64,000 nucleotides of DNA from Nemertoderma westbladi (Eukaryota > Animalia > Xenacoelomorpha): positions 1-64,000 of the forward strand of contig JAUCBJ010008205.1 in NCBI GenBank assembly GCA_032718475.1. The letters run 5' to 3'. Every line of letters begins with the position of its first letter. Positions within the stretch are counted from its first letter, which is position 1. Shown piece after piece: positions 1 to 64,000 of this stretch. Below the pieces are notes generated by a model. That model worked only from the letters and a program-made list of their open reading frames with translations. It was not told where the DNA came from and ran no database searches. The translations under genes were made by a program, and so were the position numbers.

Positions 1-1192
1 ATTTTGAAATATGTCAATTTTGTAAATTGATTGTTTGAAACTTGTTTTTTACGCAATTTGGGTTTTTTTGGGGTTCTGGATTCGATGATATATATACGAG
101 TTGCACCAAGCGTATCAAACTTGTATTTTTCGGTGCTGTGTGCAAATTTTGGTGCTAGCACGAAATTTTGAAAATCCATTCAATAGATAAAATTGCTTGT
201 GACAATTTATTTCTTGCGTTTTAGAGGTTTATGGCTGTTCTGAATTCAATGGAATATATAATTATCAAATTAGACATCTCAAACTTGTCTTTTTCGGATG
301 TGGGTGCAAAATGTGGTGCTAGCACCAAATTTTGAAAACCATCAAATATATCAATTGATTGTGTCACCTTGTTTCTTGCGTTATACGGGTTTGTGATGGT
401 TCTGAATTCATTGTAATCAGTAAAAATTTCATAAGAGTTCTCAAACTTGTATTTTCGCCGGTGGGTGAAAATTGTTGTGCCAGCACCAAATTTGGAAAAT
501 ATGTAAATTGATCAGTTAGATAGTACCACCTTGTTTCTTGCGTTATACGGGTTTATGAGGGTCCTGAATCCGATGGAATCAATAAAAACAGCACTGGACA
601 TCGCAAACTTGTACTTTTTGGTGATGGGTACGAAATTTGGTGCTAGCACCAAATTTGCCAAATTACGCCGAAAAATACAAGTAGTAATGATCTGGCATAT
701 TATAATTGTATTCCATTAGTATCAGCGCCCAAGAAAACCTATAAATGTGAATTTATAGCATCGTATAAGTGAATTAAAAATGTTGTGTTCAAACTGAAAA
801 CTGCTGGTTACTTGTTTTTTCATTTTTTTCCTACGCAGAGAGGACTAAACAGCCATTTATAGTAATCACATCATTTTTAAATATTTTCCAATGTATTTTG
901 CACACCAGAAAAACTGTACTGAAAAATAATTAGCCGAAAATGTAACTTTGAAATTTTGTGATAATTGTGCACTACTTGTAATTTTGGTGCTGCAATATAA
1001 CCACCCCAGTACATTTTTTCGAAAATTTTTTTTTCGGTCGGATCCAGACAAGTGATACCTACGTACAAACAAAAAATCAGACGTTTCGTAAATATTTGTA
1101 GATTTTAGAGGGGGGGGGGGGGGGGGGTCAATATGACCCCCCCCCCCCCGGTATTTGTACAACATTTTATAGCCCGGTACTAATAGGGTTAA
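1..1192. mobile_element. Non-autonomous DNA transposon/MITE-like dispersed repeat with piggyBac-like end
   Basis: Recurrent GCACCAAA/CAAACTTGT motifs, also seen at ~5900-6750 and ~13330-14320. G-run/TCAATATGA/C-run palindrome at ~1110-1149. Ends in TAATAGGGTTAA; a matching TTAACCCTATTA start occurs at ~4630. Confidence 0.5.
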
Positions 1193-1194
1193 AA

Positions 1195-1530
1195 TACGGT
1201 TTCTACTTTCTATTGAAGGGTCTACTGCATCACAAGTGTAGGCGTCCATTAATGCTTTGTAACCAGGAGTGTTCGCTAATTTGCACAATTCAAAGACTTT
1301 ATGAAACGGTAACTCGTAATCTATTTCTTTAAACATCTTAGACATAAAACGTTTTCTAGCACATCTCACACCGAGTAAATTTTTTACCATCTTGCAATAA
1401 AATTTTTCAAGTTGTAAAGTATTTTTTGTTAACCAAGTTTCAGACCCATATAACAATCCCGACATTAGCGCCGCATCAAATACGCGTTTCTTTAATACAA
1501 ATGGAAGGCTCGTGTTTACTAGGCTATGGA
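1195..1530 (-). pseudogene. Non-LTR retrotransposon (RTE-like) RT C-terminal fragment
   Basis: LKKRVFDAALMSGLLYGSETW...KMVKNLLGVR resembles the LLYG(S/C)ETW thumb region of RTE-type LINEs. Confidence 0.7.
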
Positions 1531-2179
1531 CAGAGTAGCCGATCATGCCAGGGAACTTCGATTCGGGACTCTCTAAAACCCGGGCCTGTCCCGGCTTCGG
1601 CGAAACTATTTCAGCAGGTAGGAAACTGTATGACAGCAGTTGAACCATCTGTTACAATCTGTTCTAACTCACATTCTGCAGATATGTACCTGACCATAAT
1701 AGGCTGCGTGTTTGGGAGGACGCTAACCGGTATGCAGTTCCCCAGTCTGCCGTTAGGGAGCGATAACTGTTAGAAAATGAAATCCTTCTCCCATTTCGTT
1801 GTTTGTAATGCTTTAATTTCGGCCCATTTTAAATTCTTTATAGAGTTGATACTTTGCAGCGATCTAAAAGAACCTACTAAACTACAGTAGGCCTATAGGT
1901 TGTGTTTACAAGGATGTCTGACTGTTTTAACCTACTTCCAACATTTTATTGTTTGTAATGCTTTGGAAGTATTTTGACAGGTATCTACTCCACCATAATA
2001 TTATACCTTATATGTTGTACCGTAGTAGAAACCTGCCAAGTACAGCAGCTTTATACTGTTTGTTTGAGAGAACTCTCACTCATGTGACGTTTTAATTTGA
2101 AATGGTGAATAAGTTTATATACTAGAAAGCAATTATAATTATAACCAAGAGTAAAAACTAAAATTCGTACACATAGGTA

Positions 2180-3111
2180 CAATGCTACAGGTAATATGTA
2201 CCTGAATAAGATTCCAGTTAGCAGATGTTTGTGCAGTTGGTTGAGTAACAATGCTACAAGGAAAATATGTACATGAATAAGATTCCAGTTAGCAGATGTT
2301 TGTGCACTTGGTTGAGTAACAATGCTACAAGGAAAATATGTACCTGAATAAGATTCCAGTTAGCAGATGTTTGTGCAGTTGGTTGAGTAACAATGCTACA
2401 AGGAAAATATGTACCTGAATAAGATTCCAGTTAGCAGATGTTTGTGCAGTTGGTTGAGTAACAATGCTACAAGGAAAATATGTACATGAATAAGATTCCA
2501 GTTAGCAGATGTTTGTGCAGTTGGTTGAGTAACAATGCTACAATGAAAATATGTACATGAATAAGATTCCAGTTAGCAGATGTTTGTGCAGTTGGTTGAG
2601 TAACAATGCTACAAGGAAAATATGTACCTGAATAAGATTCCAGTTAGCAGATGTTTGTGCAGTTGGTTGAGTAACAATGCTACAAGGAAAATATGTACCT
2701 GAATAAGATTCCAGTTAGCAGATGTTTGTGCAGTTGGTTGAGTAACAATGCTACAAGGAAAATATGAACCTGAATAAGATTCCAGTTAGCAGATGTTTGT
2801 GCAGTTGGTTGAGTAACAATGCTACAGGTAATATATGTACCTGAATAAGATTCCAGTTAGCAGATGTTTGTGCAGTTGGTTGAGTAACAATGCTACAAGG
2901 AAAATATGTACCTGAATAAGATTCCAGTTAGCAGATGTTTGTGCAGTTGGTTGAGTAACAATGCTACAGGTAATATATGTACCTGAATAAGATTCCAGTT
3001 AGCAGATGTTTGTGCAGTTGGTTCAGTAACAATGCTACAGGTAATATATGTACCTGAATAAGATTCCAGTTAGCAGATGTTTGTGCAGTTGGTTGAGTAA
3101 CAATGCTACAA
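2180..3111. repeat. Tandem array, 71-bp unit, about 13 copies
   Basis: Unit AATGCTACAAGGAAAATATGTACCTGAATAAGATTCCAGTTAGCAGATGTTTGTGCAGTTGGTTGAGTAAC repeats with period 71 and has no unique spacers. Confidence 0.97.
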
Positions 3112-3310
3112 GAGGCCCCCAATAACATCGTCATTGGTGGTTGACTATTTAGTAAGTCTATTAGCTGGCGCATCCCAATTCCAACATTACATTGAGAATC
3201 CTGAAAAAGAAAATATGTCGAATATTATTTTAATTATATTTGTGTTCTGTTGAATTTGAAAATTGTACGATTTATATATTTCTTACATTGTGGTCACCAC
3301 AAGACCAAGC

Positions 3311-3420
3311 AGCAGCTTGATCTAGTGGTGACATTCCTGGGCTTCCAAATAGGAAGCCCTGTTCGATCCCTAGATGGGGCAGCGCTATTTGGGTACAGTG
3401 CTTTAAATGTTGGGGATGGG
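3311..3420 (+). mobile_element. tRNA-derived SINE head (possibly tRNA-Gly related)
   Basis: A-box-like TGATCTAGTGG (3318-3328), CTTCCAA loop, B-box GTTCGATCCC (3361-3370); cloverleaf degenerate. Confidence 0.5.
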
Positions 3421-3429
3421 GTAATAGGT

Positions 3430-3800
3430 TTATTATATAGTTCGAACATAGAAATTCCTACTTGGTGCTTGTAAAGTTGCTGTAGAGGTAGAATATTCAG
3501 AGGTTTATATATATGTGCATACTTGACTGTACATGTACAAAGCTGTTTTGGTATGCCGAGCGTAGAAAAGCGCTATATAAATAATCAATATTATTATTAT
3601 TATTATACTTGGTGGCGGTTTTATTGTAATGCAGTGAATAATTTTGTTAACATTTATTCTAATTGGTTTTAATATAGAAGAATATGCACCTCCCCATAGA
3701 ATAATGCCGTATTGCAAGTATGGTTGCACCAAGGAGAATTAAAGTTGGCTTAGGGACTTCTGAGAGAGTGATTCATAAAAAATACCCGCCGACATATAAT
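3430..3800 (-). pseudogene. L2/CR1-type LINE 3' RT fragment
   Basis: LVQPYLQYGIILWGGAYSSILKPI..NKII matches the L2/CR1 post-RT motif. It is interrupted by an opposite-strand AAGCGCTATATAAAT(ATT)n LINE tail at ~3540-3610. Confidence 0.65.
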
Positions 3801-6800
3801 TTTTTTGAAGCATCTGGAAATAAGTCTCCAGACTAATGGCCTAATTGAATTATTTGAATTAAATTACGTAAAAAAATCTACTTTGAAGTATTCATACTAC
3901 TATGAATAATATTCATGTAAATTATCAATGACATAATTTAAACTAATCCCTACGCAGTTAGTTCCCTCGCGCGTAGCCAATTGCCCTCAAAAAATGACTA
4001 ACTTAGTGCACCACCACTAGTTATAAGGGAAACCAACAAAATTTTGAAATTGTACCGCAGCAACAAGTTAATCTATATGTCCACAGGAAGGAGTGGTGTT
4101 ACCCCAACCTAAGCTTCAAATTATTTTCTTTAAGATCTGATGGGGTTTCTATTCATTATAGTAAAATATGTGTATATTCCGGGGGACGAATGATATCATC
4201 ATTCGTTTCCGTTGCGTTGCATGGCATAAGGAAATAATGAGGAATTTCTAAAGAAATTGAATAAAATATCGAAATAATGAGAGTCGTGCTCATCATTATC
4301 ATGCAAATATATAAAATACTGCAATGCCGGATGCTGTACAGTTACTGGGGGCCATTTCTATTCATATTACACATATTAATTACGCATTCTAAGAAGCGTC
4401 TAAGGAACTCTCTGACTAGTAACTACCGCCGGTGTCGTGTCCATATACAGATAATAACAATACAGTTTAATTATAATTCAGAATCAAAACATACTGAAGT
4501 ATTGTGTCTAAATAATGCAGAGTAAATTCCTCTGTAAATTACGTATAGGGAATTTTGAATAGAAACAGCAAAGTATGAAAAAAGTGAGAAAATATGAAAA
4601 TTGCATTGTCTGCAGGGTACTTATTAGCTTAACCCTATTAAACCCGGGGGGGGGGGGGGGGGGGGGTCAATATGACCCGTCCGTGGTTTTTTTGTTAAAA
4701 CTCTGAAAGAAACGCAGTTGCGAATCTAAAATTTTAAGACTTTTCCTAAAAATCAATTGTCTTCCTAATAGTGAAAACGGTTTTCAAAAATATTGGGAAG
4801 TGTTCGAGTTATAGCATCATTGTTTAACTCTACTTTTGGCACTTTTTTGAGACGTTTTTCGAAAATTACATTTCATGAAATCTGATTTGTACATGGATTA
4901 GAGAGGGTGGGAGAGAGGGTGTAGAATATAAATTTCAGCAGCGCGACTAACTGACTTAATCGGGAGGCACGTTGGGGAGAGTCAGTCCCCCTGGAGTATT
5001 CCACGCAACTGAATGATAATATTCGATAAACGAAGGCCATCAAACACTTGTATTCGGTTGTTGAATATGTCCCTGATGAGGTGTATAGAGTGTATAAAAA
5101 CTCCGGCTGGCTCCTAACTCTATAAGCTTGAATTCAGAGAATGGATTCTTCTTTTAGTTTCTTGACGAGCTTAGCTGATCACACTATACAAGTGTTGTCA
5201 ATACAGGGATTTTTGTGAAAGGAACCGACTTCCTTTGTGACCTTTTCTATTTGATATCGTGGAAGCTGGAAGTCTGTAAATTGTAAGCCACTGCGCAAAT
5301 TTGTTGGTAGGAATTTCTAGAGTGTAAATTTGTAAGTAGGATTTTTTCGCTGTGTATATTTGTTTGTACCATGTTATTGTTGTTAAATGTGGGCCACAAT
5401 GGAGGCCACATCAATTTGTTAACCAGTTCTATGATTGATTATTCTATCCAGTGCAAATAAATTATAAGCCCCAAGAATACTATAAACTTTGTTGTACTAC
5501 TTCAAAGTATTAATTGTGCTATTATTATTATTCGTGAAAAGGATTATCATTCATGGACTGCGTAAGCAAGATGGGGGGATTGCTTCTACTCCAATAATGT
5601 TGGTGTTTTCTGTATATCCCTCTACCCATGAAATCATGACCTACTATAGATACGACCCGCCACGCTGCTGCAAAGCCCCTAAAGTTAGTGGGCCAGTTAT
5701 TTCTCTTAGATAGAACCCCTGAAACAATATGTCAGGCGCGTCGAAAGTACTTGGCCCTAACTAGAATCATGTCCTCTTTCAGACGAGACAAATAAAAATT
5801 GAATAGCTCCAGTAGTTTTCGAGATATATGGAGTTCCGGGCACCCATACCTATCAACACCTTTCGGGATTGATAAAATTACTCAAAATACATCACCGTTA
5901 AAAGACTTTGGTATAACCAAAACGATAACTATGCTGTTTTGGTTTGTTGAATTCATTTACTGTACTACTTTACTTTAGGAATCGAAGCAAGATGAGAAGA
6001 AAATATTTTCATTTTTTTTAATATATACTAAAAGAGCACCAAAGGTGCAAGTAGCACGTTTTTCAAAAGTGGTAAATTTGCTCCTCAGTCTGGCTACTGA
6101 TGTTTTACAATGTGCTGATTTCATTGGGAAGGTTTATTCCTCAACATCAAACATATCGAAGAGTTGTGTAATATAATAACATAAGCATGTTGTTATTTAT
6201 ATTATTAGTTATTGGTCAGTTGTTTGTGCTCCCTGGAGCACGAAAAAAACAAGTAGTGGAAATATGATAATGAAAAATAACCACGAAATCAAATTGATTT
6301 TATGACCATATAGGTTTTTTGGGATGCTGATCACGAATATGACATTGAAATATATCGTATTATCCAACCAAATTAGATTTTTGCCGTTTGAAATTTTTGC
6401 TACTTTTACTTTTCGTTCTGGGGCACCAGAATGGCACCAAAAATGATGTTTCGTTTGCATTTACAGTATTTTTTAAACCAGTTTTCATCGTGATCAGCGA
6501 CCCCGAAAACCATATACCTCCAGAATTATCAAAACAAACACAAAAAATGTTTTGGTTTGATATTTTTTACTTACACTTTTCGTCCTGGGCGGGGGACCAA
6601 AATAGCACCTAAAATGATGGTTGCTTTGCCATAAAATATTTTTAACAAGTTGTATAGTGATCATCGACCTCGGAAACCCTAATTCCATCAAAATTGTAAT
6701 TTTTGAGCCAAGATCTAAACAATTTATAAAAGGACCCCCCCCCCACCCCCCGGCACCGGGACAATTAAGTACTTAAAATAACCCAGGCCAGATACTGTAG

Positions 6801-8142
6801 GGTTTTCCAGGACATTGTGTAGTTAAGTAGTAACCAAACTCCATTACATATCACTAATTACAGTTAATAATAATTCCCATAAATAATATTAGTTCCTCAT
6901 TATTTTGAAGTCGTAATATTAATTTATCTCCGCATATCTATTATATATCAATAATCTTTGTCTATTAAATCTAAGAAGCGAACGCTGTTATGGTGGTGAC
7001 GCATTGTCTTACTTGAGATCCTCCGAAAGGGCTGATATGTCCTCGGGGGATTCAGATAGTAGTCCCGCTGTTTTAGGCAGGAGAATTACACTAGCGTCAT
7101 GGTTCTTAAAGAATAACCGGTCCCTCCAACCCCATGTCCAGCAGTCTCTGCATCAGATAAAAAACTAATTTTACTCTCCTTCATGAATTTCGATGGACGA
7201 TGGACGGTATTATTCTTTTTACTGGCGGTCTTCGACCAGTTTGAGGCAATCTGCCCACTGAAGTCGGAACTTAGGCCATGTCGGAACATGATTCCGGGTG
7301 AATCGTTGAACATGAACAGCATCTTTTGATAAAGATGGCCGTTGTTAGTTACCGAATATATCGCCCCTTCGAAATGTACAAATGTTAGTGGAAGGCCCTG
7401 GTGTCATCTGTTCTGTAGAAGACCCCAGACGAGTCTAACTAAGTAAGTGCCACTGTAGACCGAGCGCGCGAGCGGCATTCCAACTATAACTGCTACTGCC
7501 TGCATACAGATTGTCCAGACCAAGATTAGGCCCCCATGGCTGCCAGCCCGTGTAGAGGTGATAATAAGTAGTCAAATAAACACAGGTGCGGACGTAATCA
7601 GGTATTGTAATAATGATAATGTAACGCATTTATGCCTATCAGCATAATGCATTCAGCAGTAACATTCATGCCTAACGTGCAAGTGACGCAGTACAGTGCA
7701 ATGCACATTGCACATACTGACATACATAATAATACACTATATTACCGGACCAGTGACAAAGTACTACAGTACTGAAATACTGTAGAAGTGCACTGGCTGG
7801 CACTTAAATTTTCGACTGACAAATTGGCCATTTTTGAAAACACCACAATTATTGATTTTTTTGAGTAATTTTATAATTTCGAATTTCTTTAGGTATATTA
7901 TACCTTTTACGTATATATTATTGTTGCTTTCAAGTTAGGTATATTTTCTTTAGGTATATACCTTTTAAGTATATCGAAGTTATGGTGATCCCAGGAGGAT
8001 ATCTTAATTTGAGACAAAATAAGATAAGTAGTGCGATTTGAAAGAACAGATAAAAATTAGTATTTAGTTAGTATTTAAGTATTTAGTTAGTATTTATTTA
8101 GTATTTAGTTAGTTATTATTAATATTTAGACCCACATCTCGA

Positions 8143-8508
8143 TTGGCTAATTACTTTCCCTTCAAGGACAGATTTCCCAAAGCGATGAGATCTCTTACTT
8201 TATATCACTTTAAGTGCACCAGCTGTAATACTGACTACATCGGTAAATCCGAGCGCCACTTTAAAGTAAGAATCTCTGAGCACCTTGCGAAGTCTCCCCG
8301 AACAGGAAAGCCAACAGCCACTCCTAGACACTCCTCCATACATGAACATGCACTTGAGTACGACCACCGATTCGAAAGCCAAGACTTTAATATTATAGGT
8401 ACAGCCACTAACAACTACGATCTACTAATTAAAGAAAGTCTAATTATACAGAAACAAAGACCATCACTTAACATACAAGACACTTCATTCCCGCTATATC
8501 TATTTTAA
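8143..8508 (+). pseudogene. Penelope GIY-YIG endonuclease domain (C-terminal fragment)
   Basis: YHFKCTSCNTDYIGKSERHFKVRISEH...SSIHEH...LLIKESLII..QRPSLN. Confidence 0.9.
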
Positions 8509-8793
8509 ATATGATAACTATTACATACAGTACAATTCTAATGTATCTACTGTAATGAACACACTACCTAGTTAGTTTACTGCCTTTAGTCTTTGATTGC
8601 TACCGGTACTGTAATTTTATCTATAATTTCTCTGTAATCCTGCATTTACTTCATTATACTTAGTAAAAATATTCTAATTTACATTTATCGTAATTATCCA
8701 CCCTATCACATTTTGAATTTTGTTTACTCTTATCTTTTACATTAATTTTAGGTTTTTTCATATAATTATAGTTATTTTGTACCTACAGTATTA

Positions 8794-8832
8794 TGGCTGA
8801 TGATGTATAACGTAATATACGAAACGTTCCGG
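8794..8832 (+). ncRNA. Minimal type I hammerhead ribozyme motif
   Basis: TGG-CTGATGA-t-GTATA(acgtaa)TATAC-GAAACGTT-CCG: conserved core, 5-bp stem II, palindromic minimal stem III, 3-bp stem I. This arrangement is typical of Penelope pLTRs. Confidence 0.75.
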
Positions 8833-8880
8833 ATTTAAACAATAATTATGTTCTTTCAAATCGCACTACTTATCTTATTT

Positions 8881-10000
8881 TAGGTATATATTATTGTTGC
8901 TTTCAAGTTAGGTATATTTTCTTTAGGTATATACCTTTTAGGTATATATTATTGTTGCTTTCAAGTTAGGTATATTTTCTTTAGGTATATACCTTTTAGG
9001 TATATATTATTGTTGCTTTCAAGTTAGGTATATTTTCTTTAGGTATATACCTTTTAGGTATATATTATTGTTGCTTTCAAGTTAGGTATATTTTCTTTAG
9101 GTATATACCTTTTAGGTATATATTATTGTTGCTTTCAAGTTAGGTATATTTTCTTTAGGTATATACCTTTTAGGTATATATTATTGTTGCTTTCAAGTTA
9201 GGTATATTTTCTTTAGGTATATACCTTTTAGGTATATATTATTGTTGCTTTCAAGTTAGGTATATTTTCTTTAGGTATATACCTTTTAGGTATATATTAT
9301 TGTTGCTTTCAAGTTAGGTATATTTTCTTTAGGTATATACCTTTTAGGTATATATTATTGTTGCTTTCAAGTTAGGTATATTTTCTTTAGGTATATACCT
9401 TTTAGGTATATATTATTGTTGCTTTCAAGTTAGGTATATTTTCTTTAGGTATATACCTTTTAGGTATATATTATTGTTGCTTTCAAGTTAGGTATATTTT
9501 CTTTAGGTATATACCTTTTAGGTATATATTATTGTTGCTTTCAAGTTAGGTATATTTTCTTTAGGTATATACCTTTTAGGTATATATTATTGTTGCTTTC
9601 AAGTTAGGTATATTTTCTTTAGGTATATACCTTTTAGGTATATATTATTGTTGCTTTCAAGTTAGGTATATTTTCTTTAGGTATATACCTTTTAGGTATA
9701 TATTATTGTTGCTTTCAAGTTAGGTATATTTTCTTTAGGTATATACCTTTTAGGTATATATTATTGTTGCTTTCAAGTTAGGTATATTTTCTTTAGGTAT
9801 ATACCTTTTAGGTATATATTATTGTTGCTTTCAAGTTAGGTATATTTTCTTTAGGTATATACCTTTTAGGTATATATTATTGTTGCTTTCAAGTTAGGTA
9901 TATTTTCTTTAGGTATATACCTTTTAGGTATATATTATTGTTGCTTTCAAGTTAGGTATATTTTCTTTAGGTATATACGTTTTAAGTATATATTATTTTG
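8881..10000. repeat. Tandem array, 58-bp unit, about 19 near-identical copies (about 1.5 more copies at 7885-7975)
   Basis: TAGGTATATATTATTGTTGCTTTCAAGTTAGGTATATTTTCTTTAGGTATATACCTTT repeats with period 58. Confidence 0.97.
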
Positions 10001-10727
10001 CATTCAAGCTAGGGTATATTTTCCCGTATTCTATATTCGATTATGTTTATCGTCCTGATGATGTTTGAGTTATAGTTTTTTTTATATAGTTTATTTATTC
10101 CTGTTTTTCTATGTTTCGTGCTTTATTGGTATATTTGTGTTTGGTATTATCTATCTTTTGGACTCTGGTCAATAAAATATCTATCTATCTATCTACTGAA
10201 AACTGTATACCTCATACTAATATAAGTCTAGTGAATAATGTGTTCCCATTTTGAATGAATTTGTAAAATAAAGGAGTGACGACTCAGCCCGTTCAATTGT
10301 GCCAATCCTTTCAACTTGTTCCGTAAATTAATAAAATTAGGGGTATATCTATTGGTATTGTTCGTCTTCTTGAGTATCGGTATTCCCACCAAACAATAAC
10401 TGTTAGTTGGGGTTCGGCAATTTCTAATAAGTTTATTGTATCTAATAGTGATATACAGGAGCACGAATAAAATACAGTCCTTTTTGTATTGTCGTGTTAA
10501 GGTTTTTTCTAAATGTTCCTATAACGTAAAAGTACATATTTTTAAAACGTATTGTTACAGTTTATATTGTAGTAATCTCTAGTCTATTTTTCGCGTTGAA
10601 TGCTTGAGGCAGATTATATATTATTATATTATTATCTTATTATACATGTCCTTTCGATTGTTATTTAGATACTCCCGCTCATTTAGATGATGCGGACCGT
10701 GTTTATGCATTGTCACAAAATTCTATA

Positions 10728-11430
10728 TACTACTACTACTACTACTAGGTCGAGCGAACTCGGACAGTGGAAATGAGATCCTTCCAGGCTTCCCGATTCT
10801 CCATAGTTGTCGCAATTTCGTTTCTCCCAAGTTCAGTATCCCTTTCAAGTTGATCTATATATGTTATGGCCGGTCGTCCACGACTACGCTTTCCATGAGT
10901 TGGTTGCCAGAAAAGTAGATCTGGTATGACCTCGTCTTTACTTCGCCAGCAGTGCCCACTGAATCTTAATCTGCGTTCACAGAGGGTGGTTGCTGGTTGA
11001 TACAGGTGATATTGTACCATAAAGCTCGGCGTTTGTCATGTGTTGTCTCCAGCTGATGTTTAGGGCTGACCTTAGTAGTCTTGTGTAGCAACCATCAATT
11101 CGTTGTTCAAGTGATTTAGTGAGTGTCCAGGTCTCACCCCCGTATAAAAATACACTTTCCACTGTGGCTCGAAAGAACTTAGTCTTCAGGTGCCTGGTGG
11201 TGGCTTTTCCCCTTTTAACATCCGGTTGCAAACATTCAATAATGGTCTGTTTAGCACTCCGGTTTTCCATACCTCCGCTGGAATTTCATCTAATCCACTC
11301 GCTTTATTATTGGACATGCTTTTAATGCTTATTTGGAGTTCGGCAGGTGTGAAGTCCCCTGTTTCTATAGGTAGTGTCTTGTCATATATTTTCCTTGTAG
11401 GGCTGACCTCGATGTTTGTTTGGTGGCTGC
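10728..11430 (-). mobile_element. RTE-clade LINE fragment with internal deletion
   Basis: KASGLDEIPAEVWK (pre-RT) is joined directly to FFRATVESVFLYGGETWTL and RRLRFSGHCWR (post-RT), so the RT core is missing. 3' (TAG)n tail at 10728-10747. Confidence 0.85.
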
Positions 11431-12799
11431 CCAAGCAAGTAGCAAGTCAAATTCGATATATTTCCTCTTAAACCGTGTCCATAACTCAAAAATTCGTATA
11501 ATCTCAATTATTTCAATACTACAACTAATCTTTATCTTTAATCGGACAACTTATGGATCCATTTCCAATAGGGTACAAACATAATGCAAACTGCACAATA
11601 TGTATACTTGAGAGAAATGGACAAACATTCATAAGTATAAAAGAACTTATCTCCAACCTAGAACCTTATTCCACCTGTCCACTATCACTGACATTAAAGG
11701 AGCAGTGCAATAATACACTTTATGCCTGTTACGGAGGGCAGGACTCTATTTATTACCAACTCCAACTAACTCCTGGTAGAGAAGAGATTGCAGTTAAAGT
11801 AAAACCTAATTATTAATCTGGAAATTTTTGAATAATTCATTCCAATTTATAAGCCTATTGATTGCATTTCCTTTCAATAATAGCTGCAATATGCTAGTGT
11901 ATTAGCTCCTTTCCTTCCTGGTAGGAATATTGCCTCAATTAATAATAGCGGAAACAGCTAATAACACTTTGAGTTTGGTCATCAAAGGTGAAAGAAAGCG
12001 GTGACGGTGGAATAAAAACTGGGAAATGAAATTAATTATTAAGAACATTAAACAACATCATGTGGCAACGAGAATCACCTGCCCAATTTCTAACTATCAT
12101 GTAGATAGATGCCTCTTTTTAATGGCATGATAATATGCATACCTAATTCCATAGTGATCATGAGAGTACATACAGTGCGCACCGTCTTGTTTTTTATGAG
12201 GTAATGGTAATTGCCATTACCGCTTGATTATTTTCACAGCAACATGGCATTGGTAGCATGGAGGACCAAGAAGTATGAAACTTCAGGATTTAAACTGTTA
12301 CCTGTGAGCTTTGTTCTCGTTACTTCGCGTTACTCGCTGTTACTTTCGACACTCATACGACATGGGTACCTACATTTTTCAAATTTTTTATGAAACCTCT
12401 GTATTTTATTTAAAACGGTATGCATTGTACATTTATTAATCATATATGTTAAATTTTTTTCCAAAAAAATTTCTAGAGAATAATGTGTTCTAGAACAAAA
12501 TATTTAACAAAATTGATAACTAACGTGTTCTATAACATTTATTAAAAAAGGTAGAAAAAAAGTGCTTGTGTAAAAAATAAAAAATATGTTCTAGAACAAA
12601 AATATTTATCAAAATTGATAACTAACACGTGTTCTATACATTTATAAAAAAGTAGAAAAAACTAGCTAGTATAAAAAATGTATTCTAGAACAAAAAAAAT
12701 GTGTTCTAGAACAAAATTATTTATCAAGATTGATAGTTTACACGTAATTTGAAAATGTACCCAATACCTTCCTTTCCTTTCCCATAAGATGTATAACAG

Positions 12800-12962
12800 T
12801 TTTTGGTTTAGACTGTCTGATGTCGGTTGTCTGTTTTTGGTTTAGACTGTCGGTTGTCTGTTTTTGGTTTAGACTGTCTGCTGTCGGTTGTCTGTTTTTG
12901 GTTTAGACCGTCTGCTGTCGGTTGTCTGTTTTTGGTTTAGATTGTCTGCTGTCGGTTGTCTG
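12800..12962. repeat. 34-bp minisatellite, about 4.5 copies
   Basis: TTTTTGGTTTAGACTGTCTGCTGTCGGTTGTCTG repeated. Confidence 0.9.
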
Positions 12963-13149
12963 CCATTGGCTGTAAGCATACAATTTACACCCGCCATACA
13001 GTATTGATTAATTTTCTAAACATTAATTAAACAAGACTTGACATTAATTCCCATGTTTAATGTTAATTTAAACTGATCGAAATATGCTAGGAATGCAAGA
13101 ATAAAGAATTAAGTTACATGCAAGAATATTCAATCAGTGATTCGCTTCA

Positions 13150-13300
13150 TAATATTTTTCAACATTCGATATTTTATTCTCGATATTTTTACTCTCGATA
13201 TTTTTACTCTCGATATTTTTCAACACTCGATATTTTTACTCTCGATATTTTTCAACACTCGATATTTTTACTCTCGATATTTTTTGAACTCGCGATATTA
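13150..13300. repeat. About 15-bp degenerate tandem repeat
   Basis: CTCGATATTTTT(A/T) units. Confidence 0.85.
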
Positions 13301-15162
13301 TCGTTATTTTTCAATTTCGTTATTTTGTTTTATGCGATTATATTCCATTCCGAAAATTAAGCGGTATGCTATTTTCGTGCATCAAGTGTCACTTCGTCAC
13401 AGGGCGTGTCGTGTCACTTCAAAATTTCAAAAATATGAGATCCGGAAAATACCACTATACCACCACGGCAAAGCGCTTTTTATAGGTTTTTTGGGTCGCT
13501 GATTCGAACATTACTCTACGAACATGACTACCTAGTTCGCTAGTTGTAGCTCATTTTTGGTGCACCAAGATTTGGGTGTGGCACTTCAAATTTTGAAATA
13601 TTTAAGATTCTGAAAATACGACCAGGTTGCGATTTCAACGCATTTTTATAGGTTTTCTGGGTCGCTGAATCGAATGAGAATACAATAACTCCAGAAAACA
13701 TAGGTGTACTTCATTTTTGGCGCACTAAAAATAGGGCGCGGCACCTCAAATTTTGAAAATTAAGAAAATAAGCCAAAGTTTTTATTACAAAATGGCAGAT
13801 CACTAGGTCTTCAGGTTTCTTTATTACTTTTAATCGATTCAGCTGAACGGAAAAAATATAAAAATACATTGCAAGATAAAACATAAAAAACAAATACAAA
13901 ATTCAAATAAAATCTTTAGTGTGTTTCCAGTTCTTATAATTTTCAACATTTCATGTGTCAAAAAATAAGGTACCACTGGTGTTCAGCTTTTTAGAATAAA
14001 CTCAATAGAATCAGCGACCCAGAACACCTATAAAAATGCGTTGAAAACAAAACTTGGGTATATTTTCCAAAACTTGAGTATTTAAAAATTTGAAGTGCCA
14101 CGTCCTAATTTAGGTGCACCAAAAACCACGTCGCACTACACTTACATATTTTGATAGATCAGTAGAGTGCTCCATACCAATAAGAATCAATAAAAGAAAC
14201 AAATAAAAACATCATTAAAGCTAGAGCTGCACCCTTTGATATTGAAAATTTCAAACAATTTGTAGTGGGGACCAAATTTTGAGGTGCCACCCACAGCGAA
14301 AAGTAGAAATCCAACTGCGACGCCGTTTATCCAAAAGATGTGCAATTAAATTTGGCAAATTCTCAAAAAATTGGGCAGATACATAATGTGGTTGTTCTAC
14401 AGTTTTACAGCAATTATTATCTGCGGGGGGCCGATCCCCCCCCCTCCCCCCCCCCCTTAAATTACCCACATCCCTTGCTTTCCTACCGCGCGGTCCAGTT
14501 GAAAGCCTGGGTGACTAACTATGGCATTTGTGGGCTTTGAGTAGTCATACTCAGCCGATGTTTCAGGACATTAGAGCATCTAGGGTAGGGACACTCAAAA
14601 ACTTGCAGCATACGGCTTCTACTGGTTATAATCTTAGGACCTTTATGGCGCCTCAGGACATACTGTACTAGCTTGAGCGTTTCTGCATTTGGGGAGAGTC
14701 AAAAACATTGACAATATAAATCATCATCTACTAAAAAACTACAATGGTTCTGCAGCACATAGTAGAATACACGTAGTATATACAGCATACAGCAGCACAT
14801 AGGCCTTTATGCTGGTATGCTATGAAAATGTGAGATAGGTTGAGTTAGATTACTAGTGTTATTTAACTTGTCGATTCCCATTGCCAGCCGACTGAACAGT
14901 TTTGATATAACGGAATATTTAAATTTAGTCGATATAGTAGGAAATATCGATTGTGAACTAGCACCATCATCACGATCACGGATGCTCCTCAATTTAATCC
15001 GCGAAGCACCAATGCTGTGGGAGGTCCTACTGTAGAATCACCATGATAACGAATAACCATTGTTATCGGTTCTTAACTCACCAGATGCCCAAATTTCTCC
15101 ATGTGCAAATTCGTAAAAACATGCGCATCATCTACTACCAATTCGGCAGACTTTATTACCGA

Positions 15163-15425
15163 CTATGGGGCGCCGTTATCGCCAAAAATAATTCAGAATA
15201 GAGAATTTGAAGCCCGAAAACGGAAGCCAGAAAACAGAAGTCAGAAAATGGATATCAGAAAAAAGAAATGGAAGTCAGAAAAAAAAATGGAAGCCAGAAA
15301 AAAGAAATTTAAATTAGAAAAAACAAATGGAAGTGAGAACATGGAAGTAAGAAAATGGAACTCAAAAAATGGAAGTCAGAAAATAAAACTCAGAAAACGG
15401 AATTCAGAAATTGTAAGTCAGACTT
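15163..15425 (+). mobile_element. Dispersed non-autonomous element with internal (AAAATGGAAGTCAG)-type tandem repeats
   Basis: Starts TATGGGGCGCCGTTATCGCC. The same terminus and repeats occur inverted at ~30305-30855 and ~35206-35882. Confidence 0.65.
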
Positions 15426-16449
15426 TCAGTCAGTAGCTTATTATACCATCCCGCATTTTATTCCCAGGCGATGATGCTTATGTTCAGGAACAATGCTATG
15501 CCAAAGCGTAGCATTGGCCAGTGCCAGAATCTAAACCCTTGGTTAGAGACGGACACTTGAATAACATGCAACTCGCAGTTATATATACCCGAATAACTCG
15601 ATAAACCTCAGTATCTGCATGAATGCCTAAAGTATTGGTCTTACCACCTAATTGCCAAGGGAGTCTGGACCTACTCAACACAGCCCTAAGTAGTACTGAG
15701 GTCTCTCCAACTACTGCAGTTTTTACAACAAGCAGATTTACAGTAAGAGTAAATATGGAGACTTGATAGTTGCAGTCACCAGCATAAGACCTGAAATAAT
15801 ATCTATTACACTCTCCATGCAGGTTAGATACGTGCAGAACACAGAGTAAAATTACTGCCAACAGCCGACAAGGTTTTAAAATATAGGTGACAATAAAGCT
15901 TCTTAAATAGTTGAGTGAGTGTGCTGTGCGAGCAACATGTGTGCGACTTATTCCTTACCACGGTTTACCTCACTACTCATGGTAGCCCTGACTTCACTTT
16001 ATCAGACTGTGAACTCTATCATGGTGGTCCATTATTTCAAAACTCGACACAATTAACAACACGTTCGTGGGGCCTTCGCGCAGCACGAGGCCCAGTTATG
16101 AGATACAAATTAAAATTGTGCGACTGTATCACAAAATCAGGTTATGAGAGATTAACCCACACCACCAATTAATCAAAGAAAGGGGGAAAGTACGTGTTCA
16201 CCCCTTTTAATCTGCACCCCCCCCTCCCTTCCCACCCACCAATACATAACCGCGACATTTACCACCCACGGAAGGGTAGCACGAACTTATTTCCAAACGC
16301 ACGTTCAATATGCAAAGCCAGGTGGTTTATAGGAATATAATCAATGCAGTACTCGTCTTCATTATAAGCCTTTTTGCGTTCGACCTGTTTTGTATTAAAA
16401 TATATTTATTAAACGCATGCTGACGCTCTTTATAATAATAATACCTAGG

Positions 16450-16800
16450 GATGCCAGCTTCCAGACTTTCAATCTTTACTGCCGCGCAAACCCCGCAGAG
16501 GAAGTTTTGGTTTGAGAGATCAAGCCCATCGGCAATTGGTGTTTCAATTTCGGTCCAGGAACTCTGACAATGGGAGCATTCAATCTTAGCTGTGGTCCAT
16601 ACCCGTGGTTTCGGCTTCCTTTTCTTCGTCCCAATGACAGATTCTTCTGAAGACGTTCGATTCGCTTTCAGTTTATTGTTGGCGTTTGTGTTTTGAAGTT
16701 GTATTCGAGTGGACAGTCGCGCCAGTTTCGAGGTAACCATACCGACCTGTGATAAGCGTTGGTTTTGTTGAGTGCCGGTATTCATCTTCTCTTACCTCTT
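16450..16800 (-). pseudogene. Probable LINE (CR1/L2) ORF1 N-terminal PHD-like zinc finger fragment
   Basis: IECSHCQSSW...NFLCGVCAAVKIESLE: two CxxC pairs followed by a coiled-coil-like start. Confidence 0.45.
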
Positions 16801-17036
16801 CAATGTCAGATGTTGCAAATACTGATAACACGAATAACGGTATATATTTCAATACTTGTCAATAGTAATATATATAATTTAGATAACTATTTTATATCTG
16901 TACTGTTGAGCAAACTCTACATAAATTCCAACCTGTGTATCGCCGGTAGTGCTGTTGCTGTGCAAGTGCTGAAGTGCTAGTTGCCACCGGTCAGCCGGTA
17001 CCGGTAGTAGGGTGGTACCATGGCCTACTACACACA

Positions 17037-18786
17037 GGCCATGACAAGGACTTTGCTGTGAAATTAGCGTAGGCTGACTGCTGAATTATCAAATATTATA
17101 TTTTCCACGAATGCAGGGTCCATATTTAAAAGAAGATGACTAGATTTTCGTAAGTAATTTAATTGAAACAGTATTTAATAATTAATTAATTAATTATCGC
17201 TAGAGTTCCTGCAGCATTAATTTGTTTGTGGCTGCCTCTGGCTATGTTTGTGGCAGGAATGTTTGAACGCTTATAAGTCAGTCAATCAAGGATGAAATGG
17301 AACCAAACTTGGTACACATGTAGTCTATAAAAAATTTTGAAATTCTACACACAGACAGACTTCTACAGTTCCCCTGTCTGCCGCTAGGGGGCGAATTAAC
17401 AGAAACGTAAAAATAGCTGTAATTATAGAACCAACGATCAGATTCATCTGAAATTTAGTAGTAGTTACATAAGAGCATTGCTTAATTAGAAATTCTACAG
17501 AGACTTTTACAGTTCCTGTCTGCCGCTAGTGGGGAATTGTTAGAGCTCCAGTTCAACGTGCTTAGCACGGTTTAAGAAACAATAAATTAATTATTTTATT
17601 CAATACAGTAATTATAACAGTAAAATGCAATATATTCTATTTTTTAGTAAAATCAAGAGACAGGAGGGGGGTGGGACTGGATGCAAATCCCATCTTGGCG
17701 AATTAATATTCTGCCTCAATATTAATTTCTCAATTTTGGGATAGGAGCAGGTTACAGTGGCACGTTATTTTAACCAAAACAATAAAGTAAACACAATAGA
17801 ACAGGTTACAGTTTTATTTTTGAGAGTAATCAGCTGTTGTTATTTGCGTCCAATTTCCCCTGGAGAGGGATTAATTTTTATTGCGTCCAGCCCCCCCCCC
17901 CCCCCCTATCTTGAAATCAAATACCAAAAATATATTTATTATATGAACAATCTATTTGGAAATTGTAAGTTCGGCCTATCTCTTTACCATAAGCTCAGTA
18001 TCTTTATCTGGTGTGTTTTTATTATTTTACCAATTATTTAATACGTTTGATAGAATTGAACAACACCGCCCAACACAACCAACTCTCTATCCGCCTCGAG
18101 CTGTCGAGCATCGAGAATACGAGAAACTCGATCGAAATACCTGCTTATCCCAGTAGTATCCGTCCGTAGTCACCGGACCGCTGCGGACTTTCACGTCGCA
18201 GAGAACGTAATCCAGTGCGATACAAGTATGCCCGGCGTTCAACCATTTCCCCCAGGCGATACCAGGATCCGGGCCGCCGCTAAACCCAGATCGCAATCCT
18301 CGTCGATTCGTCCAGTCGTCGACGTAAGTCAGTAAGTGGGACTCTTCCCACCGCACTCCAAGGTGGGTGACCGGAGTGAGGCATGAGGAACTTGGCAGTG
18401 GCCCGCATTACGATCTGACCGACCGCCGTATTCCCAGTGTCTGAGTGTAGTAAGAATCGAAATAGAATCGTAGTGACAAACAAGCAATTCCGTAGCACTG
18501 CGTAGTATTCCCCCGTTAATCACCTCTTGAAGCAACTCGGCTGCTCGGGTCCAGATACATCGGACTGTCGGGAGCGTTTCAGACAGTAATGGAGCGGCAT
18601 TTGCGAATATTTCCAATGGTTTTATAATAAATAAGGGGATTAAATGCTAAAACAAATGGATTATTCCTAACCCCACCCCAATACAGCAATATACCTAACA
18701 GTATATAGCTTGTACCACAGTACCATAATCTGATAATCAGCACAGTCAGCCTACGCTAATTTCACAGCAAAGTCCTTGTCATGGCC
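17037..18786. mobile_element. 1.75-kb segment bounded by 44-bp perfect inverted repeats (putative TIR element)
   Basis: GGCCATGACAAGGACTTTGCTGTGAAATTAGCGTAGGCTGACTG at 17037-17080 and its reverse complement at 18743-18786; no clear TSD. Confidence 0.65.
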
Positions 18787-21599
18787 ATGGGTGGTACCTA
18801 CGGTGCGCACTACAATGGCAGTACAGCAATACGGTGTACCGTGCCAATGCAGCAATGACTGAATGATTACCGGTAGCGGTAACTATCTAAACTATTATAT
18901 TATTATTACCGGTGCCGGTGCTAATTAGGCCTAAACTTTAATCACCGCAAGGGTTGCCGGGGTTAATTAGATTACATGATATGGCATGTCTGCAGTGTAT
19001 GGTACCGGCTGACCAGTATTGCAGGATTCTCGATTCAGGGATTGAGTACAGCCTGACAGTACCGGTACACATGGTACATGCAGACAACCCCAATGTATTG
19101 CAAAATTTGTCAAGAAACCCAGCTGATTTATCCTACAGTAATAATAATTTAACGCATTTTAAATTTGGATAAATAAATTTATTATAACTGCAATAACAGT
19201 TACACTGATGCTGCACGAAGACCCCACGCAAATTCTACTTGGAAAATTTTCAAACTTTTGCCAAACAACATGTGTACTAAGTTTGGATAGATTTCATCAA
19301 GGATTGGCCGAGTTATTAACGTTTAAAATAAAATACTGAAAAAAAACGCGACAGAACGACAGAACGACAGAACGACAGGTTGATTAATGGTACCCCTACG
19401 CTAAGGCTCACTCACTTCGTGGCTCGCCCCACAATATTCCAGCCTACGCAATGCTTTATTAACCTGAACAGGTGTACACCCTCTGTTCAATACTAAACTT
19501 TCATCCAACAAAGCTGACAGAAATTAGCAAACCCAAATAGGAAAAAAGGGGTGCGCACTCCCAGATTTCCTAAGTAGATCTAGATCTCATTCAGTTTGAC
19601 TTGTAATGTATATATACAGTGACATTTAATGTAGAAATGCACCCAATAATAAATCGTATGTTAAACCCACCACATTAAATACACAACAATATTGGCAATA
19701 ATCACTAAACATCTGACCTTTCTAATGTTAGCACCTCAACTATGTACACTCCCAGAATGTCAGTTAACTATCTCAGCTGTGAGTATGATGCCAAACCCCA
19801 AACCAATATAATCCCTTTCATTCAAACTGTATACATTGTTTCTACTGTATTAGAGCCACTATAGTAGTTATTGCACTTTGTTAGCTCTATCAATATGCAG
19901 TATCTAACTGGGCTTCGTTGTCATACTGTACTCACACCACATCTGCTTATTACTTCACACTCTTGAACATACCACACTATGATTCACTCGGTTGTCAATA
20001 TTACATCCACTATTATTACCCACCCTAATTATGTCCTTTATTTGTTTGGTATTGTCACAAGTGTCTCTGTCTGTGTATATTATATCGGCATAGAGTGCGT
20101 CAATGAGATTCCCTGGGTGCAGTAAAGTAGGATTATCTGACATAATCTGTATCCACAACAACTGTGTACTCTGGAGTCCCAAATAGTCGGGGTGGGTGGG
20201 AAAATTTCATTATGCTAATAGTCGGGGTGGCTGAAATAAACGTGGTGGGTGGAAAATTTTGAAACTTTTTTTAAAAATATCATTAATCATTTGTTAATTA
20301 ATCATTTCAAATAATAAATAAAGTTAAAGCTTTAGTAAAACTTAAAGTTAGCGCGACAAATATTCAAATGATATTTAATTAATCATTAAATATCAAACAG
20401 TAATTATGTACTGTATATATAATATTTATATACAATATTTCACTAAATTTATGAAAGTACTGCTGTCGAGACTTTTACTAACGGGCTGACCATAAATTGT
20501 CCCCATTCCTAACTTATGTGTTCTACTTCGTGTCAAAGACCTATATATTAGTCCGTGAGCACTGAGTTGTCGTGGGATACCTATCACACGATAGGGAGTA
20601 CTCACATACTTGTTAACAAGCGGACAGTATAATCAATCACTCTGGATAAAGGGAGTTTCGGGCACTGTAAACTAGTCCTGGTAGTAATATAAAGTACGAT
20701 ACATGTAAACTATTCCTTTACGCTGTGCTGTATATGAGTAATGCGACGTTGTACTTGTGCGACGTGCGTTGTGTTGTTGTGACGTGCGACTTTTTAGAAT
20801 TGCTGGTAGAACATTATATGAGGTCTAGTGCAGGGTAAGTGCACGTTGCACGCTCATTGCATACACGGCAGTATCACTATACATTATGATTGTAAGTTAT
20901 TCAGTTGGGGAATAATATTACAGAACTGGGAAAAACACACGCACAATGGGGTTGAACCAAGACGCTAATGCGTCTATAAATGCCGGTATAAATGCCGCAT
21001 ATGGTAGTGGTGAAATTCTTAGGCCTCCTGTGACTCAAGGAGGTCTTGACACTTAATGATGTTATAAAGTTAGGCTTGAAACATACAGGAATAATTTGTA
21101 TTATATATACAAAGGTACACTGTACAACTAAACGAAGGCAACAACCGATCAGAGCGAGGGCTGAGCCACAACTGTTTGCGAGGCAGTAACTATGAGTTGC
21201 GACCAATGGAATACGAAGAATGATAGTAGTTGGAATACAGCAAACCTTGCAATCAGATACAGTAAAATAGTGCTAGGCAACCATGTAAACTGTCGATAAT
21301 ACTGCATCAAGAAACTGTACATCAAAATAGGTACGCATTAATAATTGACAATAGTGTATGAAATTTACAGATTTGAGATTCGAATACGAGTTGTCCGCTC
21401 GAATACGACGCTGACCGCGGAAATGAAATCCTTGACTAGGAAAACCCCCATAGCGAGAATGTTAGTAGATTTTAATATATTTAAAGTCTTGACAGACAAA
21501 CGGACAGAAAGAATGACATACTTCAGAAATTCATGAATTAGAGTTGGGCACTTGGGGGTTTGAATTGAATAATTTCCAGTTAGGTACCGAAAGGGTTAA

Positions 21600-24500
21600 A
21601 ACTATCGGTATTGGCGATTTTGCTAGTTCATTGCGGAACAAAATCAAGTCTTCACCAACCAATTGAAATGCCTTGTCAGATACAAGATGATCCTCTGACT
21701 CATCGAGAGAATTGGTGACGAAAAGAAACTTAAATGCTACTGTGGAATTAATAATTAACTTGTCCCAAGCTGATGCAATCATTTCGTCATGAGTCGGCGA
21801 TGGAACTTTAGAATTATCTGCTTGCAATTTATTATACATAAGCGCAGATTCGTTATTTCGATAATCATGCTTAAGTGGTCGATGGATGTACGTATCATTC
21901 TGCTGGATAAATCCTGTGATACCGACACCAATTACAACCAAGACAAAGCCCCGGATCCACAATGCTTTCTTTACTTCCAGCATAAGATGCACCGCATACT
22001 ACTAGGATCGGCATGCTGCATTGCAGCTGCATTTTTAAGAATGCTGTGCCGGCTTGTCAACAAAATTGCACCGCCACAACTCCCTATCACCCATGACATT
22101 TGCTAGATCATCCGCATCTTCAAGGCCAGTGTCCTTTAAGATGCGTCTCAAGAAAGTCATGGGCTGTCCACCATGCTTATTCACTCCATGAGGCTGCCAA
22201 AGTACAAGATTATGCACTGGCTGGTCCTCACGGCGAAAGCAATGTCCTGCAAAGCGGAGGCGATTTTGTTCTAGTGTCAAGCTTGGGTGAACCAATGAGA
22301 CACCTCCAATGTTATATACTGTCTGGTTGGAGATGTGTGCATTGTACTTGACACAATGAACCCGGCGTAGCATTCTTGTGAATGTGCCATCCAGAGATTG
22401 GGTGTCCTCGGCAGTTAGAGCACAGCATGGACTCCCGTAGAGGAGTACTGGAACTACTGCTGCTCTAAATAATCGGACCTTAAGTTTCCGATTAATTCTC
22501 GGTGACTTCCAAATCCTGGAAAGCCTATTCAAGGCTGCCCATGCCGTTCCCTTACGTATTTGAAGGTCCTCACCTGACTTCCGGATCCATGATCCCAGGT
22601 AACAGAAGTCGTCCACATGCTCAAGCAAACCATCCTTTGAGCTTATGCTCATCCGATCAGAGACTTGCTGAGGACTTTCAAAGTTAACTGTCAAAATTTT
22701 GGTCTTTCTGGAGTTAATAAAAAGACCAACACTAGAAGCAGCATGTTCTAATGAGCTGAGGAGCCGTTGGGCTCCCTCTAATGATTCTGAGAGTACTCCT
22801 AAGTCATCAGCAAAGTCTAGATCAGTTAGGTACTTGGCAGGATTTCCTCGACTTCTGGAGCCAGTAGGTGGAGTTATCATCACCCCATCATCATTATGAT
22901 GATCTAAGGACATGCGTAGAACATAGTCAACCACAATAATGAACAAGAATGGTGCAAGTGTGTCTCCTTGGAGGACGCCCCATAACACTTCAAATGGTTC
23001 TGTGTCACCGTCAACAGTAGACACAAATGTTGTCGAACCATCGTATACTGATCTGATTGCTGCAATAATTTCATCAGGAATCCCATATAATGAAAGTATG
23101 CTGAACATACGTGAGCGAGAGACTGAATCAAAGGCCTTGAAGAAGTCAACAAAGATAACAGCCAGATGCCTGTCTTTCTTTTTTGATAATTCTTCAATTA
23201 TCCTTCTAAGTGCCAAAATGGGCTCCATTCTTTACGGAACCCATTCTGATTTCCACGGAGCAGTCTCTCAATGGGATCCCTGATGCGATTTAATAGAATC
23301 CTATTGTATAGCTTTGCAGCAATCGAGATCAATGAGATTCCCCGAAAAGAACCATAGAGTGTTAGGTTGCCCTTCTAGGGAACTGGCACCAACTTATTTG
23401 TTTTCATTTCTTGTGGGACTCTTGTTGTTCGGTACATGTCTACTATGATGGGATAGATGAGCTTTAAACACCGCATAGTCAATGAGAACATAAATGTTGA
23501 AGTTCTTCTTCGTAAATGGGTTAAATCAATTGGGCAATTTCGATATCGTTTTCAACATATGCTCCAAGCGATATGATCCACTCTCGCTCCATTGAACTTT
23601 TATGTTGTTCGTTTATGTTGTTCCCCTGTTGGGTTAACTGTAACACGTGTTCCCTTTCCTTTAAATACAAACTGAAAAGTGTTATTTTAACAGAAGGTTC
23701 CGAGGAGACTTGTATGAATACGGTACATCTCTCACGGGTTAACGAATAATTTTCCTTAACAAAAGTGTCCATATTTTTAAATGTCATTGTCTTTTGACTT
23801 CCTGACTCATTGCGGTGCAAAGGCATTTGGTTTCCGTTTATCACTCGCGAATCAACACCATATGTCTTAATGAAGAAATTCCTTACGGTCCACACATTTT
23901 GTAAATAATCTTTAATATGGACAATGAGATCCTCTTTACTCAGAGTAAAATGCGTGTTAGGTTTTCGTAGCTGACATTGTATTAAGTTTCCCATTGCCTA
24001 ACCCATTCATTGCCAAATTTTAATTGTTTGTTGACTGGGGTTTCTTTTTCCCTCAACCATTCTGCATATAACTCCTGCACTTTCATCTTGAAAATTAACT
24101 TTGGAAGCCATCCCTTGAGTGCATCACGGACATTGACAAACCATGCAAATAGAGCCTGTCTTACCTCCAGGGATTTTCATCCACCACCGGATGCTTGCAA
24201 TTTTTTGGTGGGACACAGTGAGGGGTCCTGGAGCTTTTCAATATCTTGGTAGGCATGTGTTGCAAACCGCATAGCTGCCTGTATCAGCGTATCGTTGTTA
24301 GGCAAGTCAGTAAGGTCACAGTAAAATGTTCTAACAGCCTTTGCTACAAAACCAGATTTCGGAACAATCGGCATATGCCTTTTCCGCTTAAAGTCATACT
24401 TTGTTTTTCCAGCGTTCTGTTTTACTTCTTCATCGTACTCAGATTTAAACTTTTTTTTGCTTTGATAGGCTACTGGTGGTATACTCGGTACATGGTTTTT
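21600..24500 (-). pseudogene. Decayed pogo/Tigger-like DDD transposase, split by an RTE insertion
   Basis: CENP-B-type HTH-like region (EVRQALFAWFVNVR, ~24050-24170), VINGNQMPLHRNE, YVLIDYAV|HLM, GITGFIQQNDTYIHRPLK; frameshifts present. Confidence 0.75.
21999..23468 (-). mobile_element. 5'-truncated RTE-clade LINE with RT ORF (22035-23228)
   Basis: DFFKAFDSV, GVLQGDTLAPFLF, DFADD, LLYGS, RLRFAGHC motifs; short TAGTAG tail; TSD CACCGCATA at 21990-21998 and 23469-23477. Confidence 0.93.
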
Positions 24501-24979
24501 GTTTTCTTTAACTTTCAGCTCTCAATTATTATGAGAACAAACGTTTATTTACTCATAATAAAAAATGTACTGAATTTTTTAGAAAAAATAGTTGAGGTGT
24601 GTGGAATAAGAGAATTGTGGGTGGATTTTTTTCAAAAATTAACAGCAGTGACGCCCCGTCTATGTAGGTGAATTGTTGCCCATAGAACTTAAGCTATGTG
24701 CATTAAATTGGCGCTTAAACTCAGAAAGAGATCTCTTCATACATAGCATATACAAAATTGATTTGTAGAATGAGATTAACCTCGCCCCAGAGCCTTTTGA
24801 TCCTTTGGTTATGGAAACTTTTCCTTGGTATAAACCGGTGCACTGGCACCCAGCACCGGTACCATTACTGGTAGGTGCTGGTTTTGGCCAAACCGGTACC
24901 AGCCCGGTTTTTTTGAAATCGGTGCCGGTTTCGATTTTTTAATAGTGGCTAATTATGCAGTTATGTTACTTATTTTTAT

Positions 24980-25625
24980 TGTTATGACGGGACCTAGGAA
25001 TTGGTTGCTAAACCCCGACCAGTGTGTTGTTTTGGTATTATACGCGTCGCTGCGTCCATAGGCTGCTGAAATGCTGTGGTCTGGATATTGAGACTGAAGG
25101 CCATTGGAATAACTGAGTTTTTAGTGTCAGTTGTTATAATCACAGAACATAATAATAGCACAGTCAGAATATAATGGCACGGTAATGACGACGGTTAAAA
25201 ACTGTTCTGGTCTCACAACTCTACAGATACCAACTGAATCATAATCCACAAGTACAACCGTTATATTGTTAACACATATTAGTTACTCCTACTGAGTTAC
25301 TCGTACTGAGCGGCCTGGCCAATAGATGCGTTCGAATCACCTGTTTTCCCCTCCCATCATAGGGTAACCTGATTAATTTCCATCTCGCCACTCCCTGCTG
25401 CCACTATCACCACGTGCTAGCCCTGCTAGCCCCTTTGTCCCTTTGAGATGGTATATTACCTCTCAACTTTCTTTGTGGCTGGTGATGTGTATCGCCTAAG
25501 TTGGTTATTAGGTGACATTATTAATGGTAATGTCACCTTCCCAACTATAATTGGTAAAATGCCACTTCGCCCATTTTCTGCTGGGTAGTGCAGGGAATTG
25601 AATCCGCTTACACTCCCCCCCCCCC
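24980..25625 (-). mobile_element. Putative 3' LTR with PPT of a decayed LTR retrotransposon
   Basis: On the minus strand a G-run ending GAG (25625-25613) is followed directly by TGTAAGCGG. Possible ...TAACA end near 24980. Lies downstream of the decayed exonuclease ORF; no second LTR found. Confidence 0.5.
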
Positions 25626-26233
25626 ATGCTTTCTTCCTGGTGAGAAGATAGCATCAACCTTAAGTGCACTTAAATTCTGCTGGAATCCAATCTAGTATTG
25701 GATGTGGGGTGGAATTTTCTTCTCGGGTAGGCTATACCAAGGCATCTGGTGTCTCTGTTTTAGACAATCGCCCTCACTCCTCACACAATTTTGTCTCTCG
25801 GACTTTGTTGTCCTTTCCTCTCTTATTAGTCCCTTGGGACTCATCCCCCTCCATGCTCGATCCCCACGCTTGAATCTCGCACCCTTCTACTTCCTCTTAC
25901 CCTAACACTTCTCCCTATAGTCTTTCCATACTCAACCCGTTTTATCCCCACTCACTTCTGTCGGGCCTCACATTCTCGTTTATGCCGTCGCACTCTAGAA
26001 GTGTGATCCATCTAATGTCTCGTCCTCCTGTTTCAGTCAATTAGTCCCCAGTCCCAGTAGCTAATTGGAAAAGGTTATATCTGACTATAGTACGTATATT
26101 ATGCTTTATTTAAGATTGATTAGTTACCTATGTACATACTAATTGCACTTAGTTAATTTCACTTAGGAGTTGTTTGTAGTGGTCTGTCCATGCGGTGCCT
26201 TCCAGGCACATTGATATCGCTTGTCCTAGAGTT

Positions 26234-28720
26234 CTACATCGCTCCTCTCGCACCACCCTCCAGGAACCATCTAAGTTCTTTACCCCTATCGTCATCCTGC
26301 CTGGGTCGCTTCCTCCCTTCCTGTTTACCCTTGAGGCTACTCATCCTCGCTGATACCGTCTTACCAAGCCCCATTGTTGGGTCTTTGGGCGCGGGTGTTA
26401 TTAACTCCCGGTATCGCTTCGCAGGTGGTCCCACTGAGTGTCCCTTCTGTCTCCCTCTGGTAGCGTCCCACAAGATCATCTTCATCGCACGCGGCACGTG
26501 TTCCCCCAGAAAGTCCCTGAATTCTATCCTATTTTCTGGTGACCATCTATCCAGAGATCTTTGGGTGTTGATGACCCCTCCGTATGGTGCCGCTGTCGCT
26601 ACCTCCTGATACGTGAATGGTAGTCTCCTCTTGGTGATCTTCTGCTGGGCTTGCAGATTAATGTTGAAAAAGCCCCACCTGAACTCCTGGGCCTTCATCC
26701 TTTGTTGCGTCATGACTATGACGTCGGCCCACTCCTCGAAAATGTGAAACTTCTCCTCGTCCTCCATCAAATCACACTGGCGTTCAAAGTGCCCCCTAAA
26801 CTTGCACTTCGAACACATGTTGTGCAACCTCGGGCACGCACCCATCCGGTGCGTAGACTTGCAGCAGTAAAGACATGTCGTACCCTTCTAGTAATGGTAT
26901 AGACAGTTCTTTTGCTGATGGGTTAGTCTGCCACAGTAATCGCAACTGTGTATCATTGTCTCTCGCCCCAACTCGTCCTTGGCTCCATATAGCCTCCTGG
27001 GTCTGTGGAGCCGCTGGTAGGTAAACATCTCGATGTTGTCTTCCCTACCCATATCGATATCCTCCTCCACCCTCGGCATCGTTTCTCCAAACACTACCCA
27101 TGGTGCTGTCCCCGGTTGCTTGCCCAGTCGGATCATGTTCTCCGTGAAGTCCGTTGCTGGCTCCCCATCGCCCTTCTGGCTGTCACCACTCTCCCGTCCA
27201 TCCAGTCCGTGTCCGAGTGGCCGATCCTCTCTATCAGTGGCATCACACCGAACTCGTCCTCCTCCTATTCCCTGCCGGGAGCAGATGCAAACCCAGGATC
27301 CCTATTAATCCACTGTGTCCCTTTCCGGCCTGGTATTCGCCCATGGCCTTCCACCCTTCTACCACCCTCGGTCTCTTCCTTCCAAAGTCACCCTCAGACC
27401 CCGCAGGCATGGGCATTCCTTGCAGCCCTGATGTAGGCTGTATTGGTGTCTCTTCCATCCAACCCAGTTCGTCCCCCAGCCGAAACTCACCCGAGGTCTC
27501 CGATCCCCACGTCAGCTTGTCCAAATCCTGGGCTTCGAACTCATACTCATCTCCCCTTATATCTGCCTCTCTGCCCGCTGCCTCCCTTCTCTCTCTCCTG
27601 GCGACCTCCTCTAGTCTCTTCTCCTCAACCCTATCCACCTCATGTTTCTCCCATCGCTTGTACGGTGTGTCTACCTCTCTCTCCAGCAGGTGTCGTGTAT
27701 TGTAATATAACGACTCGCCCTTCAGCCCCGGGTGGTCTACAAGACCTTCTAAGGCCAACTTAAAGGTTCTCCTGTGGCTCAGAGGTGATCCCGATAGTAG
27801 AAACGCCATCGGCTCCCTGCCGATAATCACCATGATGAATAGGTTTAGTAAACCTATCATTATCCAGTCCTCCTGTAGGATATATCTCTTCTGATATATC
27901 TTTATCGCTCCTTTCCGGAAGTGATATAGCTCCTCCTTCCCCGGTCTCGCTCCCCACTTGAGTGCGTTTGCAGTTCCACTCCGTATTCCTCCCGGAACTT
28001 GTTCCAGTCCATCGGCTTATGGCAGATGAGTTCCATCAGTTGGCCCATTGCCACGGCTCCGTAATGCCCCATGTTGTCCACCAATCCCAATCCATCTGGT
28101 TTCGTCATAGCCATGCAGACTTACCTGCATGTCCAGAAGATTCGGGGTGCCCAGTCTAATAATTCTGTCCGCGTCGCTGCGTATCACCGATCCCACCTTG
28201 ACCGTAGTCTTCAATCTTACTAGCTCATGCACCGCGCTTGTCAACCGGTTTAACTTCGGCCCGCTCCTCTTCCCGTAGGTCCCTATGTCGAATAGAAAGA
28301 TATCTCCGTTCGACGCCACTAAGTTGCTATGGTTTTAGCCGATCCTCCCAAACCCATCCTCAAGCCCTCCATAGTCCCTTCGTTGTCTAGGACCATGTAT
28401 CCACCCCTCTCCGCGGAATCTACAAATCTCCTCCACTCCTTCCTCGGTGGTTCCCTTGGGTACTTTGGTATCCCGAAGCTAGCCTCGTCCCCCTAAAGAA
28501 TGTAGCGAAGATGCTTGTCGATCGCATTGTCCAATGACGGCATCCCGTAGGTCCTGACCAGTCGTCACGCGTGCGCTTTGTGACCCTTCGGGAGTTGTTT
28601 GTAGTATCCCTACGTCTTGTTCTCCGGATGCCTCTGCATGAAATCCACTAGTAACTCCTTTCTACTCTTCTCCAATTTCCTCTTCTTCAATAGTTCCTCC
28701 ACCATCACGAATCTGCTCAC
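26234..28720 (-). pseudogene. Frameshifted homologue of the retrotransposon exonuclease-CCHC ORF
   Basis: Colinear motifs shared with ORF 46142-49867: EWRRF..GYMVLDNEG (28402-28376), KTI/QLVASNGDIFLF, KTTVKVGSVIRSD, YQKRYILQE, three CCHC knuckles (CDYC, CLYC, CSKC), FEEWAD...WGFFNIN. Confidence 0.88.
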
Positions 28721-29179
28721 TCTCACCGAACTTGTGGGGCCTTAGAAAGGCTCAGTTATGTAAGAGGGTTACTAAATAAGATTTTATTAGCTTCAATCAG
28801 CGATGGCCTACTTCCTACCTGCTCCTTATGCTACCTTTTAGTACAAATATTCCCCTATGTGTCAATTTTAGATCCTAATTTACAATTTTGTCCGTTGCTT
28901 TTATTAATGATTCTAGAATTTTCCTCCCCAGTTGCTATAATTTTATTAATTTTTGTTATTATTTATATTCTCCCACGCATGTGCTATTATTCTATCTGCT
29001 ACTTGATTACTACCTAAGCAATCCATTCCTACTTGAATACAGAGAAAACTAGCTACAGTTTTCTTATTGTCGTACTAGCTTCCTACCAGACAGTTCCCTG
29101 GGTCTGTAACAATACCCTAAGTCTGTATCCTGGACAATGTGCTACAGTAGTCTAGTTCGTGCAGCCTACACGGTCTATT

Positions 29180-29630
29180 CTACTATGCCTACATACCCCC
29201 AGTGCCCTCAGTGCCCACAATAGTACATATTACGTGATATTGGTCCCATTGACGTGGCTTGTGTTGGTATTTATTACGTATGTTGGCACATTGTGTCTAT
29301 CAGATGTACGCAATATATATCTATACCCCTCCTAATCCTCACTATGGTACTGTGTACCCTTCTACTACAGTATGTGTACATGCCCCCCCTCAACCCCTCA
29401 CATGGCGCTCTCAGTGCCCACTACAGTACGTATTACGTATTTATGGTACCAAGTACCCCTCTACTACGGTATGCGTACATACACCCCCTCAACTCCTCAC
29501 ATGGCACCCTCAGTGCCCACAATAGTACTACGTATCTACGGTACTGTGTACCCTTCCACCATGGTATGCGTGCATACCCCCCTTCAACTCCTCACGTGGC
29601 GCCCTCAGTGCCCACAATAGTGCGTATATA
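29180..29630. repeat. Degenerate tandem repeat, unit about 90-95 bp
   Basis: Recurring CCCTCAGTGCCCACAATAGTAC and TACCCTTCTACTACGGTATG blocks. Confidence 0.75.
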
Positions 29631-30304
29631 AATTAGGTATGTTGGTACATTTGTACCAGTCCGACGTATGTAATTGTAACTACCTACACCTATGTATTAT
29701 GTACTTTGGTATGTCCGTACCCATCAGACGTCCATTGTACGCGCTTTTATAGACCTTCAGCAGTTTAACCTGCCGAAATTTATATGTCTTTATTGATAAT
29801 CTGCCTTTTGTAAGATGATAAGATTTAATACAAAACAAACCAAAAACATTAGCCGAAGCCAGTCCATGCGCGTCCAAATGTCTACCTACAGTGTAAACTC
29901 GTCTGATGTCTCTGTTACATATAATACACCTATACACAGATTAATAAACTGCAGTAGTGTCGCAGCAATGTTACCTTTCAGGCGCCGGATTCACGATTTT
30001 TGATATTCCAACTAATTTCACAATGAAATAAATTTGAAAAACCGGCCCTTTACCAGTACCGGTTAGGCCGGTCGATTCCTACTCTATAGTCTACGCCAGA
30101 AAACTAATTTCCAATTTTTCAATTTACAGTCCCTATCTCATTCTAGATTCCGTTCCTCAAACTGGGTACTTCGTATCCACATGCCATATCTTGTTGTCCA
30201 GTGTAACGTTATAAGTGCGGCGCTGGATCGCCATATAATGAATATTAATACAATCATATGCTGCCGCTGTGCTCAGCTCTACCATACTTGGCCATCTTTA
30301 ACCA

Positions 30305-30855
30305 CTGACTTCCAATTTCTGGCTTCTATTTTCTGACTTCCATTTTCTGGCTTCCATTTTCTGACTTCCATTTATTTTTTCTCACTTCCATTTTCTGTCT
30401 TCCAATTTCTCTCTTCCATTTTCTGAATTCCATTGCTCTTTTCTGACTTCCATTTCTTCATTCTGGGTTCCATTTTCACACTTCCTTTTTCTGTCTTCCA
30501 CTTTCTCTCTTCCATTTTCTGAATTCCATTTCTCTTTACTGACTTCCATTTCTTCATTCTGGTTTCCATTTTCTCACTTCCATTTTCTGTCTTCCACTTT
30601 CTCTCTTCCATTTTCTGAATTCCATTGCTCTTTTCTGACTTCCATTTCTTCATTCTGGGTTCCATTGTCTCACTTCCTTTTTCTAACTTCCATTTTCTGA
30701 CTTCCTTTTATCTATTCTGACTTCCATTTCTTTTTTCTCACTTCCATTTTCTGAGTTCCGTTTTCTGACTTCTATTTTCTGACTTATGTTTCTCAGTTCT
30801 GACTTTAACTTTTTTTTATTCTGACTTCTTTATAGGGCGGCAACGGCGCCCCATA
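30305..30855 (-). repeat. (TTCCATTTTCTG)-type repeat array with GGCGGCAACGGCGCCCCATA terminus
   Basis: Higher-order units of about 87 bp; a second copy lies at 35206-35882. Confidence 0.85.
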
Positions 30856-31971
30856 ACCGACTCTCTACAAACCTTCAAAATATAGTTAACCAAGAAAGCA
30901 AATAAAGAGAAATTGGGCTACTCGACATACATGTCAATGAACCCCGGACTTCAACGACAGCGTGCATACGATCACTGCTATTCTTCTATGGATATTAAAG
31001 CATAGCCAAATGTCGCTACAACAGAACACCACGCAATGGGTGGCTATGCCGTTGTGGGGAAGTGGAAGATGAAGAACACCTCATTTTCCATTGATTGTTG
31101 TCGATACCAATCCTTACGAGAACGTTTACACGTGAATAAGAATACCAACTCAAATATATCAGACTTCTTCTCTTCTGACAATGCACCCTGCATTATTTCC
31201 CAGTTCTTCCAGAACGAAAGAGCCTTGCTAACCCATAAACCAAACTACTAATAGCAATTAACAATATCATTTAACATATATTTTTATTACTTACTGTATG
31301 TCATATTAGTTTATTTGTATTTATCTGTATTTATTAGTACTCAACAATATATCATATATTATGATTTACAACGTATTAGTTTATTTGTTTAGTTATTTAT
31401 TTATCATATATATTCATCGTATCCATGTATTCACATCGTCACATTTTGTTATCATGTATTCATCGTCACATTAGTACTTGACTTTACATTAATTTATTTG
31501 TATTGACTATAGTTATTTGTATTACTAGTAACTATATATTCATCATCACATCCTGTATTATTTTAGGAACATAGTTTATATCTGCACATAATGTCAGTAC
31601 ATTGCAATTAGTAAATTTATAAGTAAGGTCTTTGTTCACACTACATTCTCCTTATATATATTTCCCGTTTATAATCTTCATTTGAACTGATCCCTTTATA
31701 AATTGTTTATTTATAGTAATACAGTATGTTTTAGTACCTAGAAGGTGAATTAACTGTTTATTATATTATTGTTTGTACTGTTCCTTAAGTAGTCAATTAT
31801 ATACACACATGCATACATACATACATATGGGATCAATTCAATACAAAGTGAACCCCAATTAACACTCATGCAATCATATAAGAGTTGTCAATAATTCTAA
31901 ATGATATATTTGACTGTAATATTATATATATGTATTGAGTACATTTATTATGACCACATCCTTAAACTAAC

Positions 31972-32180
31972 CCTAATATCAATGACTAGGTTGTAATCTT
32001 TTAGAATATCATCTCTTGCATTGATCTCTGCCAGTCCGAATTCGACGCCATCTGACACGGATTTGGAACTCCAGACGTCTCCAGACATATATATCAGCCC
32101 TCCCAACCTCACTTCGGACTTTTCTCCGCTTGTACATAATATATTGTAAATCTTTAGCAGTATGTGAGTGAGACACATAA
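31972..32180 (-). CDS. Exon encoding the start of a Venus-flytrap domain (class C GPCR, GABA-B receptor-like)
   Basis: EVRLGGLIYMSGDVWSSKSVSDGVEFGLAEINARDDILKDYNLVIDIR resembles the IGGLFPMSG.W...AV.LAL..IN.R.DIL.DY.L motif and ends at an AGG|GTTAGT donor. The 5' boundary is uncertain. Confidence 0.75.
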
Positions 32181-32489
32181 TATTATTAATTGTAAACATC
32201 ATTGGGAGATGATGAAACAAATTTGATAGAATTTATTAACTATGAATTTAGCTTTTCAACTAATGCTAATAATAAGTTCAGGTTATCATCAGAATAGCTT
32301 TTTCATGCAAAACAGAGTTATCCAATGAAATATGCATTCCCAAAACAACCAATGAGATTCGGGATATGTGGAACAGTCCTCTGTCCAAACACTCAAAGGC
32401 TCGAAATCATAACAACTGCTGAAGTAGGCCTTCTTACTAAACAGTACCCACTGTATTAACCTAATTATATAAGGTAGGTGCTAAAATAC

Positions 32490-32980
32490 ACAACGATCAA
32501 CAAAGAACAAAAATGACCAGCAATGAGCAACAACGAGCAACAACGAGCAACAACGAGCAACAATGAGCAACAACGAGCAACAATGAGCAACAACAAACAA
32601 CAATGAGCAACAACGAGCAGTAATGAAGTACAACAACGAGCAACAATGAGCAATAACGATCAACAACGAGCAACAATGGGCAATAACGATCAACAACGAG
32701 CAACAATGAGCAACAACGAGCAACAATGAGCAATAACGATAAACAACGAGCAACAATGAGCAACAACGAGCAACAATGAGCAATAACGATTAACAACGAG
32801 CAACACTGACTAATAACGAGCAACAATGAGCAATAACGAGCAACAATGAGCAATAACGATTAACAACGAGCAACAATGAGCAACAACGAGCAACAATGAG
32901 CAATAACGATTAACAACGAGCAACACTGACTAATAACGAGCAGTAATAAAGTACAACAACGAGCAACAATGACAACAGCA
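32490..32980. repeat. 10-bp minisatellite (CAACAA[C/T]GAG)n
   Basis: Seen directly; duplicate at ~53762-54252. Confidence 0.95.
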
Positions 32981-33646
32981 ACATGTCATATATTTCATAT
33001 ATTTCATATAACTGAACTTATACTCATACTGAACTTTTAAAACAATATCAATGCAATATGGTGGTAATAATAAAGTTGTGTAGAAACTGTAGAGGCAATT
33101 ATATTTACGGCTTGTTATATTTTATAGCTTGGGCAAAGTACATTCTATAGACTTGTATATTGTATGTAATTAGTACATTATTTGTTCACGATCATTCAGG
33201 TGAAGAGAGTTTTATTCTGTTTGTATACTGTCTAACATAAAGGGTTGGTTTTAGTTTTTGTTATTAACAAGTTTTGTAAGTAGAAAAAGGAGTAATATGT
33301 CTTCACATTCAATTTGTGGAAATTACATTTTCACAACATTTGGAGCCCGATAAAATATACAAAAGAAAATACATTAATATGTATAATTACTTGTGTAATA
33401 ATCAATTGTAAGTCAAAAACTCAAACATGTTTGTCGATACTGTATAACCGCAAAGGGAAAGTCAACAGGCAACCCCATTAATCAAAAGGGTATTTCATCA
33501 CGCAAAGACGATGATGCCTGATCCAAAACCGAGTTGACCAACAACAGCGGGAACCAATGGCAAGAAATTAACAAAACTCGCTAATACAAGAAGCGCCTAT
33601 CGACAACAAGCAACAAACGCAATCAAAGATGTTGGATATATCAATG

Positions 33647-35206
33647 TGTGATATACGCGTAGCGTGTATTAGACTGATCTGAATATATAGGCCGGCTACC
33701 AGTTTGACGGCAGTCTGGTTAGATTGGACTGGCAGAACCGTTCCATCATTACATATGGCGCAGTTTCAGTACTTACCTACTTGCCCATGCAGTACTGCAC
33801 TTTGTACTCGGCCTAACTCACTACTCTGCAATTGCTACCGCACTTTATTACCTTAATAAATAATATCGGCAATTAATATCAATATGGCAAGAGCAAATGA
33901 CAACCGCGACCCATTCTCCTTCATTCTACGAAACTTGCCACCCCCATTCGACCTGGAATCGGAACGCTCCACCTGGGAGCTGTGGTGAGATGAGTGGGAC
34001 ACTTTCCTCGTCACCTCTGGACTTGGAAACTTGCGCGTCACTGACTCAGCCGATCCACCTGACCAAACCATATCGGCAGCTCTTCTAGCGGCAACAAACC
34101 GCATAAGGCGGGCAACTCTGACCACCGCCTTCTCCCACGCAACGAACGCAGTCGTCAAGGGTTTGGGCCTGTCCGCCATCGACAACACAGACACTGATGT
34201 TATCATCTAACATCTCGGCGTCCATATCGATGGCGGGACCAATAAACGCGTCCACCAGCAGGAACTGGCACGCCGATCCTGCCTACTTGAGGAAACTCCG
34301 GAGACATTCCTGGTTAACTTCCGGGATATCGCTTCGAAATGCGGATTCGAGGCACTCCCGACTCCGGATGCCCATCGCAACGACAGACTGCTCGACCAAT
34401 TTATCGCCGGCTTCGGCTATAAAGAGGTTACTGAGCACCTACTCCGGCGCCTCGCAGGAAGTTCGATCACCGGCACCCTCAACCTCGCCCAAACCGTGTG
34501 GACCGTGCGGAAGGATGCAGCCTCACTCTCCTTCTCCTCCACACCAGCACCTATGGCAGCTAAGGCGGAGGCAAGGTCGGATAAACGACGGAAAGGGAAC
34601 CGGAGCCCTCGACAGAGACAGAGCTTACTACCCCATCCAAAGCTACAATTACCACACCTACTGTAGACCGTGATATAGCTTGGCGGGCCCTGGAAACCCG
34701 CTTCCCGCACCCCCTGTAAGGTGTCTGCAGGGTGATGAAGGGTGGGGACATTACTATCAAACTCACTCCGCGCGCGAAACCTAAAAACTCATACGTCAAT
34801 AGGGCCATCCCAGCGAACCTGGAGGAGGCTTTCAACAGGGAACTGGACGAACCGAACAGGTGGCCATGGGGATTCTAGAACCAGCCAACGACGAAAACTG
34901 CCCCAGTGACTAGCTGAGCCCCATGGTTATTACCCGTAAAAAAGACGGCGAATCGGTCCGAATTACCGTCGACCTCCGGGAACTCAACGTGAACATCGTC
35001 CGCCCAACCTACTTCTCCCCATCCCCGTTCTATGTCGTTTTGCGGATCCTGCCCACCGCCGGTGTATTCACCGTTATAGACGGATTAAAGGGGTTCCACC
35101 AGGTCAACTTGGACTGGAGTTGGGGTCTTACAACATTCATCACACCGCGAGGCCACTACCGCTACTGCCGCATGCCCATGGGCTGGCACGGCAGCTCGGA
35201 TGTTTT
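33647..35206 (+). mobile_element. Decayed Ty3/Gypsy element 5' part (LTR, PBS, gag remnant, RT start), copy A
   Basis: About 235-bp LTR TGATAT...AATAAA...ATATCA, followed by TGG; KKDGESVRITVDLRELN, IDGLKGFHQV, TTFITPRGHYRYCRMPMG. Confidence 0.85.
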
Positions 35207-36445
35207 TCTCACTTTCTGTTGTTTTTCTGGTTTTTCTCACTTCCATTTTCTGTCTTCCACTTTCTCTCTTCCATTTTCTGAATTCCATTGCTCTTTTCAG
35301 ACTTCCATTTCTTCATTCTGGTTTCCATTTTCTCACTTCCTTTCTCTCTTCCATTTTCTGAATTCCATTTATCTTTTCTGACTTCCATTTCTTCATTCTG
35401 GGTTCCATTTTCACACTTCCTTTTTCTGTCTTCCACTTTCTCTCTTCCATTTTCTGAATTCCATTTCTCTTTTCTGACTTCCATTTCTTCATTCTGGTTT
35501 CCATTTTCTCACTTCCTTTTTCTGTCTTCCACTTTCTCTCTTCCATTTTCTGAATTCCATTTTTCTGACTTCCATTTCTTCATTCTGGTTTCCATTTTCT
35601 CACTTCCATTTTCTGTCTTCCACTTTCTCTCTTCCATTTTCTGAATTCCATTTCACTTTTCTGACTTCCATTTCTTCATTCTGGTTTCCATTTTCTCACT
35701 TCCTTTTTCTAACTTCCATTTTCTGACTTCCTTTTCTCTATTCTGACTTCCATTTCTTTTTTCTCACTTCCATTTTCTGAGTTCCGTTTTCTGACTTCTA
35801 TTTTCTGACTTATGTTTCTCAGTTCTGACTTTAACTTTTTTTTATTCTGACTTCTTTATAGGGCGGCAACGGCGCCCCATAACCTACTCTCTACAAACCT
35901 TCAAAATATAGTTAACCAAGAAAGCAAATAAAGAGAAATTGGGCTACTCGACATACATGTCAATGAACCCCGGACTTCAACGACAGCGTGCATACGATCA
36001 CTGCTAATCTTCTATGGATATTAAGGTATAGCCAAATGTCGCTACAACAGAACACCACGCAATGGGTGGCTATGCCGTTGTGGGGAAGTGGAAGATGAAG
36101 AACACCTCATTTACCATTGATTGTTGTCGATACCAATCCTTACGAGAACGTTTACACGTGAATAAGAATACCAACTCAAATATATCAGACTTCTTCTCTT
36201 CTGACAATGCACCCTGCATTATTTCCCAGTTCTTCCAGAACGAAAGAGCCTTGCTAACCCATAAACCAAACTACTAATAGCAATTAACAATATCATTTAA
36301 CATATATATTTATTACTTACTATAGAATTATATTCCCTAAATGCCGTGGATTTTCAAAATTTTATTTTATTCGAATTAACTTTGCTAAAAGATTACTTTG
36401 AGTCCTCATTTGTATTTGTTTATCTATTGTACGATGTTTAGTCAA

Positions 36446-36534
36446 GTGGTTCAGTAGCTCAGTCGGTAGAGCTTTGGAAATTATATATGTAGTAGGTATT
36501 GAGTTCGAATCCTAGTAAGTGCGAATTATTTTTT
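36446..36534 (+). promoter_or_regulatory. tRNA-like Pol III module inside the LTR (copy at ~50805-50893)
   Basis: GGTTCAG-TA-GCTC-AGTCGGTA-GAGC (intact D arm/A box), GAGTTCGAATCC (B box), T6 terminator at 36529-36534; acceptor and anticodon stems do not pair. Confidence 0.75.
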
Positions 36535-36600
36535 GTGCAGAATTTCAACTCATTTAAATTGACCGCTACAAATTAAATTGCATTTGTTTGTACCTAGATT

Positions 36601-36842
36601 AACCAATGAGACTGTAGTTATTTGATTGTAACCAATGTCGTACAAGTTATATATTAGCTGGACCAATAGCTTTCTTTAAAAACCTGTTAGAACCTATAGA
36701 ACAATCGAGAATTTTCTCGATTGATTGCAGCACAAATTTGCTATATAAAGGTGCGATTTGTTCATTAGTTCACCTAATTCTTCTTGATTCACTATCTTAC
36801 ATTGTTTATTGTATAATAGTTATTATCTGATTTTGTAATAAA
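36601..36842 (+). promoter_or_regulatory. LTR Pol II promoter and polyA signal
   Basis: Three ACCAAT boxes at ~36602, 36631 and 36662 (about 30-bp spacing), TATATAAA at 36742-36749, Inr-like TTAGTT at ~36765, AATAAA at 36837-36842. Confidence 0.65.
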
Positions 36843-38209
36843 AGTTAGAAATACTTGTCACATCTGCCCTTTTCTATCTGTTTTATCATGCTTCACCACT
36901 GTGAACCCAGCTAAGGGACAGGATGGCCGGCTAGAGATCGGGCCGCAGCAATGAACGGGAACATCAAGGGAATGTAGACAGGAGACAACCCGCAATACCA
37001 TCTTAGTTATTCGCCCATCGCCTGAAAGGTTAGACAGCGTTCGATGCCTTGCTACCTAAGCGTAAGACCAAAGATCAAAGGTAGAAGTAGTGACACGCTG
37101 TACGCCTAAAATTACATCTTAGTGACTGTACCGTTTTAATTCAGGAAAAAACCGCAGTAGACCTTCACATTCCTACGGGGGGGGGGGGGGGGGGGGGAGA
37201 GCAGGCAGAGATACTAGTACGCAGATAGGACGTAGGCACACCGGTACAAAGCATACACATTGGTAGGGTGCAGCAAACTGTACGCCTAACTCTTGCTAAG
37301 TACAGGTGCGTTTGCGACTATTTGTAGTACAACGGTGTCCATTGCATCAGAACTTGTAGGCTAGGGGGGTTGCTGTGTTTCACCTGAATTAGGATTGTAC
37401 CGTTCAGGCGGTAGGGCAGTTTATGACTAGGCGCAAATAAATTGAGGCTATTAGGGATATACTAACATCTACCGTGTCCCCACCAACGTCCTGATAGGAA
37501 GTTACCCAGCCTACCTAGGTGACTAAAATTCTAGATAAGAGCCAGGATAGCTATTTGTAACTGTACGCCTACAGTAGTAAACTAACACATTTCTTCTTAG
37601 TATTAGGGACCTGGTACCTAAAATTGCCGAATTCTGGGCGTAGCATTAACTTTATGCCTGAATTTGAGTCCTGGAAATACGCAAGAGGGGAAGGAGCCTT
37701 ATTATTCGTGAGTATTGGCCCTACAAGTTACAAAATTAGAATATTTGTAAAATGCACACCGTACCCAGTAATTATATATGTGAAGGAGCAAAACTGATCT
37801 TGACGGTTCAGAATTAACACACGCGCGTTAGAAATTATTTACACCTCAAAATATATAAAATTAACTTTCGTCCTTACTGCACTTTGCCCGCTAGTTAGAC
37901 ATCTCCAAATCTCTGCACCTAGCTAGCGTCCCTTTCGCCCAACCATATAAATCACACCGTGGCAAAGTATACGAGCCCCTTAGTCCGTCAGTGAGTCAGC
38001 CTGATTTTAGGATTCGCTGCGCGGGATTTTGTTTTATCGAAGTTTGTCTGCTCGTAGACTGTTTTCTGCCTCACCGGTTATAAGAGATCGATACTGCAAT
38101 ATATTCGCTTACTTAGAGTTTACTGTTTTGGTGAGAAGGTCGGATTTATGATTTGATTCACAAACTTTACAGTTAGATATTGCAGGTATTGTTACTGTCT
38201 CTTCTAATA

Positions 38210-38220
38210 GTAGGAATGTG
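38210..38220 (+). other. Non-tRNA primer-binding site, complementary to LTR 37166-37176
   Basis: GTAGGAATGTG abuts the LTR end, lacks TGG, and is the exact reverse complement of CACATTCCTAC. Confidence 0.75.
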
Positions 38221-39070
38221 TTTTACTGAACTACGGTTCGGTAGGACTAAAGTTATTTGAAAATTTTGTATTTTGAGGTAAAAGTTTATATTTGATTAGC
38301 TAAGTGCTAATTTAAAAAAAAAAATAAAAAAATAAAAAATAAAATTTGATTTGAACCGCGTGTAAAATATTTTTGGAATTGAATACCGGTGATTAAAAAG
38401 GGTTTAAATACCATATTGTACCGGCACAAAATAAATAATAAAAAGTTATTTTACCCTGTCGGTAAAATAAGGTACTCTCGATTTGTCCGGTCGTCGATAC
38501 AATTTTGTCCCCTCTGATTTTGTCTTTCCCGATTTTGACCCCGATTTTGTCTTTACCCGATTATGTCCTCTGTGTGTGCATGGTATGTGTCAGATTTGTG
38601 TTTACCGTAGTGTACTTGATTTCGTGAACATCTGTTGAGTACACGTGTACAGGACGGGTAAGTGGTTACTTGTTCCTAGCTTTCGAGCTGGTCAGTATTG
38701 TTGAGGAACGGTGTCCCCTCAATACTGCCGGCGAGGCAGGTGAAAACGTGTCAAAATTCCAATGTTGGGTAGCGCAAGCCCGCTTGGGACAAGACCGTCG
38801 GTTAGGCCCAAGGGCGACCTTGGTGCTCGATCGCTATCGACTGGTCCACCTGCCGGTTGACTCTTTGTTATACTTTGAGTTGGCTCAATGTACAGTCAGG
38901 CCACAGTAAGTTGACAGTAGCCGCCCATCTGGCTACACGTTCGACGAGCTGTGCTGGTGTGATCGGGGGACCGAAAACAGAACCCGGGAAGCATCAGGCC
39001 ACCCTCCGGCCCGGTCTGATAATAACATCTGTCGGACTGGCCCCAGGGGTGGTGGAAAGGTGTCCGCCTC

Positions 39071-42000
39071 GTGGGTGCGCCTCGGGGAGGAGCCCAGAAG
39101 GACACAAGTGATCAGGGAAAAGCGCCAAGAAGGGACATCAACCAGATTACCAACCAAGGACGCGAAACTCTGAACGTTGCCGCGGAAATAGCGAAATTCG
39201 CAGCTAGACAAGGACTACCGGTGCAACAACCACCTAAGTTTTCCGGTAGCTCAAAACACTGGCACACTTTCGTAGACTATATCGAATCTCAGATCGCCGT
39301 GTGCGCCTTTACATCACGGGAGAAGTTTAATTACCTGCTTCAAACGTTGTCAGGAGAACCTAAACGTTTGTCGGAGACCTTCGTTGGTGTACTGGACGCC
39401 TTCGAACTAGCGTACGATCGTTTAACTTCGATCTACGGAGGTACAGTCAGCATGGCCAGGTCAGTGATAGAGGAACTCTGTAAGGGAGGGGCTATTACTA
39501 AACCCGTCGACTTATTAAAACTAGCTGACGAAATAAAGAACGCTATTACTACTTTGAGATCCATTGGACAACTTGACTACGGGAATACCCCTACAGTCCT
39601 ATTAAAGATCATAGGACGACTCCACCATCGACTTCGTCGGGAGTGGAGGAAGATCGAATACCAGCGGGAAGAGCGGGGTGGATTCTTAAAACTGGAAGAT
39701 GTGTACCTTTTGATATCCAGGGAAGCAGTGGTAGAAACTCGATCCAACTACACTGACCAACACATCGTAGCAGAAGGGATCACCTTGCCATCCTCCAACC
39801 GACAAAAACCCCAGACAACATCCACCAAGACGGCCACTTACGCCACACCGACGGAAACCCGACAATTCTCGGACGGTAGTAGGGTATCTGTGCCCATTGG
39901 AATAAAACAGACTAGACAGCAACTCAGTACAGACTTCAGCGGCTGCCAATACTGCGAGCATTTAGGCAAGCGGTATATCGGTCACAAGTTGAGAGGTTGT
40001 CGACAGTTTCGCGAGTTAAACTCGGAAGAACGACGGCTGCAGATACGGCCATTGGACTCTTGTTGGCGGTGTACGCGACACGGACACGTCCGCAAAGATT
40101 GCCCAAATACCGACACTTGTCCATCCTGTGGACGCAACCACGACGGTCTGCTCCACACAGACAGCCACACGCCGACAAAACGCTTCGCCAGGGAACACCC
40201 GGAAGCAGCAGCGAAATGTAATTCGGCCTACAATAATCGAGAATCGAAAACGACTCCAACCTTCGTGACACATATTAAGGATTGCTTCTCAGAACAATCC
40301 GGATCGTCGGACGAAGAGTCAGAAGACGACAACGTATATTCGGATGGAGATGAACAGCCATCGATCGCGCTTCTGATGACTGACCAACTAAAGGGTTTCA
40401 GTGTAATTCCGATTAAGATTACTGGCACAAAGGGGAGCAAGAGAATCTACGCTATTCTAGATTCAGCCTCATCTCACAGCTACGTGGATGAGCAGATAGC
40501 TGATGTCGTGACGGATCTCAGACAAGGTAAGCGCGTCAGTTACACCGTAAGTAGTATGCACGGACAACGTGCAATACCAGTGACACGAGTTAAGTTAAAC
40601 TTAGACACTCTTCTTCCGAAATCGCAACACAGCGAAAAGGAGAGGTCTTTGTTACCCTTTAAGGATTTGACTTTTGCGGCCACCAAGGACTTTAGTAACC
40701 TACTAGGTCCTGTCCCAGAACAATCCTTGGAGGACCGTAAGTATTTCAGACACCTTGGTGTACCTGAATGTCCTGTCAATTACAGATCAGTAGCAATGCT
40801 GATCGGGACAGATCAATTCAACCTACATCAAGTGTGGGAAACCAGACCATCGGTAGTCGTAGCAGGAAACGCATACGCCTGTAGAACGCCGATAGGGTGG
40901 TATACTCGAGCGCCTGTGCGCACACTAGACATAAGTGACGAGGAAGACGATGTACAAAGTACATGTAGTTTATTAACTACAAATTCAATTCATTCCTTTT
41001 CACACGACGTGGACCATACTACCTTACATACAAAACACGACAGACGTGTAACTAGTATGATAAGTCACAAGGAGCAGCTAATCCACCAGGTGAGTTTAGA
41101 ACTTGGGGAGAAGACGAGTCAGCCAGAGATTCCATCGACGACAGATGATAACGCCGGAAGGCTTGCGAGTCTACCTACACCAATAACCTCAACAATGCCC
41201 GTCAATATCGATGACTACGCGTTAAGAAACCATCAAGTGGAACAAGCTGCATTGGACAAAGAATTAACGGAGAAGACTATCAGGTGGTTAGAACAAGATA
41301 CAGCCGAACCTGGTAGCTACGAACCATGTATGTCGGAACAGGAGAAACAATCTTTGAAGATCATGGAAGGTACTATCCGCCAGACGAAAGACGGACATTA
41401 TGAGGTAGGGATGTTATGGCGTAGCCAAAGTCCTAAACTCATAAATAACTACCTGTTAGCTTTAAAACGTCTACACTCAATACGACAACGTCTATTAAAG
41501 GACGAGAAAGCCCATCTGCAGTATAACTCTCAGATGGAGACATATTTGACCAAGGGATACGCTATCCGAATGACTAACCCGGAGATAGTGACTGACCAAA
41601 CATATTACTTGCCACATCACTTTGTGAGACACCCCGATAAACCAGACAAAGTATGTGTAGTCAATGACTGTGCGGCTCTGTTTGAGGGAATGTCCCTCAA
41701 TAGTGAGTTAATGGATGGACCAAACATGAATAATTATCTTATGGGGGTGATTATGCGCTTCCGTCAGCGTCAAGTAGCTTTTACTTGCGACGTTGAAGCG
41801 ATGTTTCACCAAGTGAGAGCGTTAGAGCGAGACAGAGACAGTTTGAGGTTCCTCTGGTACCCGGAAGGAGACTTAAGTCTACCACCGCCGACTTACCAAA
41901 TGCAAGTTCGCGTTTTCGGTGCCAGGGACAGCCCAAACTGCACGATGTACGCCCTAAAACAAGCCGCTAGGGATCAGAAACATTTATATGACCCAGAGAT

Positions 42001-43921
42001 AATTAAAATCGTAGAACGTGACTTTTACGTCGACGATGGTTTACAGAGTTGTGACACAGTAGAACGTGCTACAACAGTAGCACATCAATTACGGGACTGC
42101 TTAGCGGGCGGAGGTTTTAACCTCACCAAATTCGCCTCAAACAGTGCCGAATTGGTAGACTCATTCGGAACGACTGAGCGTGGGGGTGGTGACATAGACC
42201 TAGAGTTCGAACCACTACCGACGACCAAGGTGTTGGGGCTCTTTTGGGACCCAAACACGGACAACTTTCGAGTGAAAGTGAGACTGGACAGTCAAGAAAA
42301 CACACTGACAAAGAGATCATGCTTGTCAAAATTGAGCCGATTGTTCGATCCATTAGGATTCATCAGTCCAATAATAATACTGCAAGCCCGAATTTTTATG
42401 CGCAGTATTTGGAAGGATGGACTGACATGGGACGAGCCGATCTCATCAGACCAAGTGGACTTATGGAAAACCTGGGAGGCAGAATTATCTTCGCTAGAGG
42501 ATTATTCCATACCCAGAGTCTACTTTCCATTACAAACGACATTTTCTGACAACTTGGAATTACATTGTTTTTCCGACGCTAGTGACAACGGCTTTGGTGT
42601 GGCAGCGTACTTGCGCAGACAAGTAGACTCAGAAGAATTCGATGTTTCGCTCATTACTTCTAAGGCAAAAACAATGCCTACTAAGTATATGACGACACCA
42701 CGAGCTGAGCTACAAGCCGCAACCCTGTCAACCACAATCGTGAACCTTATACAGACAGAACTACAGTCAAGTTTACAGATATTTTATTGGACTGACGCGA
42801 CGTTGGTTTTATTTTACATAAACAACGACACACTTGAATTCAAGACATTCGTAGCTAACTGTCGCGCAGAAATTCTAGACCGTTCAATAAAAGAGGATTG
42901 GCGACATTGTCCCGGACCACAAAACCCAGCTGATATTGCGTCGCGAGGAATGATGCCTGAAGAATTCTGTAAACCGGAGAACAAAGAATTTTGGCAACAC
43001 GGACCCCAATTCTTGCAGAAATCGACACTATATTGGCCGCCCTTATACGACAACAAGTCTAACACTATCCCTAAAGATGCGGAAATTAAAAAACCAAAGA
43101 AAGGGAAAGCAAAGAAAAAGACAGCGGCCAAACTTAAGAAAAAACCGAAGGCGAAATGGAAAGATATAACTTCAAAGGTCAAGAATGGAAGACTTGCGAG
43201 CCTTTCTACACCAGACATATCGCCAGACGGTCAACCAGACACGTTACTAGACAGTCAACCAGACATTTTGCCAGACATATCACAAAATGTTCCACCAGAC
43301 ACTAGTAACATATTGACAAATAGTGAAGCCGCAGTTTCTCTATTGGAGCGGCCTTCTATTGACAAACAACCAGATACGTTACCAGACGTATCGCCAGACA
43401 CGTTACTAGACGGTCAACCAGACGTTTTGCCAGACACGTCATTAGATATTTCGCCGGATGTTCCGCGAAACATTTTACCAGACATGTCACAAAATGTTCT
43501 ACTAGACACTAGTAACATATTGACAAATAGTAAAGCCGCAGTTTCCCTATTGGAGCGGCCTTGTATTGACAAACTACCAATTTTGACACACTTGAGCAAC
43601 CATAAGCACGGTGAAACCTCATGTATTACGGATGTGGGTAGTACCTACGCTAATGTAAATACAGGTGTTACTCTGCGCTCAAGAGACATACCAAACTTGC
43701 AACCTATGGTGAGACCTGGGATTAATATCGGCAGAAAATTAAGTTTACCGAAACCCACTGACCCCATAGAGTTCAAACCACCATTAACGATCGACTTACA
43801 AAGTACTGACAATCAAGGTAAGAAGACGAAGAAGGACAAATTACTTGTAGACCCGGACGGATCAACAGTCAACAAGGGAATACTTACCGGCGGACCCGTG
43901 GGCCCTTCTAGTAAATCATAA
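39071..43921 (+). CDS. gag-pol: BEL/Pao Gag-protease-RT-RNase H polyprotein (true start uncertain)
   Basis: PKFSGSSKHWHTF..EKFNYL (gag); triple knuckle ending HDGLLH; AILDSAS (PR); YYLPHH, CDVEAMFHQV, FYVDD (RT); LHCFSDAS, PRAEL, YWTD, NPADIASRG (RH). Confidence 0.96.
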   Translation: MGAPRGGAQKDTSDQGKAPRRDINQITNQGRETLNVAAEIAKFAARQGLPVQQPPKFSGSSKHWHTFVDYIESQIAVCAFTSREKFNYLLQTLSGEPKRLSETFVGVLDAFELAYDRLTSIYGGTVSMARSVIEELCKGGAITKPVDLLKLADEIKNAITTLRSIGQLDYGNTPTVLLKIIGRLHHRLRREWRKIEYQREERGGFLKLEDVYLLISREAVVETRSNYTDQHIVAEGITLPSSNRQKPQTTSTKTATYATPTETRQFSDGSRVSVPIGIKQTRQQLSTDFSGCQYCEHLGKRYIGHKLRGCRQFRELNSEERRLQIRPLDSCWRCTRHGHVRKDCPNTDTCPSCGRNHDGLLHTDSHTPTKRFAREHPEAAAKCNSAYNNRESKTTPTFVTHIKDCFSEQSGSSDEESEDDNVYSDGDEQPSIALLMTDQLKGFSVIPIKITGTKGSKRIYAILDSASSHSYVDEQIADVVTDLRQGKRVSYTVSSMHGQRAIPVTRVKLNLDTLLPKSQHSEKERSLLPFKDLTFAATKDFSNLLGPVPEQSLEDRKYFRHLGVPECPVNYRSVAMLIGTDQFNLHQVWETRPSVVVAGNAYACRTPIGWYTRAPVRTLDISDEEDDVQSTCSLLTTNSIHSFSHDVDHTTLHTKHDRRVTSMISHKEQLIHQVSLELGEKTSQPEIPSTTDDNAGRLASLPTPITSTMPVNIDDYALRNHQVEQAALDKELTEKTIRWLEQDTAEPGSYEPCMSEQEKQSLKIMEGTIRQTKDGHYEVGMLWRSQSPKLINNYLLALKRLHSIRQRLLKDEKAHLQYNSQMETYLTKGYAIRMTNPEIVTDQTYYLPHHFVRHPDKPDKVCVVNDCAALFEGMSLNSELMDGPNMNNYLMGVIMRFRQRQVAFTCDVEAMFHQVRALERDRDSLRFLWYPEGDLSLPPPTYQMQVRVFGARDSPNCTMYALKQAARDQKHLYDPEIIKIVERDFYVDDGLQSCDTVERATTVAHQLRDCLAGGGFNLTKFASNSAELVDSFGTTERGGGDIDLEFEPLPTTKVLGLFWDPNTDNFRVKVRLDSQENTLTKRSCLSKLSRLFDPLGFISPIIILQARIFMRSIWKDGLTWDEPISSDQVDLWKTWEAELSSLEDYSIPRVYFPLQTTFSDNLELHCFSDASDNGFGVAAYLRRQVDSEEFDVSLITSKAKTMPTKYMTTPRAELQAATLSTTIVNLIQTELQSSLQIFYWTDATLVLFYINNDTLEFKTFVANCRAEILDRSIKEDWRHCPGPQNPADIASRGMMPEEFCKPENKEFWQHGPQFLQKSTLYWPPLYDNKSNTIPKDAEIKKPKKGKAKKKTAAKLKKKPKAKWKDITSKVKNGRLASLSTPDISPDGQPDTLLDSQPDILPDISQNVPPDTSNILTNSEAAVSLLERPSIDKQPDTLPDVSPDTLLDGQPDVLPDTSLDISPDVPRNILPDMSQNVLLDTSNILTNSKAAVSLLERPCIDKLPILTHLSNHKHGETSCITDVGSTYANVNTGVTLRSRDIPNLQPMVRPGINIGRKLSLPKPTDPIEFKPPLTIDLQSTDNQGKKTKKDKLLVDPDGSTVNKGILTGGPVGPSSKS

Positions 43922-45478
43922 CCTTCCAAATTCTCCATTGACTTACCTGATGACGTCACAAATACTTACGTCGACCGTATTGTAAACTTAACAGACTCTT
44001 GGACAAACGCTTGCCGAAAATTAGCGTGGATTGTACGTTTTGTACAATACGTTAAAGGCAAACGAGACTTTACACGTCGACTTACATTGACTGAGATTGA
44101 CAGGTGTGAGATTAAATTAATTCGCCATTACCAACTGCGATATTTCACGCGCGAATTCACATCTATAAGTCAAGGTCAACCAATCAAGTCGTCACCAATA
44201 CTGAGTTGGAGTCCGATAATTTATAATGGCTTAATTTGTCATAAATCTCGGCTTCAAAACATTGACTTTAACACAAACTTTAGGTACCCAATAATAATAC
44301 CGCAACATCACGAACTACAACGTGCAATGATACTGGACGCACATTTACATCTGAAACACGCTGGAAGACACCACTGTCTTTCCTACTTACGTACAAGATT
44401 TGTATTAATTAGACCCAGTAAAGCGTTAAGTTCAGTGACACGTACGTGTATTATTTGTAAAAAGGTACATTCTAGAATAGGTACCCAAGAAATGAGTGAA
44501 CTTCCACAAGCACGACTTCAAGCATTCAGACCACCTTTTACAGAGACTGGAATTGATTGCTTTGGTCCCATTCATACGAAACGTGGACGTATACTAGTAA
44601 AACGCTGGGGACTGATTTTCACATGTATGTCCAGTAGGGCAGTTCATATCGAACGTGTGATGGATCTTTCCACCAACGCGTTTATACTAGCATTGCGGCG
44701 ATTTATCGCTAGACGCGGACTAGTGAAATGCTTGTACTCAGACCAAGGTACAAACTTTGTTGGTGCTCGAAATGAGATTGCTAGAGCCTTTAAGAAATTA
44801 GATCATGATCAAATCTCGAACGAACTACAACCTCACAAGATTGTTTGGAAGTTTAATCCTCCAGATAGTCCATGGAGAGGCGGAGTCTGGGAGAGATTGA
44901 TTAGATCTATAAAGACAGCCATGGCAAAGGTCATTCCAGTAAACCACATATTGACAGACGACCAACTGACAACACTGTTTGTTGAAATCGAGGCAATACT
45001 AAATACTAGACCAATAGTATTAGTACCCGATGACAAACAATCTCAGTTTGCTTTGACACCGGCACACCTGCTTATGCAGGCACCGACGACTTTGACGCCT
45101 ATTTCTATTCCAATAGAAAGCGATAGCTACGGTAGAAAAGCGTGGAAAATCACGCAACTACTGGCTAACAAATTCTGGGAAATATGGCAAAACCATTATT
45201 TGCCCTCTATTTCTGCCAGAACAAATTGGTACAATAACACCCGCGCATTAAAGCCGGGAGATCATGTGCTGTTAGCAGAAGTGAATCTAAAAAGACGCTT
45301 CTGGATAACAGGTGTAATTTTAGCCACACATCCATCTATGGATGGAGTGACAAGAACTGTGACAGTACGGACAATTGACGGTCGTACAGTAGACAGACCG
45401 ACTCAACGTCTCATACTTCTTGAAGAGACTCGTAATGAGTCTGGAGACTACAAATCTCCAACTAGTATTAGTAAATAA
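43922..45478 (+). CDS. BEL/Pao integrase, same frame as the upstream ORF and separated by one TAA
   Basis: HLHLKH..CIIC zinc finger; GIDCFGP, SDQGTNF, GGVWER (D,D,E); LTPAHLL; C-terminal LKPGDHVL..DGVTRTVTVRT. Confidence 0.95.
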   Translation, partial: PSKFSIDLPDDVTNTYVDRIVNLTDSWTNACRKLAWIVRFVQYVKGKRDFTRRLTLTEIDRCEIKLIRHYQLRYFTREFTSISQGQPIKSSPILSWSPIIYNGLICHKSRLQNIDFNTNFRYPIIIPQHHELQRAMILDAHLHLKHAGRHHCLSYLRTRFVLIRPSKALSSVTRTCIICKKVHSRIGTQEMSELPQARLQAFRPPFTETGIDCFGPIHTKRGRILVKRWGLIFTCMSSRAVHIERVMDLSTNAFILALRRFIARRGLVKCLYSDQGTNFVGARNEIARAFKKLDHDQISNELQPHKIVWKFNPPDSPWRGGVWERLIRSIKTAMAKVIPVNHILTDDQLTTLFVEIEAILNTRPIVLVPDDKQSQFALTPAHLLMQAPTTLTPISIPIESDSYGRKAWKITQLLANKFWEIWQNHYLPSISARTNWYNNTRALKPGDHVLLAEVNLKRRFWITGVILATHPSMDGVTRTVTVRTIDGRTVDRPTQRLILLEETRNESGDYKSPTSISK

Positions 45479-46141
45479 TTAGGAGTTTACAAATAGATTT
45501 CCACGTACCTGTACACCGTAGTAAGGACAGCGGTAGAATTCCATTGTCTTTATATGTGAACATTGAGGGTAGTACCCTTATGTGTCACATAGGAGCGGGA
45601 TTTGTAGGTATAAGAAATGGAATTCTACTTGGAACTCACAATATTGAGACATTTTCGAAATTTTAGACAATCCATTTGGATTTGAAAATTTTTTTACAAT
45701 TTTCTCCAGTGAATAGATTTCAGGGTACAGTCGGGTGGAACTTAAAATTAGAGAAACAAGAGAGGAAGACTTGCGAGCCTTTCTTAAAATTTTAATTAAA
45801 TTTTACACGGTCTTGTTTCAATAAGTTACGTCAATAAATAGACTCCCCTATATTTATTACTAATTCTTGACTGCTTATTTTCTGATAATAGTTTGGGATC
45901 AAAAGGTGAGTATTTTAGACTCACAGCCAGTTTAGCCCAAATTCGTTTTTTATTTCGGCAAAAAATTTTAGATAAGAAGCAGCGTGTCATTAAAGAAACC
46001 CTAGATCTTAGGCTATGGGTAGGAGGTTAGAGCGTTGTCAAGCCCAATGGGCAGACGAAACTCTCACGTCTCCTCACAACTAACTACAAACTCTGTTGTA
46101 TTCCCTCTAGTAGTAATGATTATGTAACTACACCTCTAATT

Positions 46142-49100
46142 ATGGAGAAAGGGATACAAGGAGAGCCGAGATGGGGATATGATATCCAAGAGGAGGCAGC
46201 AGCGCCATTCGAAAGATTTGGAGCCAAGGACTACACTATATTTGGTATAAAAGAATTATCAGAAAGTACTGCAAAACTCGCGAGAACTAAATATGACTCA
46301 AATGTATTAAAGAGAAGACAAAACGCATTAAATGAAAGAATCGAAAGTTTGCGCAAAACCTTCAATGAACTTTACCCGTACGACGCTTTGTGTGATACGG
46401 GAGACATTAGCAAAGACCCCGATACTGAAATTAGTCGTTTGTATCATACCATGCAATACCTAAAGGCGCACGAACCTATGCCCGCAGTACGAGATGAATT
46501 CGATGGAATGCACCTTTACAGACGAACTCGAGGGGACGATAGAGAAACCAAGGAAGCATTTTCAGTTTATAAACTTTATTATCAATGCGGTTCTTGTATG
46601 CGCGAACAACGAAATGCGATTCCGATGCGTTTGAATAAGGAAAATCCCGAACCGATATTGGCGAGGTGTTCGAATCATCAACAACTACGCTACCAGGAAG
46701 GAGGGTATCCTTTATCGAATCCATATCATTCATTTGCTATGACTGGACCAAAGGTGGGAGAAACTGTCATTTACCCACCTAAGGTTGTTGAACCCGATGT
46801 ATTTGAACTTACGCTGGACGAGGCGAATCAGTCAACCCGCGAAAAGAAAGAAGCTCTTAGCCTATACAGAGCCTACAAGGTTTTCGAGAAAGGTGAGATG
46901 GAAGAATGGGGCGGAAGACTCGCGAGCCTACCTTACCATTGGACGTCACACGATCAAACTCCAGCTAAGGAGATGACACCGGAAGTTTTCGAGAGCATAA
47001 ACTTTGCTCAAAACGTTATTCAGAAACTACAGATTGCATCCCCGGAAAGGACAAGAGAAATGCAACCATATAGTACTTCAACTACAAAACCATTGAGTAC
47101 GACACTCAATTTTCCTATTAGTATACCAGTCCGACAGGATACGACGTACGAAATACCCATCGTGGATCATCCAGAAATCATTTCAAACTTGGAGTTTCTT
47201 CCTGCAGTTGTTTTCAGCGATATGAGTAAGATATATGATTTACGTAGACATATTACTCAAAAGGTCGTGTACAACGTTCCACCTCATATTCAAGACTTTA
47301 AGGAACTGGATAGAGCTGGTGCCGATATAGCTGAGAGTAATTTGAAAGGATATTTAACCAAGACGATTCGTTTATGGATTAGAATCGGAACCTTCGAGTC
47401 GGATACAGATATTGCCGCGGATTGGCGAGGTAAGGTTATTCGTTTCGAAGATGATAAGGACATAGAGAAGATTTGGCAACCTTCGGAAGAATTGTTGGAT
47501 GAATGGAATAGGACGTTTAGATCGTTCCAGGAAAATGGTTACATGTTTTACGATAACGAGGGCGGCAGTCATCAACAGAGTTTGACTTCTAAGACTATAC
47601 AAATTAGAGCGGCGGACGGAGTCCTGCACGTTTTCAGTAGACAGAGGAGCGACAAACGAATGCCGATACCTCCAGCAAATACAAAGCGACACCATCTCAT
47701 CACTGACATAGTAAAGAAGATGGACCAAGCTTGTAATATCGACGCTAGAATGCTACCGAAGATGGTAAGAAACATGATTTTAGATAAAACTGTTGTAAAG
47801 ATTGGATCAGGAGTAAGGGAGGACTTAATTAGCGACTTCGCCGGCATGACGGACAGCGATGACCGACTACCGACACCTTACGTCGACACTCGACCTCTTA
47901 TTTTGTGGTCTATAGAACAGGGATATTTTCGTGAGTATAATACTCAGAAGACTGGAACCGGATACATTTCCTACCTGTTATTCAATTGGGATTATAAGGA
48001 AAGTAAGAGAACCAAGTATATTGAGACTTGTGGAGAAGGTGATACTCCAGATATGAGTGAGTTTGAATCACAGCTTAAATGGAGAGGATGCGTGTATTGG
48101 GCTATTACATCACCTCCAAGAGCGGTCTTACAATATTATTTAGCAATAGAGTCGTCAGTGAATGTTTGCTTAATCGCCGACATTGTGTCTCGGACTCTCA
48201 AAAGACATCCACTTTGTCTCGGAGAAGATCATACGTTCTACATGGAAGGGAGAATTCATACCGACGTGTTTAGACGATTCCTTGAACCCTTCTACAACTC
48301 CGACGCTCAGTGTAATGCCTTTACTCGAGCAGGATTTAGTATATTTCGAGACGTGTATCTTCGCTGTGCGGGATCTCTTATCGAAAGACCATCTATGTTT
48401 ACATTGTTACCCTATGAAGGAGAACGTATCGTGGAGATTACGGAAGAATCACGGCAGACGCGCGCGCCTATCGGTCACCTTGGTGATGATTTCGAAGTAA
48501 CTACTACGATCACTGACGATCCTTTAGAGGAACTTCTTGAGATAGAAAGGAACCTCCCGAAGAAATCTCAGACGGAGATTCGACAACTTGAAGCAACAGA
48601 TGCTATAGTTTGTATACAACCCTCAGAAACCTACCAACCCATAGACCCAGATGATTATGATTATAGTGTGGGAGGAAGCGCTCGACTGATTGGAGATCTT
48701 ATATACGAACGAGTGTGGTACCCTGCCAATACGATGTGTGGTAAATGTGGCGTCGCTGGACATCATATGACAAATTGCAGTGGAAAGCACATTACTACGA
48801 CTCAGCTAATCTGTGGATGGTATGGAGATCAAGGGTCTCATACCTTTTATACTTGCTGGAGATTTATGGCTCAATGTACTTATTGCAATATAAAAGGGCA
48901 TCGAGCATCTGAATGCCAACTAAGAGACATACCTTATGAACACGAATCTGTAAAACTCGTGAGAAAATTATTCGATGAGTGGGAAGATTTAGCCGACGAA
49001 CATGTATCGGCACAAAGAAGACGATTTCCGATGAGGGCGCATCTTGGATTTTGGGCGGTAAATCCCCAAACGATGATGTCGGAAGGATACATCTCCGCTA

Positions 49101-49867
49101 TGCCCCAATATGACGAACTTATCGAGGTAGTCGATATTTTGCCCCACGACAGTGGATTCCGAGTAGTGCGCGAGTATCTATTACAGATTCACCCGGATAA
49201 CAAAAACACGTGGAATTTTCCGAAAGTCGTTAATCGCATCACGTATGGTGAATTTGATCGTTTCCGAACTGAAAAGCGGAATAAAGGAGCTTGGTTAACC
49301 GTCGCATGGGCGTACCGAGCCGCGTTTTACCACAAACGTATACGAGCGAGCGTATTCGAAGAAGAGGAGGTCCTAGAGGCGACAAATATACCAGCCACTC
49401 CGGTTGCGCCGTCTGCACGTCACCCTCGGGAGGACGGACAGGGTAGGATCATACGGGTCCAGAAAGTGAGCCAACAATTAAAGAAGTCTATTAATATAGA
49501 AGAACGCAAGGGAGCTGAGCCGACCATTCGAATTACTCGGGATACGGTATCACTTCCTAGAGAACCAACAGGAGGATCGGGACACACACCAGCTGATCAA
49601 AAGGGGGCGCAAGCTACTCTTGGGTCTGCGTCGTCCGCTTCTCGCGCATTCCCAGACGTTCTACCAACTGTAGTGACAACTGATCGGTCACAAGGAATCG
49701 GTCGAGGTTTTGGGATGCCAAATAGACGAATTTGCGAGGAAATAGTCGCACCGTCTCTCAACGTCCAAACGAAACCAGTGACTCGCCCCACGAGTCCCAT
49801 ATCGCGAGCAAAGTCACCTGTGCGCAGTTTTCGAGGACGCGGCAGGGCTCGATCCACTAAGCGATAA
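46142..49867 (+). CDS. Extra ORF: DnaQ/DEDD (WRN/RNase D-like) 3'-5' exonuclease plus three CCHC zinc knuckles
   Basis: ExoI GYMFYDNEG (47537-47563), KTIQIRA..LHVF, ExoII ILDKTVVKIGSGVRED..YVDT, ExoIII-like QYYLAIE; knuckles CGKCGVAGHHMTNC, CGWYGDQGSHTFYTC (degenerate), CTYCNIKGHRASEC; basic RG-rich tail; no TM or signal peptide seen. Confidence 0.85.
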   Translation: MEKGIQGEPRWGYDIQEEAAAPFERFGAKDYTIFGIKELSESTAKLARTKYDSNVLKRRQNALNERIESLRKTFNELYPYDALCDTGDISKDPDTEISRLYHTMQYLKAHEPMPAVRDEFDGMHLYRRTRGDDRETKEAFSVYKLYYQCGSCMREQRNAIPMRLNKENPEPILARCSNHQQLRYQEGGYPLSNPYHSFAMTGPKVGETVIYPPKVVEPDVFELTLDEANQSTREKKEALSLYRAYKVFEKGEMEEWGGRLASLPYHWTSHDQTPAKEMTPEVFESINFAQNVIQKLQIASPERTREMQPYSTSTTKPLSTTLNFPISIPVRQDTTYEIPIVDHPEIISNLEFLPAVVFSDMSKIYDLRRHITQKVVYNVPPHIQDFKELDRAGADIAESNLKGYLTKTIRLWIRIGTFESDTDIAADWRGKVIRFEDDKDIEKIWQPSEELLDEWNRTFRSFQENGYMFYDNEGGSHQQSLTSKTIQIRAADGVLHVFSRQRSDKRMPIPPANTKRHHLITDIVKKMDQACNIDARMLPKMVRNMILDKTVVKIGSGVREDLISDFAGMTDSDDRLPTPYVDTRPLILWSIEQGYFREYNTQKTGTGYISYLLFNWDYKESKRTKYIETCGEGDTPDMSEFESQLKWRGCVYWAITSPPRAVLQYYLAIESSVNVCLIADIVSRTLKRHPLCLGEDHTFYMEGRIHTDVFRRFLEPFYNSDAQCNAFTRAGFSIFRDVYLRCAGSLIERPSMFTLLPYEGERIVEITEESRQTRAPIGHLGDDFEVTTTITDDPLEELLEIERNLPKKSQTEIRQLEATDAIVCIQPSETYQPIDPDDYDYSVGGSARLIGDLIYERVWYPANTMCGKCGVAGHHMTNCSGKHITTTQLICGWYGDQGSHTFYTCWRFMAQCTYCNIKGHRASECQLRDIPYEHESVKLVRKLFDEWEDLADEHVSAQRRRFPMRAHLGFWAVNPQTMMSEGYISAMPQYDELIEVVDILPHDSGFRVVREYLLQIHPDNKNTWNFPKVVNRITYGEFDRFRTEKRNKGAWLTVAWAYRAAFYHKRIRASVFEEEEVLEATNIPATPVAPSARHPREDGQGRIIRVQKVSQQLKKSINIEERKGAEPTIRITRDTVSLPREPTGGSGHTPADQKGAQATLGSASSASRAFPDVLPTVVTTDRSQGIGRGFGMPNRRICEEIVAPSLNVQTKPVTRPTSPISRAKSPVRSFRGRGRARSTKR

Positions 49868-50679
49868 AAGGGAGGGTAAGGGTGGACGGAAGACTCGTGA
49901 GCCTTTCTTGTGAATTTGTGATTTATTTGAATTATATGTTTTATATTTAGTAAGTTTTGTATTCTGGAAAACTCATATTTAGTAAGAATTATATTTAGTA
50001 AGATTTATATTTAGTAAGATTTATATTTAGAAGGAAGTTATATTTTGCAAGATTTATATTTTATATTTGTGATTATTCCGAACTTATGCAATTTATATTG
50101 TTCCGAATATTATGCAATTTATATCTTATAAGCAGTATTCGTATTTACAGTGAAATAGAAAGTAAGAGTAGATGGAAGACTCGTGGGCCTTTCTTATAGT
50201 TTCATTTGTAAAGTGTTATATTTTGTAAGTTTTATAGTTAGTAAGTTTTGTGCTTAGAAAGACTCATATTTGTAATTATTCCGAACTTATGCAATCTACA
50301 TTTAGGCACGAAAGTATTTGTAATTATTTGAATTTATGCAATATTTGAGATGCAATAGTAGATGGAAGACTCGCGAGCCTTTCTTATTGTTTTCATTTAT
50401 TTGTATTTGTAATTGTTTGAATTTATGCAATATTGAGATGCAATAGATTTATATTGGTGAATTTAATTTAGATTTATATTGTACTTACTTAGTAAAGCCT
50501 TAAATACGTAAAGTTTGAATTTGTAATTACTTTTGTATCGAATCATTATGTAGAAAGGAAGTATTGTTTGAAATTTAATTGTAAATATGTAAGTACGCCC
50601 TAAGTATTCTATAGTTTGATTGATTATTGGTGAAAACCGTATATTTTATGCACGATAATATCCTGTTTTCATGGAGCGG

Positions 50680-52574
50680 TATAGAATTATATTCCCTAAA
50701 TGCCGTGGATTTTCAAAATTTTATTTTATTCGAATTAACTTTGCTAAAAGATTACTTTGAGTCCTCATTTGTATTTGTTTATCTATTGTACGATGTTTAG
50801 TCAAGTGGTTCAGTAGCTCAGTCGGTAGAGCGTTGGAAATTATATATGTAGTAGGTATTGAGTTCGAATCCTAGTAAGTGCGAATTATTTTTTGTGCAGA
50901 ATTTCAACTCATTTAAATTGACCGCTACAAATTAAATTGCATTTGTTTGTACCTAGATTAACCAATGAGACTGTAGTTATTTGATTGTAACCAATGTCGT
51001 ACAAGTTATATATTAGCTGGACCAATAGCTATCTTTAAAAACCTGTTAGAACCTATAGAACAATCGAGAATTTTCTCGATTGATTGCAGCACAAATTTGC
51101 TATATAAAGGTGCGATTTGTTCATTAGTTCACCTAATTCTTCTTGATTCACTATCTTACATTGTTTATTGTATAATAGTTATTATCTGATTTTGTAATAA
51201 AAGTTAGAAATACTTGTCACATCTGCCCTTTTCTATCTGTTTTATCATGCTTCACCACGGTGAACCCAGCTAAGGGACAGGATGGCCGGCTAGAGATTGG
51301 GCCGCAGCAATGAACGGGAACATCAAGGGAATGTAGACAGGAGACAACCCGCAATACCATCTTAGTTATTCGCCCATCGCCTGAAAGGTTAGACAGCGTT
51401 CGATTCCTTGCTACCTAAGCGTAAGACCAAAGATCAAAGGTAGAAGTAGTGACACGCTGTACGCCTAAAATTACATCTTAGTGACTGTACCGTTTTAATT
51501 CAGGAAAAAACCGCAGTAGACCTTCACATTCCTACGGGGGGGGGGGGGGGGGGGGGGGAGAGAGAGCAGGCAGAGATACTAGTACGCAGATAGGACGTAG
51601 GCACACTGGTACAAAGCATACACATTGGTAGGGTGCAGCAAACTGTACGCCTAACTCTTGCTAAATACAGGTGCGTTCGCGACTATTTGTAGTACAACAG
51701 TGTCCATTGCATCAGAACTTGTAGGCTAGGAGGGTTGCTGTGTTTCACCTGAATTAGGATTGTACCGTTCAGGCGGTAGGGCAGTTTACGACTAGGCGCA
51801 AATAAATTGAGGCTATTAGGGATATACTAACATCTACCGTGTCCCCGCCAATGTCCTGATAGGAAGTTACCCAGCCTACCTAGGTGACTAAAATTCTAGA
51901 TAAGAGCCAGGATAGCTATTTGTAACTGTACGCCTACAGTAGTAAACTAACACATTTCTTCTTAGTATTAGGGACCTGGTACCTAAAATTGCCGAATTCT
52001 GGGCGTAGCATTAACTTTATGCCTGAATTTGAGTCCTGGAAATACGCAAGAGGGGAAGGAGCCTTATTATTCGTGAGTATTGGCCCTACAAGTTACAAAA
52101 TTAGAATATTTGTAAAATGCACACCGTACCCAGTAATTATATATGTGAAGGAGCAAAACTGATCTTGACGGTTCAGAATTAACACACGCGCGTTAGAAAT
52201 TATTTACACCTCAAAATATATAAAATTAACTTTCGTCCTTACTGCACTTTGCCCGCTAGTTAGACATCCCCAAATCTCTGCACCTAGCTAGCGTCCCTTT
52301 CGCCCAACCATATAAATCACACCGCGGCAAAGTATACGAGCCCCTTAGTCCGTCAGTGAGTCAGCCTGATTTTAGGATTCGCTGCGCGGGATTTTGTTTT
52401 ATCGAAGTTTGTCTGCTCGTAGACTGTTTTCTGCCTCACCGGTTATAAGAGATCGATACTGCAATATATTCGCTTACTTAGAGTTTACTGTTTTGGTGAG
52501 AAGGTCGGATTTATGATTTGATTCACAAACTTTACAGTAAGATATTGCAGGTATTGTTACTGTCTCTTCTAATA
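50680..52574 (+). repeat. 3' LTR (1895 bp)
   Basis: Direct repeat of 36321-38209, preceded by a short PPT-like ATGGAGCGG. Confidence 0.97.
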
Positions 52575-53254
52575 CTTACTGTATGTCATATTAGTTTATT
52601 TGTATTTATCTGTATTTATTAGTACTCAACAATATATCATATATTATGATTTACAACGTATTAGTTTATTTGTTTAGTTATTTATTTATCATATATTCAT
52701 CGTATCCATGTATTCACATCGTCACATTTTGTTATCATGTATTCATCGTCACATTAGTACTTGACTTTACATTAATTTATTTGTATTGACTATAGTTATT
52801 TGTATTACTAGTAACTATATATTCATCATCACATCCTGTATTATTTTAGGAACATAGTTTATATCTGCACATAATGTCAGTACATTGCAATTAGTAAATT
52901 TATAAGTAAGGTCTTTGTTCACACTACATTCTCCTTATATATATTTCCCGTTTATAATCTTCATTTGAACTGATCCCTTTATAAATTGTTTATTTATAGT
53001 AATACAGTATGTTTTAGTACCTAGAAGGTGAATTAACTGTTTATTATATTATTGTTTGTACTGTTCCTTAAGTAGTCAATTATATACACACATGCATACA
53101 TACATACATATGGGATCAATTCAATACAAAGTGAACCCCAATTAACACTCATGCAATCATATAAGAGTTGTCAATAATTCTAAATGATATATTTGACTGT
53201 AATATTATATATATGTATTGAGTACATTTATTATGACCACATCCTTAAACTAAC

Positions 53255-53463
53255 CCTAATATCAATGACTAGGTTGTAATCTTTTAGAATATCATCTCTT
53301 GCATTGATCTCTGCCAGTCCGAATTCGACGCCATCTGACACGGATTTGGAACTCCAGACGTCTCCAGACATAGATATCAGCCCTCCCAACCTCACTTCGG
53401 ACTTTTCTCCGCTTGTACATAATATATTGTAAATCTTTAGCAGTATGTGAGTGAGACACATAA
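53255..53463 (-). CDS. Duplicate class C GPCR/GABA-B-like exon
   Basis: Same as 31972-32180 with one Y>S change (GGLISMSG). Confidence 0.75.
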
Positions 53464-53761
53464 TATTATTAATTGTAAACATCATTGGGAGATGATGAAA
53501 CAAATTTGATAGAATTTATTAACTATGAACTTCCTAGCTAATAATAAGTTCAGGTTATCATCAGAATAGCTTTTTCATGCAAAACAGAGTTATCCAATGA
53601 AATATGCATTCCCAAAACAACCAATGAGATTCGGGATATGTGGAACAGTCCTCTGTCCAAACACTCAAAGGCTCGAAATCATAACAACTGCTGAAGTAGG
53701 CCTTCTTACTAAACAGTACCCACTGTATTAACCTAATTATTTAAGGTAGGTGCTAAAATAC

Positions 53762-54252
53762 ACAACGATCAACAAAGAACAAAAATGACCAGCAATGAGC
53801 AACAACGAGCAACAACGAGCAACAACGAGCAACAATGAGCAACAACGAGCAACAATGAGCAACAACAAACAACAATGAGCAACAACGAGCAGTAATGAAG
53901 TACAACAACGAGCAACAATGAGCAATAACGATCAACAACGAGCAACAATGGGCAATAACGATCAACAACGAGCAACAATGAGCAACAACGAGCAACAATG
54001 AGCAATAACGATAAACAACGAGCAACAATGAGCAACAACGAGCAACAATGAGCAATAACGATTAACAACGAGCAACACTGACTAATAACGAGCAACAATG
54101 AGCAATAACGAGCAACAATGAGCAATAACGATTAACAACGAGCAACAATGAGCAACAACGAGCAACAATGAGCAATAACGATTAACAACGAGCAACACTG
54201 ACTAATAACGAGCAGTAATAAAGTACAACAACGAGCAACAATGACAACAGCA
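53762..54252. repeat. 10-bp minisatellite, duplicate copy
   Basis: (CAACAA[C/T]GAG)n. Confidence 0.95.
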
Positions 54253-54918
54253 ACATGTCATATATTTCATATATTTCATATAACTGAACTTATACTCATA
54301 CTGAACTTTTAAAACAATATCAATGCAATATGGTGGTAATAATAAAGTTGTGTAGAAACTGTAGAGGCAATTATATTTACGGCTTGTTATATTTTATGGC
54401 TTGGGCAAAGTACATTCTATAGACTTGTATATTGTATGTAATTAGTACATTATTTGTTCACGATCATTCAGGTGAAGAGAGTTTTATTCTGTTTGTATAC
54501 TGTCTAACATAAAGGGTTGGTTTTAGTTTTTGTTATTAACAAGTTTTGTAAGTAGAAAAAGGAGTAATATGTCTTCACATTCAATTTGTGGAAATTACAT
54601 TTTCACAACATTTGGAGCCCGATAAAATATACAAAAGAAAATACATTAATATGTATAATTACTTGTGTAATAATCAATTGTAAGTCAAAAACTCAAACAT
54701 GTTTGTCGATACTGTATAACCGCAAAGGGAAAGTCAACAGGCAACCCCATTAATCAAAAGGGTATTTCATCACGCAAAGACGATGATGCCTGATCCAAAA
54801 CCGAGTTGACCAACAACAGCGGGAACCAATGGCAAGAAATTAACAAAACTCGCTAATACAAGAAGCGCCTATCGACAACAAGCAACAAACGCAATCAAAG
54901 ATGTTGGATATATCAATG

Positions 54919-56820
54919 TGTGATATACGCGTAGCGTGTATTAGACTGATCTGAATATATAGGCCGGCTACCAGTTTGACGGCAGTCTGGTTAGATTGGA
55001 CTGGCAGAACCGTTCCATCATTACATATGGCGCAGTTTCAGTACTTACCTACTTGCCCATGCAGTACTGCACTTTGTACTCGGCCTAACTCACTACTCTG
55101 CAATTGCTACCGCACTTTATTACCTTAATAAATAATATCGGCAATTAATATCAATATGGCAAGAGCAAATGACAACCGCGACCCATTCTCCTTCATTCTA
55201 CGAAACTTGCCACCCCCATTCGACCTGGAATCGGAACGCTCCACCTGGGAGCTGTGGTGAGATGAGTGGGACACTTTCCTCGTCACCTCTGGACTTGGAA
55301 ACTTGCGCGTCACTGACTCAGCCGATCCACCTGACCAAACCATATCGGCAGCTCTTCTAGCGGCAACAAACCGCATAAGGCGGGCAACTCTGACCACCGC
55401 CTTCTCCCACGCAACGAACGCAGTCGTCAAGGGTTTGGGCCTGTCCGCCATCGACAACACAGACACTGATGTTATCATCTAACATCTCGGCGTCCATATC
55501 GACGGCGGGACCAATAAACGCGTCCACCAGCAGGAACTGGCACGCCGATCCTGCCTACTTGAGGAAACTCCGGAGACATTCCTGGTTAACTTCCGGGATA
55601 TCGCTTCGAAATGCGGATTCGAGGCACTCCCGACTCCGGATGCCCATCGCAACGACAGACTGCTCGACCAATTTATCGCCGGCTTCGGCTATAAAGAGGT
55701 TACTGAGCACCTACTCCGGCGCCTCGCAGGAAGTTCGATCACCGGCGCCCTCAACCTCGCCCAAACCGTGTGGACCGTGCGGAAGGATGCAGCCTCACTC
55801 TCCTTCTCCTCCACACCAGCACCTATGGCAGCTAAGGCGGAGGCAAGGTCGGATAAACGACGGAAAGGGAACCGGAGCCCTCGACAGAGACAGAGCTTAC
55901 TACCCCATCCAAAGCTACAATTACCACACCTACTGTAGACCGTGATATAGCTTGGCGGGCCCTGGAAACCCGCTTCCCGCACCCCCTGTAAGGTGTCTGC
56001 AGGGTGATGAAGGGTGGGGACATTACTATCAAACTCACTCTGCGCGCGAAACCTAAAAACTCATACGTCAATAGGGCCATCCCAGCGAACCTGGAGGAGG
56101 CTTTCAACAGGGAACTGGACGAACCGAACAGGTGGCCATGGGGATTCTAGAACCAGCCAACGACGAAAACTGCCCCAGTGACTAGCTGAGCCCCATGGTT
56201 ATTACCCGTAAAAAAGACGGCGAATCGGTCCGAATTACCGTCGACCTCCGGGAACTCAACGTGAACATCGTCCGCCCAACCTACTTCTCCCCATCCCCGT
56301 TCTATGTCGTTTTGCGGATCCTGCCCACCGCCGGTGTATTCACCGTTATAGACGGATTAAAGGGGTTCCACCAGGTCAACTTGGACTGGAGTTGGGGTCT
56401 TACAACATTCATCACACCGCGAGGCCACTACCGCTACTGCCGCATGCCCATGGGCTGGCACGGCAGCTCGGATGTTTTTAATGCCCGCATGGCCCAGGCA
56501 CTCCAGGGGATCCCCAACATCGGCCGCATTGTGGATGACATTATAATTTACACGGAAACGGCGGAGGAACACGAGGCGGATATATCCTTAAACCCGAAGA
56601 AGTTGCAGTTCTGCCTTCCAGAGGTTAAATTCAGTGGATATATCATCTCCAAAGTGCAATACCGCATCGACCCAGACCTCTCCGAGGACCTCCGCCAATT
56701 CCCGGTCCCCACGAACCGACACCAACTACGGTCGTTCCTCGGCCTAGCCCAACAGTTGGGCAACTCCACGGCCGAGATCACCTGCCTCGTGGAACCACTA
56801 CGTGGGTTGAACTCAAGCTG
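54919..56820 (+). mobile_element. Decayed Ty3/Gypsy element, copy B (longer RT)
   Basis: Same as copy A but continues through IVDDIII, LNPKKLQF and QLRSFLGLA. Confidence 0.88.
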
Positions 56821-56889
56821 CACAAAAAGCGAAATACTGATAAGAAAAAAAAACAAATGCAACCAATTAATGAGTCTCGCTGCCTGAGA

Positions 56890-59800
56890 GTCAGTCAGTC
56901 CATATCAGTTTATCTTGAGGGGAACGAAACCAGCCAGAGGGCCTGACGAGATGTGTCCATTGACCCAGACGTCCGCTGCCGGCCACCAGGATGGACTTGG
57001 GTGACATTACCGAGAAGCCATATGGACCGCGGTTTGAGGGGGTGTCTACTATGATGATGTCCCCGCTCTCGACCCTGGGCGGATGTATCTGTTTCCGGTG
57101 CCAGAATCGCAAGGTAGGGAGGTATTCGGAGGTCCAGCGCGACCAAATAGCCTCAGAGGCAGCCACAGATCGGCGCCAGCTGCGATGCAGTGCAGTGCAT
57201 TCGCGGATTGGCATGATGAAGTCGATAAGGATCCCTCATAGTCTTTAGGCTCTCCCCTTAGCAGATGGGGTTTGTTTACCTCCTCTTGTGGAAGTCCATG
57301 GAGGCGCGGCTCAGTAGGTCAGTGAGGGTCTCCCTGAGATGGTTCAATTCGGCCATGGTGTCTCCCCCTAGGACCACGTCATCGACGTAGAGACTGGCTA
57401 GGAGACAAGAGAAGGTGTGCGGTTCAATGGCTGGAGAGTCAATGACTAAGGGGGTCAATGACTGAGGGATCACCGACCGGGGTCGCATCAGTAGACGAGC
57501 TTGGCAGCGCTGGGGCTGAAGCAGCATCCGAGGGCAGGCTGAACAGGACTCGCAAGGTAGACTGGAGGGTGCTCAGGGAGCAGTTGAGTCCAAACGGAAG
57601 GCGAACGAAGTAGCTCACGACCTCCCCCTCCTCATCTCGCCACTGTATGCAGAGGTACACACGGTCTGGGTTGGCGATAGAGATCTGGTGGAACGCTTTG
57701 ACAATGTCCCCTATGGCCATACAGGGGTAGACTCGGAATCACAGGGCGACGTTGAAGGTTCGGACCTGTCTTCAGACAGTCATTGATGGACAGGCCGTTG
57801 GGGGACTTTTGGGTGCCGTCGAAGACAATTTGTGTCTTCCCATGCTGCACCACGGCATGGTGCGGCAAGAAGTAAGCAGTGGGGGGTGGAGACGAGAGTT
57901 TATCGGCGTACCCCAGTGACTCAAGCTGCTGGAGTACTTCGAGATGGTTGGGAGTGAGTCGGCGCATGGGGACTCGACTATAGTTACTCATTGGGCAGCC
58001 CCCAATACTGGACAAAACTGGAAACAACCCCCAATAAGGCGTGGGTGGACAAAGGAGACTGAGGCTTCGTCGTCAGTCTCGGGCATAATTCCGATGGTCT
58101 CCAGGTCCCATGGGACATCCACCCCCCTGGTACAGATGCGGAGAGTTTCGGTTTCGTAGAGGAACGTCGTCCTAGAAGAGTCCAACCAAAGATTGTGTTC
58201 TGCGCCTTCACCCCATCCTCGACCATTATTCCAGGGAGGAGAATACGTGGGAGGAGATCTGCGCCAAGCAGGAAGTCGGTAGGACGGACAGCTGAGGGGT
58301 CAGGGTCCACAAGGTCATTCGTGAGCCAGTCAGTGGCTCTAGATTCTGTGGCCCTGGGGGGAACAGATAGTGTCGACTACCCAGGTGGTCATGCCGAGGA
58401 AAGAGTTGCCCTTGCTGAGCAGAAGGTCCACCTGGCAGCAATCCAGGGTGGATGAGACAATGCCACCGAATGCCTTGGAGGCAAAGGAAGCCATTTCCCG
58501 GACTCTCAGCCCGAGAAGGGAAGCGAGCTCGGAAGTTATATAAGACTCCTCCAAGCCGGTGTCGAGGAGATGTCTGATCCTCCTAGTAGTAGTTCGTTCG
58601 GTGGTGGTCGCTCGCGGTCACCACGGCAGTCTGCAGGTGGGCGGTTTCCATTCGCAGGCAAGCCACGGTAGTCTTCACTGGAAGGGGTCGGAATTCGGGC
58701 ACCGAGGGATCCATGGGAGGATGTGACGATGCAGAGTGGGCTATTTGGCGTCCACCCGATGGGGCGAACAAGCCAACTCTAGAGAATCCCCATGCGGGGA
58801 AGTAAGCTCGTGGTGAAGGAGTCCGTGGTGCTTCTGAGAGCAAGTCCTGCAGTTAGGCGGTTGGGGGCCGTTGGAAACGTAGTGGCCCGACACCAGGTAG
58901 TTAGTACAAAGATTCTGTGATCGAACGGCCACAAGTTGATCTCCAGGTGGAGTGTCGTTAATCCTAGGGGGGTGCAGCGTTTTGAAAGAGAAGGTAAGCG
59001 AAGGTTTGCGTGCAGATGGTTTGGGGTTCGTAGATGGGTGGTCGGCGCGTCTAGGCAGTTCACCCGACCGTCGATACGATTCCAGGCCCTCCAGTTCGGT
59101 CTTTAGGAAATCTAGTAATGCTTCCAGGTTATGACGTCCCATAGGCTCGGCGTTCCACTCCAGGACGATCGATTTGGGCAGCTTTGAGAGCAGCTGCGGT
59201 GCCAGGAGGAGCCCAGCTAGCTTCGTAGAGAAGGCACATGGGGCTCGGTCCCCCTTGAGTCCGGTTTTCTCTACTTCTTCGAAGAGAGACTCTAACTCCC
59301 GAATGGAGGAAGATAAGGTGTCCAGTCCACTAAAGTTTGTAACTGGTCTGGGTTGTTGGTCGCGACCGCTGGGGCGTTCACAATCTGCTGGCTGTAGAGT
59401 GCGATCAGAACGTTCGGTTGCCCGAACCGCAAAATCATTTCCTTAGTGGCTACAGCATAGGCTCTGCCACCACACTTGATGCCCTGCACGGCGGCGAGAG
59501 CAGGACCCCGGAGACAGTTCTTTAGATAGACGAACTTGGCAGCAGGTTAAACAGTAGACTTATCGAAGTCGACGAGCGCGATGAACTGGTCGTGGAACTG
59601 TCTCCAATCCAGGGGATCACCAGAGAACATGGAGAGAGACAGTTTCAGGAGAGTCGAAGCTGGCAGAAGGGTTTCAACACCAGAAGTAGAGGGCGCAACT
59701 GAGTCGCAATCAGCGGGAGAAGGCGGGTCGTCGACAGAGAGCAGCCCTCAAAGCTGATCGAGGTGGAGTTCGGCCTCAATCGAAAAGTGCGGTCCTGTTA

Positions 59801-60170
59801 CGACTCCATCTCATCGGAAAGAAGTTCGGCGGCCTCTTCATCAACAAGCTTGAAGCGCAGCTCGAAGATCCAGAGGAGGGTTGCTTTCCGTTCCTGCAAG
59901 CGAGTAGAGTTGAGGGTGACATGCGCCTTCAGTTCGTCCATAGTTGGGTTGAGAGCACAGATCTCCCGAATCTGTGCTGTAATCGCACCCTTAGTGGGTT
60001 TCTTCTGACCCCTCAGAGTAGACTCAGCAAAGTTCTCCAAAGGTAAAAGGTATCCGGTTCGAAGTGTGGCAGACTTGGGCTAGGCGGGGAAGTATCGCGT
60101 TGCGATATCTGAGTTTATGTAGGCCTAGGCCTTTGAAATGCCTGAATGAAAGTTGAATAGAAGGAGCCCA
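56890..60170 (-). mobile_element. Decayed, internally deleted BEL/Pao element
   Basis: Gag FSGDPLDWRQF, knuckle ending HHGLLH, PR LLDTG..SYIT, RT YFLPHHAVV/GDIVKAFHQI/LYVDD, IN tail WSRWTSEYLPTL; many frameshifts. Confidence 0.88.
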
Positions 60171-60659
60171 TTGCCGTAGGGTATCGCAATACAGTGACAG
60201 CACCTAGGAAGTTGAATGGAAGTAGTCATAAAACGTTAAGAGAAATTCAGGAGAAATATAAATTGACTTCTTATTAACCAATAAGTACAGAAAAGATTAT
60301 AACAAAAATCACAAAATAAATACCGAAACTTATCCTAAATTTAGTAGCAGGTTTTGTACAAGAAGCTAGAATTTTGACTAAGAAGTGAAGAAATGATGCA
60401 TGCAGGGGCTTTAAATACCCCTGCATACTGCTTCATGATTGGTGTAATGTTTCGATCCACTTTAGGTGAATCGAACAGCTATTGGGCAGAATGCCAAGGG
60501 AAACGTTTGAGAACCTTTACGTTTCGATCCGATTATTCCGCTAGAGGGAAAGGGATCGAAACGTACAGATATAGTATAGCTATAGTGCTCTACAGCAGAA
60601 ACATATTTGGAGGCCGCAATGAAGAAAGTAATAAGGAAAGACAAGTGCTGGTCCCTAGC

Positions 60660-61520
60660 AAAGGTGAAGGCGATTATTTACAAATAGCACTATGGGAGTA
60701 CAGTAGATAATTGCTACCAATGAAGAAAAATAACATTTCGGATTTGATATGGTTAATGGATCAAATTGGACAACGCTTAGAATCAGAGGACGCTATGTCA
60801 CAATTCCAAAAAAAAACAGAGAATCAGGATAGCGGTTACAGTAGAAATGTAAACACAACGCCGACAGCAGCAGCATTACAAGTAGGAACAAGTCACAATA
60901 CAAATCAACATAGTGCTAATGTCGGACGTAGTAATAGCAATTCAACTTACTTAAATTCTTCGGCCAAGAATTTCGTAAGAAAGTCAAACCAACTGCACAA
61001 ACAGTCACCTAATGTAAGTCCTCCAGTTTCTGAGTACATTAAAAGTGTTTTCTATAATCAATCACATTATTCATCAGCATGCCACGTGATTCCAGAAGTA
61101 GATCAAAGGAGACAAATTCTAGAAAAAAAGGAATTGTGTTTCAACTGCAACTGTTTGGGTAACAGACACCTAGCTTGTAATTGTATACGTAACAAGCCTT
61201 GTTACAAATATAAATGGACTGGTCATAATATAGCAATATGCTATCGGCTTCAGAATCAAGGGAGTTCATCATACCATAAATCCAATATAACCAGGTACAA
61301 TGCATCGACTAGTAGCAACCAATATATGCCTAATAGTATGGTAGTCACGCAAGCACAAAGTGAATACCCAAGTGAAACAGCCAAAACATTAACAGTCAAT
61401 ATTCAGGCGTTAACTTCTAGTATATTATCATCAAACGGTTTACTACAAATGGCAGTGATGAAATGTAACACTGCAAATGCGAATAATAAAACATTAAATA
61501 CATTGTTGCACATTGCGAAC
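60660..61520 (+). pseudogene. BEL/Pao gag fragment from a different family
   Basis: HYSSAC...RRQILEKKELCFNC..LGNRHLACNC..PCYK..GHNIAIC...LLQMA. Confidence 0.8.
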
Positions 61521-61579
61521 ATTTGTAATCAACAATTATGGCACAACTTACAACATACCTATTGTCGATGAAGAACACG

Positions 61580-61700
61580 TTGTTTTTGGGGGATGAATAA
61601 TTGATTTTGGGGGATTAATAAATTGTTTTTGGGGAATTAAAAATTGTTTTTGGGGGATTAATAATTGTTTTTGGGGGATAAATAATTGTTTTTGGTGAGA
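61580..61700. repeat. About 21-bp tandem repeat
   Basis: AATAATTGTTTTTGGGGGAT(T/A) units. Confidence 0.8.
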
Positions 61701-62407
61701 GGGATATTCAAAATTGGGGGATGCGAATTGGTGATTACAAAAAAATATATTTGGTGCAAAATATATTATTTTGGTGTTCAATCCTCTAATTTGAGGTGAC
61801 ATTCAATTAGTGGTGATTATTATACATACTCCTCCTTTAACGAAGCCCATTCAACACCCTTATAAGACTGTGTGCTGTATTAATGCCTTAGTGGGCTGTC
61901 TCCAGTAATATGGTTTAGTCTCAGCTCCGGTTAAGTTAACAATCTGTCAATAATAAAAATGAAATCGACCCAATATTTAGTCAGAGCAAACAAATGGATG
62001 GCCAAGGAGACAGACACTCTGGATTTAGCTGAGTCGAGTTAAAACACTTCGCCATAATGACCAAATAGCCCATAGGAATACACTACTCATTTATTTGGCC
62101 ATTTTGGTCATTTTGGCCACCAAAATGCTTATTGGAATTGGGACTGTATGTAAACTACTTAAACAAGTTATGGGGGAAGATATTGAAAATTAGGCCTATT
62201 GTAATGGAAATACAGTCAATTTCTTATTCAAAGCATCATAGCATGAAAACTTTTCAGTGAAACATAAATAAAAATATTCATATAGTTCTCACAGGAATTT
62301 ATCATCAAAATGAATCATAAACCAACTTCTCAGAATGAAGACTTTTCAAAAAAGAGTATTTTTAAAATCCCCAATCGGGTAAAATGTTTCCCAGAAAATG
62401 CGTTTAA

Positions 62408-62595
62408 AGATAAAGGTATAGAAATTAGTTCATAAATTTTGATAATATTTCATAAATAGAGATCTATGATGTTTAAACTATATTATTTTCATTATAACAT
62501 GAAACATTTAGATAAAGGTATAGAAATTAGTTCATAAATTTTGATAATATTTCATAAATAGAGATCTATGATGTTTAAACTATATTATTTTCATT
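62408..62595. repeat. Local tandem duplication, period about 102 bp
   Basis: AGATAAAGGTATAGAAATTAG...TTTTCATTA occurs twice. Confidence 0.85.
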
Positions 62596-62904
62596 ATTCA
62601 TTAAAAGCCTGGTCGGGTCACATTCAGATGGAATTATGAAAACTCCCATAGAAAATAACAATAGTCATAGGGAGGGCCAATCACCTACTACTCATTATTT
62701 ATGACTGCAATGCGGTACTTTGCTGGAAGCATGAAGATGGCTTAGCAAATGCTCTGTTATTCAATAATCATAAAACAACTGCCTTCTATATCAAAATATG
62801 ATGCTCTTTTATGTGAAATTATCCATTTAAGCACCAATGAGTCTGAAACTTTACAGAAATTGAATGCAAACAACAATCTTCATCATATTTATCAATCAAT
62901 ACTG

Positions 62905-62998
62905 CAATAGATTGGACACAAACAGTTCTTCTACCCAATAGATTGGACACAAACAGTTCTTCTACCCAATAGATTGGACACAAACACTTCTTCTACCC
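62905..62998. repeat. 31-bp tandem repeat, 3 copies
   Basis: CAATAGATTGGACACAAACAGTTCTTCTACC repeated three times. Confidence 0.9.
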
Positions 62999-64000
62999 GA
63001 TATGTTTTGACAACATAGTCATGGGGAATAGGGAGTTGTGGTGGCACAAGTTTGTTGATGAGCTGTCATAGAATTCGTAATGCATGCTGCATTGGAGCAT
63101 GCCAATTGTGGATTATATGGTGGTGGTGACAAAATGTTTTTGTTAAGCTGGCATACCAATGTCAATGCGCAGCTGCTATGCAGCAGGGAGTGAAGTAGTA
63201 AATACAGAAATAAAATATAGTGAGACATACATTGTATGGACATTTCAGACATATATAATATACAGTCATGTATATGTATGACATGTAGGCCTATTTGGGT
63301 AACATTAATATTTTTTGTTCTGAAAGTAAATGGTTGTGCTTTGGTGCAAAATTATATATATTTTGAGAAAAAAATGTGTAAACTTTTAAGGATAGTCTAT
63401 CAAAATTGGCACTATAAAATTTTTGGTGATTATTCACTACTGGACTGTAAATCTTCATTTAGTGTCCAAGAGGAATGCTCTGTAAGCGGGACTTCGACTC
63501 ATTTAATCCTGTAGCAGAAAAGCGCCCCCTGCGCGTACTAGGTAATTTCAGTAACAATCTAAAACACTAAGGTCCATGGTCCCCCATGACAAATATTTTT
63601 CGCTATGGAGAGCATTCTCATAATAGACTACTGTATAACATATGTTTTGACAAGGAATCAAGGTATGGAAACAATTTTAAATACTTTAAAAATATCCTGT
63701 TTTCTTTACAATCCTCCAAATCCACCATGAATATAAGCTTTATTTGTAGATGGATTGCTTATAGTTTGTTTCCTACTTTGTGATTGTTTATTTAGGATGG
63801 GTGTACCTACCTTCCTGACCCTTTTAGCATTCGCTAAATATTATTGCAAGTTTCCTCTTCCGTTGCTGGCTCGTAGTTTGAAGTGGAATAGGATTGTGAC
63901 GAGATCTCGGTTAGCGAGAGATCACAACTGGTTGACTTGATGGTGGTTGTTCCCTACGCGCTCGCGCTGGCTACTGACTGGGTGGTTGACTTGGCTGTGG

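Follow-up and report, generated by a model that had tools for sequence, protein, structure and literature searches.

A tRNA primer site with TGG is usual for BEL/Pao retrotransposons. The 16.25-kb BEL/Pao-type element studied here, which lies in a 64,000-nucleotide stretch of DNA (the window), has no TGG in the site after its 5′ LTR, and the locus raises the question of what primes its reverse transcription. The first-pass annotation proposed that the element encodes its own primer. Our analysis of the element and its relatives suggests that a segment of its own RNA does serve as the primer, a reading that is drawn from sequence and to which we give a probability of roughly 80%.

The paired LTRs are flanked on both outer sides by CTTAC, a 5-bp target duplication that falls within the 4–6 bp of BEL/Pao elements (Table 1). 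PF05380, DUF1759 and DUF5641 are all present and the integrase lies downstream of the RT and RNase H, an arrangement shared with the BEL/Pao (Belpaoviridae) elements of marine invertebrates and fish; RVT_1 gave no score in the domain search of the element frames. In the RT region, identity to BEL/Pao proteins bearing mollusc, cnidarian, echinoderm or nemertean names is 38–44%, while the integrase shares 31–43% with BEL/Pao proteins that bear marine-invertebrate names, and with fish ones. Thus the domains and nearest proteins are those of BEL/Pao, and not the Ty3/gypsy-type RT and integrase of the Tf1/sushi group. The element may be Sinbad/Suzu-like. It differs from the usual BEL/Pao element in the missing TGG site, in an extra non-env ORF and in LTR ends that read TA...TA instead of TG...CA, a feature that the first-pass annotation did not record. 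TG...CA ends are usual in BEL/Pao and not invariant, and TA-ending LTRs also occur in several of the BEL/Pao relatives. The LTRs are 1.9 kb long, compared to 0.2–1.2 kb for BEL/Pao in the accessible part of PMC3118150. They differ from each other by 16 mismatches and one 6-nt indel within the G run/AG stretch, and the element is young. Thousands of short contigs of organism A match the LTR (4928 in run X1) and the family is therefore multi-copy, although contig depth does not equal copy number. Single-protein scans revealed no close relatives, and none was found among viral contigs.

Table 1 Coordinates of the element and its predicted features in the window.
Feature	Position	Strand	Remarks
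Target site duplication CTTAC, left copy	36316..36320	+	5 bp
5′ LTR	36321..38209	+	1889 nt; TA...TA ends (non-canonical)
TATA-like box, candidate promoter	36742..36749	+	~420 nt upstream of 11-mer
Candidate poly(A)-like site	36837..36885	+	AATAAA, CA ~17-20 nt on, then U-rich tract; upstream of 11-mer
Predicted branched RNA rod holding 11-mer	36990..37460	+	~470 nt; z -3.4 (5′ LTR), -2.2 (3′ LTR); limits chosen after inspection
Candidate self-primer (11-mer) CACATTCCTAC	37166..37176	+	ends in AC
G run	37177..37197	+	21 nt in 5′ LTR, 23 nt in 3′ LTR
Second AATAAA, candidate end of R	37436..37441	+	260 nt downstream of 11-mer
Primer binding site GTAGGAATGTG	38210..38220	+	offset 0 from LTR; no TGG
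gag-pol frame	39026..43921	+	DUF1759, zinc knuckles, protease, RT (YVDD), PF05380; terminates in in-frame stop
Integrase frame	43922..45478	+	H2C2 zinc domain, DUF5641; same reading frame as gag-pol
ORF3	46031..49867	+	1278 aa; DEDDy/WRN-like 3′-5′ exonuclease-like domain (~aa 480-730), CCHC zinc knuckles (aa 903-965)
Purine-rich tract adjoining 3′ LTR	50665..50679	+	short; ends GGAGCGG
3′ LTR	50680..52574	+	TA...TA ends; second 11-mer copy at 51525-51535
Target site duplication CTTAC, right copy	52575..52579	+	

An in-frame stop (43919–43921) separates the RNase H and integrase frames, downstream of a long low-complexity insert. The element interrupts a near-identical repeat unit of ~5 kb, in its second copy (30377–36320 and 52575–56479; 97.6–99.5% alike); subrepeats of 10 and 14 nt lie in this unit, together with gag and RT pieces that are gypsy-like. 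Elsewhere in the window (2051–3200, 8700–10100 and 21500–23230) are 71- and 58-nt satellite arrays and a minus-strand non-LTR-type RT fragment.

The element's primer binding site (PBS) represents the exact reverse complement of the 11-mer present in each LTR, and the window holds no other copies. Watson-Crick pairing extends by zero further bases on either side. Since the pairing ends at the LTR boundary, the 3′ end of the primer would lie opposite the last LTR base. Sequence comparison bears out these statements of the first-pass annotation: the 11-nt complement, the missing TGG, the stop precisely at the boundary and the run of 21–23 G residues 3′ of the 11-mer. Tf1-like self-priming is recognized by an own-LTR complement of at least 10 nt at an offset of 0–5, and here 11 nt are found at offset 0. 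Matches of at least 11 nt at offset 0 occurred at 14 of 20,000 random internal positions (7e-4), and at 26 of 20,000 when offsets 0–3 were allowed. When 25 foreign primer sites were compared with the 1.9-kb LTR under a loose rule that admits offsets 0–5 and splice junctions, 4 of them reached 10 nt and 2 reached 11 nt. Because the LTR is long and two foreign sites reach 11 nt, the window alone is suggestive but inconclusive.

A tRNA fragment or another small host RNA might also prime, with the LTR match being chance or a by-product. Loose matches are indeed common in so long an LTR, and the CCU triplet within the 11-mer stands where one could see an anticodon loop; the low chance under the strict rule, the absence of TGG and the lack of any tRNA or Rfam match within the window argue against a host RNA, which we regard as an unlikely primer. 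The LTR itself has no notable Rfam match to a ribozyme or known RNA, and no hammerhead core.

The relatives carry the argument further. An alignment search gave 110 loci, with best segments mostly 30–44% identical, of which 50 had an inspected repeat pair and 27 were tested; L100 and L110 (7–8 nt) were left out for want of resolved LTR ends, so that 25 with a resolved 5′ LTR end remained. Four of these have TGG primer sites and an own-LTR match of just 4–6 nt. TGG is absent from the other 21, and 19 of them have a 10–15 nt complement in their own LTR at offsets 0–5, which is assembled across a GT-AG intron in 14 cases and contiguous in five. When primer sites and LTRs were swapped between elements, only 3 of 607 pairs reached 10 nt and none reached 11. 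The offset window was enlarged from 0–3 to 0–5 after three misses, and at the stricter offsets 16 of the 21 non-TGG relatives reach at least 10 nt; the 10-nt, 0–5 rule is also that of PMC6317226. The two remaining misses are L002, with one single mismatch, and L016, a sister of L066, with a short deletion at the junction. Many loci come from few hosts, so that the counts refer to families and not to independent species. In a held-out set, 9 of 14 stretches were resolved, all of the TGG type with an own-LTR match of at most 6 nt; they provide negative controls and no positives. The excess among true pairs (19/21 versus 3/607) supports the claim that a BEL/Pao element encodes its own RT primer, priming itself being read from these sequences.

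The primer 3′ ends of the 19 relatives are AC in 14, ACT in three and AT in two. The complementarity itself, its boundary stop, the like arrangement in 19 of the 21 non-TGG relatives and this common AC end are all directly observed. Compensatory changes between PBS and LTR complement, which had been suggested as a check, are seen between related families: the sister families L003 and L007 differ at two primer bases, each matched in the primer site, and L047, L051 and L070 likewise co-vary. None is shown inside the window element's own family. The spliced primer of L085 and the contiguous one of L109 belong to sisters (support 95/95). In the tree, from which four labelled rows with too little RT were omitted, the window element groups with the self-complementary relatives and is separated from three tRNA users (100/100). 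It sits on a long branch (1.61) and its placement is uncertain, with weakly supported neighbours (82/74) that include the tRNA user L099. This possible neighbour would favour a host-RNA primer, but offset 0 and the AC end agree with the clade pattern of self-complementary elements.

In five more families, which have a cut 3′ LTR (L010, L040, L048, L073 and L082), the two best of 14–32 candidate LTR ends include one with a splice-junction complement of 10–11 nt that ends in AC. The same pattern is found in 8 of the 11 loci with a cut 3′ LTR, three of the eight repeating known families. Animal BEL/Pao elements with both LTRs also sit in records filed as bacterial genomes (L001–L031 and L124–L137). 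PF05380 was found in 5/5 such records searched versus 0/14 controls, and these elements are host DNA in metagenome bins.

A splice-built primer was considered for the window element as well and was rejected, as the candidate junction of 10 nt uses a poor donor and only 7 nt remained under stricter splice sites. Conservation of the 11-mer was likewise not accepted from the variant-free interval 37152–37181 (versus 14 variable sites in 37101–37151). The first 31 nt of that survey are also blank; as another survey had variants there, the blank is an edge effect and was not used as evidence of conservation.

The position of the 11-mer in the transcript was the next point at issue, and two models had been put forward: (a) the transcript starts at the 11-mer, or (b) the 11-mer is internal. 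The second fits better. There is no TATA-like box between 36744 and 37773, and the primers of 14 relatives span an intron; as exon 1 contributes only 3–9 nt of these primers, the transcript is unlikely to begin with the primer. A strictly Tf1-like arrangement, in which the genomic RNA begins at the Inr-like TCACATT and the 11-mer is its first 10–11 bases, would therefore demand a first exon of 3–9 nt in those relatives. Its length of 11 nt is that of the Tf1 primer, TCACATT fits what we take to be an initiator pattern, and in folds starting at 37166 the primer/PBS duplex is near-certain (0.9–1.0 for most pairs). Of 17 relatives, 2 have a TATA-like box 26–31 nt upstream of the primer, but another 6 have theirs 43–235 nt upstream and 9 lack one, and the nearest one upstream in the window element is 420 nt away. 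We consider this arrangement improbable; the window 11-mer is probably internal to its transcript.

Of 17 relatives, 13 have a poly(A) hexamer downstream of the primer, and not one has AATAAA upstream of it. This layout would fit a primer internal to R that is cut in cis, with the remaining R serving strand transfer. The window element alone has AATAAA upstream of the primer, a hexamer (36837) that a diverged piece of organism B also contains. Its primer lies 1033 nt from the LTR end, compared to 44–216 nt in the relatives (n = 17).

Several other signals are found in the LTR. A tRNA-like stretch in its 5′ part (36446–36525) contains motifs that we take to resemble A-box and B-box sequences; ARAGORN and Rfam find nothing there. 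The stretch overlaps a GTAAGT donor-like site at 36515, and an acceptor-like site follows at 36597. The region toward the LTR end (37946–38058) has another TATA-like box as well as donor-like (GTGAGT, 37991) and acceptor-like (38058) sites. The spacing of these two sites, 67 nt, resembles the length of short introns in the relatives, and the TATA-like box near the LTR end may be an internal promoter.

RNA folding places the 11-mer within the predicted rod, where its last five bases pair locally with 37356–37360. Rod-breaking variants number 11 of 26 versus 10.2 expected, which gives no conservation support, with partner-side changes invisible in this test. In full-length folds starting at 36765 the primer/PBS duplex has a probability of 0.46–0.48.

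A second stem between AGAGCAG, downstream of the G run, and the end of U5 had also been proposed, and it is not supported here. The stem can be drawn, yet pairing is equally good in 2.7–5.7% of 1428 element windows, and better with 2 of 17 foreign LTR ends. In relatives the second duplex averages −8.6 kcal/mol for own and −8.5 kcal/mol for swapped sequences. A variant in two runs has the U5 stretch of the proposed stem replaced, its sequence rejoining 5 nt before the primer site. The part assigned to the G run in this stem is also unsupported: the run varies in length and is absent from a low-depth variant (contigs of one sample) that also lacks the last six bases of the 11-mer, a loss that counts against self-priming.

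Together, these observations suggest a mechanism in which an internal 11-mer of the element's own RNA primes the minus strand after its 3′ end has been cut by the element RNase H, as in Tf1. As a whole chain we consider it somewhat better than an even bet. Transcription from near 36770 would make the 11-mer internal to the RNA, the 11-mer would anneal to the PBS, a predicted RNase H cut between 37176 and 37177 would provide a 3′-OH, and RT would extend from the last LTR base, copying U5. A cut template would halt the first DNA at 37177, and therefore either R would extend to the AATAAA at 37436, the template itself being cut (cis), or the site at 36837 would end R and a second RNA molecule would supply the primer (trans).

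ORF3 might offer another source for the primer end. In Atlas, its residues 480–730 gave PF01612 in 30 of 30 named matches (score 0.92–0.93, 169–177 shared features), with agreement from a further Atlas query, and the acidic motifs D507/E509, D598 and Y-x3-E near 703–707 would correspond to ExoI–III. The zinc knuckles match zf-CCHC (E 6e-4) and Pfam found no other domain in ORF3. A decayed ORF3 homologue lies on the minus strand of the window (28750–25600), with a zinc-knuckle part (E 2e-5) and short matches at two exonuclease-like motifs; a purine tract comes next, and then a TG that apparently opens the 3′ LTR of another element, whose pol and second LTR are absent from the window. Since this homologue sits beside what appears to be another element, the ORF3 module is common to more than one element in the host.

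With such an enzyme, an LTR-derived RNA of the element itself, either a short polyadenylated transcript or an excised intron (candidate donor 37062, acceptor 37600), might be trimmed 3′ to 5′ until pairing with the PBS protects it. Trimming of this kind would account for a pairing that halts at the LTR boundary, and splice-like signals, among them those at 37062, 37144 and 37600, lie on both sides of the 11-mer. With the poly(A)-like site at 36837, the 11-mer would fall in U5, where a cut in cis would block strand transfer, and the decayed homologue retains its zinc knuckles and motifs one and two. In the accessible part of PMC5408684, such ORFs are suggested as possible processors of retroelement RNA 3′ ends, but unrelated retroelements also carry DEDDy ORFs, for which no link to priming is known. 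By HMM the exonuclease assignment is weak: a custom profile built from a small bacterial set gave 2.4 bits (2nd of 204, one motif region aligned) and hhalign a probability of 5%. Sequence searches returned no ORF3 homologue apart from the decayed copy, and two structure models had a pLDDT of 30–32, too low for reading a fold. No BEL/Pao relative compared has an ORF3 match, and the clade must therefore form its primer end without ORF3. Trimming by ORF3 thus appears unlikely to us. We hold in similarly low regard a broader scheme in which the BEL/Pao clade self-primes mostly via a spliced primer, whereas here the primer would have moved beyond the poly(A) site into a very large, structured U5, to be made in trans from a separate LTR-derived RNA and trimmed by a captured 3′-5′ exonuclease. 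RNase H cutting of an internal 11-mer is the mechanism that we prefer.

Self-priming has been described for the Tf1/sushi and Tcn1 groups of Ty3/gypsy and predicted for the copia TAR lineage (PMC6317226 and PMC4600332, both in part), and in Tf1 an RNase H cut yields the 3′ end of the self-primer (PMC7175516, in part). A tRNA site is likewise lacking in the fission-yeast elements Tf1/Tf2 and Tj1 and in the Tf1/sushi and Tcn1 groups, whose PBS is complementary to ~11 nt of their own LTR (PMC7175516, PMC4600332 and PMC6317226, in part). The window element has BEL/Pao and not Ty3/gypsy enzymes; it probably works like Tf1 without belonging to the Tf1 group. Its primer is probably internal, whereas that of Tf1 is the first 11 bases, a second duplex is unsupported here, and most of its relatives assemble the primer across an intron. 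For the TAR lineage (Houba and Osr-1; plant Ty1/copia) self-priming was predicted by the same test, at least 10 nt at offset 0–5; it belongs to another superfamily and kingdom, and the accessible part of PMC6317226 notes no extra exonuclease-like ORF in it. The Juno and Vesta LTR elements of a bdelloid rotifer have a DEDDy ORF3 after pol that is RNase D/WRN-like and in some has a Cys-His motif; the candidate exonuclease ORF of the window element, also after pol, is like it by description. The window ORF differs in its 1278 aa and several zinc knuckles, and no tie to priming is reported for Juno and Vesta in the accessible part of PMC5408684.

We found no description of a self-priming BEL/Pao element in our searches of the openly accessible literature. 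A word look-up in the accessible parts of PMC554778, PMC3118150, PMC8220671 and PMC3601003 gave none, and those of PMC3118150 and PMC554778 contain no mention of a PBS or tRNA.

If the element and its relatives do self-prime, replication would be tied to RNA processing, with an internal primer that in most members is formable only by splicing. This would account for BEL elements annotated without a primer site, and a complement in the own LTR ending in AC would serve as an end-finding rule for BEL elements. The window element would also offer a testable link of a retroelement DEDDy ORF, the function of which is an open question in the accessible part of PMC5408684, to primer making. Such elements may be independent of tRNA supply and of tRNA-site-directed silencing, and BEL/Pao would be the third LTR superfamily to have abandoned tRNA priming, over many animal families.

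Follow-up and report, generated by a model that had tools for sequence, protein, structure and literature searches.

The 1241-codon open reading frame (ORF) found downstream of the integrase in a retrotransposon of the window (the whole 64,000-nucleotide stretch of Nemertoderma westbladi DNA analysed) is, as judged from comparison with its relatives, an old conserved accessory gene of BEL/Pao retrotransposons. Its product very probably contains an exonuclease domain of the EXD2/WRN-type DEDDy fold, and it is tentatively read here as an RNA-binding 3'-5' exonuclease, likely active, that would clear element RNA. LTR retrotransposons are thought to need Gag and Pol, and sometimes Env; if the exonuclease reading is true, the BEL/Pao elements with this gene would bring their own RNA-trimming enzyme.

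The element carrying the gene is a young BEL/Pao LTR retrotransposon of 16.3 kb (Table 1). Its assignment is based on the LTR pair and target-site duplication, on BEL/Pao-specific Pfam families (DUF1759, E 1.7e-10; Peptidase_A17, E 4.6e-42; DUF5641, E 1.3e-21) and on the position of the integrase, which comes last. The two LTRs differ by 16 substitutions and one 6-nt indel (98.8% identity), a segmental duplicate contains an empty paralogous site near 31290, and the gag-pol frame of this copy is closed by an in-frame stop ahead of the integrase. BEL/Pao elements usually have TG...CA LTR ends and a tRNA primer-binding site (PBS), whereas this element shows TA...TA ends and a non-TGG PBS, a departure from the norm that gives no ground for dropping the assignment. 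The RT word DFYVDDG is present in 11 family sequences in the available part of the PMC3118150 supplement, and all six of those looked up belong to the BEL/Pao superfamily Sinbad, a likeness consisting of one 7-residue word and not of a phylogeny.

The original prediction of an uninterrupted ORF between integrase and 3' LTR was borne out by translation and by a chance estimate. The frame, with a stop-to-stop span of 46031-49867, starts 663 nt past the integrase frame and ends 812 nt short of the 3' LTR; so long an open frame has a probability of ~5e-34 at the local base composition, and the remaining five frames contain 49-86 stops over the same stretch, so that a chance ORF was rejected. An env identity was likewise rejected, since neither a signal peptide nor a membrane segment was found (maximum 19-residue hydropathy 1.38), in agreement with the predicted absence of envelope features. 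The motifs named beforehand are all present (YDNEG at residue 470, IQI at 486, ILDKTVVKIGSGVRED at 546 and YLAIE at 666, together with a CxxC at 149 in the N-terminus). Regarding the three predicted CCHC knuckles, the first (866-879) and third (912-925) are regular C-x2-C-x4-H-x4-C motifs, but the second Cys ligand is missing from the second (891-905) in the window copy. For the N-terminal part, no usable match was obtained in PDB, Atlas, Pfam or the relatives' loci, including an Atlas search with the N-terminal 430 aa.

Table 1. Coordinates of the retrotransposon and its extra ORF in the window.
Feature	Position	Strand	Remarks
Target-site duplication, 5 bp, left copy	36316..36320	+	right copy at 52575-52579
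5' LTR, 1889 bp	36321..38209	+	termini TA...TA rather than TG...CA
11-nt complement of the PBS position	37166..37176	+	inside the LTR, followed by a run of ~20 G
PBS position	38210..38220	+	no TGG start; pairs with the LTR's own 11-mer
gag-protease-RT-RNase H frame	39026..43921	+	Pfam DUF1759, zf-CCHC, Peptidase_A17
Integrase frame	43922..45478	+	Integrase_H2C2, DUF5641
Spacer, integrase to extra ORF	45479..46141	+	
Extra ORF, 1241 aa	46142..49867	+	one stop
N-terminal 450 aa	46142..47491	+	CxxC..C..H; absent from distant homologues
Predicted EXD2/WRN-type DEDDy exonuclease domain	47504..48211	+	D471, E473, D561; by eye Y666/E670
Three zinc knuckles	48737..48916	+	second degenerate in the window copy
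Post-knuckle segment	48917..49141	+	W-G-F/Y-like motif common to all homologues
Low-complexity tail	49409..49864	+	R/K-rich stretch at its end
3' LTR, 1895 bp	50680..52574	+	

The same gene was found at the same place in four metagenome contigs (L001-L004), retrieved with a search pattern that included part of the ExoII block. These belong to a single distant BEL/Pao lineage, in which they represent three subfamilies, and their RT-RNase H is 32-33% identical to that of the window element; their RT word, STLVDD, was not found in the available part of the PMC3118150 supplement file, a comparison made by short word alone. One further protein, P0002, has the same layout and was counted for layout, not for genomic position. 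The shared order comprises exonuclease, acidic linker, three knuckles, conserved segment and basic tail, with a K/R-rich C-terminal end in all five proteins, and the window protein scores 31.1 bits against a profile from which it was left out, compared with at most 3.5 for 500 shuffles. As anticipated, the ORF also occurs in further copies of the window's own family, though two deletion joints show that the exonuclease part is missing from some. Because the gene occupies the same position in a distant lineage, it appears to be an old accessory gene, and the recent one-off capture of a host gene was rejected. Within the length classes covered, word-index protein searches returned no relative among 5943 candidates for the window ORF or 2153 for a two-sequence profile, and P0002 retrieved itself alone among 7989; no relative was found in the viral contigs scanned, among 52 pattern matches in prokaryote genomes or in phage records.

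The proposed fold rests mainly on the five-sequence family profile, which matched human EXD2 (PDB 6k17; E 4.7e-5, 25.7 bits) as the only PDB match at E < 0.1 among 177,635 sequences; a domain-only alignment gave a weaker match to the same protein (E 0.0049). In the profile alignment, the ExoI D-x-E and the ExoII Asp are spaced as EXD2 D108/E110/D171 (given in the available part of PMC6648332), and the LP..l..D..v.KvG...D block and the following D-x-R word also align, whereas ExoIII and the dimer segment fall outside the alignment and the similarity is remote. Independent weak signals in the same direction came from the ESM Atlas (24 of 30 matches in the PF01612 set, best 0.92), from a DnaQ model over residues 467-530 (E 0.093) and from P0002 against PF01612 (E 0.2). 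Residues D471, E473 and D561 are invariant in all five sequences, the ExoI D-x-E terminates a hydrophobic strand, and the ExoI and ExoII acids remain constant across three lineages at 21-26% identity. ExoIII, which the HMM matches do not reach and which was located by eye, reads Y-x3-D in L001-L003 and Y-x3-E, not Y-x3-D, in the window protein and P0002; MAFFT set Y665, not Y666, in its invariant column, and no paper on tolerance of Glu at this position was found in the literature. Single-sequence PDB searches (window ORF, its N-terminus, L001 domain) and one with a two-sequence profile returned nothing, and Pfam yielded sub-threshold zinc knuckles alone for the whole ORF and its parts, no single family sequence reaching an exonuclease cut-off. 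The AlphaFold models failed (pLDDT 31 from a single sequence, 36 from two), and Foldseek and VIA searches with the latter, a model too poor to discriminate, reached neither E 0.001 nor a Z of 5. Thus, the DnaQ-like fold expected from structural modelling was not recovered, but the predicted knuckle-fused DEDD exonuclease of the WRN/EXD kind is upheld by the family profile.

The purifying selection expected of a functional gene was detected in the relatives, with dN/dS of 0.09-0.14 for the exonuclease domain, measured on L001-L003 and not on the window's own family. Among these three, the domain is 87-90% identical, compared with 82-85% for RT-RNase H and 87-89% for the integrase core; it is thus level with integrase in sequence conservation, a finding compatible with a core replication enzyme and a counter-defence enzyme alike. 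Since two distant lineages have the gene in the same position and one of them conserves it as strongly as integrase, it seems to be an integral component of the life cycle in some BEL/Pao elements, and it provides a concrete protein to assay. Regarding expression, the spacers of all three relatives keep a TATA box followed ~25-30 nt on by a TTAGT word, and the window spacer contains a weak TATA-like word at 45849 and a splice-donor-like word at 45905, which may constitute a candidate internal promoter. Codon usage is strongly biased in the relatives' extra ORF (GC3 0.81-0.90, compared with 0.61-0.70 in pol), whereas the window ORF shows no bias (GC3 0.40). Module swapping, first suggested by the lower dS of the relatives' extra ORF (0.6-0.8, versus 2.6-2.9 in pol), was dropped because the GC3 bias accounts for much of this gap.

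Catalytic activity and a separate transcript are both probable. The ORF is predicted to be expressed from its own promoter and its product to trim or remove RNA of the element, which would leave less of it to feed host silencing and decay. An RNA substrate and a site of action outside the particle, probably nuclear, with the knuckles and basic tail selecting the RNA, are suggested more cautiously; the knuckles of P0002 match HIV nucleocapsid (E 1e-4). WRN also cuts DNA. EXD2 cleaves RNA with Mg or Mn and DNA with Mn, according to the available part of PMC6648332, and the subfamily therefore leaves the substrate unfixed. A predicted RNA exonuclease acting on element-derived RNA is the tentatively favoured reading, and if the enzyme does act on RNA, it would be a candidate for countering small-RNA silencing enzymatically. 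A broader scenario, somewhat unlikely as a whole, is that BEL/Pao elements of distant animal hosts keep an old and hitherto undescribed enzyme, a knuckle-steered, EXD2-type RNA exonuclease under its own promoter that destroys silencing triggers or small-RNA precursors; if true, a retrotransposon would thereby encode an enzyme that suppresses RNA silencing, and this enzyme may also have permitted the loss of the tRNA primer in the window's lineage.

To our knowledge, retroelement RT lacks a proofreader, and a DNA-acting protein could be one. Packaged with the genome through nucleocapsid-like knuckles, it would proofread or polish the ends of DNA or RNA:DNA while reverse transcription proceeds, an unlikely role that nevertheless agrees with the nucleocapsid resemblance of the family knuckles, the integrase-level conservation of the domain, the length of the elements (16.3 kb in the window, ~10.8 kb for L003), the Mn-dependent DNA cleavage by EXD2, the nearest solved relative (available part of PMC6648332), and the 3'-end processing proposed for the DEDDy domain of Dada transposons (available part of PMC3706591). 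However, the protein is encoded by a separate gene outside Gag-Pol with a likely promoter of its own, so that nothing ties its amount to RT, and BEL/Pao elements in general replicate without it, the available portion of the PMC3118150 main text mentioning no exonuclease.

It is quite unlikely that the protein is instead an RNA-binding adaptor with a weak or dispensable nuclease site, routing element RNA to the assembly site or the germ line. Egalitarian and EXD1 have nuclease sites of this kind, several parts of the protein are predicted to bind RNA, and the final ExoIII acid is Glu in two of the five sequences; moreover, EXD1 and Maelstrom have kept RNA binding as DEDD derivatives without activity (PMC5408684). 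Against this stand the regular Y-x3-D of the other three sequences and the invariance of the ExoI and ExoII acids over three such divergent lineages. Improbable too is that the domain is not an exonuclease, or that the gene was captured from a similarly laid-out host gene and is carried along as a passenger. The missing fold model and Pfam cut-off would allow the former, but the EXD2 match agrees down to the motifs. As for the latter, P0002 is assigned to no element, and protein libraries are thin for animals (the L001-L003 proteins were not returned), so a host gene could be missed; yet no host-like homologue was found among 1.84 billion representatives (1 match), purifying selection acts on the domain in the relatives, and two distant BEL/Pao lineages hold the gene at the same place.

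The window PBS pairs at 11/11 nt with the complement 845 nt into the 1.9-kb LTR and with its counterpart at 51525-51535. This self-complementarity, noted in the original prediction, is real and beyond chance: among 3000 simulated LTRs, 2 contained a match of 11 nt or longer. The LTR has 18 initiator-like words, one of them at 37165, and neither ARAGORN nor Rfam called its tRNA-like stretch. The LTRs of the relatives start with TGT, and all three with a 5' end on the contig (L001, L003, L004) have a tRNA-Lys-type PBS, that of L001 matching at 13/13 nt the Lys1,2 PBS printed in PMC1084362, with a self-complementarity of at most 4 nt. The suggested co-occurrence of gene and self-complementary PBS does not hold in these relatives, and primer trimming as the general job of the gene is weakened. 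That the enzyme makes the RT primer by trimming an LTR transcript to the 11-bp duplex is very improbable, despite the complement and the lack of a TGG start in the window PBS, given these three gene-bearing relatives and Tf1-type self-priming, which uses an mRNA 5' segment and a cleavage without any extra gene (available part of PMC4600332); in the window's lineage alone, the gene may have been co-opted for this role.

Titles and the beginnings of abstracts, searched outside Repbase and most subscription journals, revealed neither an exonuclease ORF in BEL/Pao nor a knuckle fusion, zero counts from 'BEL Pao' phrase queries being weak as these may miss the slash spelling. DEDDy extra ORFs in LTR elements are already known from bdelloid rotifers; for the occurrence predicted here in BEL/Pao and for the knuckle fusion, no report was found. 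Tf1 and Tj1 resemble the window element in having a PBS complementary to their own LTR, but are Ty3/gypsy elements without the extra gene (available part of PMC4600332). EXD2, the matched chain, is a domain-swapped dimer without knuckles, unlike the family protein (available part of PMC6648332). Dada DNA transposons of Laccaria and Ectocarpus are likewise mobile elements that acquired a DEDDy exonuclease, but as an insert in the DDE transposase instead of a separate gene (available part of PMC3706591). The closest parallel is the DEDDy ORF3 of the rotifer LTR retrotransposons Juno and Vesta, common to Athena/Terminon (Rodriguez, Kenefick, Arkhipova 2017, PMC5408684), which is also a separate 3'-5' exonuclease gene downstream of pol without a membrane segment, although Juno and Vesta are not BEL/Pao elements. 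Its variation within a genome is near-neutral, it was known from one phylum, and no role is assigned, RNA 3'-end processing being the authors' proposal (PMC5408684). ORF3 is described as RNase D-like with a DEED motif and no knuckles are described (PMC5408684), whereas the present family has EXD2 as nearest structure, Asp as third acid in all five sequences, Asp or Glu as fourth, and three knuckles. The comparison thus points to an exonuclease gene of another subtype than that of rotifers, fused to knuckles and located at the same place in two lineages of BEL/Pao.

The extra ORF between the integrase and the 3' LTR (46142-49867, + strand) was translated into 1241 residues followed by one stop, with 49-86 stops in each of the other five frames across this stretch; an open frame of this length has a chance of ~5e-34 at this base composition. 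The motifs quoted in the original prediction were all located where it had placed them, including a Y-x3-E at ExoIII, and the predicted absence of envelope features was borne out, the protein having no hydrophobic segment (top 19-residue mean, 1.38). Among the three predicted knuckles, the first and third are regular, but the second lacks its second Cys ligand in the window copy. The N-terminal 450 residues had no counterpart in the homologues. Downstream of the ORF, an AT-rich 3' region of 812 nt (49868-50679) contains repeats of 16 nt and a short motif present three times, and shows many small deletions among family copies.

Single-sequence searches with the window protein, including Pfam and PDB, were nearly blank. 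HMMER against 1.84 billion representatives retrieved a single match, protein P0002 (E 1.7e-4), in which an exonuclease-like block, an acidic linker, three knuckles, a W-G-F segment and a basic end follow in the same order as in the window protein. Metagenome contigs were scanned with a pattern derived from both proteins, and out of 187 matches four were confirmed (L001-L004), all of them BEL/Pao sequence. In L001-L003, gag-pol (Peptidase_A17, E ~1e-46) is followed by an ORF of 757-784 aa; L004 is 98% identical to L003, and the contigs therefore stand for a single lineage with three subfamilies that are 72-78% alike. This lineage is 32-33% identical to the window element in RT-RNase H and 29-30% in integrase, values that fall in the between-superfamily range of PMC3118150 (26-39% similarity, against 37-64% within superfamilies). 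Since the ExoII block served as a search pattern, its conservation in L001-L004 is partly a product of how they were selected; the D-T-R, T-G, R..Y..G..PD, knuckle and W-G-F matches lay outside the search patterns. A profile of P0002 and L001-L003, with the window protein left out, scored 31.1 bits on the window protein over residues 535-638, compared with 3.5 for the best of 500 shuffles, and the knuckle profile scored 13.5 versus 10.2, a weak margin. A recent one-off capture of a host gene, one of the cases named as refuting the idea, is contradicted by the presence of the same gene in so distant a BEL/Pao lineage.

A profile of the five sequences matched human EXD2 in the PDB (E 4.7e-5), while the remaining four of the five matches listed were all to nucleocapsid knuckles, with E values no better than 0.4; an alignment of the domain only reached EXD2 at a weaker E of 0.0049. 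The aligned acids show the spacing of EXD2 D108, E110 and D171 (residues as given in PMC6648332), and D471, E473 and D561 of the window protein are invariant in all five. ExoIII, placed by eye outside the HMM matches, is Y666/E670 in the window protein, Y-x3-E in P0002 and Y-x3-D in L001-L003. Weaker independent matches in the same direction were obtained between the DnaQ model and the window protein over ExoI (E 0.093) and between P0002 and PF01612 (E 0.2). Another such signal came from the ESM Atlas, where 24 of 30 matches belonged to the PF01612 set (best 0.92), although the top three were unnamed clusters and 4-10% of shuffled proteins reach 0.9. The WRN/EXD-type fold that had been expected is favoured by the sequence profile; the weaker domain-only match and two unusable AlphaFold models count against it. 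The domain very probably adopts a DEDD-type exonuclease fold of EXD2 type. The P0002 knuckles matched HIV nucleocapsid (E 1e-4) and, more weakly, Air2 (E 0.064).

All 30 bins of the window element were covered by contigs from three DNA runs (three studies). Among the 32 pieces listed, a sample of more than 28,000, ORF pieces of 1887, 981 and 645 nt showed 67, 182 and 125 differences with no, two and three gaps, and a 284-nt piece covering the N-terminal Cys motif was gapless with 45 differences. Of two listed spacer pieces, one (393 nt) had 11 gaps and the other (~250 nt) had 22. Given the few gaps in these listed pieces, sister subfamilies 15-19% apart retain the ORF. Two contig joints from two runs skip 46281-48314 and 46297-48426, so that some family copies keep the knuckles but are missing the N-terminal and exonuclease regions.

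The dN/dS analysis revealed constraint among L001-L003, with values of 0.09-0.14 for the exonuclease, 0.14-0.21 for the knuckle region, 0.38-0.42 for the tail and, with dS near saturation, 0.035-0.048 for RT-RNase H. Protein identity was 87-90% for the exonuclease, 82-85% for RT-RNase H and 87-89% for the integrase core. GC3 was 0.81-0.90 in their extra ORF versus 0.61-0.70 in pol; codon bias was looked for in the window ORF and none was seen. Because a TATA box and a downstream TTAGT word are kept in the spacers of all three relatives, a separate transcript is likely. Their conserved blocks also include one of CG repeats close to the stop of pol. The window spacer has a TATA-like word, weaker than theirs, and a donor-like word.

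The window element, 16,254 bp long and bounded by a 5-bp target duplication, was assigned to BEL/Pao on the basis of its Pfam matches (DUF1759, Peptidase_A17, Integrase_H2C2, DUF5641). Its LTRs are 98.8% identical, with 16 substitutions plus a single 6-nt indel between them, and the neighbouring segmental duplicate keeps the paralogous site empty. BEL/Pao termini are usually TG...CA. One RT word of the window element is shared by 11 family sequences in the PMC3118150 supplement, and all six of these that were looked up were Sinbad, a hint towards Sinbad rather than a placement. An in-frame stop (43919-43921) splits RNase H from integrase and is either a copy-specific break or a read-through site; gag-pol of L001 and L002 is one continuous frame, unlike the window copy. 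The tRNA-like stretch in the LTR received no ARAGORN or Rfam call and did not fold into a cloverleaf.

Features located in the window and in the related contigs
Feature	Position	Strand	Basis or remark
5' LTR	36321-38209		self-comparison
3' LTR	50680-52574		self-comparison
LTR ends TA...TA (TAT/ATA inverted), not TG...CA	36321-36323 and 52572-52574		fixed by 5-bp TSD and empty paralogous site
Tandem segmental duplication, ~5 kb	30377-36321 and 52567-56479		second copy holds element, first keeps empty site
tRNA-like stretch, box A and box B look-alikes	36447-36523 and 3' LTR copy		in LTR
Reverse transcriptase fragment, other element, probably non-LTR	22035-23231	-	RVT_1 3e-17, DUF6451
233-codon frame resembling gag fragment of another LTR element	58741-59442	-	by eye
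Extra ORF of relatives	L001 7928-10231, L002 6050-8320, L003 8024-10375		high GC3, long RS/RP-rich tail
Conserved non-coding blocks, pol-ORF spacer	L001 7358-7930, L002 5452-6052, L003 7356-8026		GC-rich block, TATA box, TTAGT word

The gene, its place, its homologues and its constraint are established, and catalytic activity and an own promoter are probable. RNA is tentatively favoured as the target because the enzyme carries nucleocapsid-like knuckles as well as a basic tail, has an NLS-like end (a K/R stretch closes all five proteins) and stands apart from Gag-Pol. Made separately, the enzyme would act on RNA derived from the element, binding it and trimming or clearing the 3' ends, so that less of this RNA would enter silencing and decay pathways. 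Editing during reverse transcription is a distinctly less probable role. A non-catalytic RNA adaptor is unlikelier still; the invariant acids and constrained exonuclease speak for catalysis. A wrong fold or a passenger gene, to which the unusable models leave some room, is improbable given the EXD2 match and the dN/dS values.

The original prediction had also linked the gene to a self-complementary PBS. The window element's PBS position (38210-38220) is complementary over 11 nt to stretches of the element's LTRs (37166-37176 and 51525-51535). This match is beyond chance, being reached by 2 of 3000 simulated LTRs, and makes self-priming a candidate. The 11-mer at 37166-37176 directly precedes a run of ~20 G. 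The PBS of L001, L003 and L004 begins with TGG (L002 lacks the 5' end), that of L001 being equal over 13 nt to the tRNA-Lys1,2 PBS printed in PMC1084362, and no LTR self-complement longer than 4 nt was found in the 138-298 nt of LTR sequence compared, so that the gene does not go with self-priming. Primer trimming, suggested by the window pairing, is therefore the least probable role for a gene also carried beside tRNA-type PBSs. Overall, the observed ORF and its motifs were confirmed, and the proposed interpretation was upheld in part, with primer trimming unsupported as a general role.

The DEDDy extra ORFs of bdelloid rotifers named in the original prediction are documented: PMC5408684 describes DEDDy ORF3s in Terminons as well as in the Juno and Vesta elements, demonstrates no function for them and reports none from BEL/Pao. 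DEDDy exonucleases are also described in reports on Dada transposons (PMC3706591) and Terminons (PMC6431247). The main text of PMC3118150 does not mention an exonuclease, and PMC11599104 states only that an env-like gene occurs in few belpaoviruses. Among the papers listed by literature searches made outside Repbase, judged by title and opening of the abstract, none dealt with an exonuclease ORF in BEL/Pao. Sequence comparison indicates that this is an EXD2-type exonuclease-knuckle accessory gene under selection, as measured in L001-L003, in distant BEL/Pao lineages. Whereas the rotifer ORF3s have a DEED motif, the window protein combines D471, E473 and D561 with an ExoIII Y-x3-E.
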